Shown: positions 1 through 21,136 of the stretch, piece after piece
Position numbering within the stretch: position 1 is the stretch's first letter
Layout of the letters: each line of letters starts with the position of its first letter
IMG/VR virus record: IMGVR_UViG_2667528074_000001
DNA from: a virus
Lineage: Duplodnaviria > Heunggongvirae > Uroviricota > Caudoviricetes
Length of the DNA: 21,136 nt
Reading direction: 5' to 3' (one strand)
The notes under the pieces: model-generated
What the model saw: the letters and a program-made list of their open reading frames with translations, nothing else
Databases searched by the model: none
Told to the model about the DNA's origin: nothing
Translations under genes and position numbers: made by a program

Positions 1-386
1 TGCCCTGCCTGTCGTTCGCTTTCTGTTGCGGTTTCGGCACCCTGCTGCGCCTGCGCCACCATTTCCTCAAATCGTTTCACCACGTCGGGTTTGAGGTCGC
101 CTTCATCCAGGGCAGTCAGAAAATCGTTCAGCGTGCCGGGCTTTGAGTCGTCGTATACAGCAATATCGCCAACACAGTACTCGTCGCGCCAGCCCTGTTT
201 CAGATATACGCAATATTTTCCGGTCTGCGCCTCAAAACAGTACTCGCCACAGTTTCCTGTCACCACGTCGGCAACTGTGCGCATCACCACCTCTGAGGTG
301 TTTACCCGGGATTTCAGAATAATGTGGCATCCGGACATGGGGATACCTGCGCCATCAATCAGCGCACCTGATATCACTACAGACAT
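1..386 (-). CDS. Side tail fibre protein, N-terminal domain (lambda Stf-like); gene starts at ATG 386..384 and runs off the window start
   Basis: Manual minus-strand translation from ATG 386..384: MSVVISGALIDGAGIPMSGCHIILKSRVNTSEVVMRTVADVV...VYDDSKPGTLNDFLTALDEGDLKPDVVKRFEEMVAQAQQ, open to position 1. Matches, from memory, the conserved N-terminal domain of lambda Stf and related prophage side tail fibres (VYEDSQPGTLNDFL motif). Absent from the ORF track because it is truncated by the window edge. Confidence 0.7.
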   Translation of the reverse strand, partial: MSVVISGALIDGAGIPMSGCHIILKSRVNTSEVVMRTVADVVTGNCGEYCFEAQTGKYCVYLKQGWRDEYCVGDIAVYDDSKPGTLNDFLTALDEGDLKPDVVKRFEEMVAQAQQGAETATESERQAG

Positions 387-409
387 AGTTTTTCTCGCGA
401 TAAATTAAA

Positions 410-955
410 TCAGGAAGAGGCTTCCGGAGAGACGGGCCATTCAATGGCGTTATATGAGACTTTATCAGTGATGGTGCTGAAATCCATCGCCTGCAGCGAT
501 TTCGCGTAAATGCGGTACGCTTTCAGCTTTTCCCTGTCTTCGTTGCTGATTAACCCCAGCAATAAATCCTTTTCCCACTCGCTGGTCATGATGCTGGCCT
601 GTTGTAACAGGGCATCGCGTTCATCTTCCGCTTTAAGTTTGTAGTCGAAAACAAATTCATCATTGCGGTAGAACCAGTAACCCGGTGCGGTAATGCGACG
701 GTTAGCGGTAATGTCCGGAACCTCAATAACACTGGTGTTGCGGGGTTCAATGCCTGTCACATCCTTACCGACCCATACCACGCGACCATCTCCGGTGTAA
801 GCTATTTTTATTGTGTCGCTGGCGAAATTCTTCAGTTCTTCATACCAGTTTTTGTCGTCTTCCGAAAAAAGCCAGGTAACATCATATTTTTTTGTCATCT
901 GGTATTGTTCTGCGGTTTTCGGATTACCCGCAGTAATATTTTTTAAATGCAACAT
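410..955 (-). CDS. Tail fibre assembly protein (P2 gpG-like Tfa)
   Basis: 181-aa ORF. N-terminus MLHLKNITAGNPKTAEQYQMTKKYDVTWLFSEDDKNWYEELKNF closely resembles recalled P2 G / Tfa N-terminus (MQHLKNI..GNPKT.EQYQ). Lies directly downstream of the tail fibre gene (2-nt gap). Confidence 0.88.
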   Translation of the reverse strand: MLHLKNITAGNPKTAEQYQMTKKYDVTWLFSEDDKNWYEELKNFASDTIKIAYTGDGRVVWVGKDVTGIEPRNTSVIEVPDITANRRITAPGYWFYRNDEFVFDYKLKAEDERDALLQQASIMTSEWEKDLLLGLISNEDREKLKAYRIYAKSLQAMDFSTITDKVSYNAIEWPVSPEASS

Positions 956-957
956 TG

Positions 958-2166
958 TTAAACACTCGCCACGTTATACCAGGTGCCGTTAATCAGTTTC
1001 TGAAGCGGTCGGTAATACACACCGCCAATGTTATCTGCCGAATTACTCCCGGTTTCCTGCACATTAATACCTGATAATCCGTGGCCTGAAGGTGAGCGAA
1101 ATGTCCAGGATATCTGGTTACCTCCCGGGTTGTAATACATTTCGGAACCATAACGCACATCCTGCACGCCGCCATTTCGCTGCTGGTAACGGGCATCGAA
1201 ATTTCCATAGTTTGATGGGGTCATCTGTCCGTTTACAGCGAATGTGACGCTACCGTCTGTATTTCTCTGACTATAGAAATGCCAGCCGGAATCATCACCA
1301 AGTTCTGCAACTACAGGTCTGGATTGATTGCCCCATAAATTAAACCCTACGTTCTTCGTGGAACTGTCAGAACTGGATAGCGTAAACCTTCTGCCATTTC
1401 CGGCCTGAATATTTTTTAACGCCATCGCCACGCCATTCTGAAAACGAAATACATGCTGACCATTCGCATAAACATCCAGAATGCCATCGCCGTTTTGTTT
1501 CAGGCCAGTATCGTTATCCCCGAAAGCAATTGAGTTTCCGCCCAGCGCGTTCTGAACACCGATACCAAGCGCACCATTGACCTGAGAACCGCCGCCAACA
1601 GACACTTTATGCGACATGGATATTTCACCCGTCCGCAGATTAATAGTGAACGGGCGAAGTGGACCAATATCGCCATTTTCACCCTGGTTTTCCTGTGTTG
1701 GAATAAGATACAGGAACTCTTCCGAACGACGAAAAATAAGACCAAAAGCGTCGTTGAAAATCCTCAGCGCATTAACACCACGGATTTTAAGTTCCCCGGT
1801 CATGGTGTCACCATCACGCTGAACGGCATTTTTTGCCTTGTCCACCGTGGGTTTTAATCCGAGGTTTTCAACAGCCTCATCCTTGTCTTCCACATCCGAA
1901 AGATTATTTTTCCTCAGCAATGCCTCTTCGTTAATTGCACCGCCCACCAGTAATAATATGGCTTTATATAGCTGATCGTGTTCTTCTTTATTCAGTTCTA
2001 TCCCGGCCTTCTCAATGACACCACAGATTTCCTCCTGAATGGCATCCCACATGGCACTGTTCAGCCAGGTGGCAAGACGTCCTGTGCGAAGATTTCCGTC
2101 AGTAAATCCGTTCTTGCCCGGACCAAACTTATCTTTTACCGCTGTCAGCGTATCAATCCTGTGCAT
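958..2166 (-). CDS. Tail fibre protein, mosaic: P2 gpH / lambda Stf-like C-terminal receptor-binding region
   Basis: ORF track 958..2199; start placed at the ATG at 2166..2164 (MHRIDTLTAV...), which gives an ATGA-type overlap with the upstream gene's stop. C-terminal half (NALGGNSIAFGDNDTGLKQNGDGILDVYANGQHVFRFQNGVA...WHFYSQRNTDGSVTFAVNGQMTPSNYGNFDARY...INGTWYNVASV) matches recalled P2 H C-terminus. The N-terminal ~200 aa is unrelated to P2 H. Confidence 0.85.
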   Translation of the reverse strand: MHRIDTLTAVKDKFGPGKNGFTDGNLRTGRLATWLNSAMWDAIQEEICGVIEKAGIELNKEEHDQLYKAILLLVGGAINEEALLRKNNLSDVEDKDEAVENLGLKPTVDKAKNAVQRDGDTMTGELKIRGVNALRIFNDAFGLIFRRSEEFLYLIPTQENQGENGDIGPLRPFTINLRTGEISMSHKVSVGGGSQVNGALGIGVQNALGGNSIAFGDNDTGLKQNGDGILDVYANGQHVFRFQNGVAMALKNIQAGNGRRFTLSSSDSSTKNVGFNLWGNQSRPVVAELGDDSGWHFYSQRNTDGSVTFAVNGQMTPSNYGNFDARYQQRNGGVQDVRYGSEMYYNPGGNQISWTFRSPSGHGLSGINVQETGSNSADNIGGVYYRPLQKLINGTWYNVASV

Positions 2167-2743
2167 CCTCAGCCTCCTCTGGATAAGAAAATAAAACAAC
2201 GGTATGCGACGGACATAATTTATTAATCACGCACTCCGCAACCGTATCGCCCCACGTCCGGATCGGTGTGTTGCAGGCATCCGTGCATGTCTGCCACTGA
2301 GCACCGGCATCCACCGGCAACGTCACACGCCAGAAATAACGCCAGCGATCCCCCCATTCCGGATCGGGGCTTGCATCCAGGTGCTGGAACTGTTCGATCG
2401 TCACGCCGGTATATCCCAGCGCCTCAAGCTGATCCAGGAAGAACTGCTTATTTATGCCACCAGCCACATTGGCTTTTGCTTCAAGACGTTGCTGACGCTG
2501 GCGTAATGTCTGGGTTCCGACAGGGGAACAGGAATCAGGTAAACCATACAATTCTTCATAACGTTCAATCAGCTCTGTGGACTGACTGGGATCGATTTCA
2601 ATCACCAGTTCATCAGCCCGCTGGTGAACACGCACAAGCGATGGTGCCAGACCGTCAAGTACACCGTCGGTATCTGACCATGCAGGTCCCGGCGGCATCA
2701 GGCCATACAACAATTTTGTATAATCATCCTGTAACGTATCCAT
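2153..2743 (-). CDS. Tail/baseplate protein, Mu gp48-like (DUF2313 / YmfQ-like, gpI analogue)
   Basis: 196-aa ORF between the baseplate J-like gene and the tail fibre gene, the position occupied by gp48 in Mu-type tail modules. Stop overlaps the fibre start. Confidence 0.7.
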   Translation of the reverse strand: MDTLQDDYTKLLYGLMPPGPAWSDTDGVLDGLAPSLVRVHQRADELVIEIDPSQSTELIERYEELYGLPDSCSPVGTQTLRQRQQRLEAKANVAGGINKQFFLDQLEALGYTGVTIEQFQHLDASPDPEWGDRWRYFWRVTLPVDAGAQWQTCTDACNTPIRTWGDTVAECVINKLCPSHTVVLFSYPEEAEDAQD

Positions 2744-3825
2744 TATTTACTCCTTACCGGGTCATAAGCCTGCCATGTGATCTCCCCGAGCACCGGAAGC
2801 TCAGTTTCCCCCAGGTCAATATCCGATGAAGGGTCGATAAGTCGATGGGCCACCTCACCTGCAGATAAACTGATAGCCTCGCTGATTCTGGACAGATACA
2901 TGCGCCCTTCCGGCACACCATCCCGGAACATCAGCGCATTCAGTTCTGATTTTATTGCCGCCCTGATCTGCGGTGTGTCTTTCGATAACGCAATCGTCAT
3001 CGGAATGACTTTTTCTGTGGCACCGAATACATACAATCCGCTTCCGGCAACAGGTGCCAGAGGAAGGATGTGGTCCCTGACTGCGTTAATCACGCTTTCA
3101 TCCGGGGCCGGGTGTTCCGGATCGTTTGTCGCCACCATCACGCCAACCGTTCCAATCCCTTTCCAGTGTCTGAAAGTCCATGCACGGTTAATACCCTGAA
3201 CTTCTTTCGCCCAGATAACATAATCAGGGTCTGCGCCCCCCTGTGGAATGTAGTAATAACGTTCCATAACGCGGGCACGCCATATTTCCAGATTTTCAAT
3301 ATCTTCACCGTCTGTAATGGTGTCTGCGTACCCTGTGGACGGCAGACCACTGACGGGTGTTCCCAGCTGCATGGCAATACCATCATCCGTATTCCCAGCC
3401 GATCCCGGTTCGTCTGCCACAACAGGCACCCGGAGAAGACCATCGGCTGCGGTCACCGTCGCCGTCGTGGTGAAGGTCACCTGATCATCACGCTGGATCT
3501 GCGTTCCCGCTGGCAATACCGGCGTCCCCTCTACGCCATCCCAGCGCACAAATCCCCGGGCTGCCACCGCATCTTTTCGCGGGCAGCGTTTGATTCTGGC
3601 GTGCCGGTACAACCAGTCTTCATCACACATGTCCGGCAACAGATTTCTGGCAAGATAATCGATATACCCGTATAACGTGTGTACGGCTGCAGCCTGTACA
3701 CGGGCATACACTTCCGCATCCATACGACGAAGCAGCGTATCCTGCTCAAAGCGGGTTAATAAATCGCTCCGGATCATAGAAATAAGTTGCGGGAGGCCGG
3801 GGCGATAAAACTGACTGTCAGCCAT
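2743..3825 (-). CDS. Baseplate J-like protein (Mu gp47-like)
   Basis: 360-aa ORF. Size, position after the gp46-like gene and sequence character are consistent with the baseplate J family. Start overlaps the upstream gene's end. Confidence 0.78.
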   Translation of the reverse strand: MADSQFYRPGLPQLISMIRSDLLTRFEQDTLLRRMDAEVYARVQAAAVHTLYGYIDYLARNLLPDMCDEDWLYRHARIKRCPRKDAVAARGFVRWDGVEGTPVLPAGTQIQRDDQVTFTTTATVTAADGLLRVPVVADEPGSAGNTDDGIAMQLGTPVSGLPSTGYADTITDGEDIENLEIWRARVMERYYYIPQGGADPDYVIWAKEVQGINRAWTFRHWKGIGTVGVMVATNDPEHPAPDESVINAVRDHILPLAPVAGSGLYVFGATEKVIPMTIALSKDTPQIRAAIKSELNALMFRDGVPEGRMYLSRISEAISLSAGEVAHRLIDPSSDIDLGETELPVLGEITWQAYDPVRSK

Positions 3826-4231
3826 TCAGTTCACTCCAGATATCATCAAAAATAATGTTGTGAATATTGCCGTCACGCTGGTAAATGGTAATGGCAAGTG
3901 CCAGCGAGTCTGTCCCGGTCCGGACAGCGTTAATATCAAGACGGGAAGCAGCACCATCCTCCACCATCCACGCCAGCGCCTCACGGGCATAATCTCTGGC
4001 AAGCTGCGGGGTTTTATTTGTCAACTTGCTGCGTCGCAACAGATACAGACGCGACCCCGTGCGATCATTCTGAACCGCAGGCCAGGTATCCCCCCACCAT
4101 CCAAATATCTGCGGCGCATCATCATCCCGCCCGGCACGCCGCCAGGTAAAAAGCGAAATAATCACAGCACGCGTCAGAAGGTCGAGCGAAGCCCCGGTCG
4201 ACACGGATCGCCCGTTAACATTAATCATCAT
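3818..4231 (-). CDS. Baseplate protein, Mu gp46-like (gpW/gp25-like wedge)
   Basis: 137-aa ORF in the conserved position between the spike (gpV-like) and baseplate J-like genes. Confidence 0.68.
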   Translation of the reverse strand: MMINVNGRSVSTGASLDLLTRAVIISLFTWRRAGRDDDAPQIFGWWGDTWPAVQNDRTGSRLYLLRRSKLTNKTPQLARDYAREALAWMVEDGAASRLDINAVRTGTDSLALAITIYQRDGNIHNIIFDDIWSELNG

Positions 4232-4236
4232 GATTT

Positions 4237-4770
4237 TCAGCCCATCGGTTGATCCGGCGTGTCAGTGATCCCGCCACCATCACCATTTTCGGTGTGTTTG
4301 TGGGCATTGTAGGTCTGCCGCATTTGCTGCATGCTGAGTCCGCCACTGTCGCAATTGTCAGTAATATCAGCGGTGGATTCGACAGGCATTTCAAAGCGCG
4401 CTTTAGGCGCGTTTTTAAAAATAATGGGCTTCCCGGCCCCGTTCACCACAATACCGGAACGGGTCAGGACAACGGACTGCCCCTGATCGTCATAAAGCGC
4501 CACTTCCCCACGTTTCAGTCCTTTCAACCTGTAACGTCTGTCAGACACGACCACAACCACACCATGAGAACGGTCGCCTGCCGGGAATAAAGCAACGCCC
4601 TCAGCACCGTTCTGTGCAGCAGATGTAAAACCATAAGGCTCAAGGTGCTCAACGTGTTGTTTCTGATCTCCGGCTATCATTTTCAACCCTACAGACTGAC
4701 ACTTTCTGGCGGAATCCACCGCCGTGATGACAGCCCGGGAAATCAGATTGCGAAGAGAAAACCCGTTCAT
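4237..4770 (-). CDS. Baseplate assembly protein V-like central spike (Mu gp45-like)
   Basis: 177-aa ORF with gpV-like features (GDRSHGVVVVVSDRRYR, then a Gly-rich tip KHTENGDGGGITDTP). Conserved position. Confidence 0.78.
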   Translation of the reverse strand: MNGFSLRNLISRAVITAVDSARKCQSVGLKMIAGDQKQHVEHLEPYGFTSAAQNGAEGVALFPAGDRSHGVVVVVSDRRYRLKGLKRGEVALYDDQGQSVVLTRSGIVVNGAGKPIIFKNAPKARFEMPVESTADITDNCDSGGLSMQQMRQTYNAHKHTENGDGGGITDTPDQPMG

Positions 4771-5825
4771 CAGAAATCCTCCTCAACATTTTTTTTCTTC
4801 CTGGCGGTGACAGGCTCAGGGAGATAAGCATCTGCCGGGCCAACCCGTAATTCGGTCGTCGTGCCCCGGTCGTCATGGTTATAGGTAACTTCTGCGATCA
4901 CCAGTTCATCATTATCAAAATTATTCAGCGGGTCGAAAACGATGACAGATAACCCCGGACGCCATAACGCGCCACTGCCCTGCCGCCAGCCCTGAACCGT
5001 ATATGTTGTCTCACGGGTAAGCGCAGCCCGTTGGCGCGCTTCAAATTCACAACGGGCCTTACAGGTTGCTGTCGTTGCTGTACCTGACTGCTGAATCAAC
5101 AAAGGGCGATAACGGGTCACGCCACTGTCCTGAATGGTCTGACGTATTGCGGCAATGGTGGCCTCACCAAAATCATCGTCGTTGCCCGGGCGCTGCCCAC
5201 TGACCTGATATTCAGAAAACCGCTCTCTGATGCTTCTTTCCGTGTCACAGGAAAGAATATTCTCTCCCAGCACCAGTGCTGTCGCCGCCTTGCCTGTTCC
5301 TGGTTTCCCCAGAACCAGTCGTCCGCATTCATCGTCATAAGCCAGCGTCTGAACCTGCCCCAGCAACCGGTTAAGACAATCGGCAACAGTTTCGCCGTGT
5401 TCCGGCTGGGCATCAATCACCGCTGTCTGCGGCACGCCAGCATCAACAACGGTGATGCCAAATGGCGCAGCCAGTTCACTGACTATTCTGAGCAGGTTTT
5501 TTCCGCTCTGCTGAAGTGGCAAAGCAGAGCAGTCAACCAGATCGGCTGTTTTGCTTCGCCCGACAATACCCATGCTGACGCTGCTGGCGTCATAACGAAG
5601 CGGCAGTGCCTCCACATATCCGGTGAGCACGGGATCATCCCCGATAAGCACTTCAACCAGCTCACCATTTTTTATCCGGGGTTGATAATCCCGGCTTCCG
5701 GGCCAACGGGTGGTAATGGCAACATTAAAATCCCGGGCAATACGGTTAATGCCCGCACTGATACGGACGGATGTCCAGCCGCCCCATTCGCGACCGGAAA
5801 CCCGAAGTAAAACGGTATTATTCAT
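4770..5825 (-). CDS. Baseplate hub protein (Mu gp44 / gpP-like)
   Basis: 351-aa ORF between the DNA circularisation gene and the spike gene. TGATG/ATGA-type overlaps with both neighbours. Confidence 0.7.
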   Translation of the reverse strand: MNNTVLLRVSGREWGGWTSVRISAGINRIARDFNVAITTRWPGSRDYQPRIKNGELVEVLIGDDPVLTGYVEALPLRYDASSVSMGIVGRSKTADLVDCSALPLQQSGKNLLRIVSELAAPFGITVVDAGVPQTAVIDAQPEHGETVADCLNRLLGQVQTLAYDDECGRLVLGKPGTGKAATALVLGENILSCDTERSIRERFSEYQVSGQRPGNDDDFGEATIAAIRQTIQDSGVTRYRPLLIQQSGTATTATCKARCEFEARQRAALTRETTYTVQGWRQGSGALWRPGLSVIVFDPLNNFDNDELVIAEVTYNHDDRGTTTELRVGPADAYLPEPVTARKKKNVEEDF

Positions 5826-7213
5826 CTGACGGGTACCCTTAATGCCCTGACCGGAACAAAGCCCGGATGGGAGATGGCATTTCGATCCAGGATATCAGTT
5901 TCACGGGACGCATCGTCGTACCATGACGCAGCCAGAACAAGCGCAGGCAGAACCTCCGCTGGCGTTCGCTCTGCGGTTTCCTCCGTCTGAACCAGGCGCG
6001 CCTGAATATCCCGGTTCAGTTCTGTACGTAATGACGTCAGCTGAAAAAACAGCCTGTCATCCGTCGTCCGTCTGAGTTCCTGTTCAATCGCCGCGTTAAG
6101 CGATTCGCGTATGATGGTGAGATTTTCCCGCGTGGGTGGTTGTGCTGTCTCATTCTGCTCTGTGCTGGCAGTCACACTGTCAAGTGCCGGATGTGAAACG
6201 TGAATAATATCAGACTGACGCTCAGCAGAGCCGCCAACAGCCACAACCGCCTGCTGATTTTTCACCAGACTTCCGGGTTGCGGCAGTGAAGTGACCGCCC
6301 TTGCAGCCTCGCTGACTGCCGTCGTCCGGATGACTGCAGCCACCAGATTTGTCTGCTGTTTTTGCCTGACAACCGATGCGGAATCTGTGGGCCACACCGC
6401 GCGCGGTGCCAGTCCTGGATCCAGCGTAATACCGGACATTGTGGTTATGGACTGCACCAGATCCTGTGTGTTATCCACCAGTCTGGTTCCGGCCCGCCAG
6501 GTATCCTGCAACGTATGCACAAAATCACTGGCAAACGATGGCGGCATCAGAATGACGGACAAATCACCCTGCAGCAGCCTCATTCCGGCAGAAACAGCAG
6601 AATTAACCATTCTGAAAGCCGTCTGAACGGTTCCCAGCATATCGGTTGCCCGGACAATAACGTCGTTCTGAATAAAGTCCGGTATTCCCGCGAGATCAAA
6701 ATCGCCGAACATGTCTTCAATCAGCTCATCCAGGAATCCTGACGACTCCTCCAGTTTTCTGGCGGTTGCGGCTCCGGCGACCGGAAATGACAGCTCCCCG
6801 CTCTCAACAAACTGAAATGACACCCGGCACATACGGCCTTCAGTACCGGAATGAGAAACGGTCACCTGTCCGTCAATACAGCCCTGCATTTCACCGAACT
6901 GCGGATGGATCAGTGTCCCCGGCCCGGCGGTTTCAATCGCGGTAATCAGCCTGTCGCGCTGCTCTGCGTAATCATCACCAACGAGATACGCATTAATCGT
7001 CAGCCGTCGCGTGGCACGCCCGAGATCTTCCGTGTACGGTTTGTCACGGTCTGGATATTCATGGACCTGAACGCGACGTCCGAACGTACCCTCGTCGCTT
7101 TCCACTGAAAACGGAACACCTCGAAAAGAAGCGTCATAAAGATTATCGCGCCATGTCGTTCCGGAAGATGAAGAAAACAAAGAGGACAAAGAAGGTAAGG
7201 AAGGAAAATCCAT
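5822..7213 (-). CDS. DNA circularisation protein N-like (Mu gp43-like)
   Basis: 463-aa ORF immediately downstream of the tape measure gene, the conserved position of Mu N. N-terminal region (YDASFRGVPFSVESDEGTFGRRVQVHEYPDRDKPYTEDLG) is consistent with that family. Confidence 0.72.
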   Translation of the reverse strand: MDFPSLPSLSSLFSSSSGTTWRDNLYDASFRGVPFSVESDEGTFGRRVQVHEYPDRDKPYTEDLGRATRRLTINAYLVGDDYAEQRDRLITAIETAGPGTLIHPQFGEMQGCIDGQVTVSHSGTEGRMCRVSFQFVESGELSFPVAGAATARKLEESSGFLDELIEDMFGDFDLAGIPDFIQNDVIVRATDMLGTVQTAFRMVNSAVSAGMRLLQGDLSVILMPPSFASDFVHTLQDTWRAGTRLVDNTQDLVQSITTMSGITLDPGLAPRAVWPTDSASVVRQKQQTNLVAAVIRTTAVSEAARAVTSLPQPGSLVKNQQAVVAVGGSAERQSDIIHVSHPALDSVTASTEQNETAQPPTRENLTIIRESLNAAIEQELRRTTDDRLFFQLTSLRTELNRDIQARLVQTEETAERTPAEVLPALVLAASWYDDASRETDILDRNAISHPGFVPVRALRVPVR

Positions 7214-7228
7214 TCTGATATCCCATTG

Positions 7229-9178
7229 TTAACGCCTGAAAGGTGAATACCCAACGTCATGGGTGATTTTCATAAAGGGATCGCCTGTTTTCGGCAAATC
7301 GATGACACGCATTCCAGGCGGCGCGTTGTCAAACGTCACCTTAAGTTCGCTGCGGGTTGCCGGTGAAGATGAAAGGTTTAACAGCTGATTCCTTTCCAGT
7401 GATACATTCGGGGTGTAGCGTTTTTCTGGAGATAAATACCCATCACCACGTGGCATCTGCCATCCGGTCATGTCATAGACAAAATCATGGAACTGTTTGC
7501 CCCACTCGTCGAACTTATCATTCAGACCAAATCCACTGTTCAGCGCATCAGCCACAAAATTTTTAACAAGCCAGGGATGTTCTTTTTCAAACTCCTGCGC
7601 CATCATGCCGAGCTCAAGCAATCCCCCAATGAGGCTGATCTTTCCGAGGCCCTTTAATTTCAGGGATGTTTTACCTGCCGCCGCTGTCCATTGATTCTGA
7701 GCGGCTATTGCTGCACGAATGCTTGCCACCGCCTTCACACCAATATACAGGGCAGAAACCGTTGCTATTGTTTTTACTGCCTGTTCCCATCCCCCCATTG
7801 CTCTGACAACCTGATCAACCTCCTGCCAGACTTTTTTCACAACCGGCCCGACCGTTTCCCAGTTATCAATAATGAGATACGCCCCTGCCACCAGTAACGT
7901 AATGAGTCCCTTTGCCGGTGTCATATTCATCACACCACTAAGGATTTTTCCCATCCGCGACAGCGAGCCAATGGCAACACCAAATGTCAGCAGTGCCAGC
8001 CCCGTTTTCGCGATGGTTTTTACGACCTCAGGATTTTCTCTGACAAACGTGCGCACTTCTTCCAGAAAAGGCTTCATCTCTTTTATGCCTTCATTGAGTG
8101 AAGGCAGGAAGGTTTCCCCCAGCGTGGAAGAAATCGCATTGATCTGGTTCTTCAGCAGCAACAACTGGTTTTCCGTCGTCGCGGCACGGGCGGCATATTC
8201 TTTCTGCATTGAGCCGCCATACTGCTGCGCATCCGCCACACGATTAAAATTGGTTCGCAACAAATCCAGATTCGTGAGCAGCGGCGCGATGGCTCCCAGA
8301 GATTCCTTCCCGAACAGCGCATTCAGCACTGCAGCCTGTTTTTCTTTCGGCACTTTCGCCAGAGAATCCAGTACATGCAGCATGGCACCCCGGGCATCTT
8401 TCTGCATATCCGCCGCCAGCTTTTTCGGGTCAATGCGCAACAGGCGAAGCGCTTTTTTCTGCGATTTGGTGGCAGAATTCCCCGCTGTCAGCGACAGCAT
8501 AAAATTCTTTATCCCCGTCGCCGCAATTTCTGATTCCACCCCCATTCCGGCAATGGTTGCCCCCATTGCGGCAATCTCTCCGGAGGCCACACCCGCAACA
8601 CTGCCTAAAGGGCCAATACGGGTCACAACATCAGAAATCTTTTTCGCACTTGCAGGACCGGTATTACCAAGATAGTTAATCTTATCCGCAAGTCCTGCCA
8701 CCTCACCCTGTGTCAGTTTGAAGGCAGTGCGCCACTGTGCCATCATCTGACCGGATTCTTCCGCCGTGGTGTCAAAGGCCACCCCCATCTTCACGGCGTC
8801 GTCAGTAAACTGCATCAGCTCGTCACGGGCGATGCCAGCCTGACCACCCGCCGCCACGATTTCGGCGATACCTTCCGCCGACATGGGCAGTTCTGTTGAC
8901 AGGTCGCGCACCTGTTCCGTCATTGCCTTAAACGCTTCCGGCGTATCCAGACCATCCACCACTTTCCGGACATCCGCCATTTTTGATTCAAGGGCAATGG
9001 CAGATTTGACCGGGAGCGCCAGCGCCCCCAGTACTGCGGTTCCGGCACCCGCTGCGCCCAGTGACAGACTGGCAAACTCCTTTTTAAAGCCTTTCAGCTG
9101 GCGCTGCATCCCTTTCAGCGGTGCCGACACCTTATCCACGGCAGTGATGATCGCCTTCAGCTGAAAACTGTCAGCCAT
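7229..9178 (-). CDS. Tail tape measure protein
   Basis: 649-aa ORF, Ala/Gly-rich with predicted coiled-coil and hydrophobic segments. Follows the chaperone gene. ATG at 9178..9176 confirmed by eye. Confidence 0.9.
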   Translation of the reverse strand: MADSFQLKAIITAVDKVSAPLKGMQRQLKGFKKEFASLSLGAAGAGTAVLGALALPVKSAIALESKMADVRKVVDGLDTPEAFKAMTEQVRDLSTELPMSAEGIAEIVAAGGQAGIARDELMQFTDDAVKMGVAFDTTAEESGQMMAQWRTAFKLTQGEVAGLADKINYLGNTGPASAKKISDVVTRIGPLGSVAGVASGEIAAMGATIAGMGVESEIAATGIKNFMLSLTAGNSATKSQKKALRLLRIDPKKLAADMQKDARGAMLHVLDSLAKVPKEKQAAVLNALFGKESLGAIAPLLTNLDLLRTNFNRVADAQQYGGSMQKEYAARAATTENQLLLLKNQINAISSTLGETFLPSLNEGIKEMKPFLEEVRTFVRENPEVVKTIAKTGLALLTFGVAIGSLSRMGKILSGVMNMTPAKGLITLLVAGAYLIIDNWETVGPVVKKVWQEVDQVVRAMGGWEQAVKTIATVSALYIGVKAVASIRAAIAAQNQWTAAAGKTSLKLKGLGKISLIGGLLELGMMAQEFEKEHPWLVKNFVADALNSGFGLNDKFDEWGKQFHDFVYDMTGWQMPRGDGYLSPEKRYTPNVSLERNQLLNLSSSPATRSELKVTFDNAPPGMRVIDLPKTGDPFMKITHDVGYSPFRR

Positions 9179-9262
9179 GCTTCATCTCCTCGTTAATGCG
9201 GACGGCCTCGGCTTCCAGTTCTGTAAACTGCGAAATAGCCACCCGTCGCAGCTCCAGTGGAT

Positions 9263-9592
9263 TCAGTTTCCAGAACCAGGCAACATTGTAGAGTCGTTTC
9301 CGGAGGTGCTTCCCGTCTCCGACTGGGTAAAAAAACGCAGGATCTGCATGCTGGTCTTAAAAATATCCAGTTTTGCCATCTGCGCCGCCGATGAACGCGG
9401 GATCCCCGCCAGCAACGGGATATATTTCAGCGCCACCTGGCTGTCCAGTTTAATACTGCCCTCACCGGAAATAATGAAAGGAAAACCCAGGGCCTCGATT
9501 TCGTCATACGTGGGTTCACGCAACTCCAGCACATGCAGCGTTTCGTTATGCGCTGTCACCGGTTTTTTTAAAACAATTTCTGTCACGCTCAT
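9263..9592 (-). CDS. Tail assembly chaperone, zero-frame product (109 aa)
   Basis: ORF between the tail tube and tape measure genes. Contains the slippery T7 run at codons 87-88 (see regulatory feature 9329..9335 and findings). Confidence 0.72.
   Translation of the reverse strand: MSVTEIVLKKPVTAHNETLHVLELREPTYDEIEALGFPFIISGEGSIKLDSQVALKYIPLLAGIPRSSAAQMAKLDIFKTSMQILRFFTQSETGSTSGNDSTMLPGSGN
9329..9335 (-). promoter_or_regulatory. Predicted -1 programmed ribosomal frameshift site (slippery heptamer T TTT TTT)
   Basis: Minus-strand sequence CTG CGT TTT TTT ACC inside the chaperone ORF. The -1 frame is open from here for 52 codons to a TGA at 9173..9171, which overlaps the tape measure start. 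Confidence 0.6.
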
Positions 9593-9948
9593 TACTGATA
9601 TCCTCCCTCTTCGCCGTGGAATTCAAGATCTGCCGTACCTTCTTCGGCATTATGGTTTGCTTCGCCGTGCAGCCATGCCGCCGAAAGCACATACACCATG
9701 CCGTTTGCCAGCTCGGCAGTAATCGTCATCTGATCTGAGGTGGTAATTTTGTCGACCGGAAAATTTTTGGGCACTTTAAACGTGCCCTTAACGTAAGGTG
9801 ACCGCCAGGTCTCCTTGTAATCCACATCACCAGCCATGCCGACGACATCATCCCGGACATTGGTGTTCATCGGCACTTCAATTCCACCTGTCAGCGATAA
9901 CTGCTGACCATCCACTTTAAAAAAACAGGTTCCGGCGATCTTTGCCAT
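9592..9948 (-). CDS. Tail tube protein (Mu gpM-like)
   Basis: 118-aa ORF directly downstream of the sheath gene (1-nt overlap), the typical size and position for a myovirus tube protein. Confidence 0.8.
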   Translation of the reverse strand: MAKIAGTCFFKVDGQQLSLTGGIEVPMNTNVRDDVVGMAGDVDYKETWRSPYVKGTFKVPKNFPVDKITTSDQMTITAELANGMVYVLSAAWLHGEANHNAEEGTADLEFHGEEGGYQ

Positions 9949-11444
9949 TATGCTGACTCCTCTGAATACTGGAGACGGAACTGGTTAACCACCGCAAAGA
10001 CACGTAACTGGTTAACATAATCCGGCGGGAACAGCGTGTTCAGTCGGTTCGGGTTATCCGCATCACGCTCAACTGTCAGATACTGTTTAAACAGATCGTA
10101 ATTTTCCACAATACCGGCACGCTCCATCTGACGATATGTCGCCAGAAGCTCCCCTTTGATAACGGCAGGGGTGACAATCGCCTGCCCCGGACCAAAACGG
10201 GTACCATCATTTGCCAGCTTGTGACGTCCGTACTTGCTGGTGATGACCGTTCTCAGTTTGCGAAGAACGTATGCGCTGGTATGCAGTGTTTCACTGTCCA
10301 GATAGCTGTTGTCTGCCACACCATACGCATTCTTTTTGTAGGTGGTTACGGAACGCTGGATCCGCAACGTGCCACCTTCCACATAAGCCGTCGCCACGCC
10401 GTGAGATAAAAGAGTCTGCTGCTCTGTCATGATGAATCGCTTACCTTTCGGTGCCGGAAGCATCCCCACCAGTTCCCCCGTCTGTGTCGGACGGGCCGGG
10501 TCATTGCGGATAAATACCGCTTCACGGGCAAGGCGACTGGCAACCAGTTCATCGACAGGCGACTGGGTTTCTTTTTCGTAACCGGCAAGCGTGATATGTT
10601 GCTGATTATGCATATCTCCGGCATCAACCAGCTCTGACAGCGTTCCCAGTTTTGCGGTATAGACATGCCCGTATAACTGGCGCGCATAACTCCAGCGACC
10701 ACTGCTGTCATTCATTTCGGTCATCATCATATTGATGGAAGCGGCATCGTTAAACGGCAGACCGATAAAGTCGAATGCCTCATCGCCCATAGCAGCAACA
10801 GCGGCGGTAAGATCAGGCGCGCCGCTACCCGCAGTTCCGGCTTCCGTCACGACCTGAAGCCCCGCAGGCAGAAGCTCACCACCACCAGAACCATAATAAT
10901 TCAGGCAGACAGGCAACTCGTTACCATACAGCCCCTTATGGCGGGCAGTCAGTGTCACCACACCTGCATCAGATGACGCCGCAAACGGCAGGGTGATAAC
11001 CCCGTTTACCGCTTCCTTAATCGCGGTGGCAACCGCAGTGGCATCATCGCCATTCACCACAGGCACCTGTACACGGGAGCGCCCGACATACAGACTCAGG
11101 GTGCCGCTTTCCTCTGCTTCTCCGGTAACTGTCACCCTGACCGTCGCCGCCGCCCCTCTGGCTTCCGGTACTGCAATAACATACAGTTCACCGAAAGGAT
11201 CTGTCTGACGGTAGACGTCAACCATACGCGCCAGCTGGCTCCCGGCCCCACAAATCTGACGGGCATAATCTGCCGACGGCATCAGCACCAGGCTGTTAAC
11301 CTCAATGGCGGCATCGTTGCTGGCATGCCCGATCAATAATGCAGGCGCGCTGGTCACTGCTGTATTTGCCGCAGAATTGTCCATCTCGGCGTAGAACAAC
11401 GGCACCAGCGTATTCGACGGAACAGCACTAAAACTTATTGTCAT
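9948..11444 (-). CDS. Tail sheath protein (Mu gpL-like)
   Basis: 498-aa ORF. Size and position upstream of the tube and chaperone genes. ATG at 11444..11442 overlaps the stop of the preceding small ORF (ATGA). Confidence 0.85.
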   Translation of the reverse strand: MTISFSAVPSNTLVPLFYAEMDNSAANTAVTSAPALLIGHASNDAAIEVNSLVLMPSADYARQICGAGSQLARMVDVYRQTDPFGELYVIAVPEARGAAATVRVTVTGEAEESGTLSLYVGRSRVQVPVVNGDDATAVATAIKEAVNGVITLPFAASSDAGVVTLTARHKGLYGNELPVCLNYYGSGGGELLPAGLQVVTEAGTAGSGAPDLTAAVAAMGDEAFDFIGLPFNDAASINMMMTEMNDSSGRWSYARQLYGHVYTAKLGTLSELVDAGDMHNQQHITLAGYEKETQSPVDELVASRLAREAVFIRNDPARPTQTGELVGMLPAPKGKRFIMTEQQTLLSHGVATAYVEGGTLRIQRSVTTYKKNAYGVADNSYLDSETLHTSAYVLRKLRTVITSKYGRHKLANDGTRFGPGQAIVTPAVIKGELLATYRQMERAGIVENYDLFKQYLTVERDADNPNRLNTLFPPDYVNQLRVFAVVNQFRLQYSEESA

Positions 11445-11602
11445 GATTCTTTAGCCTTATCCTGTTTAACACGTACCACATCACCCGCCGCTATACGGCG
11501 AAGCCAGTAGCTGCTTTCTTCCACATTTCGCCCGTCTGAAGGCAAAAGGTCTCCACGGGCAGGGTCAGGAACTGACCGCCCTTTCAGGGGTTTCACAAAC
11601 AT
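11441..11602 (-). CDS. Small conserved phage protein (53 aa), possibly the Mu gp38-like short protein found upstream of the sheath gene
   Basis: Not in the ORF track (below 60 aa). Manual translation from ATG 11602..11600: MFVKPLKGRSVPDPARGDLLPSDGRNVEESSYWLRRIAAGDVVRVKQDKAKES. Its stop TGA overlaps the sheath ATG, and it fills an otherwise empty 168-nt gap. Confidence 0.5.
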   Translation of the reverse strand: MFVKPLKGRSVPDPARGDLLPSDGRNVEESSYWLRRIAAGDVVRVKQDKAKES

Positions 11603-11611
11603 AAGGGACTC

Positions 11612-12175
11612 TTATTTCTGAGGGAAACGCATTTCCAGATGGTGCTCAATGTCACCATCCGGGCCAGTACCAGGATCGATGTAATCCACATCAATACTCA
11701 GCAGGGATAAATCCGGCAGGGCATTCACGTCCTCTGCCTGTCGCGTGTCTCCTTCCGTGATTTCATACTTCGCCGTAAAGTCAAACTGGTAATACAGTTC
11801 GTAACGGTTCAGATCCAGCAGGGTGCCACCGGCATAAACAATCTCGCCCCCCTGCGGGTCCGGCATCCACCCAAGCAGGGCTTTCCAGAGTTCTCTCCGG
11901 ACATCATGAACGGCGTCATAGGCTGCCCACTGCCCCTTTTCATCACGCTCATTGCTGAGCACCACAATCACGGAAAAGCCTTCGGTCAAATCCTGCCAGT
12001 AATCGGTCTGTGATTTTTGCTCCCCAGGCGCATCGTCAGAGGGGACAACATAGGCAGCAGGCAGTCGCAATTTTCCGGCATCAGGGATCGCCTTAAACTG
12101 CGCCGCGCCACCAACCCGATTATCAAAACGCGGGCATCGCTCACGCAACGCCGCAATTATTGTTGTCAGTTTCAT
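11612..12175 (-). CDS. Neck / tail completion protein (Mu gp37-like)
   Basis: 187-aa ORF. ATG 12175..12173 overlaps the upstream stop (ATGA). Sits in the conserved neck region between the head-tail joining genes and the sheath. Exact family not verified. Confidence 0.65.
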   Translation of the reverse strand: MKLTTIIAALRERCPRFDNRVGGAAQFKAIPDAGKLRLPAAYVVPSDDAPGEQKSQTDYWQDLTEGFSVIVVLSNERDEKGQWAAYDAVHDVRRELWKALLGWMPDPQGGEIVYAGGTLLDLNRYELYYQFDFTAKYEITEGDTRQAEDVNALPDLSLLSIDVDYIDPGTGPDGDIEHHLEMRFPQK

Positions 12176-12696
12176 TTACGCTTCCTTTTTACCGGACGTA
12201 ACGAACGCTGCAGCTCACGGGACAACAGTTCCTGCGTCCAGTGACGCCGCCGCTCAATAACGTCAGCCATAAAGTTATTACGCGGGGCCAGCCGGAAAGT
12301 CGAAGAATGGTGCTTCTTCTGCCGCTTATCCTTTTTATCCATTCCATAAGCTGAATGGCGAACGCCGTAATACAGAAACGCCGGATAATAAGGAGCGCCT
12401 TCAGGAAAACGGCGATTCCCCTGCCCGTTTTTCTGGTCAGGGGAAATTTTCACCATCAGCCCGGGACGACGCGTCGTTTTTTTGGGAACGTAATAACCAA
12501 TGGAGCGGGCCAGACGCCCGGTCTGATACCCCGGGTTCTCTCCCGAGCCGGAACGCCCGCGTTTAATCACCAGACGTCTGGCGTCACGCATGTAAACGCG
12601 CCCGATTTGCACAAACGCCCGACGCAGACGGGCGCGATTAAACTCCAGCTCCTTTGGTTGTTTAAAGTCGACGTGTAAAAATGCTGTCTGATTCAT
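12172..12696 (-). CDS. Virion morphogenesis / neck protein (family unverified)
   Basis: ORF track 12172..12735; start placed at the internal ATG 12696..12694 (MNQTAFLHVDF...), which has a GGGGTG SD-like motif. It still overlaps the upstream gene's 3' end. Basic C-terminus. Confidence 0.6.
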   Translation of the reverse strand: MNQTAFLHVDFKQPKELEFNRARLRRAFVQIGRVYMRDARRLVIKRGRSGSGENPGYQTGRLARSIGYYVPKKTTRRPGLMVKISPDQKNGQGNRRFPEGAPYYPAFLYYGVRHSAYGMDKKDKRQKKHHSSTFRLAPRNNFMADVIERRRHWTQELLSRELQRSLRPVKRKRK

Positions 12697-13078
12697 GGCA
12701 TTCACCCCGTCGTCGCGCTGTACGCAGTTCTTCACATTCCAGTAATAAAAAACGCCGCTGACCGTTCAGGTCGCGTATTCGCCGGATCCGGTACTCCTGA
12801 CCGTAATAAACCACCTCATGATCTGCCGTGATGTCGTGACGGAAACGGATCGTAAAATAATGTGTAACGATATTTTCTGTCTGCACTGAGCCCTGATAAG
12901 CAGCAGCGCCTGGCTGAGCCACCTTTGCCCAGACATCAAACGACTCCGGATACGTCGGCTTCGTACCAAAATCAGCGGTGGGTTCATCCACACGGAGGCG
13001 GATCTTTATCCGGCGATTCAGTTCTCCGGGATCCGGTAAAAGGTAAGTGGCACTGGTCTGACTTTGCCTGATTTTCAT
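12662..13078 (-). CDS. Head-tail joining / head closure protein
   Basis: ORF track 12662..13111; start placed at ATG 13078..13076 (MKIRQSQ...), which forms an ATGA overlap with the connector gene's stop. Sequence (WAKVAQPGAAAYQGSVQTENIVTHYFTIRFRHDITADHEVVYYGQEYRIRRIRDLNGQRRFLLLECEEL) fits the recalled head-tail joining family signature. Confidence 0.78.
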   Translation of the reverse strand: MKIRQSQTSATYLLPDPGELNRRIKIRLRVDEPTADFGTKPTYPESFDVWAKVAQPGAAAYQGSVQTENIVTHYFTIRFRHDITADHEVVYYGQEYRIRRIRDLNGQRRFLLLECEELRTARRRGECHESDSIFTRRL

Positions 13079-13398
13079 AGAGGCACAATCCTGTAAGGAC
13101 CAGCGAGCCATCTGAAACTCACTGGCGTTTCAAGTTTCTCAACATCGGTACTCGCTGAACGATTTTCATAAAAATGACTGACCAGCATCAGCATGGCCAG
13201 ACGAACGTCATCAGTCAGATGCATCCCGTCAGGATCATCTTCCGGAATCGTCTCTTCCGGTGCATACAACTTCCTGTTCAGGTATGTCTCTGTTCTTTTC
13301 TGTACCGCCTGTGCCAGCAATTGCAGAAAATCGCCGTCACTGTACAAACCATCATCGAGCCGGAGGTGAGATTTAATCTCCTCTTCTTTCAGGAGCAT
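13075..13398 (-). CDS. Head-tail connector protein (gp6-like)
   Basis: 107-aa acidic ORF immediately downstream of the major capsid gene. ATG 13398..13396 is preceded by AGGAGG. Confidence 0.75.
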   Translation of the reverse strand: MLLKEEEIKSHLRLDDGLYSDGDFLQLLAQAVQKRTETYLNRKLYAPEETIPEDDPDGMHLTDDVRLAMLMLVSHFYENRSASTDVEKLETPVSFRWLAGPYRIVPL

Positions 13399-13408
13399 AT
13401 TTTCCTCC

Positions 13409-13432
13409 TGTGCCCGCCATTACGCGGGCACA
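13409..13432 (-). promoter_or_regulatory. GC-rich stem-loop in the capsid-connector intergenic region (RNA structure; attenuator or mRNA-stability element)
   Basis: Minus strand after the capsid stop reads TAA TGCGG TTTTTTTT GTGCCCGC-GTAATG-GCGGGCAC AGGAGGAAAAT ATG. An 8-9 bp perfect stem sits just 5' of the connector SD. The preceding short CCGC..GCGG stem plus the T8 run could act as a weak terminator. Confidence 0.4.
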
Positions 13433-13444
13433 AAAAAAACCGCA

Positions 13445-14668
13445 TTACGCAGCGGCTTTCTGGCGGGTTGCAGCCCCAATTTTCATCAGCTTAATCGCCT
13501 GAGAATCCACCAGCATACCGCCGGTTCGCTTGGTGGTATAAAAACCCACGAACGGCTTGTTGGTATACGGGTCGCGCAGGATACGGGTACCGATGCGATC
13601 AACGATGGTATAGCCACGTTTGAAGTTACCAAACGCAATGGCTTTTGCATCGGTGGCAATATCCGGCATGTGCTCATTCTCAACAATGCCATACCCCGCC
13701 AGAGAAGAAGGCTGACCCAGCTCAATACCCGGACGCCACAGATAATTTCCTTCGTTATCTTTCAGCAGACGAATGGCAAACAGGCTGCTGTTGTTCATCA
13801 TGAACTTCGCGCCGCTGCGGTGCGCCTTGCGCAGGGTGTAAATCAGTTTAATGATCGCATCGGCGGTCACGCCGGAAGCCGCACCGGAAGCAATGTGCTG
13901 AAGTTTGCCAAACGCACGGGTCTTGTCATCTTCATCGGTGGACTCATAAGCCAGAAAACCTTTTGGTTTTTTGCTGCCGTCGCCACTGGTAAAGGCAATT
14001 TCTTCCTGTTCGGCAAATTCCAGCGCCAGCTCACTGTTGATCCAGTCTTCCACATTGAAGAAAGCATCATCGAGCATTTTCTGGGTGGCCTGCGGGTTGC
14101 CGTAGATTTCCCCCATAAAGGGTTCAATCAGCCCCAGTTTTGAGGTGGCGGTTTCCGGACGTGCATCCGTTTCCCCCACCCATCCGGACGTTGTGCCGCC
14201 CAGATTCACCAGCTTTTTATAATCCGAGCCCCCGAGGGTGATCACAGTGGCTTCCTGGCGCATCACCACCTCATCTTTCAGTAGCGTCAGAATGGTGCGA
14301 TCCAGTTCTTCCGGAATGGCATAACCACCATCCTCATCATTGCCTACCTGCAGTGCCTTACGCTCAAGCTCACGCAGGCCGTCTTCACGCCCCTTGCGCA
14401 TAAATCCGATAAACGCTTCTTTATGTTCACCGGCAACTTTATTTTGCGTGCCACCTGCCGGACGCTTGACTTCAGCCAGCTCAGCCTCAAGATCGTTTTT
14501 GAGATTTTCCAGCTCAGCCAGTTTTCCGTTGAGGGTTTCCACTTCACCAGCAAGTTTTCCCTTTTCCTGCTCAATCGCGTCGATGCGTTTGTCGTTTTTT
14601 TCCTTAAAATCGTCGAATTTCGCCTGCAGCTCCTGCGCGACCTGCTCCACATCTTTAATGTCAGCCAT
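13445..14668 (-). CDS. Major capsid protein, HK97 family (with N-terminal delta/scaffold-like coiled coil)
   Basis: 407-aa ORF. N-terminal ~100 aa is a Glu/Lys/Leu-rich coiled coil (AQELQAKFDDFKEKNDKRIDAIEQEKGKLAGEVETLNGKLAELENL), followed by an HK97-fold-like region. AGGAGA SD 6 nt upstream of ATG 14668. Confidence 0.92.
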   Translation of the reverse strand: MADIKDVEQVAQELQAKFDDFKEKNDKRIDAIEQEKGKLAGEVETLNGKLAELENLKNDLEAELAEVKRPAGGTQNKVAGEHKEAFIGFMRKGREDGLRELERKALQVGNDEDGGYAIPEELDRTILTLLKDEVVMRQEATVITLGGSDYKKLVNLGGTTSGWVGETDARPETATSKLGLIEPFMGEIYGNPQATQKMLDDAFFNVEDWINSELALEFAEQEEIAFTSGDGSKKPKGFLAYESTDEDDKTRAFGKLQHIASGAASGVTADAIIKLIYTLRKAHRSGAKFMMNNSSLFAIRLLKDNEGNYLWRPGIELGQPSSLAGYGIVENEHMPDIATDAKAIAFGNFKRGYTIVDRIGTRILRDPYTNKPFVGFYTTKRTGGMLVDSQAIKLMKIGAATRQKAAA

Positions 14669-14682
14669 TATTTTTCTCCTGG

Positions 14683-15333
14683 TTAAAATTTAAGATTTTT
14701 CAGTGCATTCAGTGCGGCATCCACATCCTCAGCATCACGCAGGGATAAAGCGCCATATCCCCCGACCATGAATGCTTTGGCCTGGGTTCGCGAGAGTCCA
14801 ACATCGCGCAGGACCCGCTCAATAATTTTCTGATCGGGGATCTCCCCACGTGCCAGCGCATTTTTCACATCGCTGATACGTGCCTCATCATTGGAAGGAA
14901 ACGTCACCAGACTGACCTCCCACAGGTCGATCTCTTTCAGCAGGAATACCCCTTTTTCACGGTCGTATTCCCAGTCTTTCAGGATGTAGCCAATAGAAAG
15001 GCCGGTTAAAGAACCGGCCTTCATATGGGCATGTGCACGTTTTGCCAGGGGATCATCATCAACGAGTAATCGCCCCCTGACGTAAAGCCCGACATCATCT
15101 TCTTTCATTTCGGTGTACACACCGATGGGCTCATCCATACGGTGCTGCCAGAGCAACGCAGGCAGCGCCTTTTTTTCGCTCCATTTCTGGAGTGTTGTGG
15201 TAAAGGCACCGGGGACCACCACATCATCGTGGCTGTCCTTAACACCAAAAACAGAACCGTAACCTTCAAATTCCCCGGAATCACTGACAGATTTCAGGTT
15301 CAGCGGTATATCAAGACGCTGTTTTGTCTGCAT
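14683..15333 (-). CDS. Prohead maturation protease, HK97 family
   Basis: ORF track 14683..15363; start placed at ATG 15333 (MQTKQRLDIP...), preceded by AAGGAGAGTGGAG. Motif GYGSVFGVKDSHDDVVVPGAF is typical of HK97-type prohead proteases. Lies between the portal and capsid genes. Confidence 0.88.
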   Translation of the reverse strand: MQTKQRLDIPLNLKSVSDSGEFEGYGSVFGVKDSHDDVVVPGAFTTTLQKWSEKKALPALLWQHRMDEPIGVYTEMKEDDVGLYVRGRLLVDDDPLAKRAHAHMKAGSLTGLSIGYILKDWEYDREKGVFLLKEIDLWEVSLVTFPSNDEARISDVKNALARGEIPDQKIIERVLRDVGLSRTQAKAFMVGGYGALSLRDAEDVDAALNALKNLKF

Positions 15334-16552
15334 CTCCACTCTCCTTTTTCTTACCGTTGTCATCGCCAGCAGAGGGACTGGTGGTCATGTTCATCGGTGT
15401 CAGATACACATCACCGCCCGGTCGGGGATTCATATCTTCCAGATCACGGCAGTCATTAGGGGAATAAATGCCCCAGTTAATCCCCGTGGCATACGCTTCA
15501 AATCGGGATTTCATGTCGCCACGTAACAATGCTCCGGCATTAAATTTGGCGTAAAATCTCCCCTGTTTACTCTCCCTGACCAGCCCCGTATTGATCCGCT
15601 GTTCAATACGGGTCAGGTACGGCACAAGGGAATAGTTAATGAAGCCAAGCCCCAGTTCTTCAATATTGTTGAAGGTGGCGCGATCAGTGTTCTGCACCAT
15701 ATGCAGTGGCACGCGGAACAGGCGACAAATTTCTTCCAGCTGAAACTTGCGGGTTTCCAGGAACTGGCTGTCCTCGGCATTCAGTGCCACCGTTTTCCAG
15801 TCCAGCCCCATTTCCAGAATCATCGGACGATGAGAATTTCCCAGCCCGACATGCCGTTCCTCAAAGTCCTTTTTGATACGCGCATAAGCCTGATCAGAAA
15901 GTTGTTGATCCGTACGCAACACACCGGATGTCACCGCGCCGTTACCAAACAACCTGGCGCCGTGCTCCTCAGTTGCCGCTGCCAGTGAAATGGCCTCACG
16001 CGCATACGCAATCTGATTCAGCCCGACCAATCCGTCCAGCGTAAGAGTGCGCACATGCCAGATTTCATCCTGGGTCAACACATCCACGGAACCATCCGGA
16101 AACGTCACCTGATAAACCGGCTGCCACTGGCTGTTCAGCTTCGGTTCCACACAGCCCGGATCTATCGGAAGAAGCTCCACCACTTCCCCCAGTGCCTTTA
16201 CCTTGTAGGCGTAAAAATTACCCCGCAGACACAGGCAGACAATGACCAGTTCCCAGAATTCCTGCGGCGTCATGTAACCATTGGGTTTTGCCGAAACCAG
16301 CTTATGCAGTCGTTCATCCACCGCCCGTGTTTTAAGGGTACCGGTGATTTTGTAGAGACTGCAGGGCAGCATACCAACAGACTCCGCCAGCACCCTGACG
16401 CAGGAATAGACCGCCGTCAGCCGCATGGCCCGTTGGCTACTGATCCGCTTTCCGGTATAGGTGTCGTATGACAGCCCGATAGCATCAGCCAGTTCTGCTG
16501 GCGTGGTCACCGGCGCATCACTTTTTCGTTGAAATAACCCCGAAAAGAACAC
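15311..16552 (-). CDS. Portal protein, HK97 family
   Basis: 413-aa ORF downstream of the large terminase. Start codon is GTG at 16552..16550, preceded by GGAGG with a 6-nt spacer, and overlaps the stop of the upstream small ORF (TAGTG). Confidence 0.9.
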   Translation of the reverse strand: MFFSGLFQRKSDAPVTTPAELADAIGLSYDTYTGKRISSQRAMRLTAVYSCVRVLAESVGMLPCSLYKITGTLKTRAVDERLHKLVSAKPNGYMTPQEFWELVIVCLCLRGNFYAYKVKALGEVVELLPIDPGCVEPKLNSQWQPVYQVTFPDGSVDVLTQDEIWHVRTLTLDGLVGLNQIAYAREAISLAAATEEHGARLFGNGAVTSGVLRTDQQLSDQAYARIKKDFEERHVGLGNSHRPMILEMGLDWKTVALNAEDSQFLETRKFQLEEICRLFRVPLHMVQNTDRATFNNIEELGLGFINYSLVPYLTRIEQRINTGLVRESKQGRFYAKFNAGALLRGDMKSRFEAYATGINWGIYSPNDCRDLEDMNPRPGGDVYLTPMNMTTSPSAGDDNGKKKESGDADKTAS

Positions 16553-16734
16553 TATTTACCTCCGCCGACAGACTGCCGCGTACGGTCGAGATATCGCGCC
16601 ACCAGCCACGACCAGAACAGGCACAACGCCCCGGCAACAACAAAACCCGCCGGGGGATAAATCAGCCATGTGCCATACGCCAGCAAAAGCGCCCCCAGCA
16701 CGCCCACCAGTGGCGTGAGAATTATCAGAAACAT
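16552..16734 (-). CDS. Small predicted membrane protein (60 aa, two hydrophobic helices) between large terminase and portal
   Basis: ATG 16734..16732 preceded by GAGG (5-nt spacer), 11 nt after the large terminase stop. Stop overlaps the portal GTG. Sequence [60 protein letters not shown]. Confidence 0.5.
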
Positions 16735-16745
16735 AATGACCTCGG

Positions 16746-18503
16746 TTAAAGCGAGCGGATACCAACGCTGACCAGATGCTCAGACAGATCCGGCTCCGGT
16801 TCACCGCCATTGACCAGCATCCGGCTCATTGCTGTAAACATCGCAACAGGACCGTCGATTTTGGCTTCCGGCGTGGATTTATTCGGGAAGATATTGTCGT
16901 TTTTATCCGGTTTCACCGTAACGTTAGACATCATCCAGTTCATGACCGGGTGATTGCTGTGGTGGAAACGTCCGGCATAGACCAGTGATTCCGTTTCCTT
17001 CATGGCCTCTGACAGATTGCGGACCGTCTGCGGAACCTCCACCAGCGGTATCCCTTCTTCAGCCAGTGCCAGGCTGAACTGCATCGCACTCCACGGGTCA
17101 AATCCCAGTTCCCTCAGGTTTTCACCACCAATCCATTCCAGTAAGTCACTTTTTATCTGAGCATGATCGATAACATCACCATCCGTCAGGATGAGCTTAT
17201 CCATCTCCGCCCACTTCCGGTAAAGTTCTGCCTGCTGCCGTGAACACCGTTCCAGTCGCCCTTCCGGAAGCCAGAATTTAAAATCGGCATGAACATGCCC
17301 GTTATCCGTTCGCCAGAGTTTTGCCGCCGCACAGATATCAATCTTATGAGCAAGGTCGACGCCGACCCACATGGGATACGTTTTCAGCTCATGCTGTGGA
17401 GCGATGTATTCACACTTCCCCCACTTAATCATGTCCATCCAGGCAGACTCGGCAGTGACCCACACATTCATGTGTTTGGTAAAAAAATTCACCCGCGCCG
17501 AGACCTGTTCCTTCGCCTTTTTCGCCAGACGACGCAAATCATCCCAGCGTTTACAGATGCCCAGGCCCGGATTCGCTTTCTGCCAGACCGTTTCATCAAA
17601 CGGATCATCTCCCTCATCGAGCGTGTAAATAATCGCAAAGTAGGAGTCGTCTTTTACCGCGCCCTCCACGTCGCTGTTATAGCCTCGTAATACCTTGATG
17701 GCGTAATCGCGTTGCTCGTAACAAATCCCTTCCTTGTTAAAGCCCGCCGTGGTGATACCAAATAACAGGGACTGCAGACGGGCACCGGTTGCCGTTTCCA
17801 GAACGTCCCACACGTCGCGGGTTTTATGTGCATGCAGCTCATCAATAATGGCGCAGTGGATGTTCAGACCGTCCAGGTTGTTTGCATCCGAGGAAAGCGG
17901 TTCAAATTTTGATGCGCTCTGCTCCTGGTAAATCGCCAGCTTGTTGAAATCAAACAATCGCCCGAGTGTCGGCCTGGCTTTTCTGACCATATTTTTGGCG
18001 TCTTCAAACACGATTCTGGCCTGGTCACGCGTGGTTGCGGCTGAATACACCTCAGCCCCGCCTTCACCATCTGCCCCCGTCATATACAGACCGATACCCG
18101 ATGACAGGGTTGATTTTGCGTTTTTACGGGCGACTTCGTTGTACGCCGTCCGGAACCGGCGCACCATCACTGGGCGTCCGCTGCCATCGCTGCGCATGAC
18201 AACTTCCCCGGTCTCTTCATTCACCAGCGGAATGACAAAACCAAAAATATTAATGAGGATAAATACATGCCAGTCCATCAACTCAATGGGCTGACCTGCC
18301 AGCGCCCCTTTTACATGGGGCACAAATTTGTAGAAATTCAGGATGTGCTGCGCACGGGGTTCACTGAAATAAATCCCCCGCTCTTCGCCGTACTTCAGAT
18401 CATCAAGAAAACGCTGGCAGGCCAGACGGACAAATTCGCCAGCGACAATTTCTCCTGCAACAACACGTTCGGCGTAGCGGATCCCGTCAGCCACTTTTGC
18501 CAT
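16746..18503 (-). CDS. Terminase large subunit
   Basis: 585-aa ORF. ATPase motifs present (Walker A-like VARKNAKST, Walker B-like [10 protein letters not shown]) plus a C-terminal nuclease region. ATG 18503 overlaps the small terminase stop (TGATG). Confidence 0.93.
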
Positions 18504-18985
18504 CAGTCTCTCGCTTTTAAAAGTTCCGCCAGCGGATCAACATCATCCGGTCCGGCGGTATTTACTTTCGCCCGGCTTGCCGGTGACATACCAAACTCTG
18601 CAAGCATCGCCCGGATCCGCTTCCAGGCATCCGCTTTCATCGCCGCAGCCGGATGTGCCTTGATCATCACATCGCCATTCTGCGTTTCCGTGCGGTAGGT
18701 ATAACCCTCAGCATCGAGTGTTTCGCAGTGATGCCGGTATTCGGTGTAGGCTTCCACCAGTAACTCGAGTGCACGCGCATCAAGCTGAGAAATGATCCCT
18801 TCCGCATTCAGCTCTTCCGCCATTCGCCTGAACCAGTACTTCCCCTGCGCCCCTAAATGTTGCGGAATTTTAGGGAGACCTTTTTCATCCTTTTTAGCGG
18901 TTTTTTTGTGGTCTTTAACGGGGCGCTTCGAGGGGTTGCCTCGAATCAAATGCAGGCGTGGCGGGGTTTTCGGGGGTCCTGACAT
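18503..18985 (-). CDS. Terminase small subunit (P27 family)
   Basis: 160-aa ORF. N-terminus MSGPPKTPPRLHLIRGNPSKRP is typical of P27-type small terminases. Immediately upstream of the large terminase. Confidence 0.85.
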   Translation of the reverse strand: MSGPPKTPPRLHLIRGNPSKRPVKDHKKTAKKDEKGLPKIPQHLGAQGKYWFRRMAEELNAEGIISQLDARALELLVEAYTEYRHHCETLDAEGYTYRTETQNGDVMIKAHPAAAMKADAWKRIRAMLAEFGMSPASRAKVNTAGPDDVDPLAELLKARD

Positions 18986-19132
18986 AATCGGTTTTACCTA
19001 TCAATCGTTTGATCGCATTCCCAAAAAAAAGTTTTCGAACCTGCGGCGATGCGAAGAAGGGTTGGCGGGCGGTCCCGGACAGCCAGGGCTGCAGGGATTT
19101 GACCCGCCCCTCCCAACAAGTGAGAATAATTA

Positions 19133-19483
19133 TCACTTGATTCGTTCGCGCGCTGTTTTCTCTTTGTGGCAGGGCCAGCACAGACTCCGCAGGTTGCTGT
19201 CTGCGTCTGTTCCGCCATGCGCTTTCGGGATGATGTGGTCGACAGTTTTCGCCTCGCTCACCACACCGACACGCAGACACAACTGACACAGACCTTTATC
19301 GCGCTTCAGAATACGGGCACGAATCACCGTCCATTTTGAGCCATAACCACGCTGGTGGCGGCTCAGTCCGCGCTGGTGCTGTGCCCAGCCTTCACCACGA
19401 TGTTTATCGCAGTAGCCAGAACTGTCTGTCGTTGTGCCTGCGCAGCCTCGCTTACGGCATGCGCGGGGGATCCGTGATGGCAT
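19133..19483 (-). CDS. HNH endonuclease (packaging-associated)
   Basis: 116-aa ORF. Cys-rich N-terminus (CRKRGCAGTTTDSSGYCDKH) and HNH motif (VDHIIPKAHGGTDADSNLRSLCWPCHKEK). Position directly upstream of the small terminase is typical of HK97-like cos phages. Confidence 0.9.
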   Translation of the reverse strand: MPSRIPRACRKRGCAGTTTDSSGYCDKHRGEGWAQHQRGLSRHQRGYGSKWTVIRARILKRDKGLCQLCLRVGVVSEAKTVDHIIPKAHGGTDADSNLRSLCWPCHKEKTARERIK

Positions 19484-19542
19484 AGAATTTCACTCTCCTG
19501 ATGGTAAAATAACCATTCCTTAAAAACCTATACGGAGAACAA

Positions 19543-19755
19543 ATGAAAAATACTATTTCAAAAGGATTTCACCGGACAGGCGTTCTGTTGGCTATTTTGG
19601 TGTTGATGTTGAGCTTTGGTTTCTTTTTATTAACAGGTGCTGGTACAGGAATCTCGTTATTTGCTGTATTAGTTTCCCTGGTATGTGCCTTACTGACATA
19701 CGGCATACTCAGACTGGTCGGATGGGCCGTTAACGGATTCATAAAAGATAACTAA
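19543..19755 (+). CDS. Small membrane protein (70 aa, two predicted TM helices), moron-like, opposite orientation to the late operon
   Basis: ATG 19543 preceded by GGAGA (6-nt spacer). Sequence MKNTISKGFHRTGVLLAILVLMLSFGFFLLTGAGTGISLFAVLVSLVCALLTYGILRLVGWAVNGFIKDN. Followed by the stem-loop at 19765..19789. Locally AT-richer than the flanking structural genes. Confidence 0.55.
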   Translation: MKNTISKGFHRTGVLLAILVLMLSFGFFLLTGAGTGISLFAVLVSLVCALLTYGILRLVGWAVNGFIKDN

Positions 19756-19764
19756 AACATTATC

Positions 19765-19789
19765 GCAGCCCCTCAGTGTGAAGGGCTGC
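19765..19789. terminator. Stem-loop between convergent genes (putative bidirectional intrinsic terminator)
   Basis: Plus strand GCAGCCCCTCA-GTG-TGAAGGGCTGC: an 11-bp stem (one mismatch on the plus transcript, a G-U wobble on the minus transcript), followed by moderately U-rich sequence on both strands. Lies between the stops at 19755 (+) and 19801 (-). Confidence 0.55.
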
Positions 19790-19800
19790 TGTAATGCCTG

Positions 19801-20193
19801 TTACTCACGAATCAGGCGAGCACTCTTACCATTCATTTCAATACGCGAATACTGCGGTTTACCATCAATGATGTCTGTCATTACGAACACCTCACCCGGC
19901 TGCAGTTCAACTGCACCTTCCGGTAATTTCATACCGGCAAATACCGGACAGCCCGGATGGCGATCATCTTCTGTTGCTTCCAGCATTGACTCACCAAACC
20001 ACGCCGTTGTAGCGCGACCATCAGCAGCCTTGTAGTGGATCAAGTACTGGTTTTCGCCATCCGCATACTGCGCGCGGGCTTTAACCTCACCCCATTCATC
20101 ACTGATGCGCATCTCCACCAGTTGTGACAGTTCAAACTTAAACGGAGCAGCCACAGCACCAATTACCATTGGTTTGTCTTCTTTCTTTTCCAT
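19801..20193 (-). CDS. Hypothetical protein (130 aa), function unknown
   Basis: ORF track 19801..20244; start placed at ATG 20193..20191, preceded by AGGAGA (5-nt spacer). Acidic, soluble-looking, no recognisable motif. Followed by the 19765..19789 stem-loop. Confidence 0.65.
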   Translation of the reverse strand: MEKKEDKPMVIGAVAAPFKFELSQLVEMRISDEWGEVKARAQYADGENQYLIHYKAADGRATTAWFGESMLEATEDDRHPGCPVFAGMKLPEGAVELQPGEVFVMTDIIDGKPQYSRIEMNGKSARLIRE

Positions 20194-20367
20194 TATCTTC
20201 TCCTGATATCGAAACCCGTCACCGCCCCGGGCGCTGATCAACATTTGAGTATTCGCGGCGACAGAAAGAATTTATTTTATTGAGTAGCAAAAAACACAGA
20301 ATTTCATGCTTTCCGGACACTGGCGTATCCTTCATTTTTCAGCAAAATATTCTGCTCTTACAGGCGA

Positions 20368-20550
20368 TCAGTTCTGCATGCACTGCCGGACACCGTCGAC
20401 AATTTCACAGACCTGAGAAGCTGTATCGAAAAACTGACGCGCCTTATCCAGGCTGACGCATCCCACCAATAAAAAAGGCACCAGTATCGCTACCAGTGCC
20501 CATTTCGCCGCCGTTCGCGGCATTCTGTGTGTCCAGTGTTTTCGCTTCAT
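20368..20550 (-). CDS. Putative small lipoprotein (60 aa)
   Basis: ATG 20550..20548 (MKRKHWTHRMPRTAAKWALVAILVPFLLVGC...). Basic N-region, hydrophobic core and a lipobox-like LVGC, followed by a ~30-aa mature part with two more Cys. The ORF track's longer form starts at TTG 20565. Confidence 0.5.
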   Translation of the reverse strand: MKRKHWTHRMPRTAAKWALVAILVPFLLVGCVSLDKARQFFDTASQVCEIVDGVRQCMQN

Positions 20551-20554
20551 CTCG

Positions 20555-20689
20555 CTATCCACCAATCAATCCGGATAAGCTCAATACTCGCCAGGCGGTG
20601 GAAATGAAAATGGCAACCAACATTGCTGAAAATGAAAGGCCAACAACCACACAGAGAATTCGCGCCAGTTTTATAATGCTATCTGACAT
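20555..20689 (-). CDS. Small single-TM protein (44 aa)
   Basis: Internal ATG 20689..20687 of track ORF 20555..20782. Sequence MSDSIIKLARILCVVVGLSFSAMLVAIFISTAWRVLSLSGLIGG. SD-like AGGGGT upstream. Ends 4 nt before the lipoprotein ATG. Confidence 0.4.
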   Translation of the reverse strand: MSDSIIKLARILCVVVGLSFSAMLVAIFISTAWRVLSLSGLIGG

Positions 20690-20706
20690 ATTTACCCCTG
20701 CCCCAC

Positions 20707-20853
20707 TTACGATTTCACAGCAATGATCAATTTTGCCATCCCATACAGCATCGGAGACACAGCGATACCGACCGCCACCCACTTAATGGCAAAAGCCACC
20801 GCTCTGCTGATGTCATCAGTTACAGGCGCTTTCAATTCAAGGCCGTTTTTCAT
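20707..20853 (-). CDS. Small protein with hydrophobic C-terminal half (48 aa)
   Basis: Internal ATG 20853..20851 of track ORF 20707..20889 (MKNGLELKAPVTDDISRAVAFAIKWVAVGIAVSPMLYGMAKLIIAVKS), GAGG 7 nt upstream. An alternative ATG at 20889 is preceded by AGGAGA with a short spacer. Ends 17 nt before the next small ORF. Confidence 0.35.
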   Translation of the reverse strand: MKNGLELKAPVTDDISRAVAFAIKWVAVGIAVSPMLYGMAKLIIAVKS

Positions 20854-20926
20854 AGTCAACCTCAACAGAATTAGTTTATACTTCCTCATGTTCTCCTTTG
20901 CCTTACCCAGGGCCAGAAACAGAAAA

Positions 20927-20956
20927 CCCCGGGCTGTTACCGCAGCCGGGGTTTTT
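20927..20956. terminator. Intrinsic terminator-like hairpin with T5 tract (bidirectional)
   Basis: Plus strand CCCCGGGCTG-TTACCG-CAGCCGGGG followed by TTTTT (9-bp GC-rich stem with one bulge). On the minus strand the same hairpin is followed by TTTTCTGTTTCTGG, about 100 nt downstream of the partial gene stop at 21050. Confidence 0.6.
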
Positions 20957-21049
20957 GCTATCTGATGCTATGCCCCTTACTTTCGCTCATCGTAGCCCCA
21001 GAAAAGAGCCTGCATGAGTTGAGGGTGTTCAGCACTTCAGTGTCAGTTT

Positions 21050-21136
21050 TTAAACCACCACGCGCTCTTTCATCCAGCCATAGACAAACGACTCATTGGC
21101 CTCGCGTTTCTCTGCCAGCTCCAGATAACGCTCGCC
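21050..21136 (-). CDS. 3' end of an unidentified gene entering from beyond the window end (last 28 codons)
   Basis: Minus-strand frame open from 21136 to TAA at 21052..21050: ...GERYLELAEKREANESFVYGWMKERVVV*. Too short to assign; possibly the last gene of the lysis or regulatory module. Confidence 0.3.
   Translation of the reverse strand, partial: GERYLELAEKREANESFVYGWMKERVVV

Follow-up and report, generated by a model that had tools for sequence, protein, structure and literature searches.

The left end of the 21,136-nt window (the whole stretch of DNA analysed, IMG/VR record IMGVR_UViG_2667528074_000001) is very probably the distal part of the late tail operon of a temperate Escherichia coli phage of the phiP27 family, in which two complete and mutually unrelated pairs of fibre and chaperone genes are co-transcribed in tandem. 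The phage is predicted to combine a head of the HK97 type with a contractile, simple-baseplate tail of the Mu type, and to integrate at ssrA. The sheath (9948..11444), tube (9592..9948) and Mu-type baseplate are encoded in the window, as judged from domain families and the phiP27 annotation, and a domain search also identified head, neck and terminase genes there, including those for a tail terminator (PF23840, 11612..12175) and for a head-completion protein of the SPP1 gp16 type (PF05521, 12662..13111). The genes of both pairs are intact, have recognizable homologues, lie co-linear in the operon, are conserved and under purifying selection, and are accompanied by no inversion switch. Both fibres would be carried by the same virion at once, giving two receptor specificities, and such dual display would resemble that of Ur-lambda (J plus Stf) or of phage XM1 (baseplate plus neck spikes).

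Layout of the locus and the second fibre

The features identified at the left end of the window are as follows.

2153..2743, minus strand: Mu gp48-like baseplate wedge protein, YmfQ family (PF10076 Phage_Mu_Gp48, E 3e-25)
958..2166, minus strand: fibre 1, whole gene (ATG at 2166, stop 958..960, 402 aa)
1825..2166, minus strand: fibre 1 aa 1-114, putative backbone-specific N-terminal anchor (no P2 H alignment; weak Mu S match)
1585..1824, minus strand: fibre 1 aa 115-194, shaft segment common to all cassette variants (alignment of eight fibre 1 proteins)
1192..1584, minus strand: fibre 1 aa 195-325, P2 H-like block, in part an optional or swappable module
958..1191, minus strand: fibre 1 aa 326-402 and stop, distal tip travelling with chaperone 1 (Mu S/phiTE similarity)
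410..955, minus strand: chaperone 1, tail fibre assembly protein of the Caudo_TAP (P2 G/Mu U) family (PF02413, E 2.9e-24; 181 aa)
387..409, minus strand: spacer between chaperone 1 and fibre 2, exactly 23 nt
1..386, minus strand: fibre 2, first 128 codons (ATG at 386, open to position 1, where the gene leaves the window)
105..386, minus strand: Stf-type N-terminal collar domain of fibre 2, aa 1 to ~94, followed by a linker and the start of a coiled coil

The fibre 1 gene immediately follows the wedge gene (gp48/I type), and its start overlaps the end of that gene by 14 nt; it is preceded by the Shine-Dalgarno sequence GGAGG, and chaperone 1 starts 2 nt past its stop. The order of wedge gene, fibre and chaperone is the same as in P2 (H/G) and Mu (S/U). 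The sequence-only reading had described two fibre loci in tandem, the second beginning at ATG 386 just past the chaperone stop, and all of its coordinates, on the minus strand, were confirmed. A scan of the equivalent stretch of a closely related E. coli contig, L011, revealed no promoter-like site in the spacer. A weak hairpin at the end of the chaperone 1 gene (~413..425) was weighed as a possible attenuator and set aside: it has a 5-bp stem and a poor T tract, and comparable structures are about as frequent in shuffled sequence. The Shine-Dalgarno sequence ahead of ATG 386 is weak (GAGA) and is preceded by a small hairpin, which suggests that expression of fibre 2 may be low.

The N-terminal portion of fibre 2 that lies within the window is strongly similar to the lambda Stf N-terminal domain, as had been proposed. 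Its 128 aa match PF08400 over profile positions 1-127 of 134 (E 1.6e-60; 203.4 bits, cut-off 26.6), and aa 1-123 are 41% identical to lambda orf-401, the Stf N-terminus, at a clearly significant pairwise E of 6e-30. A PDB sequence search matched the N-terminal domain of lambda Stf (9e7m_Ta, E 1e-16) as well as the XM1 collar spike gp40 (7kjk_A3, E 1.3e-7, aa 1-201). A single-sequence AlphaFold model of the 128-aa N-domain had a pLDDT of 42, too poor for a fold search.

The gene was followed past the window in L011, which shows 1 mismatch to the window in 7,220 nt. This extension upstream of position 1, which the sequence-only reading had suggested, recovered the whole of fibre 2 and a second chaperone gene. 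Fibre 2 is an intact ORF of 474 aa (6835..8259 in L011) rather than a truncated pseudogene; 8 nt past its stop, and outside the window, begins a gene of the DUF4376 family, followed by a terminator hairpin (8878..8909) and then by ssrA (tmRNA). All six contigs with complete gene calls (L008-L013) encode the 474-aa fibre 2 and a DUF4376 protein of 187-189 aa. The PF14301 (DUF4376) profile is likewise listed for these contigs, and it scores 66 bits in phiP27 and 58 bits in E. coli C311. No similarity was detected between fibre 1 and fibre 2, between chaperone 1 and the DUF4376 protein, or between the DUF4376 protein and lambda Tfa, and a PDB sequence search with the DUF4376 protein gave no match.

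A chaperone role for DUF4376 proteins has been demonstrated experimentally in Alteromonas phage V22, in which a fibre gene (gp26) is likewise followed by one for a DUF4376 protein of ~190 aa (gp27) required for fibre maturation (PMC7289586, PMC10579305). The likeness to V22 is one of gene arrangement, and the V22 fibre differs in being a baseplate fibre without a PF08400 domain (PMC10579305, table). The pairing of a fibre 2-type tip with a DUF4376 protein also recurs in unrelated phages, namely Av-05 (31%, 38% identity) and SerU-LTIIb (32%, 74%). Fibre 2 is predicted to be an Stf-type fibre built from three parts: a collar domain with homology to residues 1-94 of lambda Stf, a coiled coil rich in alanine, and a receptor-binding domain of ~245 aa at the C-terminus. 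The last of these would be paired with the DUF4376 chaperone.

Make-up of fibre 1 and its chaperone

Fibre 1 aligns with P2 H from aa 99 to aa 402 (P2 H aa 376-669; 48% identity, pairwise E 7e-85), and within this stretch a core of 131 aa (aa 195-325) shares 74% identity with P2 H aa 476-606. The first 98 aa gave no pairwise alignment with P2 H, in agreement with the earlier view that the N-terminus is unrelated to that protein. This N-terminal third appears not to be an orphan, as it weakly resembles the N-terminal anchor of Mu S: aa 31-116 match Mu S aa 35-121 at a pairwise E of 8e-7, with an E of 2.6e-5 for 8ju3_A and a domain i-Evalue of 0.046. Fibre 1, at 402 aa, is also much shorter than P2 H (669 aa) and Mu S (504 aa). 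In the shaft, the region of the GDTMTGEL motif is 57% identical to P2 H aa 376-403 and also matches Mu S aa 150-199; further along the gene, positions 1187..1534 share 78% nucleotide identity with Yersinia P2-like phages.

Over its final ~77 aa, fibre 1 shares only 44% identity with P2 H, compared with 52% with Mu S aa 439-504. PDB sequence searches related the tip to the short tail fibre of phiTE (9cuy_c, E 3e-17) and fibre 1 to the Mu S structure 5yvq_A (E 3e-25). The P2 H-like C-terminus proposed by the sequence-only reading therefore stands for the block at aa 195-325 but not for the extreme tip, which is nearer to Mu S. Chaperone 1, which scores 86.1 bits against Caudo_TAP (gathering cut-off 22.1), is 40% identical to P2 G (E 4e-48), as had been noted, but equally near to Mu U (40%; 5yvq_B, E 5e-38 in the PDB search), so that both components of the Mu S-U complex (5yvq) have homologues here, in the fibre 1 tip and chaperone 1. 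On these alignments, what had been labelled P2-like in fibre 1 and chaperone 1 is really of a joint P2/Mu family.

Comparison of the relatives points to modular variation along the fibre. The segment at ~aa 255-320 is missing from the fibre 1 proteins of phiP27 (L54) and C311 and is substituted in the contigs L012 and L013, identical tips occur in contigs with an identical chaperone 1, and the fibre 1 proteins of Rac-SA53 and vB_Apl-pPE4 carry an unrelated N-terminus of 229 aa instead of the anchor at aa 1-114. The distal part of fibre 1 may accordingly be pictured as a patchwork of exchangeable blocks, in which a Mu S/phiTE-like tip comes after a P2 H-like block. The Mu fibre gp49 is held at its N-terminus by a loop of gp48 (PMC11915804); by analogy, the ~114-aa N-terminus of fibre 1 would attach the trimer to the product of the gp48-like wedge gene just upstream, and the first pair would constitute the baseplate fibre. 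The Caudo_TAP chaperone, being homologous to Mu U and P2 G, would fold the fibre 1 tip and, if it behaves as in Mu, may remain on it.

Spread among relatives and selection

A cassette of the same four genes closes the tail operon of phiP27 (NC_003356) as L54-L57, in which the gp48-like gene, fibre, Caudo_TAP, PF08400 fibre, DUF4376 gene and prophage end follow one another in the same order, and further relatives of the cassette were identified in E. coli C311, Rac-SA53 (tail1-4) and vB_Apl-pPE4. The phiP27 backbone is 97% identical at the nucleotide level from window position 1431 onward, and its fibre 2 N-domain hardly differs (dN 0.02). The phiP27 cassette differs in its fibre 1, which at 332 aa lacks the P2 H-like segment and has a different tip, in its chaperone (76% identical to chaperone 1), in its fibre 2 of 490 aa (~54-60% identical to the 474-aa protein of L011; 54% by tblastn, 60% by local alignment) and in its integration site. 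At a coverage of at least 80%, the junction of chaperone 1 and fibre 2 was detected in 88 of 5,426 complete E. coli genomes. Since phiP27 and dozens of E. coli genomes already have it, the layout is ordinary; the arrangement is real, and it is an established trait of the family rather than a peculiarity of the window. Literature searches on phiP27 tail fibres and on PF08400 found no study of the second fibre; a retrieved report on "Traversvirus P27" (PMC12502783) concerns a different, short-tailed phage and is not relevant to phiP27.

The sequence-only reading had left it undecided whether the second fibre belongs to a second working system or is what a module exchange left behind. A non-functional fibre 2, acquired by exchange with a lambdoid phage while fibre 1 alone is used, would fit with the weak ribosome-binding site before the gene and with its loss in some relatives, where it is a truncated pseudogene (E. 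coli A31) or has been deleted (AST215-type prophages); within the window alone, moreover, the gene cannot be judged, as it is cut by the edge. The A31 and AST215-type elements show other decay as well, so fibre 2 may simply be dispensable. Against its being a remnant, 10 of the 11 relatives with a completely readable fibre 2 gene have it as an intact ORF of 474-1,061 aa, its cognate DUF4376 gene is always found downstream, and the junction is kept in the 88 complete genomes. The dN/dS of the fibre 2 N-domain is 0.08-0.095 (about 0.09) at a dS of 0.22-0.33; the corresponding values are 0.27-0.37 for full-length fibre 2, 0.11-0.16 for the DUF4376 gene, 0.12-0.25 for fibre 1 and 0.11-0.17 for chaperone 1 (Tfa). 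This purifying selection, together with the conservation, favours two functional systems, and the remnant explanation, already largely refuted, is very improbable.

Two intact loci might also encode alternative fibres, of which one at a time is produced through a genetic switch in the style of the Mu G segment or the P1 C segment, given that the tail is Mu-like and that Mu, P1 and e14 have invertible fibre segments (Mu annotation). Both fibre genes lie on the strand of the operon, however, and a terminator and ssrA directly follow the cassette, which, unlike Mu, has no invertible segment. No invertase was found among the called genes of L008-L013, and no inverted repeat longer than 22 nt was detected in window 1..4000 or across the whole L011 cassette; the previous remark that the window holds neither an invertase nor an inverted fibre copy thus applies to the extended cassette as well. 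The N-termini of the two fibres also differ, so that no constant part can be common to both. Alternation of this kind is exceedingly improbable, and simultaneous function of the two systems remains the preferred reading.

Attachment of the second fibre and its implications

With both systems taken as functional, the position of fibre 2 on the virion has to be considered. The Mu-type wedge has one fibre-docking loop (PMC11915804), which is presumably taken by fibre 1; fibre 2 is therefore most likely mounted as a collar at another place on the tail or neck, on a ring of six-fold symmetry. Lambda Stf offers one model, as it shares the homologous collar domain followed by a coiled-coil shaft and is an accessory fibre besides the main adsorption organelle (PMC12617516). 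Unlike lambda, which has a non-contractile tail, the present phage would have a contractile one, in which the gpV/gpM junction, where lambda Stf docks, is not exposed. Fibre 2 further differs from lambda Stf in its unrelated C-terminal domain, with similarity to orf-401 ending at aa 123, and in having a DUF4376 chaperone instead of Caudo_TAP. The Vibrio myophage XM1 is closer in having a contractile tail with one receptor-binding set on the baseplate and another elsewhere, as neck spikes (PMC10457771), the second of these, gp40, being homologous to fibre 2 over its N-terminal ~100 aa, an Ig-like domain.

A location of fibre 2 on the neck, as a collar fibre like XM1 gp40 that serves a first reversible contact or sensing, can be entertained tentatively. 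The XM1 neck is the only solved contractile-tail context of the Stf N-domain (7kjk; PMC10457771), the lambda Stf N-domain wraps the tube/tip junction (PMC12617516), which is buried under sheath and baseplate in a myovirus, and the head-completion protein and tail terminator encoded in the window are of the kinds that gp40 binds. When these two neck proteins were searched against PDB sequences for XM1 gp5 and gp4, however, no sequence match to the XM1 neck proteins was obtained. The fibre 2 gene lies at the end of the baseplate and fibre cluster, away from the neck genes, in contrast to the XM1 gene, which to judge by its gene number does not close the tail cluster (PMC10457771), and 474 aa is short for a fibre that has to reach the cell from the neck. 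Docking on a partner encoded by the cassette itself, either the distal portion common to the fibre 1 proteins or the chaperone bound to it, would yield a branched fibre and a backbone-independent cassette. In favour of this arrangement, the cassette occurs on two contractile-tail backbones, those of Rac-SA53 and the phiP27-type phages, which share no other detectable protein similarity outside it (the 445-aa protein of Rac-SA53 was assigned as sheath by PHROG 205, a PDB sequence search having given nothing useful); the fibre 1 anchor varies with the backbone, whereas the first 110 aa of fibre 2 are 95-98% identical between the two, and the StfN clade of fibre 2 is only about 41-51% identical to lambdoid StfN domains. 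In both solved cases, however, the domain binds six-fold rings of the tail or neck and not fibres (PMC12617516, PMC10457771), and lambda Stf requires no fibre 1. The three N-domains of one XM1 trimer, moreover, bind in different modes (PMC10457771), which suggests loose sequence requirements that could explain the independence from the backbone. Docking within the cassette is accordingly unlikely.

Taken more generally, fibre 2 would not be a baseplate fibre, and its N-domain may clamp either some common ring of six-fold symmetry, like that of the neck in XM1, or the complex of fibre 1 and chaperone. On both alternatives the cassette would act as an autonomous unit of host range, able to pass from one tail to an unrelated one with no need to adapt an anchor anew; this is put forward as a possibility, and a rather doubtful one.

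Engineered delivery particles make use of the N-terminal collar domain of lambda Stf as a handle for fusions. In the present cassettes the domain serves contractile tails and is apparently indifferent to the backbone, and the site that it grips would show how portable the handle is; the wider significance of this point is modest. For annotation, the region should be described as a phiP27-type prophage locus with two complete systems of fibre and chaperone and not as a mosaic accompanied by leftover debris, and this two-system reading bears on the prediction of host range for Stx2e-type and related E. coli prophages.

Gene order at the left end of a phiP27-type prophage

The window is a phiP27-type prophage, with 97% nucleotide identity to phiP27 over positions 1431 to 10800. 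It encodes a putative HNH endonuclease, small and large terminase, portal, S78 protease, HK97-type capsid, connector, head-completion protein and tail terminator, followed by the tail proteins (sheath, tube, tape measure and the Mu-type baseplate proteins gp44-48). A 116-aa ORF (19133..19483, minus strand) has an HNH-like cysteine/histidine pattern and immediately precedes the gene for the small terminase, the usual order in HK97-type packaging modules. The ORF at 19543..19755 (plus strand; 70 aa, two hydrophobic stretches), on the strand opposite to the entire late operon, is possibly a moron, and a 65-aa ORF with a lipoprotein-type signal ending LVGC (20368..20565, minus strand) is possibly a spanin or other lipoprotein. 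The genes at the left end, whose coordinates are exactly those of an earlier sequence-only reading, are as follows.

Genes at the left end of the window
2153..2743, minus: Mu gp48-like wedge gene (PF10076, E 3e-25), overlapped by the fibre 1 start by 14 nt
ATG 2166 to stop 958..960, minus: fibre 1, 402 aa, GGAGG ahead of the start
955..410, minus: chaperone 1, 181 aa, beginning 2 nt past the fibre 1 stop
409..387: spacer of 23 nt between chaperone 1 and fibre 2
ATG 386 to window edge, minus: fibre 2, open throughout, 128 codons

A 5-bp, GC-rich hairpin (GGAAG CCT CTTCC, 413..425) overlaps the final chaperone 1 codons and adjoins the spacer; it could lower the read-through into fibre 2, but chance matches are just as good.

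Mosaic structure of fibre 1 and its chaperone

The P2, lambda and Mu proteins were taken from a phage collection and compared directly in pairs. P2 H residues 376-669 align with fibre 1 residues 99-402 at 48% identity (E 7e-85), which bears out the P2 H-like C-terminal region of the sequence-only reading, but the identity varies by segment (57% for residues 99-126, 27% for 127-194, 74% for 195-325 and 44% for 326-402), and the last 77 residues are nearer to Mu S (52%); the extreme tip is not the P2 H tip. These 77 residues also match the short tail fibre of Pectobacterium phage phiTE (9cuy_c, E 3e-17; identified via PMC11972413). The 181-aa protein encoded 3′ of fibre 1 belongs, as proposed, to the tail fibre chaperones (Caudo_TAP, PF02413, 86 bits), with 40% identity to P2 G and 40% to Mu U, and a solved Mu U chain matches it at E 5e-38; the label “P2-like” names a real similarity, but to a P2/Mu family and not to P2 alone. 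The N-terminal part of fibre 1 was said to be unrelated to P2 H, and residues 1-98 indeed lack a P2 H counterpart in the pairwise alignment, with the nuance that the N-terminal part of Mu S aligns weakly with residues 31-116 (E 8e-7). An alignment of eight fibre 1 versions defines four modules.

Modules of fibre 1
Module 1, aa 1-114: backbone-specific anchor
Module 2, aa 115-194: shaft common to all versions
Module 3, aa 195-325: P2 H-like block, variable at about aa 255-320
Module 4, aa 326-402: tip, identical wherever the chaperone is identical

The variable part of the P2 H-like block (window 1192..1400, aa ~255-325) is absent from phiP27 and E. coli C311, and in two contigs with an identical chaperone, L012 (3802..5157) and L013 (369..1361), it is replaced by an unrelated insert of about 115 aa, the last ~70 aa still being identical. 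Fibre 1 measures 330, 396, 402 or 451 aa among the contigs with an identical chaperone. The alignment supports horizontal exchange, but the units are sub-gene blocks and not solely the distal half plus chaperone, as had been supposed.

Fibre 2, its chaperone and their conservation

The first 128 aa of fibre 2 match PF08400 (E 1.6e-60), and alignment with lambda orf-401, the N-terminal part of Stf, gives 41% identity (E 6e-30), in agreement with the Stf-like assignment made earlier. A look-up of the exact chaperone 1 sequence returned 24 contigs, one of which, the E. coli contig L011 (GCA_032373585.1), was used to read beyond position 1; it has a single nucleotide difference from the window over 7,220 nt, and its flank matches an E. 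coli chromosome at 99.94% identity. In L011, fibre 2 is a full-length, intact ORF of 474 aa, made up of the PF08400 domain, a coiled coil rich in alanine (~aa 130-215) and a globular C-terminal part; 8 nt downstream lies a 187-aa DUF4376 gene (8267..8830), then a strong bidirectional hairpin terminator (8878..8909) and ssrA. Both genes are present, with fibre 2 at 474 aa, in each of the six contigs whose gene calls are complete. Neither an invertase nor an inverted repeat longer than 22 nt was found across the cassette, and a Mu-type switch was rejected on this account.

Work on Alteromonas phage V22 identified DUF4376 as a family of fibre chaperones (PMC7289586, PMC10579305). In direct comparison, DUF4376 proteins have no similarity to Caudo_TAP, nor fibre 1 to fibre 2. 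The fibre 2 C-terminal domain and DUF4376 adjoin each other in the lytic myovirus Av-05 (31% and 38% identity, respectively) and in prophage SerU-LTIIb (32% and 74%). This recurring neighbour pair is the signature of a cognate fibre tip and chaperone, and the locus thus holds, as judged from its genes, two independent fibre-chaperone systems. Both chaperones are matched by PHROG 11571, chaperone 1 in its N-terminal half and the second in its C-terminal DUF4376 half, so hybrids of the two types seem to occur naturally.

The nearest known counterpart is phiP27, in which L54-L57, at the genome end, are the same four genes (its proteins were confirmed to carry PF08400 and PF14301); the window combines alleles of this architecture in a new way. 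phiP27 is reportedly an inducible, infectious phage (Muniesa 2000; Recktenwald and Schmidt 2002). Lambda Stf/Tfa in the strict sense differs from the present locus, which has a contractile tail, another C-terminal domain and another chaperone family. E. coli C311 has the same four genes with a fibre 2 of 759 aa, and the chaperone-to-fibre-2 junction (621-nt probe, at least 80% coverage) occurs in 88 of 5,426 complete E. coli genomes, annotated in all 88 as “tail fiber assembly protein” beside “prophage tail fiber N-terminal domain-containing protein”. Against four relatives, dN/dS (Nei-Gojobori) was 0.08-0.095 for the fibre 2 N-domain (dS 0.22-0.33), 0.27-0.37 for full-length fibre 2, 0.11-0.16 for DUF4376, 0.12-0.25 for fibre 1 and 0.11-0.17 for chaperone 1; these low values indicate that selection maintains fibre 2. 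Decay is found in E. coli A31, where fibre 2 is a truncated pseudogene (contig L002, 5607..6386), and in AST215-type prophages, where fibre 2 is deleted, DUF4376 is reduced to its last 43 codons (L021, 4882..5010) and the gp48 gene is also broken.

A second backbone and the probable seats of the two fibres

The four-gene cassette also closes the tail operons of Rac-SA53 (L016, 645..6344, tail1-tail4) and of the “Actinobacillus” phage vB_Apl-pPE4 (L017, 1543..6198), a type with a contractile tail (PHROG 205 sheath, E 2e-54) to which the window's other structural proteins give no tblastn match at E < 1e-3. The fibre 1 anchor there is an unrelated 229-aa N-terminus, whereas the first 110 aa of fibre 2 are 95-98% identical, which suggests that either the collar domain grips a feature of little sequence requirement or its partner travels within the cassette. 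The host of vB_Apl-pPE4 (PP818812.1) is given as Actinobacillus pleuropneumoniae; this assignment looks doubtful, since the phage has 89% nucleotide identity to window 1..1424 and closely resembles E. coli phage Rac-SA53.

Mu U and P2 G reportedly remain on the fibre tip, according to work by North and colleagues that PMC11915804 cites. In Mu, the N-terminus of the gp49 fibre is held by a docking loop of the wedge protein gp48, each wedge offering one such site (PMC11915804), and homology and gene order suggest that fibre 1 would occupy a gp48-type site. In Ur-lambda, Stf residues 1-94 form a 12-copy collar round the gpV/gpM junction, bearing four trimeric fibres that speed adsorption (PMC12617516). 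In the contractile-tailed Vibrio phage XM1, the homologous N-domain of gp40 attaches at the neck to the rings of head-completion and tail-terminator proteins, so that XM1 bears two sets of receptor-binding proteins, one on the neck and the other on the baseplate (PMC10457771). The fibre 2 N-domain matches those of both lambda Stf and XM1 gp40 by sequence, and fibre 2 would hang from a collar on some six-fold ring other than the gp48 site. A 187-aa ORF (12172..12735, minus strand) matching PHROG 879, “tail completion or Neck1 protein” (E 7e-82), and having no Pfam match, may be considered as a third neck component and candidate docking partner for fibre 2. From the gp48 site for fibre 1 and the Stf and gp40 matches of fibre 2, we infer that the virion would show both fibres simultaneously, with two receptor specificities. 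No paper was found in the literature on the seat of PF08400 fibres in contractile-tailed temperate coliphages, and the position of these fibres on such phages is the only, and partly, novel point of the arrangement.

Follow-up and report, generated by a model that had tools for sequence, protein, structure and literature searches.

We propose that the gene for the tail assembly chaperone in a phiP27-like phage specifies two proteins, a short form and a longer −1 fusion, the latter arising when ribosomes slip on a run of seven T residues (T7). We put the probability of this reading at roughly 0.87. The gene lies in a 21,136-nucleotide stretch of viral DNA (IMG/VR record IMGVR_UViG_2667528074_000001; hereafter, the window) that is ~99% identical to the Stx2e phage phiP27. 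The latter combines an HK97-type head with a Mu-type contractile tail, and in the window the neighbours of the chaperone gene are Mu homologues: sheath L, tube M, a gp38-like DUF2635 protein, tape measure gp42, N, P and gp45-48. The features that matter here are the following:

9948..11444, minus strand: tail sheath gene, 498 aa (PF04984, PF17482, PF17481)
9592..9948, minus strand: tail tube protein gene, 118 aa, immediately upstream of the chaperone (PF10618 at 7.6e-34)
9263..9592, minus strand: ORF of the 0-frame tail assembly chaperone, the 'E/G-like' short product of 109 aa and 11.8 kDa (ORF list; PF10109)
9329..9335, minus strand: slippery site T TTT TTT, a heptamer in X XXY YYZ phase that falls in codons 86-88 of 109, CGT TTT TTT (R F F)
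9171..9329, minus strand: the 'E'/T-like' domain, a predicted extension in the −1 frame with 52 codons and the stop TGA 9173..9171 (from translation)
9179..9262, minus strand: the 84-nt 'intergenic gap' of public annotations, predicted to form the 3′ portion of the −1 extension (in the −1 frame, substitutions are biased to third positions)
7229..9178, minus strand: tape measure protein gene, 649 aa, ATG 9178 (PF10145 at 6e-44)

On the minus strand, these genes run in the order tube (9592..9948), chaperone (9263..9592) and tape measure (7229..9178), and this position of the chaperone is the one that defines the G/GT-type class. The domain matches of the sheath gene (9948..11444) mark the tail module as contractile and of Mu/SfV type. 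An earlier note on this DNA had called the ORF a tail assembly chaperone, and both its location between the tube and tape-measure genes and a match to PF10109 (Phage_TAC_7) bear this out. The match scores 31.8 bits where the gathering threshold is 25 (E=1.5e-7), and the same family is matched by 19 of 19 diverse relatives, at best with 4.7e-18. PF10109 is the family of P2 E and Mu gp41. PGAP names the 0-frame protein 'phage tail assembly protein' (WP_000117144.1).

The chaperone ORF starts at ATG 9592..9590 and ends at 9263. Its residues 1-88 are common to the short product and the predicted fusion, and the last 21 residues of the 0-frame product (TQSETGSTSGNDSTMLPGSGN) form an S/T/G-rich tail that is not conserved. 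In the −1 frame, reading from 9329 gives YPVGDGKHLRKRLYNVAWFWKLNPLELRRVAISQFTELEAEAVRINEEMKHG, 52 codons in all, up to TGA 9173..9171. The proposed fusion CDS is thus complement(join(9171..9329,9329..9592)), encoding 88+52 = 140 aa (16.0 kDa) with the junction ...QILRFF-YPVGDGK... The tryptic junction peptide of the fusion would be FFYPVGDGK, and its 0-frame counterpart is FFTQSETGSTSGNDSTMLPGSGN. The stop codon of the extension overlaps the tape-measure ATG 9178 by 8 nt (ATGGCTGA), so that the extension reaches the tape-measure start, and the tape-measure Shine-Dalgarno sequence AGGAG (9190..9186) falls within the coding sequence of the extension. The earlier note had placed all of this correctly on the minus strand: the coordinates, the phase of the T7 run, codons 86-88, the 52-codon extension and the stop overlap. 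Its product sizes hold for the 140 aa and for a short form of ~12 kDa, but its ~15 kDa for the fusion is too small. It had also described the 84-nt gap as an exception in an operon whose other junctions all overlap or span a few nt. The gap is real, and the description fits the tail genes, whose other junctions range from −47 to +15 nt and leave 84 nt as the largest, but it does not fit the head/terminase part of the window, where gaps measure 46-317 nt.

Comparison with related phages carries most of the argument. The earlier note had named conservation of the −1 extension in homologous phages as a check, and we ran it on 65 distinct relatives, drawn from 116 loci and including Yersinia, Edwardsiella, Pantoea, Kosakonia, Derxia and Methylococcales. 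The extension is conserved in 64 of them. These same 64 keep an in-phase T TTT TTY at ...[R/G/N]FF codons, followed by a −1 extension of 50-59 codons that ends −3 to +14 nt from the tape-measure start; the overlap between the two amounts to 8 nt in most relatives. The codon before FF varies (CGT, GGT or AAT, for R, G or N) but always has T as its third base, and the run is only ever T6 or T7, with T6 in 22 of the 64 distinct variants. The 0-frame tail after the slip site is unconserved and comprises 21, 8-9 or 3 codons depending on the lineage (range 3-21), and the open length of the +1 frame, from 2 to 153 codons, is not conserved either.

The slip site, its phase and the end of the extension are conserved across lineages whose DNA can no longer be aligned. 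Protein identity among diverse relatives is 28-40%, and the set therefore does not represent a single recent clone; between phiP27 and SfV, the extension is conserved about as well as the N-domain, with identities of 36% and 41%. Across 19 diverse fusions, residues A105, P112, A130 and R132 of the extension are invariant, and W108 and I133 nearly so. Searches by tblastn with the extension match the corresponding gaps of YeP1 (2e-8) and SfV (2e-4), and phrog_32181 matches the window's extension at 6e-6. Sorted by codon position of the −1 frame, the variable sites in the 84-nt gap number 8/5/23, and synonymous:nonsynonymous differences stand at 3088:2222 in the −1 frame, 1008:4628 in the 0 frame and 383:5227 in the +1 frame. 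The third-position bias and the synonymous excess in the −1 frame uphold the earlier claim that the extension is protein-coding, and they indicate that purifying selection in the gap acts on the −1 frame and not on the 0 frame. Diverged relatives hence share the two-frame layout, the conserved slip site and the selection on the shifted frame by which the class is recognized.

In the proposed mechanism, most ribosomes would stay in the 0 frame and produce the chaperone of 109 aa. With tRNA-Phe in the P and A sites, on UUU UUU, a minority would slip by −1 on U UUU UUU, re-pair perfectly and translate 52 more codons to the TGA that overlaps the tape-measure ATG, yielding the 140-aa fusion. By analogy with lambda G/GT, the shared N-terminal domain would coat the tape measure protein, and the rarer fusion would recruit the tube protein through its extra C-terminal domain. 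The tube protein (9592..9948) is the presumed binding partner of the extension domain, as in the gpT-gpV pair of the lambda model (PMC5009743). With chaperone and fusion at a fixed ratio, tube and sheath would then polymerise around the tape measure, and neither the short product nor the fusion would be expected in the virion. We infer both the ribosomal nature of the slippage and this division of labour between the two domains. The domain roles are borrowed from lambda, a siphovirus, while the tail of the window phage is of the contractile myovirus type.

The T TTT TTT at codons 86-88 belongs to the top class of −1 motifs in E. coli. H_HHU_UUY heptamers are among the best −1 shifters in this host, and E. 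coli reporters carrying the bare motif gave 0.33% frameshifting for U_UUU_UUU and 0.12% for U_UUU_UUC (Sharma et al., PMC4066793). We found no conserved downstream RNA structure: single-sequence folds were no better than those of shuffled sequences (z = -1.2 and -0.9), and RNAalifold, run on 14 phiP27-type and 15 SfV-type contexts, gave a consensus energy of about 0 with 0 compensatory changes; one subgroup showed 4 invariant pairs (-0.47 kcal/mol), and the other showed no pairs. An upstream SD-like stimulator was considered and rejected, since GGGAG(G), sought by eye in aligned contexts, occurs 8-10 nt upstream in two lineages only and is not conserved. The site thus lacks a detectable stimulated −1 PRF cassette with a hairpin/pseudoknot or an upstream SD, as in IS3, IS911 or dnaX. 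Early A AAA AAA and T TTA AAA heptamers in the chaperone gene were rejected as second sites as well, because the −1 frame closes within 6 codons of them and they are not conserved. In lambda, the GT:G ratio is roughly 1:30. The bare-motif values of 0.12-0.33% lie well below this, so that tail assembly may need very little of the fusion, or else a stimulator escaped detection. The efficiency of the frameshift is probably low, from sub-percent to a few percent.

A low bare-motif efficiency is one of the points that speak for the strongest competitor of ribosomal slippage, namely that the shift occurs mainly during transcription. Here, the polymerase would stutter on T7 and add one U, and the resulting U8 mRNA would, by sequence logic, encode exactly the predicted 140-aa fusion, R-F-F-Y-P and onwards. 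The site is homopolymeric throughout, and E. coli genes strongly avoid UUUUUUU (z=-15.6), in all three phases, which Sharma et al. attribute in part to transcriptional slippage or indels (PMC4066793). Another T7 in the tail operon appears as a T6 variant in one assembly. Transcriptional slippage is known from bacteria, both in Thermus dnaX and in Shigella spa13, whose extension also overlaps a length-ruler gene (PMC5009743). These documented cases, however, involve runs of about 9 A/T (PMC5009743), and the runs compared here never exceed 7; in 22 of the 64 distinct variants and in P2, only T6 is present, followed by C or G. Conservation falls on the X XXY YYZ phase and on a pyrimidine at position 7, features that matter to tRNA re-pairing and not to a stuttering polymerase, and the homologous event in P2 is described as translational in PMC3091744. 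We therefore regard a mainly transcriptional origin as improbable, and retain ribosomal slippage as the preferred reading.

The −1 stretch could instead be a separate small gene with its own start and no fusion. Stand-alone calls of this kind exist, as phrog_32181 (63 aa) and as an extra 'hypothetical protein' in phage 689R6. The −1 frame opens 9 codons upstream of the T-run, and from there to the conserved motif it contains no ATG, GTG or TTG; the first candidate start is a GTG that follows the W-x-x-N-P-x-E-L motif. The chaperone is the only minus-strand ORF of at least 40 aa listed there. Among relatives, the −1 frame is open for anything from 59 to 152 codons upstream and no start in it is conserved, while the in-phase heptamer is invariant. 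Out of 5.8 billion clusters, only 5 contain a match to the extension, each of them a partial or an indel artefact. An independent gene is thus very improbable, and a fusion fits the −1 stretch far better.

A heptamer followed by an open frame might also arise by coincidence, with the 84 nt serving as a spacer that holds the ribosome-binding site of the tape-measure gene. In-phase XXXYYYZ heptamers are indeed frequent in the window, with 38 in its 24 genes (6413 codons); three besides this one have at least 50 open −1 codons behind them, and the tape-measure AGGAG does sit at the end of the gap. Among the codon positions of these genes, however, only 4.4% have at least 52 open −1 codons downstream, and the chaperone T7 is the only heptamer of the window that lies near the 3′ end of a gene with a −1 frame that fills the gap and ends on the start of the next gene. 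In 64 of 65 distinct relatives, the site, its phase, the length of the extension and its end point are all kept, which rules out a chance origin of the arrangement. Together with the 8/5/23 bias, the synonymous excess confined to the −1 frame, tblastn matches at the protein level beyond DNA alignability and the homology to P2 E', this conservation effectively refutes a functionless reading.

Finally, the suggestion that the real gene is a single 140-aa ORF, with T7 as a homopolymer sequencing error or an inactivated T8, is refuted for the chaperone family: database proteins equal to the exact fusion are rare (WP_250113089.1 on 2 contigs, P0006 on 5 contigs), one viral contig joins the frames by a 1-nt insertion and homopolymer indels do occur in the tail operon of some assemblies, but the 0-frame protein is found on at least 1000 contigs against 2-5 for the fused forms, the two-frame layout recurs in hundreds of independent assemblies from all lineages, including those with T6C sites, and the T7 run is invariant both in phiP27-type viral contigs, where the window's context has no T6 or T8 version, and across the 212 complete E. 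coli genomes that carry the SfIV-type site (T8 in 0/212).

The joined CDS is annotated in none of the public records that we examined. The stretch corresponding to 9179..9262 is left empty in the annotations of phiP27, E. coli RefSeq, SfIV, 720R4 and F1055. More broadly, the records of phiP27 (RefSeq and GenBank), SfV, SfI, SfII, SfIV, ST64B and related phages list the short ORF only, followed by an empty 'spacer' of 84-141 nt, and the NCBI annotation of more than 270 complete E. coli genomes does the same. The proteomes of Stx2e-converting and Shigella serotype-converting phages thus lack a predicted product that would be essential for tail assembly, and the C-terminal domain of the predicted fusion is filed as an orphan, phrog_32181. 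SfV, phiP27 and ST64B are not among the entries of the PRFect supplement, papers on the SfI and SfIV genomes make no mention of a frameshift, and among the conserved prophage clusters displayed by Sharma et al. (PMC4066793) there is no T_TTT_TTY chaperone. The family also offers a natural series of slip sites (T7-A, T6-C and T7-C) with 0-frame tails of 3-21 codons and no detectable stimulator, which could be used to probe the lowest chaperone:fusion ratio that supports contractile-tail assembly.

One catalogued family, phrog_32181 (PHROGs, 63 aa, function unknown), hits the SfV-type extension at 3e-41. It is evidently this −1 segment, called as an ORF of its own, and PHROGs lists it as an independent protein and not as the C-terminal domain of a frameshift fusion. 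The extension has no sequence match in NCBIfam or PDB.

Lambda G/GT shares the gene position and the logic of the window's arrangement: a common N-terminus, a minor fusion, an extension that ends at the tape-measure gene and a fixed ratio that is required (PMC5009743). Lambda differs in being a siphovirus and in its slippery heptamer, G GGA AAG, and no family relation was detected, as Pfam scans of the fusion returned only PF10109. Lambda G/GT is an analogue, not a family member.

For Mu gp41, PMC5009743 (citing Xu et al. 2004 and Baranov et al. 2006) reports a −2 frameshift. Mu resembles the window in having a gap before the tape-measure gene, of about 144 nt, but gp41 lacks an XXXYYYZ heptamer in any phase. 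The 0-frame gp41 protein is not detectably similar to the window family (hhalign probability 0.2%), and its alternate-frame peptide matches the extension motif weakly (E=0.002, probability 15%). A Mu-type −2 frameshift was rejected for the window, since its extension follows a canonical heptamer and is read in the −1 frame.

The nearest system is P2 E/E+E', a parallel that the earlier note had drawn and that our alignments support. In P2, the shift is a translational one, by −1, within the FETUD tail operon (PMC3091744, citing Christie et al. 2002). Like the window phage, P2 has a contractile tail and a chaperone gene directly upstream of its tape-measure gene, and the N-domains of both chaperones belong to PF10109. 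An hhalign comparison of the fusion family with P2 E+E' gave a probability of 85% (E=6e-6) over 119 columns that span both domains, and it sets the GFF of the fusion family against the GFL slip site of P2, so that T TTT TTT in the window and T TTT TTG in P2 occupy the same ...V-x-G-F-[L/F] position. This single profile-sequence alignment suggests that the C-terminal domain is homologous to P2 E'. The extension motif A-x-x-[W/H]-x-x-P-x-E-L aligns between the two, the products have similar sizes (91/142 aa in P2, 109/140 aa in the window), an 8-nt overlap links the fusion's stop with the tape-measure ATG in both (E+E'/T in P2), and downstream RNA structure is reported to be lacking in P2 and was not found for the window family.

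The differences from P2 are substantial as well. Identity in the hhalign alignment is only 17%. Position 7 of the heptamer is a pyrimidine in the window family and G in P2, whose slip run is T6 followed by G. Around the chaperone, the window carries Mu-type tail genes (DUF2635/gp38, gp43-48 homologues) and not P2-type ones, and its tube and chaperone genes overlap by 1 nt, whereas in P2 a short spacer lies between the tube gene and E. PF06528 (Phage_P2_GpE) has no match at E<=10 in the extensions of the window or SfV (P2 control, 2.3e-22), and 0 of 19 relatives match it at E<=1. A deeper P2 E' profile built from viral contigs added no depth, as 80 of 80 loci were 98-100% identical to P2.

More tentatively, and with considerable doubt, we raise the possibility that the T6-run slip site is ancient and vertically inherited. 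It falls in the same column, V-x-G-F-[F/L], in P2-type chaperones and in the SfV/phiP27-type chaperones of Mu-like tails, out to beta- and gammaproteobacterial prophages. One U-run site might then have been maintained since these tail modules diverged, apparently without an RNA stimulator and hence at sub-percent to low-percent efficiency, and the Mu −2 shift would be a derived replacement. In a weaker variant of this idea, the T7 form of the phiP27/ST64B/SfIV branch may add transcriptional slippage to the ribosomal kind.

A chaperone frameshift ahead of the tape-measure gene is a textbook expectation for long-tailed phages, and conceptually the present case adds nothing unexpected. Judged by its conservation and its likeness to P2 E/E+E', it is a well-supported but ordinary case of a known recoding class, and a previously unannotated member of it.

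The tail assembly chaperone gene was predicted in the earlier note to undergo a -1 programmed frameshift before the tape measure gene, and the elements of this prediction (chaperone ORF, heptamer, 52-residue extension and tape-measure start) are all found as claimed.

Features of the chaperone–tape measure junction
9592..9263, minus strand: chaperone ORF starting at ATG 9592, 109 aa
9335..9329, minus strand: slippery heptamer T TTT TTT (T7) in X XXY YYZ phase, codons 86-88 (CGT TTT TTT)
9329..9171, minus strand: extension, 52 codons in the -1 frame, ending at TGA 9173..9171
9190..9186, minus strand: tape-measure Shine-Dalgarno AGGAG, ahead of ATG 9178
9178..7229, minus strand: tape measure ORF starting at ATG 9178, 649 aa (PF10145, 6e-44)

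The zero-frame chaperone has a predicted mass of 11.8 kDa, and the 140-aa fusion (the N-domain, residues 1-88, followed by the extension) of 16.0 kDa. The gap between the chaperone stop and the tape-measure ATG (84 nt) was considered outsized in the earlier note; this holds for the tail operon, where it is the largest junction (others -47 to +15 nt), but not for the head and terminase genes, where larger gaps occur. Stretches without coding are present at 16553..16745 (193 nt, portal/TerL), 18986..19132 (147 nt, TerS/HNH) and 19484..19800 (317 nt, upstream of HNH), all far exceeding any tail-operon junction.

The window is of the SfV/phiP27 type, with an HK97-like head and a Mu-like contractile tail. 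All genes are on the minus strand, starting with HNH, TerS, TerL, portal, S78 protease, HK97-type capsid and connectors, continuing with tail terminator, DUF2635 (Mu gp38-like), sheath, tube, chaperone and tape measure, and ending with Mu N/P/gp45/gp46/gp47(J)/gp48 homologues, a tail fibre and a fibre assembly protein. The 1051-nt region around the slip site shares 99% identity with Stx2e-converting phage phiP27; the same holds for prophages found in 64 out of 5426 complete E. coli genomes.

The 24 genes of the window hold 38 in-phase heptamers, and at least 52 open -1 codons follow 4.4% of codon positions; a lone heptamer with an open -1 frame is therefore suggestive, not decisive. Chaperone codons 7-10 (9563..9572, minus strand; GTT TTA AAA AAA CCG) contain in-phase T TTA AAA and A AAA AAA, where a -1 slip would terminate after 5-6 codons, resulting in a ~15-aa peptide. 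Relatives do not conserve these heptamers, so they probably represent no more than a leaky spot, not a frameshift signal. Another in-phase T TTA AAA (18515..18521, minus strand) lies three codons ahead of the small terminase stop codon (gene 18503..18985), and the -1 frame that follows is the one in which the large terminase is read (16746..18503, ATGA-type 1-nt overlap); slippage here would yield a TerS-TerL fusion, likely a coincidence. Codon 8 of the tube gene (9919..9925, minus strand) carries an in-phase T7 after which the -1 frame closes at once. This run is T6 in E. coli ETEC1746 (L199, NZ_CP122727, 303..658), where PGAP flags the tube gene as 'frameshifted', so indels or assembly errors do arise in T7 runs of the tail operon; the chaperone T7, by contrast, is invariant.

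The decisive evidence for a putative frameshift, at the level of sequence, comes from comparison with relatives. In all nine relatives first compared, T TTT TTY is in phase at the ...FF codons and the -1 frame is open to the tape-measure start. SfV, AH07, EPP-1 and YeP1 DNA aligns with the window only within the first third of the chaperone, and both heptamer and open -1 frame persist despite this lost alignment. In a wider sample of 116 loci (65 distinct) from viral contigs and species-representative genomes, including Mixta, Kosakonia, Atlantibacter, Buttiauxella, Scandinavium, Derxia and a Methylococcales MAG, the in-phase heptamer is present in 64 of the 65 distinct relatives. Runs are T6 or T7, none longer, preceded by a codon for R, G or N with T always as its third base. 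The zero-frame tail past the slip site spans 3, 8-9, 14 or 21 codons, while the extension, 50-59 codons long, stops between -3 and +14 nt relative to the tape-measure ATG, the commonest arrangement being an 8-nt overlap, as in the window. The sole exception (L030, IMGVR_UViG_2529292715_000008) has an intact T7, with the frames fused by a 1-nt insertion (GGAAAC to GGAAAAC) 30 nt 3′ of it.

Conservation of the extension in homologous phages had been put forward in the earlier note as a check; it was found, and the comparison thereby supports the frameshift interpretation. Among 23 distinct phiP27/SfIV/ST64B-type sequences, variable gap sites are distributed 8/5/23 over -1-frame codon positions 1/2/3, and counting codon differences over all sequence pairs gives synonymous:nonsynonymous totals of 3088:2222 for the -1 frame, 1008:4628 for the 0 frame and 383:5227 for the +1 frame. 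Alignment of 19 predicted fusions (identity down to 28%) reveals invariant A105, P112, A130 and R132 and near-invariant W108 and I133 in the extension. Searching 2.3 Gb of phage DNA with the window's extension (tblastn) matches a 'non-coding' YeP1 stretch (2e-8) and the equivalent stretches of SfV, SfI and SfII (2e-4). Identity to SfV is 36% for the extension and 41% for the N-domain, i.e. they are about equally conserved. The tape-measure Shine-Dalgarno (9186..9190) and start sit within the extension's final codons (...INEEMKHG*; 9171..9192, minus strand). Because of this overlap, the C-terminal RINEE(M/V/I)KHG, near-invariant in the phiP27/SfIV/ST64B branch, may be constrained by both the ribosome-binding site and protein function.

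In E. coli, H_HHU_UUY heptamers form the top shifting class, only one A-site tetramer is more shift-prone than U_UU.Y, and in-phase UUUUUUU is strongly avoided in genes (z=-15.6) (PMC4066793). Reporters with the bare motif shift at 0.33% (U7), 0.12% (U6C) and 0.12% (U6G, the P2 motif), and with an added pseudoknot at 10%, 7.6% and 0.8%, respectively (PMC4066793). RNA folds around the slip site are unremarkable, and the contexts of the relatives contain neither a conserved or covarying downstream structure nor a conserved upstream SD-like stimulator. Given the lack of a stimulator and the low rates of bare motifs, the efficiency of the site is probably low, or boosted by context effects beyond these analyses. 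Transcriptional slippage would yield the identical protein and, for the T7 forms, is a minor alternative: known bacterial cases involve runs of about 9 (PMC5009743), whereas the longest run here is T7, T6-C sites are common among relatives and the heptamer phase is conserved.

The putative frameshift is absent from annotations: no joined CDS is present in the records of phiP27, PGAP-annotated E. coli, 720R4, F1055/ST64B, SfIV, SfV, SKA5, Pantoea AH07, Edwardsiella EPP-1 or Yersinia YeP1, and the examined phage and E. coli records leave 84, 123 or 141 nt empty before the tape measure. The extension is called as a protein in just five clusters in 5.8 billion, all partials or indel fusions. P0003 reaches one frame through the same insertion as L030, and P0004 and P0005 through other indels. 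Exact look-up among ~15 billion proteins returned neither the window's nor SfV's predicted fusion; the SfIV-type fusion is on 2 contigs (P0021, WP_250113089.1) and the ST64B-type on 5 (P0006), with short forms on at least 1000. P0021 and P0006 match the predicted -1 fusion exactly, presumably via a T8 run. Since the window's site occurs in viral contigs in neither T8 nor T6 form, and T8 is missing from all 212 complete E. coli genomes carrying the SfIV-type site, fused entries are either rare natural 'fused-only' mutants or sequencing (homopolymer) errors; errors of this kind are seen nearby, in the ETEC1746 tube-gene run.

The chaperone N-domain belongs to PF10109 ('Phage tail assembly chaperone proteins, E, or 41 or 14'), while the PHROGs counterpart of the extension is the orphan family phrog_32181. 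The closest relatives of the chaperone's neighbours are Mu tail genes. Mu gp41 (NC_000929, L012 2553..3131), unlike the chaperone, has no XXXYYYZ heptamer and no detectable similarity to the chaperone family; Mu has a 144-nt gap ahead of its tape-measure gene and is reported to shift -2 (PMC5009743). Its +1/-2-frame peptide (...ILKSGPEWALSLPLSRFFRHCQQAKTL...) can be aligned in register, if weakly, to the extension motif (E=0.002, probability 15%), which is compatible with a -2 shift into a distantly related domain. In the lambda model, G coats the tape measure and GT uses its T domain to recruit the tube subunit, with G and GT at a ratio of about 30:1 and neither in virions (PMC5009743); by analogy, chaperone and fusion may have similar roles. 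In P2, E has 91 aa, and a -1 shift at T TTT TTG gives E+E' (142 aa, annotated as joined CDS), which overlaps gene T by 8 nt, the same overlap as in the window; this experimental case lacks a downstream structure (PMC3091744). Aligning the fusion family with P2 E+E' (hhalign; probability 85%, E=6e-6, 119 columns) covers both domains, pairing V-x-G-F-F with V-V-G-F-L and W-x-x-N-P-x-E-L with H-W-P-P-S-E-L. Since PF06528, the curated model of P2 GpE, fails to match the extension, the latter appears to be a remote relative of P2 E' rather than a PF06528 member. Tail-chaperone frameshifts are well known, making this instance ordinary to specialists; the sequence evidence supports it as a member missed by annotations, closest to P2 E/E+E'.

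Follow-up and report, generated by a model that had tools for sequence, protein, structure and literature searches.

The window examined here is a 21,136-nt stretch of DNA from a virus of the Caudoviricetes (IMG/VR record IMGVR_UViG_2667528074_000001). Direct reading of the sequence revealed that the gene for the large terminase subunit (TerL), a small ORF and the portal gene follow one another on its minus strand (table 1), and matches to the Pfam families Terminase_4, Peptidase_S78 and Phage_capsid were found in the flanking region. The GTG start of the portal gene is the same as that called by PGAP in Escherichia coli C311.

Table 1. Features of the terminase-portal junction in the window.
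Feature	Position	Strand	Evidence or remark
TerL, large terminase subunit gene, 585 aa	16746..18503	-	Pfam TerL_ATPase 8.7e-27, TerL_nuclease 2.3e-51; phrog_9
GAGG, Shine-Dalgarno of the small ORF, inside the 11-nt spacer	16740..16743	-	5 nt 5' of ATG 16734..16732
Small ORF, 60 codons + TAG, two-helix mini-protein, phrog_502	16552..16734	-	Profile, hydropathy, AlphaFold, dN/dS
Transmembrane helix 1, residues 2-25	16660..16731	-	Hydropathy, AlphaFold; near-invariant G11, G14, G21, W23
Tight turn Y26-P27-P28-A29-G30	16645..16659	-	Motif with the highest conservation in the family; helix broken at residue 26 in the AlphaFold model
Transmembrane helix 2, residues 31-46	16597..16644	-	Hydropathy, AlphaFold, alignments; conserved G35, C38, W41, S42
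Variable basic cytoplasmic tail, residues 47-60	16555..16596	-	Least conserved part of the protein, final GG excepted
GGAGG, portal Shine-Dalgarno	16559..16563	-	Inside the small ORF (codons Gly58-Gly59), 6 nt 5' of GTG
Portal gene, 413 aa, GTG start	15311..16552	-	Pfam Phage_portal 3.9e-106

The TAA stop codon of TerL (16748..16746, minus strand) is followed by a spacer of 11 nt (ccGAGGtcatt), and the TAG of the small ORF (16554..16552) shares its G with the GTG of the portal gene (16552..16550), the gaps to the two neighbors being 11 nt and -1 nt, respectively. The GGAGG at Gly58-Gly59 is under a dual constraint, as it both encodes these residues and serves as the ribosome-binding site of the portal gene. 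An initial annotation made from the sequence alone had described this layout without naming a strand (a GAGG 5 nt from the ATG, an 11-nt spacer, a TAGTG overlap and GGAGG at 16559..16563), and every detail proved correct on the minus strand.

Both junctions are conserved. In 13 enterobacterial loci, TAA is followed by 10-12 nt including GAGG and then by ATG. The stop and start codons at the portal junction overlap in all 13 of these loci, with TAATG or TGATG replacing TAGTG in relatives, and GGAGG or GGGGG is present in the final codons of 12 of the 13 ORFs. Such an overlap was also observed for five of ten distant ORFs in the same slot, and three others of the ten run several bases past the portal start; purine-rich, Shine-Dalgarno-like runs occur in four of the ten, although a clear Shine-Dalgarno sequence is usually absent from this distant group. 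Since both junctions are translationally coupled, the small ORF should be expressed within the late packaging/head operon, in agreement with the initial view that it is coupled to both neighbors and produced with the packaging genes. Its GC content is 59%, compared with 52-53% in the neighboring genes; this excess probably reflects a sequence rich in Gly, Ala, Pro, Trp and Leu, so that composition is not informative here.

The only promoter-like site was detected at 16749..16721, with its -10 hexamer lying over the ATG and first codons of the small ORF. A terminator scan at the ORF gave nothing convincing beyond a weak 5-bp stem, RNA folding of the stretch was no better than that of shuffled sequences (z = 0.33), and a search of Rfam at the ORF returned no match. 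The SfII record has a rho-independent terminator inside the ORF; an RNA element or attenuator was nevertheless rejected for the window, based on the z value of the equivalent stretch and the empty Rfam search. As it lacks both a promoter and a terminator of its own, the small ORF is not a classic moron. The moron considered in the initial annotation is further disfavored by the strict position of the gene over long divergence and by its co-inheritance with the portal (see below).

The product of the small ORF is a strongly hydrophobic protein (GRAVY +1.09) with two hydrophobic stretches at approximately residues 2-25 and 31-46, and the AlphaFold model is a helical hairpin (helices 2-25 and 27-56, pLDDT 76), which together bear out the two-helix membrane ORF originally described. 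Every charged residue (R47, D50, R51, R53 and K60) is located in the C-terminal tail. In an alignment of 25 sequences, P27, P28 and G30 of the turn are invariant and Y26 and A29 are present in at least 90% of the proteins; G58 and G59 are also invariant (alignment A1). According to the positive-inside rule, the YPPAG turn is predicted to face the periplasm, and the hairpin would adopt an N-in/C-in topology in the inner membrane with only the tail of approximately 14 residues exposed to the cytoplasm. Tandem-duplicated versions of the hairpin exist, one of them directly upstream of a portal gene. These natural duplicates, together with the conserved glycines G11, G14, G21 and G35, indicate that the hairpins probably pack together as an oligomer. 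Foldseek comparison with PDB gave matches only at E >= 2, a 60-residue hairpin being too simple for an informative fold search, and a sequence profile search of PDB with the protein returned no match.

The lowest conservation in the protein is found in the short cytoplasmic tail, and the highest within the membrane or at the periplasmic turn. Such a distribution, which weighs against the portal-partner role proposed below, would suit an intramembrane or host-membrane target no less well than binding of the portal in the cytoplasm.

The initial annotation had also considered a spurious ORF in a spacer carrying the portal ribosome-binding site. Median dN/dS is 0.22 in the frame of the small ORF, compared with 0.86 and 1.36 in the control frames. 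Homologous proteins form 152 clusters, nearly all of approximately 60 aa and with identity down to 58%, a range which takes in Klebsiella, Enterobacter, Plesiomonas, Yersinia and Hafnia. A profile search added 244 further clusters (at 50% identity), almost all of 45-70 aa, and at 35-45% identity the pattern of two helices and the invariant Gly, Pro and Trp residues are still present. The frame-specific dN/dS (0.22 in this frame only) and this deep conservation refute a spurious ORF and were the grounds for rejecting a pure spacer. We conclude that 16734..16552 on the minus strand is a genuine protein-coding gene in the late head/packaging operon of an enterobacterial prophage of the phiP27/ST64B/SfII type. 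Fusion of the hairpin to TerL or portal by programmed frameshifting was also rejected: no slippery heptamer was found when the junctions were read by eye, the portal frame contains a TAA shortly before the GTG, and the best 150 profile matches included no protein of portal or TerL length.

A more specific proposal is that translation of the ORF passes ribosomes from TerL on to portal and determines the ratio of TerL to portal, with no function for the peptide as such. Both junctions are tightly coupled, the enterobacterial portal Shine-Dalgarno sequence lies inside the ORF, and the C-terminal GG is kept because it encodes GGAGG. However, purifying selection acts on the amino acids (dN/dS of 0.19-0.22 in frame and approximately 1 out of frame), the residues and helices described above persist at low identity, and HK97 couples TerL to portal with no spacer ORF. 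We therefore consider a function as a mere translational spacer very improbable.

The small ORF belongs to an already known family, which has been annotated in phiP27, ST64B and SfII. Its product matched phrog_502 ("membrane protein") with an E-value of 2.1e-26 (92 bits; residues 1-55 on profile positions 3-57/58), and seven distant members (P0139, P0188, P0241, P0266, P0204, P0151 and P0198) matched the same profile at 1e-10 to 1e-14. PHROGs places phrog_502 in the category "moron, auxiliary metabolic gene and host takeover." The same gene is represented by phiP27 L37 (NP_543089), ST64B Sb3 (NP_700376), SfII_03, its SfI counterpart, phiKO2 gp3 and E. coli WP_000478597. The coliphage, Salmonella and Shigella versions are 88-93% identical to the small ORF and have the same length of 60 aa, the same slot and the same junctions. 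The copy in the window differs in its TerL partner, which is of the Evi/vB_EcoM-606R7 type, phiP27 having a type of its own. Full-text literature searches found no functional study of, or paper on, a phrog_502-type family, and searches of Pfam, NCBIfam and PADLOC assigned the hairpin to no family, the only hit being a subthreshold match to TctB (E = 0.031). Among the PADLOC defense profiles, none matched the protein of the window, and its relatives gave noise-level hits only (E = 0.05-0.09).

A tblastn search of 50,697 phage records with the small ORF gave 35 matches, and almost all cultured carriers of known lifestyle in this set are temperate phages or prophages. About one-third of complete E. 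coli genomes contain at least part of a 701-bp query that extends from the 5' end of portal through the ORF into the 3' end of TerL. All loci retrieved by the related-locus search with the closer alignment were from Enterobacterales, apart from two that are probably contaminants. Of ten distant members checked, nine have an HK97-type (PF04860) portal gene as their immediate downstream neighbor, and TerL precedes the ORF in all eight portal-adjacent cases with enough upstream sequence; one family member, P0146 (locus L032), has a neighborhood with no recognizable TerL or portal. A conserved ORF at the terminase-portal junction of homologous phages, the comparison suggested in the initial annotation, is thus present. 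Genes of the phrog_502 family sit between TerL and a PF04860 portal almost without exception, and this location is an empirical trait found here, as it is not included in the PHROG definition. The position can hardly be called unusual, as first thought, because the same gene is annotated in phiP27, ST64B, SfII, SfI and phiKO2, many E. coli genomes match at least part of the query, and the slot is taken by analogous hairpin ORFs in many HK97-type modules of proteobacterial phages.

Linkage was assessed with a table of identities relative to the window and with megablast breakpoints. In phiP27, TerL is only 38% identical to that of the window, whereas the small ORF and the portal are 90% and 96% identical, respectively. 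The reverse was observed for Evi, whose TerL is 99% identical but whose portal is 29% identical, and here the slot holds a different hairpin ORF. These comparisons show that in mosaic phages the small ORF stays with the portal and not with TerL. Among enterobacterial loci with portal identities of 79-96%, the small ORF is always present, except for one frameshifted Shigella copy, and the position of the ORF and its portal partner remain unchanged while portal identity drops to approximately 30%. As an alternative cause, a recombination hot spot at the TerL 3' end could also produce the linkage to the portal.

Two-helix mini-ORFs in the TerL-portal slot were also found in Evi (phrog_7105), in Pseudomonas D3 and FBPa47 (phrog_4810), and in Vibrio K263, pVa5, Ralstonia YO080_4 and Pseudomonas SC_9. 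The proteins of phrog_7105 (Evi, vB_EcoS-716R3 and Ralstonia YO080_4), of phrog_4810 (D3 orf3 and FBPa47), and of K263 and pVa5 occupy the same slot as the small ORF, and they resemble its product as glycine-rich two-helix hairpins of 49-68 aa with a basic tail. Their genes overlap both TerL and portal. On the other hand, neither the IYPPAG turn nor the WSW motif is present in these proteins, and each is paired with a different portal lineage. Profile comparisons revealed weak links (Evi vs. phrog_502, 1.7e-6; window ORF vs. phrog_7105, 0.0027; Evi vs. phrog_4810, 6.5e-4), and an hhalign comparison of the family profile with D3 orf3 gave a probability of 5.6%. A tblastn search of the phage collection with D3 orf3 retrieved no match, D3 itself included, probably owing to the low-complexity filter, and this negative result is therefore uninformative. 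Judged by their sequences, these slot hairpins have diverged beyond secure homology to the small ORF.

No such gene was found in several modules with related portals, namely those of HK97, Bacillus phage Gamma, Rhizobium RHph_Y3_1, Vibrio 1270 and Salmonella SW-37. In HK97 itself, TerL is coupled directly to portal with no spacer ORF, and the direct order assumed for HK97-type modules in the initial annotation holds for this phage. Its absence from HK97 and several other modules indicates that the hairpin gene is accessory rather than universal, and the assembly of related portals in phages that do without it counts against the portal-partner role proposed below.

In some GenBank records (ON470580, ON470584, ON470603 and PQ793804) the small ORF is labeled "head-tail joining protein W," and in phage lambda gene W is flanked by A (TerL) and B (portal). 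If the small ORF were the counterpart of lambda gpW, which acts in head completion or head-tail joining, the shared slot and the similar length (about 60-68 aa) would be accounted for, but gpW is soluble and alpha/beta whereas the hairpin is predicted to be integral to the membrane, no Pfam gpW match was detected at E <= 0.1, and separate head-tail connector and head-closure genes are already present in the module; this reading has next to no chance of being right and is effectively refuted already by the sequence, and the "W" label is a positional misannotation.

What, then, might a hairpin locked to the portal do? Because it is made late and its translation is coupled to that of the portal, it most likely acts during virion morphogenesis. 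A reasonable, if tentative, hypothesis, whose likelihood as a whole we would place somewhat below even, is that this portal-locked late gene encodes a membrane partner of portal or prohead assembly. An oligomer of hairpins embedded in the inner membrane would serve as the partner of the portal and would recruit or nucleate it, so that prohead initiation or packaging may take place at the inner membrane.

A precedent for such a role may be found in T4, where gp40 acts on the membrane-bound gp20 portal initiator. Assembly of this initiator depends on gp40, a viral chaperone, and host YidC takes part in it (PMC9958956). The concept in common would be a small phage protein linking portal assembly to the inner membrane (PMC9958956, PMC3185693). 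There is no sequence similarity to gp40, and no T4-like phage occurred among the 35 tblastn matches from the 50,697 phage records. The T4 portal family also differs from that of the window, and any functional link to gp40 would be by analogy only. In T4, gene 40 is not known to lie next to gene 20. For the hairpin, translational coupling and co-inheritance with the portal are consistent with a gp40-type role.

Another explanation is that the hairpin is a late membrane effector unrelated to assembly, its adjacency to the portal reflecting inherited gene order only. This is possible, although we regard it as doubtful. Such a protein could block entry of the DNA of superinfecting phages, modulate membrane potential or tune lysis timing in a holin- or antiholin-like manner, either by oligomerizing in the inner membrane or by binding a host inner-membrane protein. 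Class II holins and pinholins (such as S68 of phage 21), T4 Imm and HK97 gp15 are small inner-membrane proteins with hydrophobic helices and a charged tail, and T4 Imm and HK97 gp15 are exclusion proteins that block entry of superinfecting DNA. The predicted architecture of the hairpin (two transmembrane helices joined by a short turn, both termini in the cytoplasm and a charged C-terminal tail) is compatible with that of a class II holin or small exclusion protein and is generic for small membrane hairpins. The protein matched no holin family in Pfam and no PADLOC or NCBIfam model. The hairpin gene is fixed beside the portal in the head module and does not lie in a lysis cassette, and related prophages have a separate lysis cassette: in E. 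coli C311 a holin family protein is encoded together with an M15 peptidase upstream of HNH, and locus L006 has a Phage_holin_3_1 match.

Several other properties are in line with an effector, including the conservation of the membrane-embedded part and periplasmic turn rather than the tail, the PHROGs category, the temperate lifestyle of nearly all carriers for which it is known, and the dispensability of the gene in several related head modules. However, exclusion genes are normally patchy and mobile, whereas the hairpin gene keeps one position and one partner over the whole range of portal divergence, and in the absence of its own promoter expression in the prophage state is not expected.

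Returning to the hairpin as a membrane partner of the portal, a broader form of this hypothesis would include the look-alikes in the same slot, all of which would then represent an overlooked core accessory of HK97-type head modules in phages that infect Gram-negative hosts, namely an oligomeric inner-membrane anchor that recruits or nucleates the portal. We consider this generalization unlikely. If it were true, a very large group of temperate phages would resemble T4 in initiating proheads or packaging DNA in association with the membrane, although the factor responsible would have no relationship to gp40.

As a gene the small ORF is unremarkable, and the result to retain is the pattern of a tiny membrane hairpin locked to the portal across proteobacterial HK97-type modules, in an ORF that is often unannotated or mislabeled gpW. 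Under either reading, annotation pipelines should call this hairpin ORF and drop the name W. If the protein is a late exclusion factor or another membrane effector, it would be one more small phage membrane protein. If, on the other hand, portal or prohead assembly is tied to the inner membrane, an idea so far specific to T4 would extend to a large class of temperate phages, and, should the hairpin be the portal anchor, this 60-codon gene would offer a simple genetic handle on membrane-linked assembly.

The small ORF between the large terminase (TerL) and portal genes belongs to the late operon and is translationally coupled to both neighbors; it encodes a conserved membrane hairpin (two hydrophobic helices joined by a tight turn) and is co-inherited with the portal gene. 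Every gene in this part of the window is on the minus strand, and Pfam assigned the neighbors to Terminase_4 (small terminase), TerL_ATPase and TerL_nuclease, Phage_portal (3.9e-106), Peptidase_S78, and Phage_capsid. What the initial annotation had read from the sequence (position, Shine-Dalgarno [SD] motifs, TAGTG overlap, and hydrophobicity) was correct throughout, including the tight coupling to both TerL and portal. The portal start is the one used by the NCBI annotation pipeline in a 96%-identical Escherichia coli prophage, where the small ORF is called as well (WP_000478597.1, "hypothetical protein").

Features of the terminase-portal junction and other small ORFs (window coordinates unless a related locus is named)
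Feature	Position	Strand	Remarks
TerL	18503..16746	-	585 aa; TAA stop at 16748..16746; Pfam TerL_ATPase and TerL_nuclease
TerL-to-ORF spacer		-	11 bases, ccGAGGtcatt; holds GAGG
GAGG, SD of small ORF	16743..16740	-	5 bases ahead of ATG
Small ORF	ATG at 16734 to TAG at 16554..16552	-	60 aa
GGAGG, portal SD	16563..16559	-	6 bases upstream of portal GTG; within small-ORF codons Gly58-Gly59
Portal start GTG	16552..16550	-	first base is last base of small-ORF TAG
HNH endonuclease gene	19133..19483	-
70-aa two-helix ORF	19543..19755	+	opposite to late operon; between HNH gene and ORF 19801..20244 (-)
Three small overlapping ORFs	20368..20565, 20555..20782, 20707..20889	-	right end of window, upstream of packaging genes
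P0146, tandem-duplicated hairpin	L032 1500..1808		102 aa; JGI 3300036819 contig
Unannotated junction hairpin	L040 ~1223..1402		Pseudomonas phage SC_9_H1H8_2017
Unannotated junction hairpin	L038 ~1238..1396		Ralstonia phage YO080_4
Junction hairpin	L043 ~1169..1375		Vibrio phage pVa5; annotated start too far downstream, losing first helix

Several lines of evidence demonstrate that the small ORF is a genuine gene. Its product has a GRAVY of +1.09 and two hydrophobic stretches, all five charged residues lie within the last 14 positions, and PHROG family 502 ("membrane protein") matches its full length (E = 2.1e-26). Homologs fell into 152 protein clusters, the most distant at 58% identity and nearly all of exactly 60 aa, from Escherichia, Shigella, Salmonella, Citrobacter, Klebsiella, Enterobacter, Yersinia, Hafnia, and Plesiomonas. 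Conservation of the ORF at the junction of homologous phages, which the initial annotation had wanted checked, was borne out in enterobacterial relatives. Residues M1, I5, P8, V10, G11, V12, I25, P27, P28, G30, G35, C38, L39, S42, W43, G58, and G59 are invariant in 25 representatives. Pairwise Nei-Gojobori comparison of 13 enterobacterial loci gave a median dN/dS of 0.22 in the annotated frame (dS about 1.0), compared with 0.86 and 1.36 when these columns were read in the two alternative frames. At E ≤ 1e-3, searching 1.8 billion cluster representatives with a profile added 244 clusters, almost all of 45–70 aa, which share G-x-x-G, a ten-letter stretch, G-x-x-C-L-x-W-S, and then a basic tail. 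Given this frame-specific constraint and the depth of conservation, the alternative of a spurious ORF in a spacer was abandoned. AlphaFold2 (43-sequence alignment) predicted a helical hairpin with helices at 2–25 and 27–56 (mean pLDDT 76).

No sign of an RNA-level feature emerged, and Rfam gave no match for the small-ORF stretch. In the SfII record (NC_021857.1, 2370..2419) a "putative rho-independent terminator" is marked within the ORF, but the corresponding window stretch (~16677..16726, minus strand) forms just a 5-bp stem and is no more stable when folded than shuffled sequences (z = 0.33). One of two copies in a Shigella flexneri genome (CP182557.1, second prophage, ~4001-4180 of locus L016) is frameshifted after about codon 27, probably reflecting prophage decay; the other is intact.

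Sequence comparison showed that the small ORF is inherited together with portal and not with TerL. In phiP27, identity to the window is 38% for TerL, 90% for the small ORF, and 96% for portal, and ST64B and SfII show the same pattern (36–37%, 88%, and 87–88%). The TerL of Evi is 99% identical, its portal is 29% identical, and no match to the small ORF was detectable. Megablast alignments with phiP27-type phages run from portal through the small ORF and take in only about 30 nt of the TerL 3' end, and those with Evi-type phages are confined to TerL. A module boundary therefore lies between TerL and the small ORF.

Genomic context was also examined for ten distant family members, all roughly 35–45% identical to the window protein. 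A PF04860 portal gene lies directly downstream in nine, and a PF03354/PF20441 TerL precedes all eight that have enough upstream sequence. The junctions share a pattern in which the ORF begins within the end of TerL or shortly after its stop. At the other end, an overlap of the ORF stop with the portal start (TAGTG, TAATG, or TGATG) is seen at each of the 13 enterobacterial loci and in 5 of 10 distant ORFs from this junction; in three more distant ORFs the overlap with the portal start is several bases long. GGAGG or GGGGG occurs in the last codons of 12 of the 13 enterobacterial ORFs, and a purine-rich, SD-like run in only 4 of the 10 distant ones. Because these codons carry the portal SD, the C-terminal GG is invariant among enterobacterial members, in contrast to the variable remainder of the tail. 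Since the downstream protease may be S78 or S49, the position is tied to TerL and portal rather than to protease type.

Four natural proteins (P0146, P0155, P0159, and P0210) consist of two tandem hairpin repeats, that is, four helices, and one of them, P0159, abuts a portal gene (L031 64..399). P0146 is the only member found outside the TerL-portal junction: Pfam detected neither TerL nor portal in its context (L032 and L033), where unknown proteins of 161 and 320 aa lie on one side and an unknown 100-aa protein and then an S78 protease on the other. The surrounding genes may form a head module of divergent or satellite type.

The initial annotation considered a membrane protein at this position unusual, a view that found no support, as similar hairpins occupy the junction in other lineages. 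Evi has a 53-aa two-helix ORF (phrog_7105, 1.9e-19; weakly phrog_502, 1.7e-6), and Pseudomonas phage D3 (orf3) and FBPa47 have a 54-aa hairpin (phrog_4810). In a small set of widely spread phages that have PF04860 portals, hairpins occurred in Vibrio K263, Vibrio pVa5, E. coli vB_EcoS-716R3, Ralstonia YO080_4, and Pseudomonas SC_9_H1H8_2017, the last in an unannotated 178-nt gap (family profile match about 9e-14). In the same sample the junction lacked a hairpin in Bacillus phage Gamma, Rhizobium RHph_Y3_1, Vibrio 1270, Salmonella SW-37, Streptococcus Javan38 (three soluble ORFs instead), Mycobacterium Rubeelu (a soluble 55-aa ORF), and HK97, where TerL does run directly into portal as had been described for HK97-type modules. 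All carriers in the sample infect proteobacteria, although it is too small for a rule. The hairpin ORFs of SfIV and PY54 are likewise unannotated, and the family is under-called by gene finders. Two records with Gram-positive labels, OR844959.1 ("Enterococcus phage Efm 3-10", 1764 bp; 92.6% DNA match) and JAEWTL010000102.1 ("MAG: Bacillota bacterium"), carry enterobacterial DNA over the small ORF and portal, with an 88%-identical protein in both; they most likely represent contamination or mis-binning rather than evidence for the gene in Firmicutes phages.

The suggestion of a moron found no support, at least in the classic sense: the small ORF lacks a promoter and a terminator of its own, keeps a fixed position, and always accompanies its portal type. 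By contrast, the 70-aa ORF next to the HNH gene, on the opposite strand and without a PHROG match, has the usual look of a moron and appears to be a true moron or cargo gene; an ortholog is annotated in E. coli C311 (WP_033873286.1). The three ORFs at the right end each match a PHROG of unknown function (7528, 4906, and 1115); two are hydrophobic, one has a lipoprotein-like LVGC motif, and they may be part of a (spanin-like) lysis region. The late operon contains one more very small ORF, for a 53-aa DUF2635 protein, with the tail terminator gene on one side and the tail sheath gene on the other (~11441..11602, minus strand, inferred from 11773..11934 of the C311 prophage L030). In the nearest relative with a complete genome, L030, the annotation marks the prohead protease as frameshifted (15014..15663); the window ORF is intact (14683..15363).

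With regard to function, the small-ORF protein matched no holin family, defense model, NCBIfam model, or solved structure. By the positive-inside rule, both termini would be cytoplasmic and the YPPAG turn would face the periplasm, leaving only about 14 residues, those of the tail, within reach of cytoplasmic partners. Side-by-side packing of hairpins as an oligomer is suggested by the glycines that are invariant in both helices and by the tandem hairpin proteins. We tentatively favor a role in which the hairpin would recruit portal to the inner membrane, and prohead initiation or packaging with it, because synteny and portal coupling persist at ~30% portal identity, as we would expect of a morphogenetic accessory factor rather than cargo. 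A precedent is T4, whose membrane-bound gp20 initiator contacts YidC and relies on gp40, a viral chaperone (PMC9958956; PMC3185693). Two points chiefly weaken this portal-linked role: the best-conserved residues are located within the membrane and not in the cytoplasmic tail, and the gene is missing from several related modules. For these same reasons a late membrane effector (acting in exclusion, membrane potential, or lysis timing), although somewhat doubtful, remains a serious rival. A pure translational spacer is very improbable. Least credible is lambda gpW, as the protein is an integral-membrane hairpin and has no gpW Pfam match; the label "head-tail joining protein W" on orthologs in ON470580.1, ON470584.1, ON470603.1, and PQ793804.1 appears to be a positional mis-annotation. 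The remaining probability belongs to some explanation beyond these four.

The small ORF is orthologous to phiP27 L37, ST64B Sb3, SfII_03, and phiKO2 gp3, and a 701-bp query spanning the portal 5' end, the small ORF, and the TerL 3' end matched at least in part 1946 of 5426 complete E. coli genomes (about a third) and over most of its length 289. It therefore belongs to a known, annotated family, for which a full-text literature search found no functional study. What may be new is the general pattern, seen in many HK97-type modules of proteobacterial phages, of a two-helix mini-protein whose gene is locked to that of the portal.

Follow-up and report, generated by a model that had tools for sequence, protein, structure and literature searches.

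The 147-bp spacer between the HNH endonuclease gene and the small terminase gene terS (18986..19132) very probably represents the cos site of a cos-packaging prophage of the HK97/SfV/phiP27 type, as judged from its gene context in the window (the whole 21,136-nt stretch of Caudoviricetes DNA analysed here) and its homology to reported cos ends. The packaging cuts most probably bracket positions 19062..19071, and the cos itself almost certainly lies somewhere in the spacer. An earlier note had placed cos between HNH and terS, and this placement is supported, the spacer being homologous to reported cos ends with identical register and internal spacing. Comparison with the cos sequences of HK97 and of SfV-type phages revealed a shared layout and a shared spacing.

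Analysis of the open reading frames and their Pfam matches indicated that the packaging and head operon is encoded on the minus strand in the order HNH, 147-bp spacer, terS (P27 family), terL, portal, prohead protease, and major capsid, so that the expected gene order HNH, cos, terS, terL, portal is present together with an HK97-like TerL. The last gene before cos (19133..19483, minus strand, with its TGA stop codon at 19135..19133) encodes an HNH endonuclease of the gp74-like packaging accessory type (PF01844, E = 6.7e-16), which matches phrog_144 (HNH endonuclease) and is 38% identical to HK97 gp74 over 47 aa (E = 3e-10); at the DNA level, the gene is 95% identical to the HNH gene of phiP27 (L34). 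The first gene after cos is terS (18503..18985, minus strand; PF05119), with its ATG at 18985..18983, corresponding to +77 from the cut. It is followed by terL (16746..18503, minus strand), which encodes an HK97-like large terminase with ATPase and nuclease domains (PF03354 and PF20441), 29% identical to HK97 gp2 (E = 6e-41) and with HK97 TerL (6Z6D) as its only sequence match in the PDB. Headful (pac) packaging is associated with a P22-, Sf6- or T4-like TerL, no HNH partner, and no fixed ends; the window carries the HK97-like TerL with the HNH gene adjacent, a combination that does not point to headful packaging. Between terL and the portal gene, a 60-aa ORF (16552..16734) matches phrog_502 (membrane protein, moron category) and occupies the same position as the phiP27 L37 'membrane protein'. 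On the other side of the HNH gene, an AT-rich island (19484..19800, GC 0.27-0.43) separates it from the upstream genes and contains a plus-strand ORF for a hydrophobic 70-aa product (19543..19755) with no Pfam or PHROG match, as well as a terminator-like hairpin on the minus strand (19789..19765). DNA homology to phi467 and phiP27 ends at approximately 19484-19499, and the island looks like a moron insertion.

The length of the spacer was confirmed by direct reading and by the ORF listing, and the three ORFs that extend over it (18792..19286, plus strand; 18915..19289 and 18994..19218, minus strand) are all out of frame with the flanking genes, in agreement with the earlier note. Single-base indels among close relatives, in the T-run (T6-T9) and in the G-box, would frameshift all three of these ORFs, and the spacer is therefore considered non-coding. 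The GC content is 0.67-0.70 across 19030..19119. A perfect 7-bp inverted repeat (CAAGTGA/TCACTTG, 19117..19139) straddles the HNH stop codon; it is kept with one change in phiP27 and is not present in the phi467-type relatives.

The predicted cos site consists of several elements arranged in order on the minus strand, in gene sense. The left-hand element, a G-rich box followed by TCAAATC (GGGAGGGGCGGGTCAAATC, 19114..19096, with the G-box part reading GGGAGGGGCGGG), lies at -53..-35 from the sense-strand cut. It is connected by a 24-bp stretch of fixed length and variable sequence (19095..19072), ending in GGGAC with a conserved G(G/T)AC beside the first nick, to the predicted cosN overhang 5'-CGCCCGCCAA-3' (19071..19062), which would form a 10-nt 3' extension and is placed by alignment with the reported ends. 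The nicks are predicted between 19071 and 19072 on the plus strand and between 19062 and 19061 on the minus strand. After CGCCCGCCAA, the gene-sense order is CCCTTCTTCGC-ATCGCCGCAGGTTCGAAAAC-TTTTTTTT-GGG..., and then the terS ATG; within this part, the conserved block ATCGCCGCAGGTTCGAAAAC (+12..+31) and the T8 run (+32..+39), together spanning 19050..19023, form a candidate TerS site (cosB). A match to the IHF consensus, WATCAANNNNTTR (TATCAATCGTTTG), is located at 18999..19011 on the plus strand (+51..+63) and is a weak candidate for an accessory bend site. A composite motif of the G-box, NNAAATC, 24 nt, and AC immediately followed by YGCC matches once in the window (19068..19114, minus strand) and not at all in 100 shuffles, which is clearly above chance.

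To locate the cuts, we relied on four independent outside references, all of which place the cos ends on the same 10 nt (19062..19071) and all of which show TCAAATC, 24 nt, and then the overhang. The linear HK97 record closes with ...GGGGGGGGGATCAAATC, a 24-nt stretch whose last bases are TGAC, and CGCCGCCAAA, and restarts with GTTTGAATTT.... In the published HK97 TerS-DNA numbering, T16, C:G at 21, and A:T at 24-29 are given relative to a cleavage between -1 and +1 (PMC11331095); this numbering equals that of the record, and the HK97 cleavage therefore corresponds to the record junction. The HK97 overhang is a 10-nt 3' extension (PMC11331095; PMC9410871 is also cited on HK97). For SfI, run-off sequencing of virion DNA left a gap of 10 nt, TGCCCGCCCC (PMC3636060), and a gap rather than an overlap in reads from both sides points to 3' extensions; the same 10-mer comes after TCAAATC plus 24 nt in SfV, SfII, and ST64B. 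In the phiP27 record, CGCCCGCCCC is annotated as a 10-nt 'cos-site'; aligned with 19062..19071, it agrees at 8 of 10 positions. The fourth reference is the Proteus phage vB_PvuS_Pm34, whose TerS is 62% identical to the window TerS. In gene sense, one terminus of its linear record begins exactly with CGCCCCCTTA and continues with CCTCTTTTCACATCACCGCAGGTTAGAAAACTTTTTTT (a W-type block), and the last bases of the other are exactly ...GGGGCGGGTCAAATC followed by 24 nt that close with GGAC. The break of the HK97 record between -1 and +1 and that of the Pm34 record between -11 and -10 jointly bracket the overhang, and the chance that an arbitrary linearisation would hit that bond is about 1 in 40,000. 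The record of Providencia phage PSTRCR_117lys (MW358929, L171/L172) was also considered for its physical ends and proved uninformative, since its 'circular' junction lacks about 37 bp across cos; there, 8 nt separate the box from the TerS-side block that comes after it, and the termini were probably lost in assembly. The records of mEp235, SfII, Klebsiella phage MC05, Fraca, and CharmingMan are linearised arbitrarily, not at cos, and were set aside as evidence on ends.

The overhang CGCCCGCCAA agrees with the reference overhangs at just 7-8 of 10 positions, and two overhang alleles occur among phages with near-identical terminases; thus, sequence by itself does not fix the cut. These two alleles, CGCCCGCCAA in the window and CGCCGCCTGA in the phi467 type, were found in loci L007-L166, where TerS and TerL are both near-identical. 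We weighed the alternative that cos lies in the spacer with cuts other than those between 19062 and 19061 and between 19071 and 19072, in a different register or with a different overhang length; in one variant, the TerS site and not the G-box could serve as the reference point for the right-hand cut. Such an alternative would accommodate the wholly different right halves of the different TerS types, the varying distance of the T-run from the cut (+5..+11 in SfV, +24..+30 in HK97, and +32..+39 in the window), and the variability of the overhang at -3..-1 among the survey loci described below. However, HK97 and Pm34, which possess different TerS types, have record termini that coincide with the two predicted nicks and keep one common register relative to the box, and the SfI gap is likewise 10 nt in that register. 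Shifted cuts are accordingly rated unlikely, and the bracket 19062..19071 is the preferred placement.

The left-hand element lies at an equal distance from the overhang in HK97, SfV, SfII, ST64B, phiP27, phi467, Klebsiella phage MC05, and Morganella phage IME1369_02. Its distribution was surveyed by scanning relatives of the HNH protein in contigs from one genome per species, which yielded 80 loci from many genera, mostly of the Enterobacterales (for example Citrobacter, Proteus, Morganella, Providencia, Serratia, Xenorhabdus, and Photorhabdus) together with some Aeromonadales, Alteromonadales, and Betaproteobacteria. The G-rich box with NNAAATC was present in 44 of these loci, and the spacing from box to overhang was 24 nt in 39 of the 44, 23 nt in three, and 25 nt in two, in a search that tolerated 18-38 nt up to (A/G/T)AC immediately followed by (C/T)GC. 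All 44 loci have G at -14, a position that the search pattern did not dictate. The 24-bp stretch thus holds its length and neither its sequence nor its complementarity, and the G-box is also kept in relatives that have a gene other than HNH upstream. A variant left half, GGGAGGGCGGG-TCAAAAGTTCAGG...AGGAC followed by CGCCGCC, was observed in L179-L199, L221, L225, and L242 (Pantoea, Kosakonia, Leclercia, Enterobacter, and others); in L183, the one such locus that was counted, GGG and CGCC are 30 nt apart, compared with 31. Two further loci, in MAGs labelled 'Bacillota bacterium' (L241) and 'Pacearchaeota archaeon' (L251), carry an enterobacterial-type HNH gene and cos, and the L241 TerS is 99% identical to that of SfV; both are probably contamination or misbinning.

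The GC-rich dyad to which the earlier note had drawn attention as a feature of cos was also analysed. Its two strings, GGCGGGCGGTCCCGGAC (19064..19080) and GACCCGCCCCTCCC (19101..19114), are indeed present; what did not hold up is selection for their symmetry. Folded as DNA, the segment is no more stable than shuffled sequences (z = -1.0, with 30 of 200 shuffles equally or more stable). At 45 diverse homologous sites, 67.0% of the cells of the dyad pairing are paired, compared with 66.3% after shuffling (a value as high as that observed arose in 82 of 500 shuffles), and 140 of 500 shuffles attain the covariation score of the dyad. The reading of the dyad as an RNA or DNA hairpin, be it a terminator, an attenuator between HNH and terS, or a cruciform, in place of a packaging signal, draws on the RNA fold of the entire spacer (z = -2.2, a stability equalled by 2 of 200 shuffles) and on the ability of the G-box to pair with the C-rich overhang region, but the pairing and covariation at the 45 sites are at the shuffled level, and what is conserved in the 24 bp separating the arms is length and not complementarity. 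In addition, a scan of 18700..19900 found neither a terminator-like site nor a meaningful promoter in the spacer, which contains no U-run, and an Rfam search of the region gave no match. An intrinsic terminator or structured RNA is thus not indicated by a covarying stem, a U-tract, or an Rfam match, and we regard the hairpin reading as hardly likely at all. Sequence comparison indicates instead that the dyad is a by-product of the G-rich box and the C-rich overhang, each of which is conserved independently.

Analysis of the right half revealed that it co-varies with the type of TerS encoded beside it. The 20 alignment columns at 19031..19050 are invariant in a set of 66 distinct close relatives, while the third codon positions of the flanking genes have an entropy of 0.21-0.42. 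In the multi-genus set, 33 of 38 loci that encode a window-type TerS (amino-acid identity 48-72%) have CGCAGGTTNGAAA(A)C plus T5-8 ahead of the gene, the block and its T-run being nearly invariant across 33 species, and 30 of 31 loci that encode an SfV/P27-type TerS have ACCCGCGAAA(A/T)AT ahead of it. The length of the T-run ranges over T6-T9 in close relatives and over T5-T8 in the comparison of genera. The A8 run that the earlier note had taken as a cue does exist, at 19023..19030 and not at 19022..19029; on its own, it is at the level of chance (three A8 runs in the window versus 1.9 expected), and it gains its meaning as part of a conserved block specific to the window TerS type. Because the block co-varies with TerS type, the segment +12..+39, including this run, is likely to be the TerS binding site, by analogy with the HK97 TerS site at +15..+29, in which base-specific contacts lie beside an essential A-tract (PMC11331095). 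This analogy is an indirect one: the window TerS and HK97 gp1 have no BLASTP similarity, gp1 has no Pfam match, and the AlphaFold model of the window TerS (pLDDT 68) has no Foldseek match. The IHF-consensus match is the sole one in the 21-kb window, for which 0.74 would be expected; it recurs in 77 of 80 E. coli-group relatives and in none of 33 other-genus loci with the same TerS type, and is at most a lineage-specific accessory.

Comparison of the window with phiP27 indicated that the two flanks of cos, one with HNH and the other with terS, are exchanged independently, as modules that join within the overhang. The two phages are 95-97% identical over the stretch that begins at 19064 and takes in the HNH gene, their terminases share 19% (TerS) and 38% (TerL) identity, and the homology ends after CGCCCGCC, within the overhang. 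P27-type right halves also join after CGCCCGCC, and one IMG/VR contig is a recombinant with its crossover inside the overhang (GTCCGGGACCGCC joined to GCCTGACCC). The near-identical module is present in 1009 of 5426 complete E. coli genomes, with best matches of 95-97.5% identity, and in induced phages such as phi467; in one IMG/VR contig, both proteins are 100% identical to those of the window. This distribution bears on the possibility that the cos-like sequence is an unused relic in a prophage that is defective or packages by the headful mechanism. Many E. coli prophages are cryptic, and the window covers only about 21 kb, so that a defect elsewhere is possible; against this, the window ORFs for head, packaging, and tail proteins are all intact, TerL is of the HK97 cos type, the cos elements are more tightly conserved than the synonymous sites of the flanking genes, and the module recurs in the genomes and induced phages just mentioned. 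A relic is accordingly judged highly unlikely, and a functional cos is the reading followed below.

From HK97 biochemistry and the homologies above, we infer the nick positions, the overhang polarity, and the assignment of proteins to the parts of the site in the window phage, and a sequence of events can be proposed. During late growth, TerS would bind the conserved block and T-run just downstream of the cut, at approximately 19023..19050, and the downstream-bound TerS would stall or position TerL (PMC11331095, PMC9410871). TerL, together with the adjacent HNH protein, would nick the two strands 10 bp apart to give 10-nt 3' cohesive ends (sense CGCCCGCCAA), and packaging would start from the terS side and proceed toward lower coordinates. 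The G-box and TCAAATC would then be among the final 35-53 bp to enter the head, at the chromosome end that is packaged last. By analogy with lambda cosQ, the G-box with TCAAATC most likely positions the nuclease or signals termination. Full-text literature searches found no description of an upstream box in the HK97 group (figures were not searchable, making this a weak negative), and the box is conserved across many genera and unrelated TerS types, HK97 included. A more tentative proposal, which we consider possible yet somewhat short of probable, is that the G-box plus TCAAATC, 24 bp from the first nick, constitutes an undescribed cos subsite throughout the HNH-associated group and forms one half of a two-module cos. 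Such a subsite could be read by the HNH-TerL pair or, in the manner of cosQ, by the terminating motor, and it would set the position of the cut independently of TerS. In a two-module cos, the nuclease or termination half may travel with HNH and the TerS half with terS, with recombination inside the overhang.

The window cos belongs to the known HK97/SfV/phiP27 kind, all members of which have its left half in common, and is in itself ordinary. Its placement would fix the genome ends for a prophage family found in roughly one in five complete E. coli genomes, a family that includes Stx-converting relatives such as phi467 and phiP27. It also provides a simple cos search pattern for HNH-associated, HK97-like phages and suggests subsites for the HK97 model, namely an upstream box held at a constant distance from the nick and a TerS-type-specific A-tract block downstream. 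The HK97 TerS site had already been mapped in published work (PMC11331095); for the TerS subtype of the right half (phi467, mEp235, Pm34, and Klebsiella and Morganella phages), no published cos mapping was found.

In comparison with HK97, the window shares the arrangement in which cos lies between HNH, as the last annotated gene ahead of it, and terS, as the first gene beyond it, and the left half of HK97 likewise consists of a G-run, ATCAAATC, and 24 bp ending in GAC before CGCCGCCAAA. TerL (29% identity) and the HNH protein are homologous, and a T/A-tract lies downstream of the cut in both. The cutters in HK97 are TerL gp2 with the HNH protein gp74, the TerS is gp1 with its site at +15..+29, and the overhang is a 10-nt 3' extension. 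The two differ in that the HK97 TerS has no detectable sequence similarity to that of the window, the right halves are unrelated, the T-run lies at +24..+30 in HK97 versus +32..+39 in the window, the overhangs match at 7 of 10 positions, and the distance between the cut and the HNH stop codon is 319 bp in HK97 versus 61 bp in the window.

The phiP27/SfV/SfI/SfII/ST64B group (overhang NGCCCGCCCC) shares the TerS family PF05119 with the window. In phiP27, the HNH gene and the left cos half are 95-97% identical to those of the window and the overhang matches at 8 of 10 positions, and in SfI the overhang has the same size of 10 nt, established experimentally in that phage (PMC3636060). The group differs in its terminases, which are 19-24% (TerS) and 38% (TerL) identical to those of the window, in its right half, which reads TTTTTAYACCCGCGAAAAATGAAATTTAA whereas the window has ATCGCCGCAGGTTCGAAAAC and then T8, and in the last two bases of the overhang, which are CC there and AA in the window.

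Phages of the 'W' TerS type, including Pm34, phi467, mEp235, Morganella phage IME1369_02, and Klebsiella phages, encode a TerS 58-99% identical to that of the window and have the same right-half block, T-run, left half, and spacing. They carry other overhang alleles (CGCCCCCTTA, CGCCGCCTGA, CGCCGCCTTA, and CGCCGCCTAA), and among them the E. coli group alone has the IHF-consensus match.

The lambda cos comprises cosQ, cosN, and cosB, with a 12-nt 5' overhang, the terminase proteins gpNu1 and gpA, and the IHF site I1. A search for lambda cosN (GGGCGGCGACCT, up to 2 mismatches) gave only a chance-level match inside terL, and a cos of the lambda type was not found in the window. The window TerL lacks a GpA-type domain and carries PF03354 and PF20441, and the overhang of the window, by homology, would be a 10-nt 3' extension dependent on the HNH protein rather than a 12-nt 5' one. 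The two systems are nevertheless alike in the order of an upstream element, a nick site, and a TerS-binding region beside terS, the last two being predicted in the window. The E. coli group additionally has an IHF-consensus match between the nick site and terS, and the window G-box stands where cosQ stands relative to cosN.

Follow-up and report, generated by a model that had tools for sequence, protein, structure and literature searches.

The two-component spanins are among the described systems closest to the locus discussed here, and the phiP27 homologue of its small lipoprotein (gene C below) was already listed in the spanin census as a separated o-spanin, where it forms a family by itself and has the lowest periplasmic length of the collection (62 in a range of 62-300) (Kongari et al., 2018; PMC6139136). 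Approximately 13-15% of the phages of Gram-negative hosts carry no recognizable spanin and one alternative has been characterized, namely gp28 of phage phiKT, a disruptin that resembles cationic antimicrobial peptides, has no lipid anchor and disrupts the outer membrane (OM) independently of spanins (bioRxiv 10.1101/515445). [quoted passage not shown] In the colicin lysis or bacteriocin release proteins (Lysis_col, PF02402), the stable signal peptide adds to the effect on the envelope, and the lipoprotein Llp of phage T5 protects progeny phage from receptor in debris.

Here I consider a segment of approximately 1.4 kb in a viral DNA stretch of 21,136 nucleotides (IMGVR_UViG_2667528074_000001; the whole stretch is called the window), which the original prediction, made from the sequence alone, had described as one accessory (moron) island and possible undescribed system. 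The reading that I favor, at a probability of roughly 60%, is that the segment is instead mosaic, its four modules being independent of one another and lying in the late operon of a P27-like prophage, and that C is a lysis gene, every function being one that I infer.

Layout of the lysis-terminase interval

The five small genes and two strong hairpins that had been described were all found in place, and the AT-richness that had been judged by eye holds, with a GC content of 0.44-0.48 in 19501..21000 vs. ~0.49-0.56 elsewhere in the window. The edge of the window also contains the C-terminus of a GH108 family endolysin that had been overlooked (21050..21136, minus strand, cut by the window end, its translation finishing with GERYLELAEKREANESFVYGWMKERVVV before the stop); in E. 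coli prophages its homologue, annotated as a "glycoside hydrolase family 108 protein", is encoded 3' of two holin genes. Since the window ends within this endolysin, genes A, B and C sit directly 3' of the lysis enzyme. At the other side lies an HNH endonuclease gene (19133..19483, minus strand; Pfam HNH, 6.7e-16) whose neighborhood is annotated in phiP27 and in E. coli prophages; it opens the packaging module (HNH, P27-family TerS, TerL) and marks the right-hand edge of the variable region.

All five ORFs are real genes and not chance occurrences, because A-D are under purifying selection (pN/pS across related loci of 0.37 for A, 0.13 for B, 0.21 for C and 0.37 for D, with changes mostly at third codon positions) and the E homologues differ by in-frame indels only. 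Scans of the five products against Pfam, NCBIfam and PADLOC gave no usable match, the lone PADLOC match being at chance level over five proteins (E = 0.034) with no defence-system component; no toxin family matched any of them, and the PHROGs matches were to "unknown function" families only. The claim that the products are undescribed thus stands as far as Pfam, NCBIfam and PADLOC go, and fails for C, which is not wholly undescribed given the earlier o-spanin listing of its phiP27 homologue (Kongari et al., 2018; PMC6139136). It could be argued that these small ORFs are dispensable relics without present function, as each is optional in some relatives, C is missing from 13 of 73 cassettes and neither family nor structure matches emerged; this is highly improbable considering the selection on A-D, homologues conserved over Escherichia, Salmonella, Citrobacter, Cronobacter and Yersinia, intact Shine-Dalgarno sequences (SDs) with translational coupling kept, and decay of C only beside Rz.

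The comparison across related prophages is less kind to the idea of one island or system, since each of the five genes occurs without the others in the loci examined and the genes do not co-vary as a unit. Contigs of IMG genome 2671180460, for instance, contain E/HNH at 100% identity and, on a separate contig, C at 100% identity, and the precise order of genes in the window is found on neither. What it does bear out is that the interval between lysis genes and terminase is a variable cargo site, where prophage homology stops 0-75 nt past C and differing genes follow. The moron designation accordingly survives for E, with its full moron anatomy, and for D as optional cargo, and is lost for A-B-C.

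Gene D (19801..20193, minus strand; phrog_1935) encodes 130 aa from an ATG preceded by AGGAG and corresponds to L33 of phiP27, a predicted acidic (pI 4.9), beta-rich soluble protein with a conserved core at ~17-90 and a variable C-terminal third. The family is narrow and without a Pfam entry, and the remote homology and structure check that had been proposed returned a lone helix for C and nothing for D: sequence and profile searches of the PDB gave no match, the AlphaFold2 (AF2) model built on 32 sequences was poor (pLDDT 54) and Foldseek found nothing in the PDB at E < 0.3, such that no fold is assigned. An SH3/Tudor-like impression gained from the sequence was unsupported. The core domain also occurs in Burkholderia, in Bordetella and in P2-like phages, in unrelated contexts, and D is optional late-operon cargo. 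In the C-D spacer (20194..20367, minus strand), examined by aligning the region 3' of C in 13 loci, the first ~75 nt past C are common to several cargo variants and the remainder moves with D; the spacer has no promoter-like site on the minus strand and no Rfam match.

Gene E is, judging from its predicted elements, a classical moron on the opposite strand. The module (19483..19755, plus strand) begins with a -35-like TAGAAT (19483..19488) and an extended -10 element TGgTAAAAT (19502..19510), followed by an SD (GGAG, 19534..19537) and an ORF (19543..19755) for a hairpin protein of 70 aa with two TMDs, whose termini are both placed in the cytoplasm by hydropathy. Genes D and E converge on a hairpin (19765..19789, extended stem 19758..19797), which was found by the minus-strand terminator scan, is well supported by folding (dG -21.7/-27.2 kcal/mol, z -5.0/-6.8 vs. 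shuffles) and is kept in all E modules with a variable loop. Promoter elements (extended -10 TGnTAAAAT), SD, ORF and hairpin are conserved in seven loci, one of them with another upstream neighbor, so that E appears to have both a promoter and a terminator of its own. It is also present or absent between genes that adjoin in relatives, HNH abutting D or C in most of these and E occurring in few, and deviates in composition (GC 0.44). E is rare: full-length copies occur in 17 of 5,426 E. coli genomes, none is in the phage database, and of two scans of species representatives the first found none and the second a single Citrobacter locus (C. braakii) with the same arrangement. A comparison with DUF6050 stayed below threshold (E = 0.009) and all other matches were chance matches. 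E would presumably be expressed from the prophage, a superinfection-exclusion type role being the default guess.

Gene C and the last position of the lysis cassette

Gene C (20368..20550, minus strand; phrog_7528) encodes a 60-aa lipoprotein precursor with a long basic n-region (MKRKHWTHRMPRTAAK), an h-region and the lipobox LLVG↓C, leaving a mature part of 30 aa that is helical, mildly acidic and equipped with two more invariant cysteines (C-x8-C). In an alignment of 32 diverse members, the lipobox and all three cysteines are invariant, position +2 is V/A/T and +3 is S/T/N, and positions conserved at 90% or above number 26/31 in the signal peptide vs. 5/29 in the mature part. The lipobox cysteine and the predicted OM sorting are those of an o-spanin: with an invariant lipobox and no Asp at +2, mature C should receive a lipid anchor and end up in the inner leaflet of the OM. 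The AF2 model is one helix over residues 12-59 at moderate to low confidence (pLDDT 66) and adds little. The phiP27 RefSeq record missed C because its L32 CDS lies in a different frame.

P27-type cassettes have the order holin-130, holin-92, endolysin, C, with C usually last. They are carried by the Stx2e phage phiP27 and by prophages in ~6% of complete E. coli genomes, and a literature search on these cassettes or on orphan o-spanins found no functional study. In ~90 loci retrieved through C itself, the gene is always 3' of holin-130, holin-92 and an endolysin that is interchangeably GH108 or M15, starting ~14 nt past the M15 stop or overlapping the GH108 stop (ATGA), and is often translationally coupled to the endolysin. 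An unbiased survey through the P27-type holin (80 loci, 73 informative) placed C in 57 of 73 and lambda-type Rz/Rz1 in the same slot in three, with no case of C and Rz together; the remaining 13 have neither, and 12 of those share one arrangement, which in the two loci inspected (L207 and L248) includes an antisense bor-like gene and in L207 also IS3-type transposase ORFs. The sister holin clade (mEp390 type, ~47% identity) contributes 72 informative loci, every one of which has an i-spanin and an o-spanin after the endolysin; none has C, not even the 16 that share the GH108 endolysin family. The sole C seen beside Rz, in the Rz-bearing phage GER2, is a pseudogene with two in-frame stops. C and the spanins are mutually exclusive in this slot.

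Consequently, A (60 aa), B (44 aa) and C (60 aa), the "three-gene cassette" that had been offered as a moron, belong to the lysis cassette. The original prediction had allowed that the homologues might turn out to be ordinary lysis genes, and for A-B-C this is what the surveys found, with C closing a conserved holin-holin-endolysin-C module and A/B as lysis-cassette accessories that lambdoid and Stx phages also carry, there between the endolysin gene and Rz. The opposing view takes the segment, or A-B-C at the least, for an island of lysogenic conversion or defence whose adjacency to lysis genes is incidental and whose products mediate superinfection exclusion, abortive infection or receptor masking (in the manner of T5 Llp, phi80 Cor or lambda Bor). 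This view seems unlikely. It does draw on the AT-rich, hairpin-bracketed and variable nature of the segment, on Bor and toxin operons (LT-II, Stx2e) inserted in or beside the slot in relatives, on the complete fit of E to the moron model, and on the thought that a lipoprotein made late might shield progeny from receptor in debris, as Llp does. However, none of A, B, C or D has a promoter-like site on the minus strand, the hairpin and the SD of A are just 30 nt apart, no terminator follows B and the stop of B is 4 nt from the start of C; with neither promoter space ahead of A nor a terminator past B, A-B-C are late-operon genes and not morons expressed in the lysogen. Furthermore, C is coupled to the endolysin stop codon, follows the holin/endolysin module and not the tail and packaging modules (which differ among C-bearing phages), excludes spanins and has decayed beside Rz, and PADLOC matched nothing. 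A receptor-masking role for C as such was judged unlikely on the same ground, since C follows the lysis module across differing virion and packaging modules.

Returning to C as a lysis gene, the position of the gene, which is the whole of the argument, suggests that its product would perform, or be needed for, the last step of lysis, the breach of the OM. My best guess is that C would act as a disulfide-linked amphipathic helix on the OM, possibly together with its conserved signal peptide in the manner of the colicin lysis lipoproteins. The bridging and fusion of a canonical spanin are probably not how C works, because it has no dedicated inner membrane (IM) partner bearing a periplasmic domain and is far too short for the periplasm. 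No i-spanin (N-terminal TMD plus periplasmic coiled coil) was found between endolysin and HNH within the window, in a search covering the locus flanks examined, with a partner elsewhere in the genome possible; and the periplasmic length available, 30 aa for C or ~44 aa when the tail of B is added, is insufficient next to the census range of 62-300. Mature C has a net charge of -1.3 and is not cationic, which rules out a cationic disruptin; its end (...VRQCMQN) has no C-terminal TMD or hydrophobic segment, which excludes a unimolecular spanin of the T1 gp11 type; and Pfam gave no match to the colicin lysis family (PF02402) at E <= 1. I know of no way in which a lone 30-residue mature lipoprotein disrupts the outer membrane.

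The competing proposal that C is a canonical o-spanin, fusing membranes across the periplasm as usual with an unrecognized i-spanin (B, A/A', a "holin" or a gene elsewhere), appears improbable to me. In its favor are that the two-component spanin of phiP27 is given as separated (Kongari et al., 2018; PMC6139136), that a lipobox and periplasmic cysteines are typical of o-spanins, and that B and A' are translationally coupled to C, with B also found 5' of Rz. The ORF called as the i-spanin of phiP27, however, starts with TTG, runs antisense to a longer ORF and belongs to an insert found in only 3 of 73 loci, and 26 of the 57 C-bearing loci have neither A nor B, C directly following the endolysin. 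Moreover, B offers ~14 periplasmic residues and A none, which together with the 30 of C remain far under the 62-300 of the census, the minimum of which is this very case. A and B also occur beside complete Rz/Rz1, and in those phages they are not i-spanins since a full pair is already there, and the sister clade combines the same holin pair with a full spanin. The census start for the phiP27 homologue (M10, 51 aa) is probably wrong as well, with sequence conservation favoring M1 (60 aa), since residues 1-9 are conserved and position 10 is T/V/I. Against my own reading of C stand the 13 of 73 cassettes with neither C nor spanins, and the LT-II prophage Rac-SA53 in which toxin genes occupy the slot of C; these imply that C is dispensable for prophage persistence and that lysis without spanins is possible under laboratory conditions.

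Genes A and B and the hairpin at their 5' side

Gene A (20707..20889, minus strand; phrog_1115/4493/3246) encodes a basic, tail-anchored protein of 60 aa, for which hydropathy gives a cytoplasmic N-terminal part of ~28 aa, a C-terminal TMD at ~30-57 and no periplasmic domain. It is found after GH108 or M15 endolysins and, in PhiR12_3, after lambda-type R, and has a paralogue, A' (48% identity over 40 aligned residues), that abuts C or Rz through TGAnATG. Gene B (20555..20689, minus strand; phrog_4906) encodes 44 aa with one TMD, predicted N-in with a periplasmic tail of ~14 aa, and lies directly 5' of the gene for the OM step. Its homologues (~72% identity) are in 276 phage records, mostly Stx phages, and where the context was inspected (VT2phi_272, PhiR12_3) B is directly 5' of Rz; locus L195 has a B' 5' of Rz/Rz1 and no A. 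The possibility that B is a fragment of the Rz TMD was ruled out, the match being 9 residues only. A and B are optional small IM proteins, judging from their sequences, encoded between the endolysin and the OM-step gene (Rz in lambdoid and Stx phages, C in the window), which would be transcribed solely within the late operon and would most likely modulate lysis at the inner membrane, through holin timing or a membrane-anchored step.

The 5' boundary of the A/A' module is fixed by a bidirectional hairpin, A4-CCCCGGGCTG...CAGCCGGGG-T5 (20923..20956; 20927..20956 in the terminator scan), identified by the terminator scan and by folding (z -2.2 to -3.1 vs. shuffles in its longer context). It is in 77 of 260 fetched loci, its positions match A or A' wherever both were mapped, and its stem is kept by compensatory changes in PhiR12_3 and GER2. 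A strong hairpin at this site is unaccounted for by simple co-transcription of A-B-C with the endolysin.

The same site contains a candidate cis-antisense RNA to the 5' end of A (20853..20959, plus strand), proposed from a promoter scan and a weak Rfam match. A promoter-like TAGTCA-18-TATACT at 20853..20882 (9/12 promoter match) would start a transcript opposite the ATG of A, ending at the hairpin and its T-run, and the -10 (AAGTATAAA on the sense strand) and a -35-like hexamer spaced 18 nt from it are conserved in A as well as in A'. The Rfam match is to the P22 sar RNA (RF00262) at 20874..20959, scoring 24.8 bits vs. a gathering score of 43 and covering the whole model (E = 0.0056 in 261 nt, 0.046 in 2.1 kb); every Rfam match was sub-threshold and owed to the hairpin 20927..20956. 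The hairpin 5' of A is constant, and A may be controlled by a sar-like antisense RNA.

A possible but tentative extension is that A and the hairpin form a type-I-toxin-like or sar/ant-like unit, in which translation of a membrane-active A is held down by a cis-antisense RNA of ~65 nt from its ATG to the hairpin. Consistent with this, the promoter-like site is 7 nt from the complement of the start codon, the hairpin with its T-run is a good plus-strand terminator, the sub-threshold sar match has an identical 12-nt loop, and hairpin and promoter hexamers are retained in A and the 48%-identical A'. On the other hand, the score is far under the gathering threshold and other loci lack the loop identity, 2.2 promoter-like sites per region are expected by chance, conservation of AAGTATAAA may stem from a conserved KYK peptide, and A matches no toxin family. 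Such a unit would account for regulation and not for function, and is compatible with the mosaic reading preferred here. Putting everything together, that C is a new partner-less class of OM disruption replacing the spanin complex in P27-type cassettes, with A/B as unrecognized IM modulators of the last step and A under sar-like antisense control, is a speculative joint proposal that I would rather bet against than for.

Comparison with described systems

If C does act without a partner as a mini-lipoprotein in the spanin slot, it would be a second alternative route to OM disruption. P27-type cassettes are carried by toxin-converting prophages (Stx2e in phiP27, just 5' of the holins; LT-II in Rac-SA53), and with toxin genes beside or in the cassette, the route by which the OM is opened bears on toxin release. 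Hundreds of sequenced Stx phages have gene B directly 5' of Rz, and no role has ever been assigned to it. With respect to annotation, the published phiP27 i-spanin call should go.

Compared with the o-spanins of two-component systems (lambda Rz1, the phiP27 "separated o-spanin"), C is likewise an OM lipoprotein encoded distally in a holin-endolysin cassette, has periplasmic cysteines, and shares its slot with, and excludes, Rz/Rz1 and the mEp390-type spanin; it differs in having no conserved i-spanin partner, in a mature part that is helical, not proline-rich and, at only 30 residues, unable to bridge the periplasm, and in a signal peptide more conserved than the mature peptide. The colicin lysis proteins (PF02402) are also tiny lipoproteins (~28-35 mature residues) that permeabilize the envelope, and the unusually conserved signal peptide of C recalls theirs, whereas C is unrelated in sequence, possesses two additional cysteines, is helical in its mature part and is encoded in a phage lysis cassette instead of a colicin operon. 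With the disruptin gp28, C shares the proposal that a small lone protein replaces the spanins in a spanin-less phage, but mature C would be lipidated and is slightly acidic. A and B resemble LambdaSo Lcc6, the Mu releasin gp25 and antiholins as single-TMD IM proteins of 44-60 aa tied to lysis cassettes, yet have no sequence similarity to them and are optional, and the N-terminal TMD of Lcc6 contrasts with the tail anchor of A. The P22 sar RNA has the same layout as the 5' region of A (bidirectional hairpin, ~30 nt, then SD and start of the target, with an antisense promoter just inside the ORF), although the A region scores far under the family threshold, the target is not ant and the transcript is a predicted candidate. 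Lastly, E is similar to the lambda bor and HK97 gp15 morons in having its own predicted promoter and hairpin, being AT-rich and on the opposite strand, and lying between lysis and packaging genes, present or absent between conserved neighbors; like the HK97 gp15 exclusion protein it would be a small two-TM inner-membrane protein, but one with no sequence similarity to any characterized moron product.

Five small genes in independent modules

Five small genes, A to E, occupy this region (19500..20960), and by their sequence features they are genes, not chance open reading frames (ORFs). Gene A (20707..20889, minus strand) encodes 60 aa with a single C-terminal transmembrane domain (TMD), gene B (20555..20689, minus) 44 aa with one TMD, gene C (20368..20550, minus) 60 aa with a stretch resembling a signal peptide that leads into LLVG↓C, gene D (19801..20193, minus) a soluble protein of 130 aa with a pI of 4.9, and gene E (19543..19755, plus) 70 aa with two TMDs, membrane and signal segments being read from hydropathy. 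A to D are thus co-oriented with the structural and packaging operon, and each of the five is preceded by a Shine-Dalgarno (SD) sequence. Between related loci the changes fall mostly at third codon positions (pN/pS of 0.37 for A, 0.13 for B, 0.21 for C and 0.37 for D), and the indels between E homologues (54-68% identity) are all in-frame. The genes and hairpins are as the original prediction described them: both bracketing hairpins are real and strong by terminator scan and folding, and GC content is indeed lower, at 0.44-0.48 in the five-gene region vs roughly 0.49-0.56 across the remaining window.

The reading of all this as a single uncharacterised moron or defence island holds for E and loosely for D, but not for A-B-C, a three-gene cassette that is lysis-associated. 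The ORF truncated at the window edge (21050..21136) encodes the C-terminal end of a GH108 endolysin, and related E. coli prophages carry the order holin (130 aa), holin (92 aa), GH108 endolysin, A, B, C, D, HNH, P27-family TerS and TerL, with no Rz/Rz1 annotated in these relatives; phage phiP27 has the same holins, an M15 endolysin and then C, D (its L33) and HNH. When reference proteins were placed on 95 loci, C invariably followed the holin-holin-endolysin block, irrespective of endolysin family, and the space between endolysin and C optionally held either A-B or, without B, a 57-aa paralogue of A (A', with 48% identity to A across 40 aligned residues). D is optional 3' of C, further small genes being possible between the two, and E, where present, separates HNH from D (or C). 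Since homology between loci ends 0-75 nt past the C stop codon, C closes the conserved lysis module, with a cargo site beyond it. Read from these comparisons, A-B (or A'), C, D and E are independent modules. The window's own E and HNH are matched at 100% identity by one contig of IMG genome 2671180460, and its C by another contig of that genome (L008, L088 and L089; records UViG_2671180460_000003/_000004 and 3300023038_000043), and because neither contig has its gene order, the window represents a recombinant arrangement of modules found separately elsewhere.

D belongs to a narrow family without Pfam assignment, and structure prediction gave no usable model for it. Its core of ~75 residues recurs in unrelated gene neighbourhoods of Burkholderia, Bordetella and P2-like phages (P0282; Bcep176 gp32, L261; ESSI2_ev040 'L33', L262), with one tandem duplication and, in Yersinia phages, one fusion to a longer protein, a distribution by which the core is a mobile small domain. 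E is rare and shows every sequence hallmark of a moron, with these hallmarks conserved across contexts; the two-TM hairpin that it encodes has conserved ends on the cytoplasmic side (MKNTISKGFHR... and ...RLVGWxxNGFIKDN), and a putative prophage-expressed membrane protein of exclusion type is our default guess for it.

Gene C in the place of the spanins

C belongs to a small, narrow family without Pfam assignment: its 158 clusters at 90% identity come entirely from Enterobacterales, 1.84 billion proteins include only 24 representatives, and 306 of the 5426 complete E. coli genomes carry the gene. Where A and B are absent, C starts ~14 nt past the M15 stop codon or overlaps the GH108 stop (ATGA), which is where relatives keep Rz/Rz1 or an i-spanin and o-spanin. 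To avoid selecting for C itself, 80 IMG/VR loci were sampled via the P27-type holin, and 73 of them extend past the endolysin: C is present in 57, a lambda-type Rz with embedded Rz1 takes its position in three, and neither occurs in 13, while C and Rz together were not found in any of the 73. Twelve of the 13 share one arrangement and are probably decaying prophages; in the two inspected (L207 and L248, 4391..4819) the endolysin is followed by an A-like remnant of 47 aa and by an antisense gene for a Bor-like lipoprotein, and L207 also has IS3-type transposase ORFs. In the mEp390-type sister clade, whose holin pair is ~47% identical, all 72 informative loci (16 of them with the GH108 endolysin family) carry, 3' of the endolysin, an i-spanin (91 aa) overlapped by an o-spanin (75 aa), and none has C, A or B. 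Chiefly from this positional replacement and mutual exclusivity with spanins, we infer a role for C in the outer-membrane step of lysis. The sole phage with Rz in which a C-like sequence turned up is GER2, where it lies downstream of Rz (L006, 3459..3680) and is a pseudogene with two in-frame stops, consistent with redundancy of C with Rz/Rz1. Toxin operons occupy neighbouring slots of the same cassette: in Rac-SA53, which has no C, LT-IIa genes directly follow the GH108 endolysin in the A-B-C place (L097, 3663..5438), and in phiP27 the Stx2e genes lie just upstream of the holins (L001, 7637..8872).

C has in fact been listed before. The spanin census of Kongari et al. (2018; PMC6139136) gives phiP27 a 'separated' two-component spanin with the o-spanin at 20706..20861 and the i-spanin at 20348..20542, both singleton families, whose combined periplasmic length of 62 residues is the census minimum. 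That o-spanin is C, the orthologue of which (5513..5701 in L001) is unannotated in the phiP27 RefSeq record (NC_003356), the same DNA carrying the L32 CDS (5589..5744) in another frame. Several C members have T, V or I at position 10 with residues 1-9 still conserved, which argues for a start at M1 (60 aa) and not at the census M10 (51 aa). The census i-spanin is a 64-aa TTG ORF antisense to a 90-aa ORF, and it is excluded as the general partner of C, since the insert that holds it was found in 3/73 loci. No other ORF between endolysin and HNH has both a TMD at its N-terminus and a periplasmic domain. C is thus a lipoprotein in the o-spanin position without an o-spanin's partner or length, and we leave it outside the canonical spanin subunits; it is a listed but mis-partnered 'o-spanin' that resembles a partner-less variant of the outer-membrane lysis component.

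Genes A and B and the hairpin upstream of A

The A and B genes are not confined to this cassette, for PhiR12-type phages carry A-B between the lambda-type endolysin R and Rz, GER2 has A' in front of Rz, and one locus (L195) has a B-like copy, B', before Rz/Rz1 with A absent. B-like genes (~72% identity) occur in 276 phage records, mostly of Stx1/Stx2-converting phages, and where context was inspected (VT2phi_272, L260 2498..2632; PhiR12_3) the homologue lies immediately upstream of Rz; these genes are often unannotated, with no function found on record. A and B are tied, in two cassette types that are unrelated, to the junction of endolysin and outer-membrane-step gene. A has in-frame start candidates at codons 1 (M1) and 13 (M13), each with an SD sequence; many gene callers choose M13 (48 aa), and A' has a Met at the equivalent place. 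That A and A' differ by an in-frame codon indel speaks for translation of the longer form, and a dual start like that of holin/antiholin pairs is conceivable.

In every context the A and A' modules are bounded on their 5' side exactly by the hairpin at 20927..20956, which has U-runs on either strand and keeps its stem by compensatory changes in PhiR12_3 and GER2. Just inside the 5' end of A is a plus-strand promoter-like site (TAGTCA-18-TATACT, with TATAAT in some loci), matched in A' by TGGACA-18-TATACT, so that the layout of promoter and hairpin is conserved upstream of the paralogue. With the bidirectional hairpin as terminator, this outlines a candidate sar-like cis-antisense RNA (20853..20959, plus strand), a predicted transcript of ~65 nt complementary to the SD and start codon of A. 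The layout copies that of P22 sar/ant, and the Rfam sar model matches 20874..20959 over its full length, though at 24.8 bits, below the threshold of 43; a sar-like antisense RNA against A is put forward only tentatively.

Proposed action and comparison with known lysis proteins

Among 32 diverse C members (alignment A2) the lipobox Cys and two further Cys are invariant, the latter spaced C-x8-C, or C-x9-C in distant members. Unusually, conservation is much stronger over residues 1-31, which include the h-region and a basic n-region of 16 residues marked by MKRKHWTHRxPR, than over the mature peptide (26/31 positions conserved at >=90% vs 5/29), and since synonymous changes are present throughout, the constraint is at protein level, which suggests that the signal peptide or precursor acts in its own right. 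For the mature part, a helix of 30 residues is predicted, amphipathic and slightly acidic; its hydrophobic residues follow a heptad-like spacing that places Cys18 (mature numbering) in the core, a pattern we read as compatible with a disulfide-linked coiled coil.

C would be exported, lipidated and, having no Asp at +2, sorted by Lol to the outer membrane, which it would destabilise once the endolysin has acted. We give roughly even odds (about 0.5) that C is needed for the outer-membrane step of lysis; that it performs this step without any inner-membrane partner is a good deal more doubtful. With a mature part of 30 residues, bridging and fusion by C are implausible, and the best available analogy is a membrane-active, disulfide-stabilised helix, possibly aided by a persistent signal peptide. 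In colicin lysis lipoproteins a persistent signal peptide contributes, but by Pfam these have no sequence relationship to C. A and B are, by hydropathy, inner-membrane proteins with practically no periplasmic mass, and analogy with small accessory lysis factors, LambdaSo Lcc6 among them, suggests that they may tune lysis at the inner membrane. A-B-C with its lipoprotein C is a worthwhile and testable lead and not a categorically new system.

Follow-up and report, generated by a model that had tools for sequence, protein, structure and literature searches.

The stretch of DNA analyzed here, a 21,136-nucleotide virus record of the Caudoviricetes (IMG/VR IMGVR_UViG_2667528074_000001) referred to below as the window, was found to belong to a phiP27-like E. 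coli prophage, of which it covers the late region in minus-strand orientation. The minus-strand order was tail fiber/assembly, baseplate, tape measure, sheath, head, portal, terminase large and small subunits and HNH endonuclease, and the nearest sequenced phage was the Stx2e phage phiP27. On the plus strand, a coding sequence of 70 amino acids with an ATG start codon was located at positions 19543..19755 by translation. It is flanked on one side by the divergent HNH endonuclease gene, the first of the packaging module (19133..19483, minus strand; Pfam HNH, 6.7e-16; phrog_144, 1.3e-42), and on the other side by a convergent late-region gene of 130 amino acids similar to phiP27 L33 (19801..20193, minus strand; phrog_1935, 7e-68, and the phiP27 L33 annotation). 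A stem-loop at 19758..19796, with its core at 19765..19789, lies between the two convergent genes.

A preliminary description of this locus had credited the 70-aa ORF with its own Shine-Dalgarno sequence, a distance of 59 nt from the divergent HNH start and the status of the only well-supported plus-strand gene in the window, and all three were borne out. The Shine-Dalgarno sequence GGAG was found at 19534..19537, 5 nt before the ATG, and in the allele alignment either GGAG or GGAA was kept in all alleles. The gap between the two divergent start codons corresponds to 19484..19542. The claim of a single plus-strand gene stands because minus-strand ORFs tile 410..19483 and the two longest other plus-strand ORFs, 9177..9722 and 7872..8675, overlap minus-strand ORFs and had no match in PHROGs. 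The ORF at 91..408 has the character of low-complexity antisense sequence.

When six alleles of the 70-aa ORF from E. coli, E. albertii, Citrobacter and an LT-II toxin prophage were compared in pairs, dN/dS was found to be 0.13 to 0.33, with dS values of 0.25 to 1.5 that were mostly between 0.7 and 1.5. The differences at codon positions 1, 2 and 3 numbered 272, 168 and 516, respectively, and 51 of 63 third positions were variable compared to 31 first and 21 second positions. The exact 70-aa protein corresponds to UniProt A0A0Q3DEX4_ECOLX, which is named "hypothetical protein", and was present on 147 contigs and in 290 index blocks. Conservation in relatives, which had been proposed as a check on the ORF, extended beyond what chance would give; the frame is under selection and homologues were found down to 23% identity, those at 23 to 40% identity to the window protein keeping H10, R11, G13, Y53 and W61. 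These findings show that the 70-aa ORF is a genuine protein-coding gene under purifying selection.

The opposite reading, that there is no functional gene and that an AT-rich spacer carries either a chance ORF or one that mirrors a gene on the minus strand, has next to no probability. It could draw on one antisense frame that is open over 54 to 67 codons in every allele, and on the RefSeq annotation, which lacks the ORF in 6 of the 16 complete genomes carrying the gene. However, the antisense "proteins" are hydrophilic low-complexity strings, while over 200 homologues of the sense protein were found, and motifs are conserved among them. In addition, synonymous change in the sense frame is near saturation (dS approximately 1), which is incompatible with a second gene under constraint in the same stretch, and the candidate antisense gene was rejected, its open frame being a by-product of codon composition. 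The dN/dS values, the codon-position pattern and the number of homologues have already effectively refuted the reading without a gene.

In a four-way DNA alignment, the slot between the HNH gene and the stem-loop was found to be occupied differently in different phiP27-like prophages. In phiP27, the HNH start codon and its ribosome-binding site run straight into the conserved hairpin, and approximately 9 nt are present where the window carries an inserted cassette of approximately 260 bp (promoter, untranslated region and coding sequence, approximately 19500..19757, plus strand). The window and E. coli A8 have the plus-strand ORF in this slot, and E. coli TUM1881 has an unrelated minus-strand gene of 98 aa (phrog_4827). 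The flanks were 88 to 94% identical among phiP27-like prophages, and the ORF alleles were 71 to 75% identical at the DNA level. Of 5,426 complete E. coli genomes, 337 had the flanking HNH/L33 region and only 16 had an allele of the ORF; phiP27 itself and most phiP27-like prophages are without the ORF. The GC content of the cassette was 38%, compared to 52% for the window and 58% for the HNH gene, which placed it in the lowest 0.6% of 213-nt windows, and GC3 was 0.41 in the ORF compared to 0.56 to 0.59 in the head genes.

The region upstream of the ORF was found to contain a putative promoter of a particular type. The preliminary description had pointed to a possible -10 hexamer, TAAAAT, and had found no convincing -35. 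The hexamer is present at 19505..19510, as claimed, but its reading as a bare -10 did not hold, since a TG at 19502..19503 turns it into an extended -10 element, TGgTAAAAT, at 19502..19510. This element was the sole match to TGNTAAAAT or TGNTANAAT on both strands of the 21-kb window. The failure to see a -35 was confirmed, the only hexamer found being TAGAAT at 19483..19488, with 3 of 6 matches to TTGACA and a 16-nt spacer, for which a -35 role would be conjectural. This hexamer shares one base with the HNH start codon, namely its first, and the TAGAAC/TAGAAT stretch was kept even in the LT-II prophage, which has no adjacent HNH gene. Extended -10 sigma-70 promoters tolerate a poor -35, and the extended -10 (TGn) explains the absence of a -35 in front of the 70-aa gene. 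A standard -35/-10 promoter scan upstream of the ORF returned nothing, because an extended -10 is not scored by that scan.

The same element was retained across the family of alleles. GATGnTAAAAT was invariant in approximately seven distinct alleles at 20 loci, including those from E. coli, E. albertii, Citrobacter and the LT-II prophage, with only the free position n differing (G, T or C), while the coding sequence of these alleles diverges to approximately 71 to 75% DNA identity. In the LT-II prophage, the promoter element was retained with a Nu1-type terminase region, not an HNH gene, as upstream neighbor. Taken together, there is strong sequence-level evidence for the prediction that TGnTAAAAT is an autonomous promoter of the 70-aa gene. 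Transcription is predicted to start near 19517, giving a predicted 5' untranslated region of approximately 26 nt.

Folding of the region downstream of the ORF gave -21.7 kcal/mol on the plus strand (z -3.5) and -27.2 kcal/mol on the minus strand (z -6.0) compared to shuffled controls. The strong stem-loop reported earlier just 3' of the ORF and shared with the convergent 130-aa gene is therefore real, and it begins 2 to 9 nt after the stop codon. Its description as the terminator of the gene itself, in contrast, had to be given up. The stem-loop occurs without the ORF in phiP27, TUM1881, cdtI, phi458, Fels-1 and a Stx2k phage as well as in Klebsiella and Actinobacillus phages; the 70-aa protein was encoded by none of cdtI, phi458, Fels-1, the Stx2k phage, the Klebsiella and Actinobacillus phages and phiP27. 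On the plus strand the sequence beyond the stem is CCUGUUACUC and lacks a U-tract, and on the minus strand it is UUUUAGUUAUCUUUU, which gives UUUU and derives from the 3' end of the ORF. The presence of the stem-loop in the absence of the ORF and the restriction of the U-tract to the minus strand indicate that it is a boundary element of the phage backbone. At best it forms a 3' stem on the plus-strand mRNA, and in genomes that carry the cassette it bears more resemblance to a terminator that would stop read-through on the minus strand. Because the plus strand lacks a U-tract, a canonical intrinsic terminator does not account for the end of the plus-strand transcript; the 70-aa cassette appears to borrow a resident stem-loop.

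A moron, in the sense of Juhala and Hendrix, has been described as an obvious addition to a phage genome, with deviant GC content and its own promoter and terminator, that is expressed from the repressed prophage (PMC3594210). The cassette is extra DNA absent from close relatives and deviates in base composition. The earlier classification of the gene as a moron was upheld by this presence/absence pattern, by the low GC content, by the orientation of the ORF opposite to the late operon and by the conserved promoter element, but not with respect to a terminator of its own, the downstream hairpin belonging to the backbone. From these sequence features it is very likely that the cassette is an independently transcribed moron encoding an inner-membrane protein.

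The encoded protein was predicted from hydropathy and charge, a check that had been suggested for it, to be a two-helix hairpin with both termini in the cytoplasm. The two hydrophobic helices that had been noted on either side of GAGTG were recovered at residues approximately 12 to 32 and 37 to 57, with GAGTG at residues 32 to 36, and the net charge was +3 for the N-terminus, 0 for the loop and +1 for the C-terminus. In the AlphaFold2 model, the protein formed a helical hairpin with helices at residues 2 to 31 and 39 to 66 and a mean pLDDT of 79.9. The 70-aa protein is thus probably, as modeled, a two-helix membrane protein of N-in/C-in topology. The structure-based homology search that had also been suggested, carried out with Foldseek against BFVD and PDB, yielded hairpin look-alikes only (E>1), and a profile search of PDB with the family was non-significant, with a best E value of 0.036. 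Neither a lipobox nor a signal peptide was found in the protein.

The homologues share a motif consisting of GFHRxG before helix 1, an invariant tyrosine in helix 2 and R..GW...GF at the end of helix 2. In the window protein, GFHRxG corresponds to residues 8 to 13 (G8, F9, H10, R11 and G13) and is followed by Y53, R57, G60, W61, G65 and F66. The motif columns were 80 to 100% conserved among 55 sequences, and the 33 to 49 residues that separate the glycine and the tyrosine in the family accommodate the G13-Y53 spacing of the window protein. Column entropy was lowest at the two cytoplasmic-side motifs (1.3 and 1.1 bits) and highest in the loop (3.2 bits), which is the most variable region and carries insertions of up to approximately 90 residues. 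Some members have the module fused to other domains or with loop insertions. The positive-inside rule, by placing both termini in the cytoplasm, puts the conserved residues at the cytoplasmic face. With regard to superinfection exclusion, it was observed that these residues face the cytoplasm and not the periplasm, where incoming phage components are first met, which speaks against such a role.

A profile search of 1.84 billion representatives gave 100 hits at E<=1e-3, mostly proteins of 65 to 80 aa that aligned end to end, and a second profile search gave 229 family proteins, all unnamed. No consistent match of the family was found in Pfam, PHROGs, NCBIfam or PADLOC. DUF6050 appeared at E=0.009, below the cutoff, and was rejected as a chance hydrophobic match because it was a single weak hit in 1 of 55 members. 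No match was obtained when three subfamily members were searched by tblastn against 50,697 phage records or when the window protein was searched against plasmids, and a literature search by protein accessions found no mention. The broad family alignment has no block of 7 to 10 columns conserved well enough for a locus search; with the close-family alignment, such a search yielded only 13 viral contigs and, among species representatives, one of Citrobacter braakii. On the strength of these database comparisons, the protein family defined by GFHRxG...Y...R..GW...GF is undescribed and unannotated.

The genomic contexts of the family members were then compared. In the close family (54 to 100% identity to the window protein), the gene was always found at the lysis-packaging junction, 59 to 60 nt from the HNH gene whenever an HNH gene was present, while the downstream neighbors, Q genes and tail modules of these loci varied. 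One and the same 70-aa allele was found with tail modules of the myovirus type and of the siphovirus type, indicating that any exclusion would not be tuned to the tail of the carrier itself. Two more distant members occupy the slot between lysis and terminase genes, antisense to the late genes, one (P0031, 31% identity) with a MuF/DUF4055-type head module and the other (P0113, 23% identity) with a lambda GpA/Nu1-type head module. Two others point to a carrier-state context: P0114 (36 to 39% identity) shares a translationally coupled operon of overlapping genes with ParA and an HTH_3 regulator, and P0117 (25% identity) lies on 150-kb conjugative E. coli plasmids beside fimbrial and transposase genes. 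The most distant members (approximately 28 to 33% identity), on Alphaproteobacteria-like contigs, were found in clusters of small hypothetical genes, one of them beside an integrase, in regions that are apparently non-phage and chromosomal and whose neighborhoods are not conserved. A tentative generalization is that the family, which is carried by mobile elements, was captured independently into the antisense bor slot by at least three unrelated lambdoid head-module lineages, and that it may constitute a new class of carrier-state inner-membrane effectors, acting for instance in superinfection exclusion or anti-phage defense from the cytoplasmic face, with a hypervariable periplasmic loop shaped by an arms race.

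The size and the predicted topology of the protein, together with the position of the gene directly beside the lysis genes at many loci, also bear on whether it times lysis as part of the adjacent lysis cassette, in the role of a class II holin, pinholin or antiholin. S21 of phage 21 and other class II holins or pinholins likewise have approximately 70 aa, two transmembrane helices and the N-in/C-in topology predicted here. In contrast to these holins, which have a charged C-terminal tail, lie on the strand of the lysis cassette and belong to holin families, the 70-aa protein has a short, nearly uncharged C-terminal tail and matches no holin family of Pfam or PHROGs, and its gene lies on the strand opposite to holins and endolysin at all loci, so that it is transcribed against the late operon. 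Moreover, two holin-family proteins, Phage_holin_8 and Phage_holin_3_7, are already encoded by these prophages, phiP27 lyses without the 70-aa gene, which is dispensable in that phage, and some members of the family are on plasmids or islands. A role in lysis is therefore highly improbable.

Small size and strong hydrophobicity would also suit a membrane-damaging toxin, either an abortive-infection or addiction effector or a module resembling type I toxin-antitoxin systems that is held in check by late-strand antisense RNA. Because the genes converge, any minus-strand transcription is bound to produce antisense RNA, and Hok/Gef genes are found elsewhere in the same prophage family. However, known type I toxins are mostly shorter than 60 aa with one helix, and their mRNAs have long folded leaders. 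The 70-aa protein, which has a pair of transmembrane helices and keeps polar motifs across its family, is unlike them, and the short predicted 5' untranslated region was unstructured (-1.5 kcal/mol, z +0.3), in contrast to such leaders. The whole window gave no Rfam match, the protein had no match to HOK_GEF or another toxin family in Pfam or to PADLOC, and the promoter scan found no dedicated antisense promoter at the ORF. Of the features by which type I systems are recognized, a single-helix toxin, a dedicated antisense sRNA and a long structured leader, none was thus found, and a toxin is unlikely to be encoded here.

Returning to the moron, a scheme for its action can be proposed. The 70-aa gene would be transcribed constitutively in the repressed prophage by host sigma-70 RNA polymerase from the -35-independent promoter, and the transcript, starting near 19517, would end at or beyond the backbone hairpin. 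Upon induction, Q-antiterminated late transcription would run convergently through the gene and shut it down. The protein would insert into the inner membrane and keep its N- and C-termini in the cytoplasm, so that GFHRxG and Y..R..GW...GF cluster at the cytoplasmic face while the periplasmic loop is free to vary. There it may confer a benefit in the carrier state by protecting the lysogen at the inner membrane. The favored function, for which HK97 gp15 and P22 SieA serve as analogies, is exclusion of superinfecting phage DNA or of its entry, which is put forward as a possibility only. No homology to known superinfection-exclusion or defense proteins was detected (PADLOC, Pfam and PHROGs; Foldseek E>1).

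The main alternative to exclusion is that the protein modulates a host membrane protein, as a lysogenic-conversion factor whose cytoplasmic-face motifs tune an inner-membrane sensor kinase, transporter, protease or respiratory component of the host; this, too, is conceivable without being probable. MgrB, SafA, AcrZ and MgtS are small E. coli membrane proteins that tune host membrane partners. Conservation that is concentrated at the cytoplasmic membrane interface, with the periplasmic loop as the most variable part, would be in keeping with such a role, as would the fusions and loop insertions, which suit a membrane-anchoring or interaction module, and the occurrence of members outside recognizable prophages on plasmids, islands and chromosomal regions of Alphaproteobacteria-like contigs. 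On the other hand, gene neighborhoods outside phages are not conserved, and the repeated capture in one antisense slot by three lambdoid lineages argues for a benefit tied to phage carriage. Considered as a whole, with the favored carrier-state function included, the moron is the best explanation of the locus, with a probability of roughly 0.6.

Morons are where temperate phages keep genes for host phenotypes such as virulence, serum resistance and phage exclusion, and the 70-aa moron rides in relatives of Stx2e- and LT-II-converting prophages of pathogenic E. coli. With a clean promoter prediction, an invariant set of residues and one slot used in three phage lineages, it is a cheap experimental target. 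If phage exclusion is true, the family would be a compact new exclusion family; if there is no detectable effect, it would be one more small-protein moron.

Prophage morons that encode small membrane proteins at the bor position are a well-known kind of element. P22 SieA and T4 Imm are inner-membrane proteins of phages whose target is incoming DNA, and SieA lies in the immI/early region of P22. The 70-aa protein is unrelated to either in sequence and size and had no match in PADLOC, Pfam or PHROGs. SieA is described as a phage inner-membrane exclusion protein that is expressed from the P22 prophage (PMC10883804). HK97 gp15, which is related to YebO, is a small inner-membrane superinfection-exclusion protein encoded by a late-region moron, with homologues outside phages (PMC3594210). 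The 70-aa gene resembles it as a moron in a lambdoid late region that encodes a probable small inner-membrane protein and has homologues outside phages. In contrast, gp15 sits in the tail operon and the 70-aa gene at the lysis-cos junction, there is no detectable homology between the two proteins (nothing of known function in Pfam or PHROGs), and exclusion has been demonstrated for gp15 whereas for the 70-aa protein it is proposed by analogy.

The comparison with lambda bor, which the preliminary description had offered as the classic example, held for position and not for the product. According to the lambda record, bor lies, like the 70-aa gene, after the lysis genes (Rz) and before cos and terminase, antisense to the late operon, so that slot and orientation correspond exactly, and both genes encode a small envelope protein as a dispensable add-on. 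Expression of bor from the prophage has been reported (PMC3594210). Bor, however, is a secreted outer-membrane lipoprotein of 97 aa, unlike the predicted two-helix inner-membrane hairpin, which has no lipobox and no match to the Bor family of Pfam; the two proteins share no relationship in sequence or fold.

The 70-aa gene does not have exclusive use of its position between the stem-loop at 19758..19796 and the HNH gene. In some prophages this position is occupied by an unrelated 98-aa gene assigned to phrog_4827, as in E. coli TUM1881, where it lies on the minus strand (2905..3201 of locus L003) between the hairpin and the HNH gene; the position is therefore a general cargo site.

The stem-loop at its edge has the form GCAGCCCCTC-loop-GAAGGGCTGC-TGTAATG and was also found at the loci of phiP27 (L001), TUM1881 (L003) and phage cdtI (L053). 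Its sequence is 84-95% identical across phages of unrelated hosts, the carriers being cdtI, phi458, phiP27, Fels-1, one Stx2k phage, and Klebsiella and Actinobacillus phages. Its location is constant, directly after the last right-arm gene and a short distance before cos or the packaging genes. The stem-loop marks the exact joint where different cassettes are exchanged, and it may itself act as a terminator, an RNA-stability element or a recombination joint. The adjacent 130-aa L33-like gene (19801..20193, minus strand) is chimeric. Residues 1-115 of its product matched phrog_1935 and residues 104-130 matched phrog_8025, and the protein ends in ...ARLIRE, whereas the phiP27/A8 type ends in ...VTE. 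The differing C-terminus indicates a recombination joint within the 3' end of the L33-like gene.

The exact 70-aa allele was common in draft assemblies (147 contigs and 290 index blocks) and was present in one 5.4-Mb chromosome, CP055981.1. It was found in none of the 5,426 complete RefSeq E. coli genomes, where the best DNA identity was 74.8%. A different, 68-aa allele of the gene is intact but goes unannotated by RefSeq in six of its 16 complete carrier genomes, namely E. coli O8:H8 16F5M1D1 (3063..3269 of locus L017) and five others; three of these are O8:H8-type genomes, and they include the prophage encoding heat-labile enterotoxin IIA. Separately, the lambda-like prophage encoding the distant family member P0113 has a second antisense cargo gene between holin and Q, which encodes a defence-like 651-aa AAA_15/AAA_21 ATPase (L026 8279..10234, plus strand).

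Three small minus-strand genes are arranged in tandem at 20368..20889, encoding a 60-aa protein (20707..20889, phrog_1115), a 44-aa single-helix protein (20555..20689, phrog_4906) and a 60-aa protein with the lipobox LLVGC (20368..20550, phrog_7528). Their products may serve as accessory proteins of the envelope or in lysis. A minus-strand "terminator" returned by the pattern scan at 20476..20501 may be a coding-sequence coincidence, since it falls within the part of the lipobox ORF that encodes the signal peptide (WALVAILVPFLLV). The hairpin AAAACCCCGGGCTGTTACCGCAGCCGGGGTTTTT at 20918..20952 sits between a gene ending near 21050 and the phrog_1115 gene; with an A-run on one side and a T-run on the other, it resembles a bidirectional intrinsic terminator.

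A second small membrane protein of the late region, 60 aa long and YmfR-like, is encoded at 16552..16734 on the minus strand, between the portal and terminase large subunit genes and co-oriented with the late genes. It belongs to phrog_502, which is filed under "moron... membrane protein", and corresponds to L37 of phiP27.

Follow-up and report, generated by a model that had tools for sequence, protein, structure and literature searches.

A predicted small lipoprotein that alternates with Rz/Rz1 at the end of lambdoid prophage lysis cassettes

We analyzed three small open reading frames (ORF1, ORF2 and ORF3) near one end of a 21,136-nucleotide stretch of viral DNA (the window; IMG/VR record IMGVR_UViG_2667528074_000001). 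The window matches phiP27 gene for gene and represents the late region of a lambdoid prophage of that type, in which the three ORFs make up the far end of the host-lysis cassette. The last of them, ORF3, has the sequence of a lipoprotein precursor and occupies the same slot as the spanin genes Rz/Rz1, with which it alternates among related cassettes. We found no candidate for the inner-membrane spanin (i-spanin) that would be expected to accompany an outer-membrane lipoprotein of the Rz1 type. We therefore lean, with only modest confidence, toward the explanation that ORF3 is a lysis lipoprotein without a periplasm-spanning partner, an orphan whose task is the outer-membrane step, and that ORF1 and ORF2 are accessory to that step.

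Three coding sequences downstream of the endolysin gene

The initial annotation had described three small minus-strand ORFs separated by 17 and 4 nt, each behind a Shine-Dalgarno (SD)-like motif, and we recovered the same arrangement when the ORFs and their spacers (17 nt from ORF1 to ORF2; 4 nt from ORF2 to ORF3) were re-derived from the sequence. The features of the region, in the direction of transcription, are as follows.

21050..21136, minus strand: 3' end of the endolysin gene, cut by the edge of the window; of the GH108 plus PG_binding_3 type in full-length relatives
20917..20956, minus strand: intrinsic-terminator-like hairpin between the endolysin gene and ORF1; AAAAACCCCGGCTG-CGGTAA-CAGCCCGGGG followed by TTTTCTGTTT
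20707..20889, minus strand: ORF1, 60 aa from an ATG (MRKYK); predicted small membrane protein with charged residues at the N-terminus and a hydrophobic segment at the C-terminus
start at internal ATG 20853, minus strand: short form of ORF1, 48 aa, from the conserved Met13 with its own SD-like motif (GAGG)
20555..20689, minus strand: ORF2, predicted 44-aa single-pass membrane peptide
20368..20550, minus strand: ORF3, predicted 60-aa lipoprotein precursor with lipobox LVGC and Cys31
20461..20550, minus strand: predicted ORF3 signal peptide, with a long basic n-region, MKRKHWTHRMPR, and the lipobox LVGC
20371..20460, minus strand: predicted mature ORF3 peptide, 30 aa, CVSLDKARQFFDTASQVCEIVDGVRQCMQN

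The SD-like motifs are GGAG before Met1 of ORF1, AGGGG before ORF2 and GGTGGA before ORF3. Because the N-terminal extension of ORF1 (KYKxxxLRL) is kept in ORF1', a variant that is only 48% identical, the start at 20889, which lies beyond the end of the region as first annotated, is probably the one used, rather than that at 20853.

The endolysin fragment, whose translation ends in GERYLELAEKREANESFVYGWMKERVVV and a stop codon, is 93-100% identical to the C-terminus of an annotated 'glycoside hydrolase family 108 protein' in three relatives (L001, L002 and L247). In relatives, two holin genes and the endolysin gene lie directly upstream of the ORF1-3 region. Deletion of the first of these holin genes (130 aa) showed that it mediates antibiotic-induced release of Stx2e (PMC12571312). 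The earlier suggestion that the ORFs are membrane-associated and belong to a lysis cassette thus fits their predicted hydrophobic segments and their position right after the endolysin gene.

All three ORFs evolve as proteins, beyond what chance would produce. Every distinct nucleotide allele (30 to 63 per ORF) was intact in the sense frame. Ratios of pN to pS (NG86) were 0.28 for ORF1, 0.34 for ORF2 and 0.22 for ORF3, and amino acid replacements had mean BLOSUM62 scores of +0.85, +0.60 and +0.37, respectively, in the sense frame and negative means in all five other frames. The start and stop of ORF2 are kept across three contexts. All three ORFs are annotated by PGAP in E. coli genomes, and each matches a PHROG family of unknown function (ORF1, phrog_1115, 4e-41; ORF2, phrog_4906, 2e-19; ORF3, phrog_7528, 8e-38).

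Two plus-strand ORFs (20496..20726 and 20723..20965) had been offered as an alternative reading of the same DNA. That these are the true genes, or that the minus-strand frames are open by chance, is barely tenable. The antisense frame is open over ORF2 in all alleles and over ORF1 in 27 of 30, with pN/pS of 0.40-0.57, but its third positions fall on those of the sense codons, so that it inherits part of the coding signal. Replacements in the antisense frame are non-conservative (mean BLOSUM62 of -0.30 to -0.83; -0.36 in the frame that is open over ORF2), and over ORF3 this frame is broken in 59-62 of the 60-63 alleles. The ends of the plus-strand ORFs also shift from one context to another, giving products of 41-80 aa with GTG, TTG or ATG starts. 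Conservation at the protein level among homologous alleles thus favors the minus strand, and we reject the plus-strand reading.

ORF3, Rz/Rz1 and the search for an i-spanin

We compared 145 distinct related cassettes, gathered by homology to ORF1-3, so that the counts should not be taken as an unbiased survey of such cassettes. ORF3 was present in 86 and Rz in 59, and both were found in one. In that cassette, which represents a single lineage, ORF3 is a pseudogene, broken by one inserted nucleotide and by two TAG codons in frame. ORF3 and Rz/Rz1 occupy the same slot and alternate in it.

In all cassettes ORF3 follows the endolysin gene, either directly or after ORF1/ORF2. The gap between an M15 endolysin gene and ORF3 is 17 nt in 26 distinct cassettes, and at one locus (L025) the GH108 gene and ORF3 overlap as ATGA. 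The position is kept in diverged relatives of ORF3: in the six checked, the gene starts 0-10 nt after, or overlaps, an endolysin gene (GH108, M15_4 or phrog_465), the holin upstream is either Phage_holin_3_1 or holin_8 plus holin_3_7, and Rz/Rz1 is absent. The view of the three ORFs as one module held in part. They are coding and their products appear to be membrane-associated, but they are not obligately inherited together: ORF3 directly follows the endolysin gene in more than 30 distinct cassettes that lack ORF1, ORF2 and a 64-aa ORF found in phiP27 (see below), and in Stx phages ORF1 plus ORF2, or ORF2 alone, precede genuine Rz/Rz1.

Several properties of ORF3 point to export and lipidation. 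The Gly-Cys of the lipobox is invariant among 21-45 aligned members, and Cys31 is followed by Val at +2 and Ser at +3, with no Asp at +2, which predicts sorting to the outer membrane. Cys31 and Cys48 are invariant and Cys57 is nearly so; the spacing of the last two is C-x8-C, or C-x9-C in a second subfamily, and is equally readable as intra- or intermolecular bonding. The signal peptide is better conserved than the mature part, although synonymous changes are found throughout the gene. A terminator-like hairpin inside ORF3 (20476..20501) was considered as the cause of this conservation and was set aside as incidental, because synonymous variants occur within it. The mature peptide has a helical moment of 0.54, equalled in 75 of 2000 shuffles, and a net charge between -3 and +2 across the family. 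AlphaFold2, with 44 homologs, gave a single long helix at low confidence (pLDDT 69, pTM 0.31), a model too weak to warrant a fold search.

As the initial annotation had noted, this lipoprotein is in the position of a spanin and is unlike lambda Rz1: it has no proline-rich region and no match to the Pfam Rz1 family. Scans of ORF1-3 against Pfam, NCBIfam and PADLOC gave nothing usable, and ORF3 matched nothing in Pfam, NCBIfam or any annotated PHROG, and so no known o-spanin (outer-membrane spanin) family. It resembled neither Rz1 nor the colicin lysis proteins nor entericidin in sequence, and none of 44 family members matched Lysis_col at E <= 10. A profile search of 1.84 billion representative proteins returned 23 clusters, all belonging to the same small ORF3 family, with no bridge to a known one. 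The 30-aa mature peptide has no hydrophobic C-terminal segment of the kind that marks a unimolecular spanin (T1 gp11-like).

No i-spanin candidate was found in complete phiP27 or in a complete prophage of the window type, and ORF3 was the only ORF with a lipobox in either. Among the late-operon ORFs of these two phages, none combines an N-terminal transmembrane domain (TMD) with a hydrophilic tail, and PGAP names no spanin. No i-spanin-like ORF (type II, with a periplasmic coiled coil) was present in the window, or within 2.5 kb on either side in seven of eight other loci.

The homolog of ORF3 in phiP27 was previously predicted to be an o-spanin, in a singleton family (Kongari et al. 2018, BMC Bioinformatics 19:326). 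It belongs to the ORF3 family, being 92% identical, sharing the lipobox and the 30-aa length of the mature peptide, and likewise coming after the endolysin gene. In that survey phiP27 is listed as a 'separated' two-component system, with the i-spanin at 20348..20542 and the o-spanin at 20706..20861. The call was bioinformatic and pairs the o-spanin with a 64-aa i-spanin, whereas the window and ~85 other distinct cassettes lack that partner. The 64-aa ORF occurs in 1 of the 86 ORF3 cassettes, has a TTG start and no PHROG match, and lies within an insertion that only phiP27 has, running antisense to a 90-aa ORF whose full length matches phrog_36812 at 5e-20. The proposed i-spanin of phiP27 looks spurious. 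In addition, the GenBank record of phiP27 annotates a wrong-frame ORF (L32) in place of the ORF3 homolog.

It is nonetheless worth considering a miniature two-component spanin, in which ORF3 is the o-spanin, ORF2, ORF1 or the 64-aa phiP27 ORF is the i-spanin, and the pair fuses the membranes as Rz/Rz1 do. Besides the published listing of phiP27, the 4-nt coupling of ORF2 to ORF3 and the conserved periplasmic cysteines, typical of spanins, are in keeping with this idea. We judge it quite improbable, given the cassettes in which ORF3 follows the endolysin gene with none of the proposed partners, the restriction of the 64-aa ORF to phiP27 and its antisense placement, and the presence of ORF2 ahead of full-length Rz/Rz1 as well. 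The partners are also poorly built for the task: no more than 11 residues of ORF2 lie outside the membrane, and the hydrophilic part of ORF1 is N-terminal and basic. The 30 mature residues of ORF3 plus at most 11 would have to span a distance for which the shortest combined periplasmic length among 528 surveyed systems is 62 residues, and that minimum is phiP27 itself (Kongari et al. 2018). A more distant i-spanin, or a host protein, could conceivably serve as partner; one such protein is L13 of phiP27, a 142-aa protein with an N-terminal TMD that is encoded in the immunity region, on the opposite strand and outside the late operon.

ORF1, ORF2 and the upstream hairpin

ORF1 and ORF2 are found with either kind of outer-membrane gene. 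Homologs of ORF1 form 121 database clusters, all 'hypothetical' and from Escherichia or Salmonella. Homologs of ORF2 were found in 276 phage records, mostly of Stx phages and immediately upstream of Rz. ORF2 is always embedded 2-7 nt ahead of Rz or ORF3 (4 nt before ORF3). ORF1-3 combine mosaically, and many ORF3 cassettes do without ORF1 and ORF2. We found no signal in support of a +1 frameshift that would fuse ORF2 to ORF3.

Each of the two products has one hydrophobic segment, and at 44-60 aa inside a lysis cassette they could be a holin/antiholin-like or small-toxin pair that acts at the inner membrane independently of ORF3, in lysis timing or as a type I toxin. Lambda S is made from a dual start, S107/S105, and the two conserved in-frame starts of ORF1, 12 codons apart, with four more basic residues in the longer form, resemble that arrangement. 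Other small membrane proteins needed in lysis are also known. Lcc6 of the Shewanella phage LambdaSo and the Mu releasin, gp25, are single-TMD proteins of ~65 aa that act in lysis beyond the holin/endolysin/spanin triad, and ORF1 and ORF2 are like them in build. However, Lcc6 has a cytoplasmic tail of 43 aa and its gene is remote from those for lysis, and ORF1 and ORF2 are unrelated to these proteins in sequence and optional in their own cassettes. More generally, ORF1 and ORF2 have no homology to any holin (in Pfam or PHROG), Lcc6-type or toxin family, and their cassettes already hold one or two holins. Features of type I toxin-antitoxin systems (Hok/Ldr-like) were not seen for ORF2: the coding strand shows nothing like a promoter, Rfam gave no match to an antisense RNA, and the pair has no promoter of its own. 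We regard an independent inner-membrane pair as possible but rather unlikely.

The hairpin between the endolysin gene and ORF1 had a predicted folding energy of -29.7 kcal/mol (RNAfold; z = -2.5). A hairpin of the same form, with another inner-stem sequence, is found upstream of ORF1 behind GH108, SAR-lysozyme and M15 endolysin genes. The two stem types align out of register. Scanning the full window against Rfam turned up no match. No sigma-70-like site was found on the minus strand between 19000 and 21136. The lack of such a site, the upstream hairpin and the tight coupling to the late operon disfavor the exclusion-lipoprotein and small-toxin functions that had been suggested for the ORFs.

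The same properties bear on a broader alternative, that the genes are lysogenic-conversion morons with no role in lysis, ORF3 being an exclusion or envelope-modifying lipoprotein like Bor, Cor or Llp, ORF1 and ORF2 functioning in superinfection exclusion or host modulation, and the phage having no function that disrupts the outer membrane. In lambda, bor is next to Rz/Rz1. The junction between endolysin and packaging genes gathers small genes of a variable set (an HNH-like ORF, Ant, and ORFs of 93 aa and, with a tail anchor, 65 aa), ORF1-3 occur in mosaic combinations, and ~13% of phages of Gram-negative hosts have no recognizable spanin. Against this, the coding strand has no promoter-like site, the terminator-like hairpin is upstream rather than downstream of the ORFs, and ORF3 is too close to the endolysin gene, at a 17-nt gap or an ATGA overlap, for a promoter to fit between them. 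ORF1-3 are oriented like the late operon; ORF3 takes turns with Rz/Rz1 in the slot and has degenerated where the two occur together; and its synteny with holin and endolysin genes is kept in relatives with three types of endolysin. There was no match in PADLOC or Pfam and none to the Bor, Cor or Llp families. We consider the moron explanation unlikely. The slot between the endolysin gene and ORF3 does gather unrelated small genes, in part like a hot spot for morons, and ORF3 may itself be a passenger gene of that slot that became fixed.

A possible role at the outer membrane

The comparisons establish that the ORFs are coding, where they lie and beside which genes, that ORF3 alternates with Rz/Rz1 and that no i-spanin candidate accompanies it; from position and conservation we infer its export and lipidation, late expression, a part in lysis and the mechanism. 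An orphan lysis lipoprotein would work as follows. The late transcript, antiterminated by Q, would carry ORF1-3 behind holin A, holin B and the GH108 endolysin. ORF3 would be exported, lipidated at Cys31 and, with Val at +2, delivered to the outer membrane. After the endolysin has cleared away the cell wall, the 30-residue, near-neutral, amphipathic peptide with its two cysteines would carry out or assist breakage of the outer membrane, the step done by the Rz/Rz1 spanins in related phages, here without an inner-membrane partner. Because ORF3 most resembles the colicin lysis proteins in size and build, local perturbation of the outer membrane seems a likelier mechanism than membrane fusion, possibly with a contribution from the signal peptide, whose conservation is unusual. 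ORF1, ORF2 and the hairpin would be a portable insert just upstream of whichever outer-membrane gene is present. The two proteins would be small inner-membrane proteins, ORF2 translationally coupled to the downstream gene, and would probably adjust when the final lysis step occurs or at what dosage.

ORF3 shares features with three kinds of known outer-membrane breakers and differs from each. Like lambda Rz1, it is a ~60-aa (predicted) lipoprotein precursor encoded by the last gene of the lysis cassette, in the same slot, with conserved periplasmic cysteine(s). Unlike lambda Rz1, it has no proline-rich region and no i-spanin that we could find, and its gene is not embedded in or overlapping a gene for a type II membrane protein; it is predicted to be helical and amphipathic, whereas lambda Rz1 is unstructured.

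The colicin lysis proteins, or BRP, are made as 47-aa precursors with a 28-aa mature form that is sorted to the outer membrane. They permeabilize the envelope alone, through activation of OmpLA, their signal peptide is itself biologically active, and a terminator just upstream of the lysis gene limits its dosage (PMC2896534). ORF3 is like these proteins (Cel, Kil, BRP) in its 30-aa mature form, its conserved signal peptide and the terminator-like hairpin upstream of ORF1-3. It differs in having no sequence similarity to them, in being encoded in a phage late operon with holin and endolysin genes rather than in a colicin operon, and in its signal peptide, predicted to be 30 aa with a long basic n-region rather than 19 aa.

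In phage phiKT, gp28, a 'disruptin', is a cationic antimicrobial peptide that takes the place of a spanin and has been shown to break the outer membrane. Both gp28 and ORF3 are small amphipathic products of phages without a canonical spanin, and neither bridges the periplasm, as we propose for ORF3. However, gp28 is strongly cationic and not a lipoprotein, whereas mature ORF3 is near neutral and predicted to be lipid-anchored.

The phiKT peptide is the only worked example of how spanin-less phages breach the outer membrane, and the ORF3 family would be a second case, in E. coli. If the proposed role is correct, both the two-component call for phiP27 and the wrong-frame annotation in its reference genome need correction. 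It is also possible, although we would not call it probable, that the ORF3 family, present in hundreds of E. coli prophages, is a third kind of outer-membrane disruption beside spanins and cationic disruptins, with a stand-alone lipid-anchored peptide of ~30 residues completing holin-endolysin lysis as a phage counterpart of the colicin lysis proteins and with no bridge across the periplasm, and that ORF2 is an unrecognized regulator of the final step. Since ORF3 alternates with Rz/Rz1 in related cassettes, the complementation assay with lambda Rz-am Rz1-am is directly applicable. A role for ORF2, which is mostly unannotated upstream of Rz in Stx phages, in the final step of lysis would make it a regulator of Shiga toxin release. 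Most sequenced Stx phages have ORF1 and ORF2 in their lysis cassettes, unnamed and often unannotated, and it is lysis that controls toxin release in these phages.

Three minus-strand ORFs behind the endolysin gene

From its lysis genes through the tail fibres, the window is colinear with the Stx2e phage phiP27. Relatives have the gene order Q ... holin (130 aa), holin (92 aa), endolysin, ORF1-3, a 115-147-aa ORF, HNH and terminase. Porcine STEC in which this cassette's 130-aa holin had been deleted no longer released Stx2e in response to antibiotics (PMC12571312).

Features around ORF1-3
21050..21136, minus: 3' end of the endolysin gene (last 28 codons), at the window edge; full-length relatives are a GH108/PG_binding_3 enzyme
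20917..20956, minus: G+C-rich hairpin and U-tract, terminator-like (-29.7 kcal/mol, z = -2.5)
20707..20889, minus: ORF1, 60 aa, single hydrophobic segment
20555..20689, minus: ORF2, 44 aa, single hydrophobic segment
20368..20550, minus: ORF3, 60 aa; basic n-region, hydrophobic core, lipobox LVGC, mature peptide of 30 residues

The initial annotation had described a compact three-ORF cassette with spacers of 17 nt (ORF1-ORF2) and 4 nt (ORF2-ORF3), and this is confirmed except for the start of ORF1. It had started ORF1 at an internal ATG (Met13); the 60-aa form is the better call because KYKxxxLRL, upstream of Met13, is retained in ORF1', a variant with 48% identity. Both in-frame starts, 20853 and 20889 (minus strand, 12 codons apart), are conserved and preceded by an SD, and the long form carries four extra basic residues. 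This arrangement is reminiscent of lambda S, in which a dual start yields holin and antiholin. Another terminator-like hairpin with a T6 run (20476..20501, minus) lies within the region encoding the ORF3 signal peptide; it is probably incidental, since synonymous variants fall within it.

The comparison rests on 245 related loci (IMG/VR, GenBank phages, E. coli genomes). The minus-strand frames were open in every distinct allele (30-32 for ORF1, 23-31 for ORF2 and 60-63 for ORF3), and NG86 pN/pS was 0.28, 0.34 and 0.22, respectively. Replacements scored as conservative when read in sense (mean BLOSUM62 +0.85, +0.60 and +0.37) and as non-conservative in each of the other five frames. Synonymous variants were found all along ORF3, including the signal peptide. 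Each product is a PGAP hypothetical protein and matches a PHROG of unknown function.

Two plus-strand ORFs had been offered as another reading of the same DNA. They occupy the antisense frame whose third codon positions coincide with those of the sense frame, which accounts for their being open and having intermediate pN/pS. Their replacements are poor, their ends vary by context, and hardly any allele keeps this frame open across ORF3; the minus strand is favoured. In one ORF2 allele, present in 7-8 copies (L134, L131 and five more loci), the C-terminal half is frameshifted (...LVALRLDDVVFVGDAGVRGI) with no change in total length, as if by two compensating indels.

Cassette architectures and the slot of ORF3 and Rz

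De-duplication left 145 distinct cassettes. ORF3 was present in 86, Rz, the inner-membrane spanin of the lambda Rz/Rz1 type, in 59, and both in only one. Rz and ORF3 are alternatives for one slot. In the sole cassette with both (L147, identical to L219), ORF3 lies 0.8 kb past Rz1 and contains an insertion of 1 nt as well as two TAG codons in frame. Wherever the endolysin was of the GH108 or M15 type the cassette had ORF3, and wherever it was SAR lysozyme the cassette had Rz/Rz1.

Main cassette architectures (seven types, out of 145 distinct cassettes)
SAR-lysozyme / ORF1 / ORF2 / Rz-Rz1: 33 (plus 4 with Rz detected, Rz1 not)
GH108 / ORF1 / ORF2 / ORF3 (window type): 30
M15 endolysin / ORF3: 30
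SAR-lysozyme / Ant / ORF2 / Rz-Rz1 (Stx phages): 14 (plus 2 with Rz detected, Rz1 not)
Endolysin / ORF1' / ORF3: 13
GH108 / ORF3: 2
Endolysin / ORF2 / ORF3: 2

The three ORFs are separable from each other across these cassettes. The earlier interpretation is partly supported, as to coding membrane and lipoprotein ORFs in a lysis cassette but not as to a fixed three-gene unit. ORF2 is coupled to the outer-membrane gene that comes next, whether this is ORF3 (4 nt away) or Rz (2-7 nt away). The gap between M15 endolysin and ORF3 was 17 nt in 26 distinct cassettes, and in L025 GH108 and ORF3 overlap as ATGA.

Upstream of ORF1, each of the three endolysin contexts has a hairpin terminator of one form, with two stem-sequence types; hairpin-ORF1-ORF2 thus behaves as a portable insert. 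ORF1 and ORF2 are predicted to be small inner-membrane proteins under selection that travel together with the terminator; our guess is that they affect timing or dosage at the final step of lysis. Homologues of ORF2 occur in 276 phage records, chiefly Stx1/Stx2 phages, and are frequently without annotation. The endolysin-ORF3 slot also holds other variable small genes (L074, L053, L013, L045), encoding a 93-116-aa soluble ORF (phrog_33497), a 65-79-aa tail-anchored membrane ORF or a 163-aa HNH/AP2-like ORF.

The ORF3 family and the search for an i-spanin

The ORF3 lipoprotein had been predicted before. Kongari et al. (2018) listed phiP27 as having a 'separated' two-component spanin with a combined periplasmic length of 62 residues, the shortest among all systems. 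Their o-spanin (20706..20861) is the ORF3 homologue read from an internal Met. (In the GenBank phiP27 record, NC_003356, our L004/L246, L32 at 20630..20785 is annotated in the wrong frame, and what is conserved there is the ORF3 homologue, 20679..20861.) Their i-spanin (20348..20542) is a 64-aa ORF with a TTG start, located in an insertion of ~480 bp found only in phiP27 among the collected loci. It has no PHROG match and is antisense to a 90-aa ORF (20332..20604, minus) that matches phrog_36812 from end to end. This evidence argues that the published partner is spurious.

We scanned complete phiP27 and a complete window-type prophage (L247) in six frames with all start codons. ORF3 was the sole lipobox ORF, no late-operon ORF in either had an N-terminal TMD followed by at least 35 hydrophilic residues, and PGAP named no spanin gene in them. 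A periplasm-spanning complex of ORF3 with ORF1 or ORF2 is not credible, because no more than 11 residues of ORF2 lie outside the membrane and the hydrophilic part of ORF1 is N-terminal and basic. For ORF3 we observed its position, coupling, alternation with Rz/Rz1, conserved synteny and no i-spanin candidate. We argue from these sequence comparisons that ORF3 belongs to a family of orphan lysis lipoproteins, which alternate with Rz/Rz1.

Word-indexed and exhaustive profile searches delimited a small family restricted to Enterobacterales (158 clusters at 90% identity, 23 representatives at 50%), with a second subfamily (e.g. CVSLEKARNWFGVAADVCDTVKKIKDRCNDRK). The n-region HWTHR...PR, the lipobox, a helical amphipathic stretch and two further cysteines (C-x8-C or C-x9-C) are conserved. 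All six diverged members whose contigs were fetched lie 0-10 nt after, or overlap, an endolysin gene (M15_4, GH108, phrog_465). A holin (Phage_holin_3_1, or holin_8 plus holin_3_7) lies 5' of the endolysin in all six, and Rz/Rz1 was found in none of them. We argue that the family is common in E. coli prophages: the 801-bp cassette region (20200..21000; ORF1-ORF3 and flanks) had an at-least-partial match in 957 of 5426 complete genomes. ORF3 occurs in only 5 of 50,697 phage records.

Several neighbours and records were observed in passing. Of eight loci checked, seven had no i-spanin-like neighbour. In the eighth, L253, one (3461..3895, plus; phrog_6169, unknown function) follows a diverged ORF3 relative after 245 nt; it is a type II membrane protein of 144 aa whose N-terminal TMD is accompanied by a helical tail. 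In two diverged cassettes, an acidic, conserved 72-83-aa ORF (phrog_9518; L249 4176..4394 and L252 481..732, plus) shares 14 nt with the 3' end of the ORF3-like gene. Actinobacillus phage vB_Apl-pPE4 (PP818812.1, 20079..20329) carries ORF3 and flank that are 93% identical to E. coli prophages at the nucleotide level, so close that the recorded host, Actinobacillus pleuropneumoniae, is an odd label.

Possible action of ORF3

The minus strand showed no promoter-like site, and upstream there is a terminator-like hairpin, suggesting that ORF1-3 would be expressed solely from the antiterminated late transcript. ORF3 would be exported, lipidated and, with Val at +2, Lol-sorted to the outer membrane, where we infer a role at the outer-membrane step of lysis. 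With a net charge of -3 to +2, the mature peptide is near neutral; it is also amphipathic (moment 0.54; 75 of 2000 shuffles reach the same value), and in this it is unlike the cationic phiKT disruptin. By size and build, the nearest analogues are the colicin lysis proteins, 47-aa precursors of 28-aa mature outer-membrane lipoproteins that activate OmpLA; their signal peptide is itself active and a terminator lies directly upstream of the gene (PMC2896534). The signal peptide of ORF3 is better conserved than the mature part, which fits this analogy. Because no sequence similarity between ORF3 and colicin lysis proteins was found, the relation would be one of 'works like', not membership.

Downstream of the cassette, a terminator-like hairpin (19765..19789, minus) directly follows the 147-aa ORF (19801..20244, minus). 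Between that ORF and the HNH gene, a 70-aa ORF with two TMDs (19543..19755, plus) is antisense to the entire late operon and absent from phiP27. It looks like a moron, since homologues with 56-67% identity occur at the same position and orientation in seven other loci.
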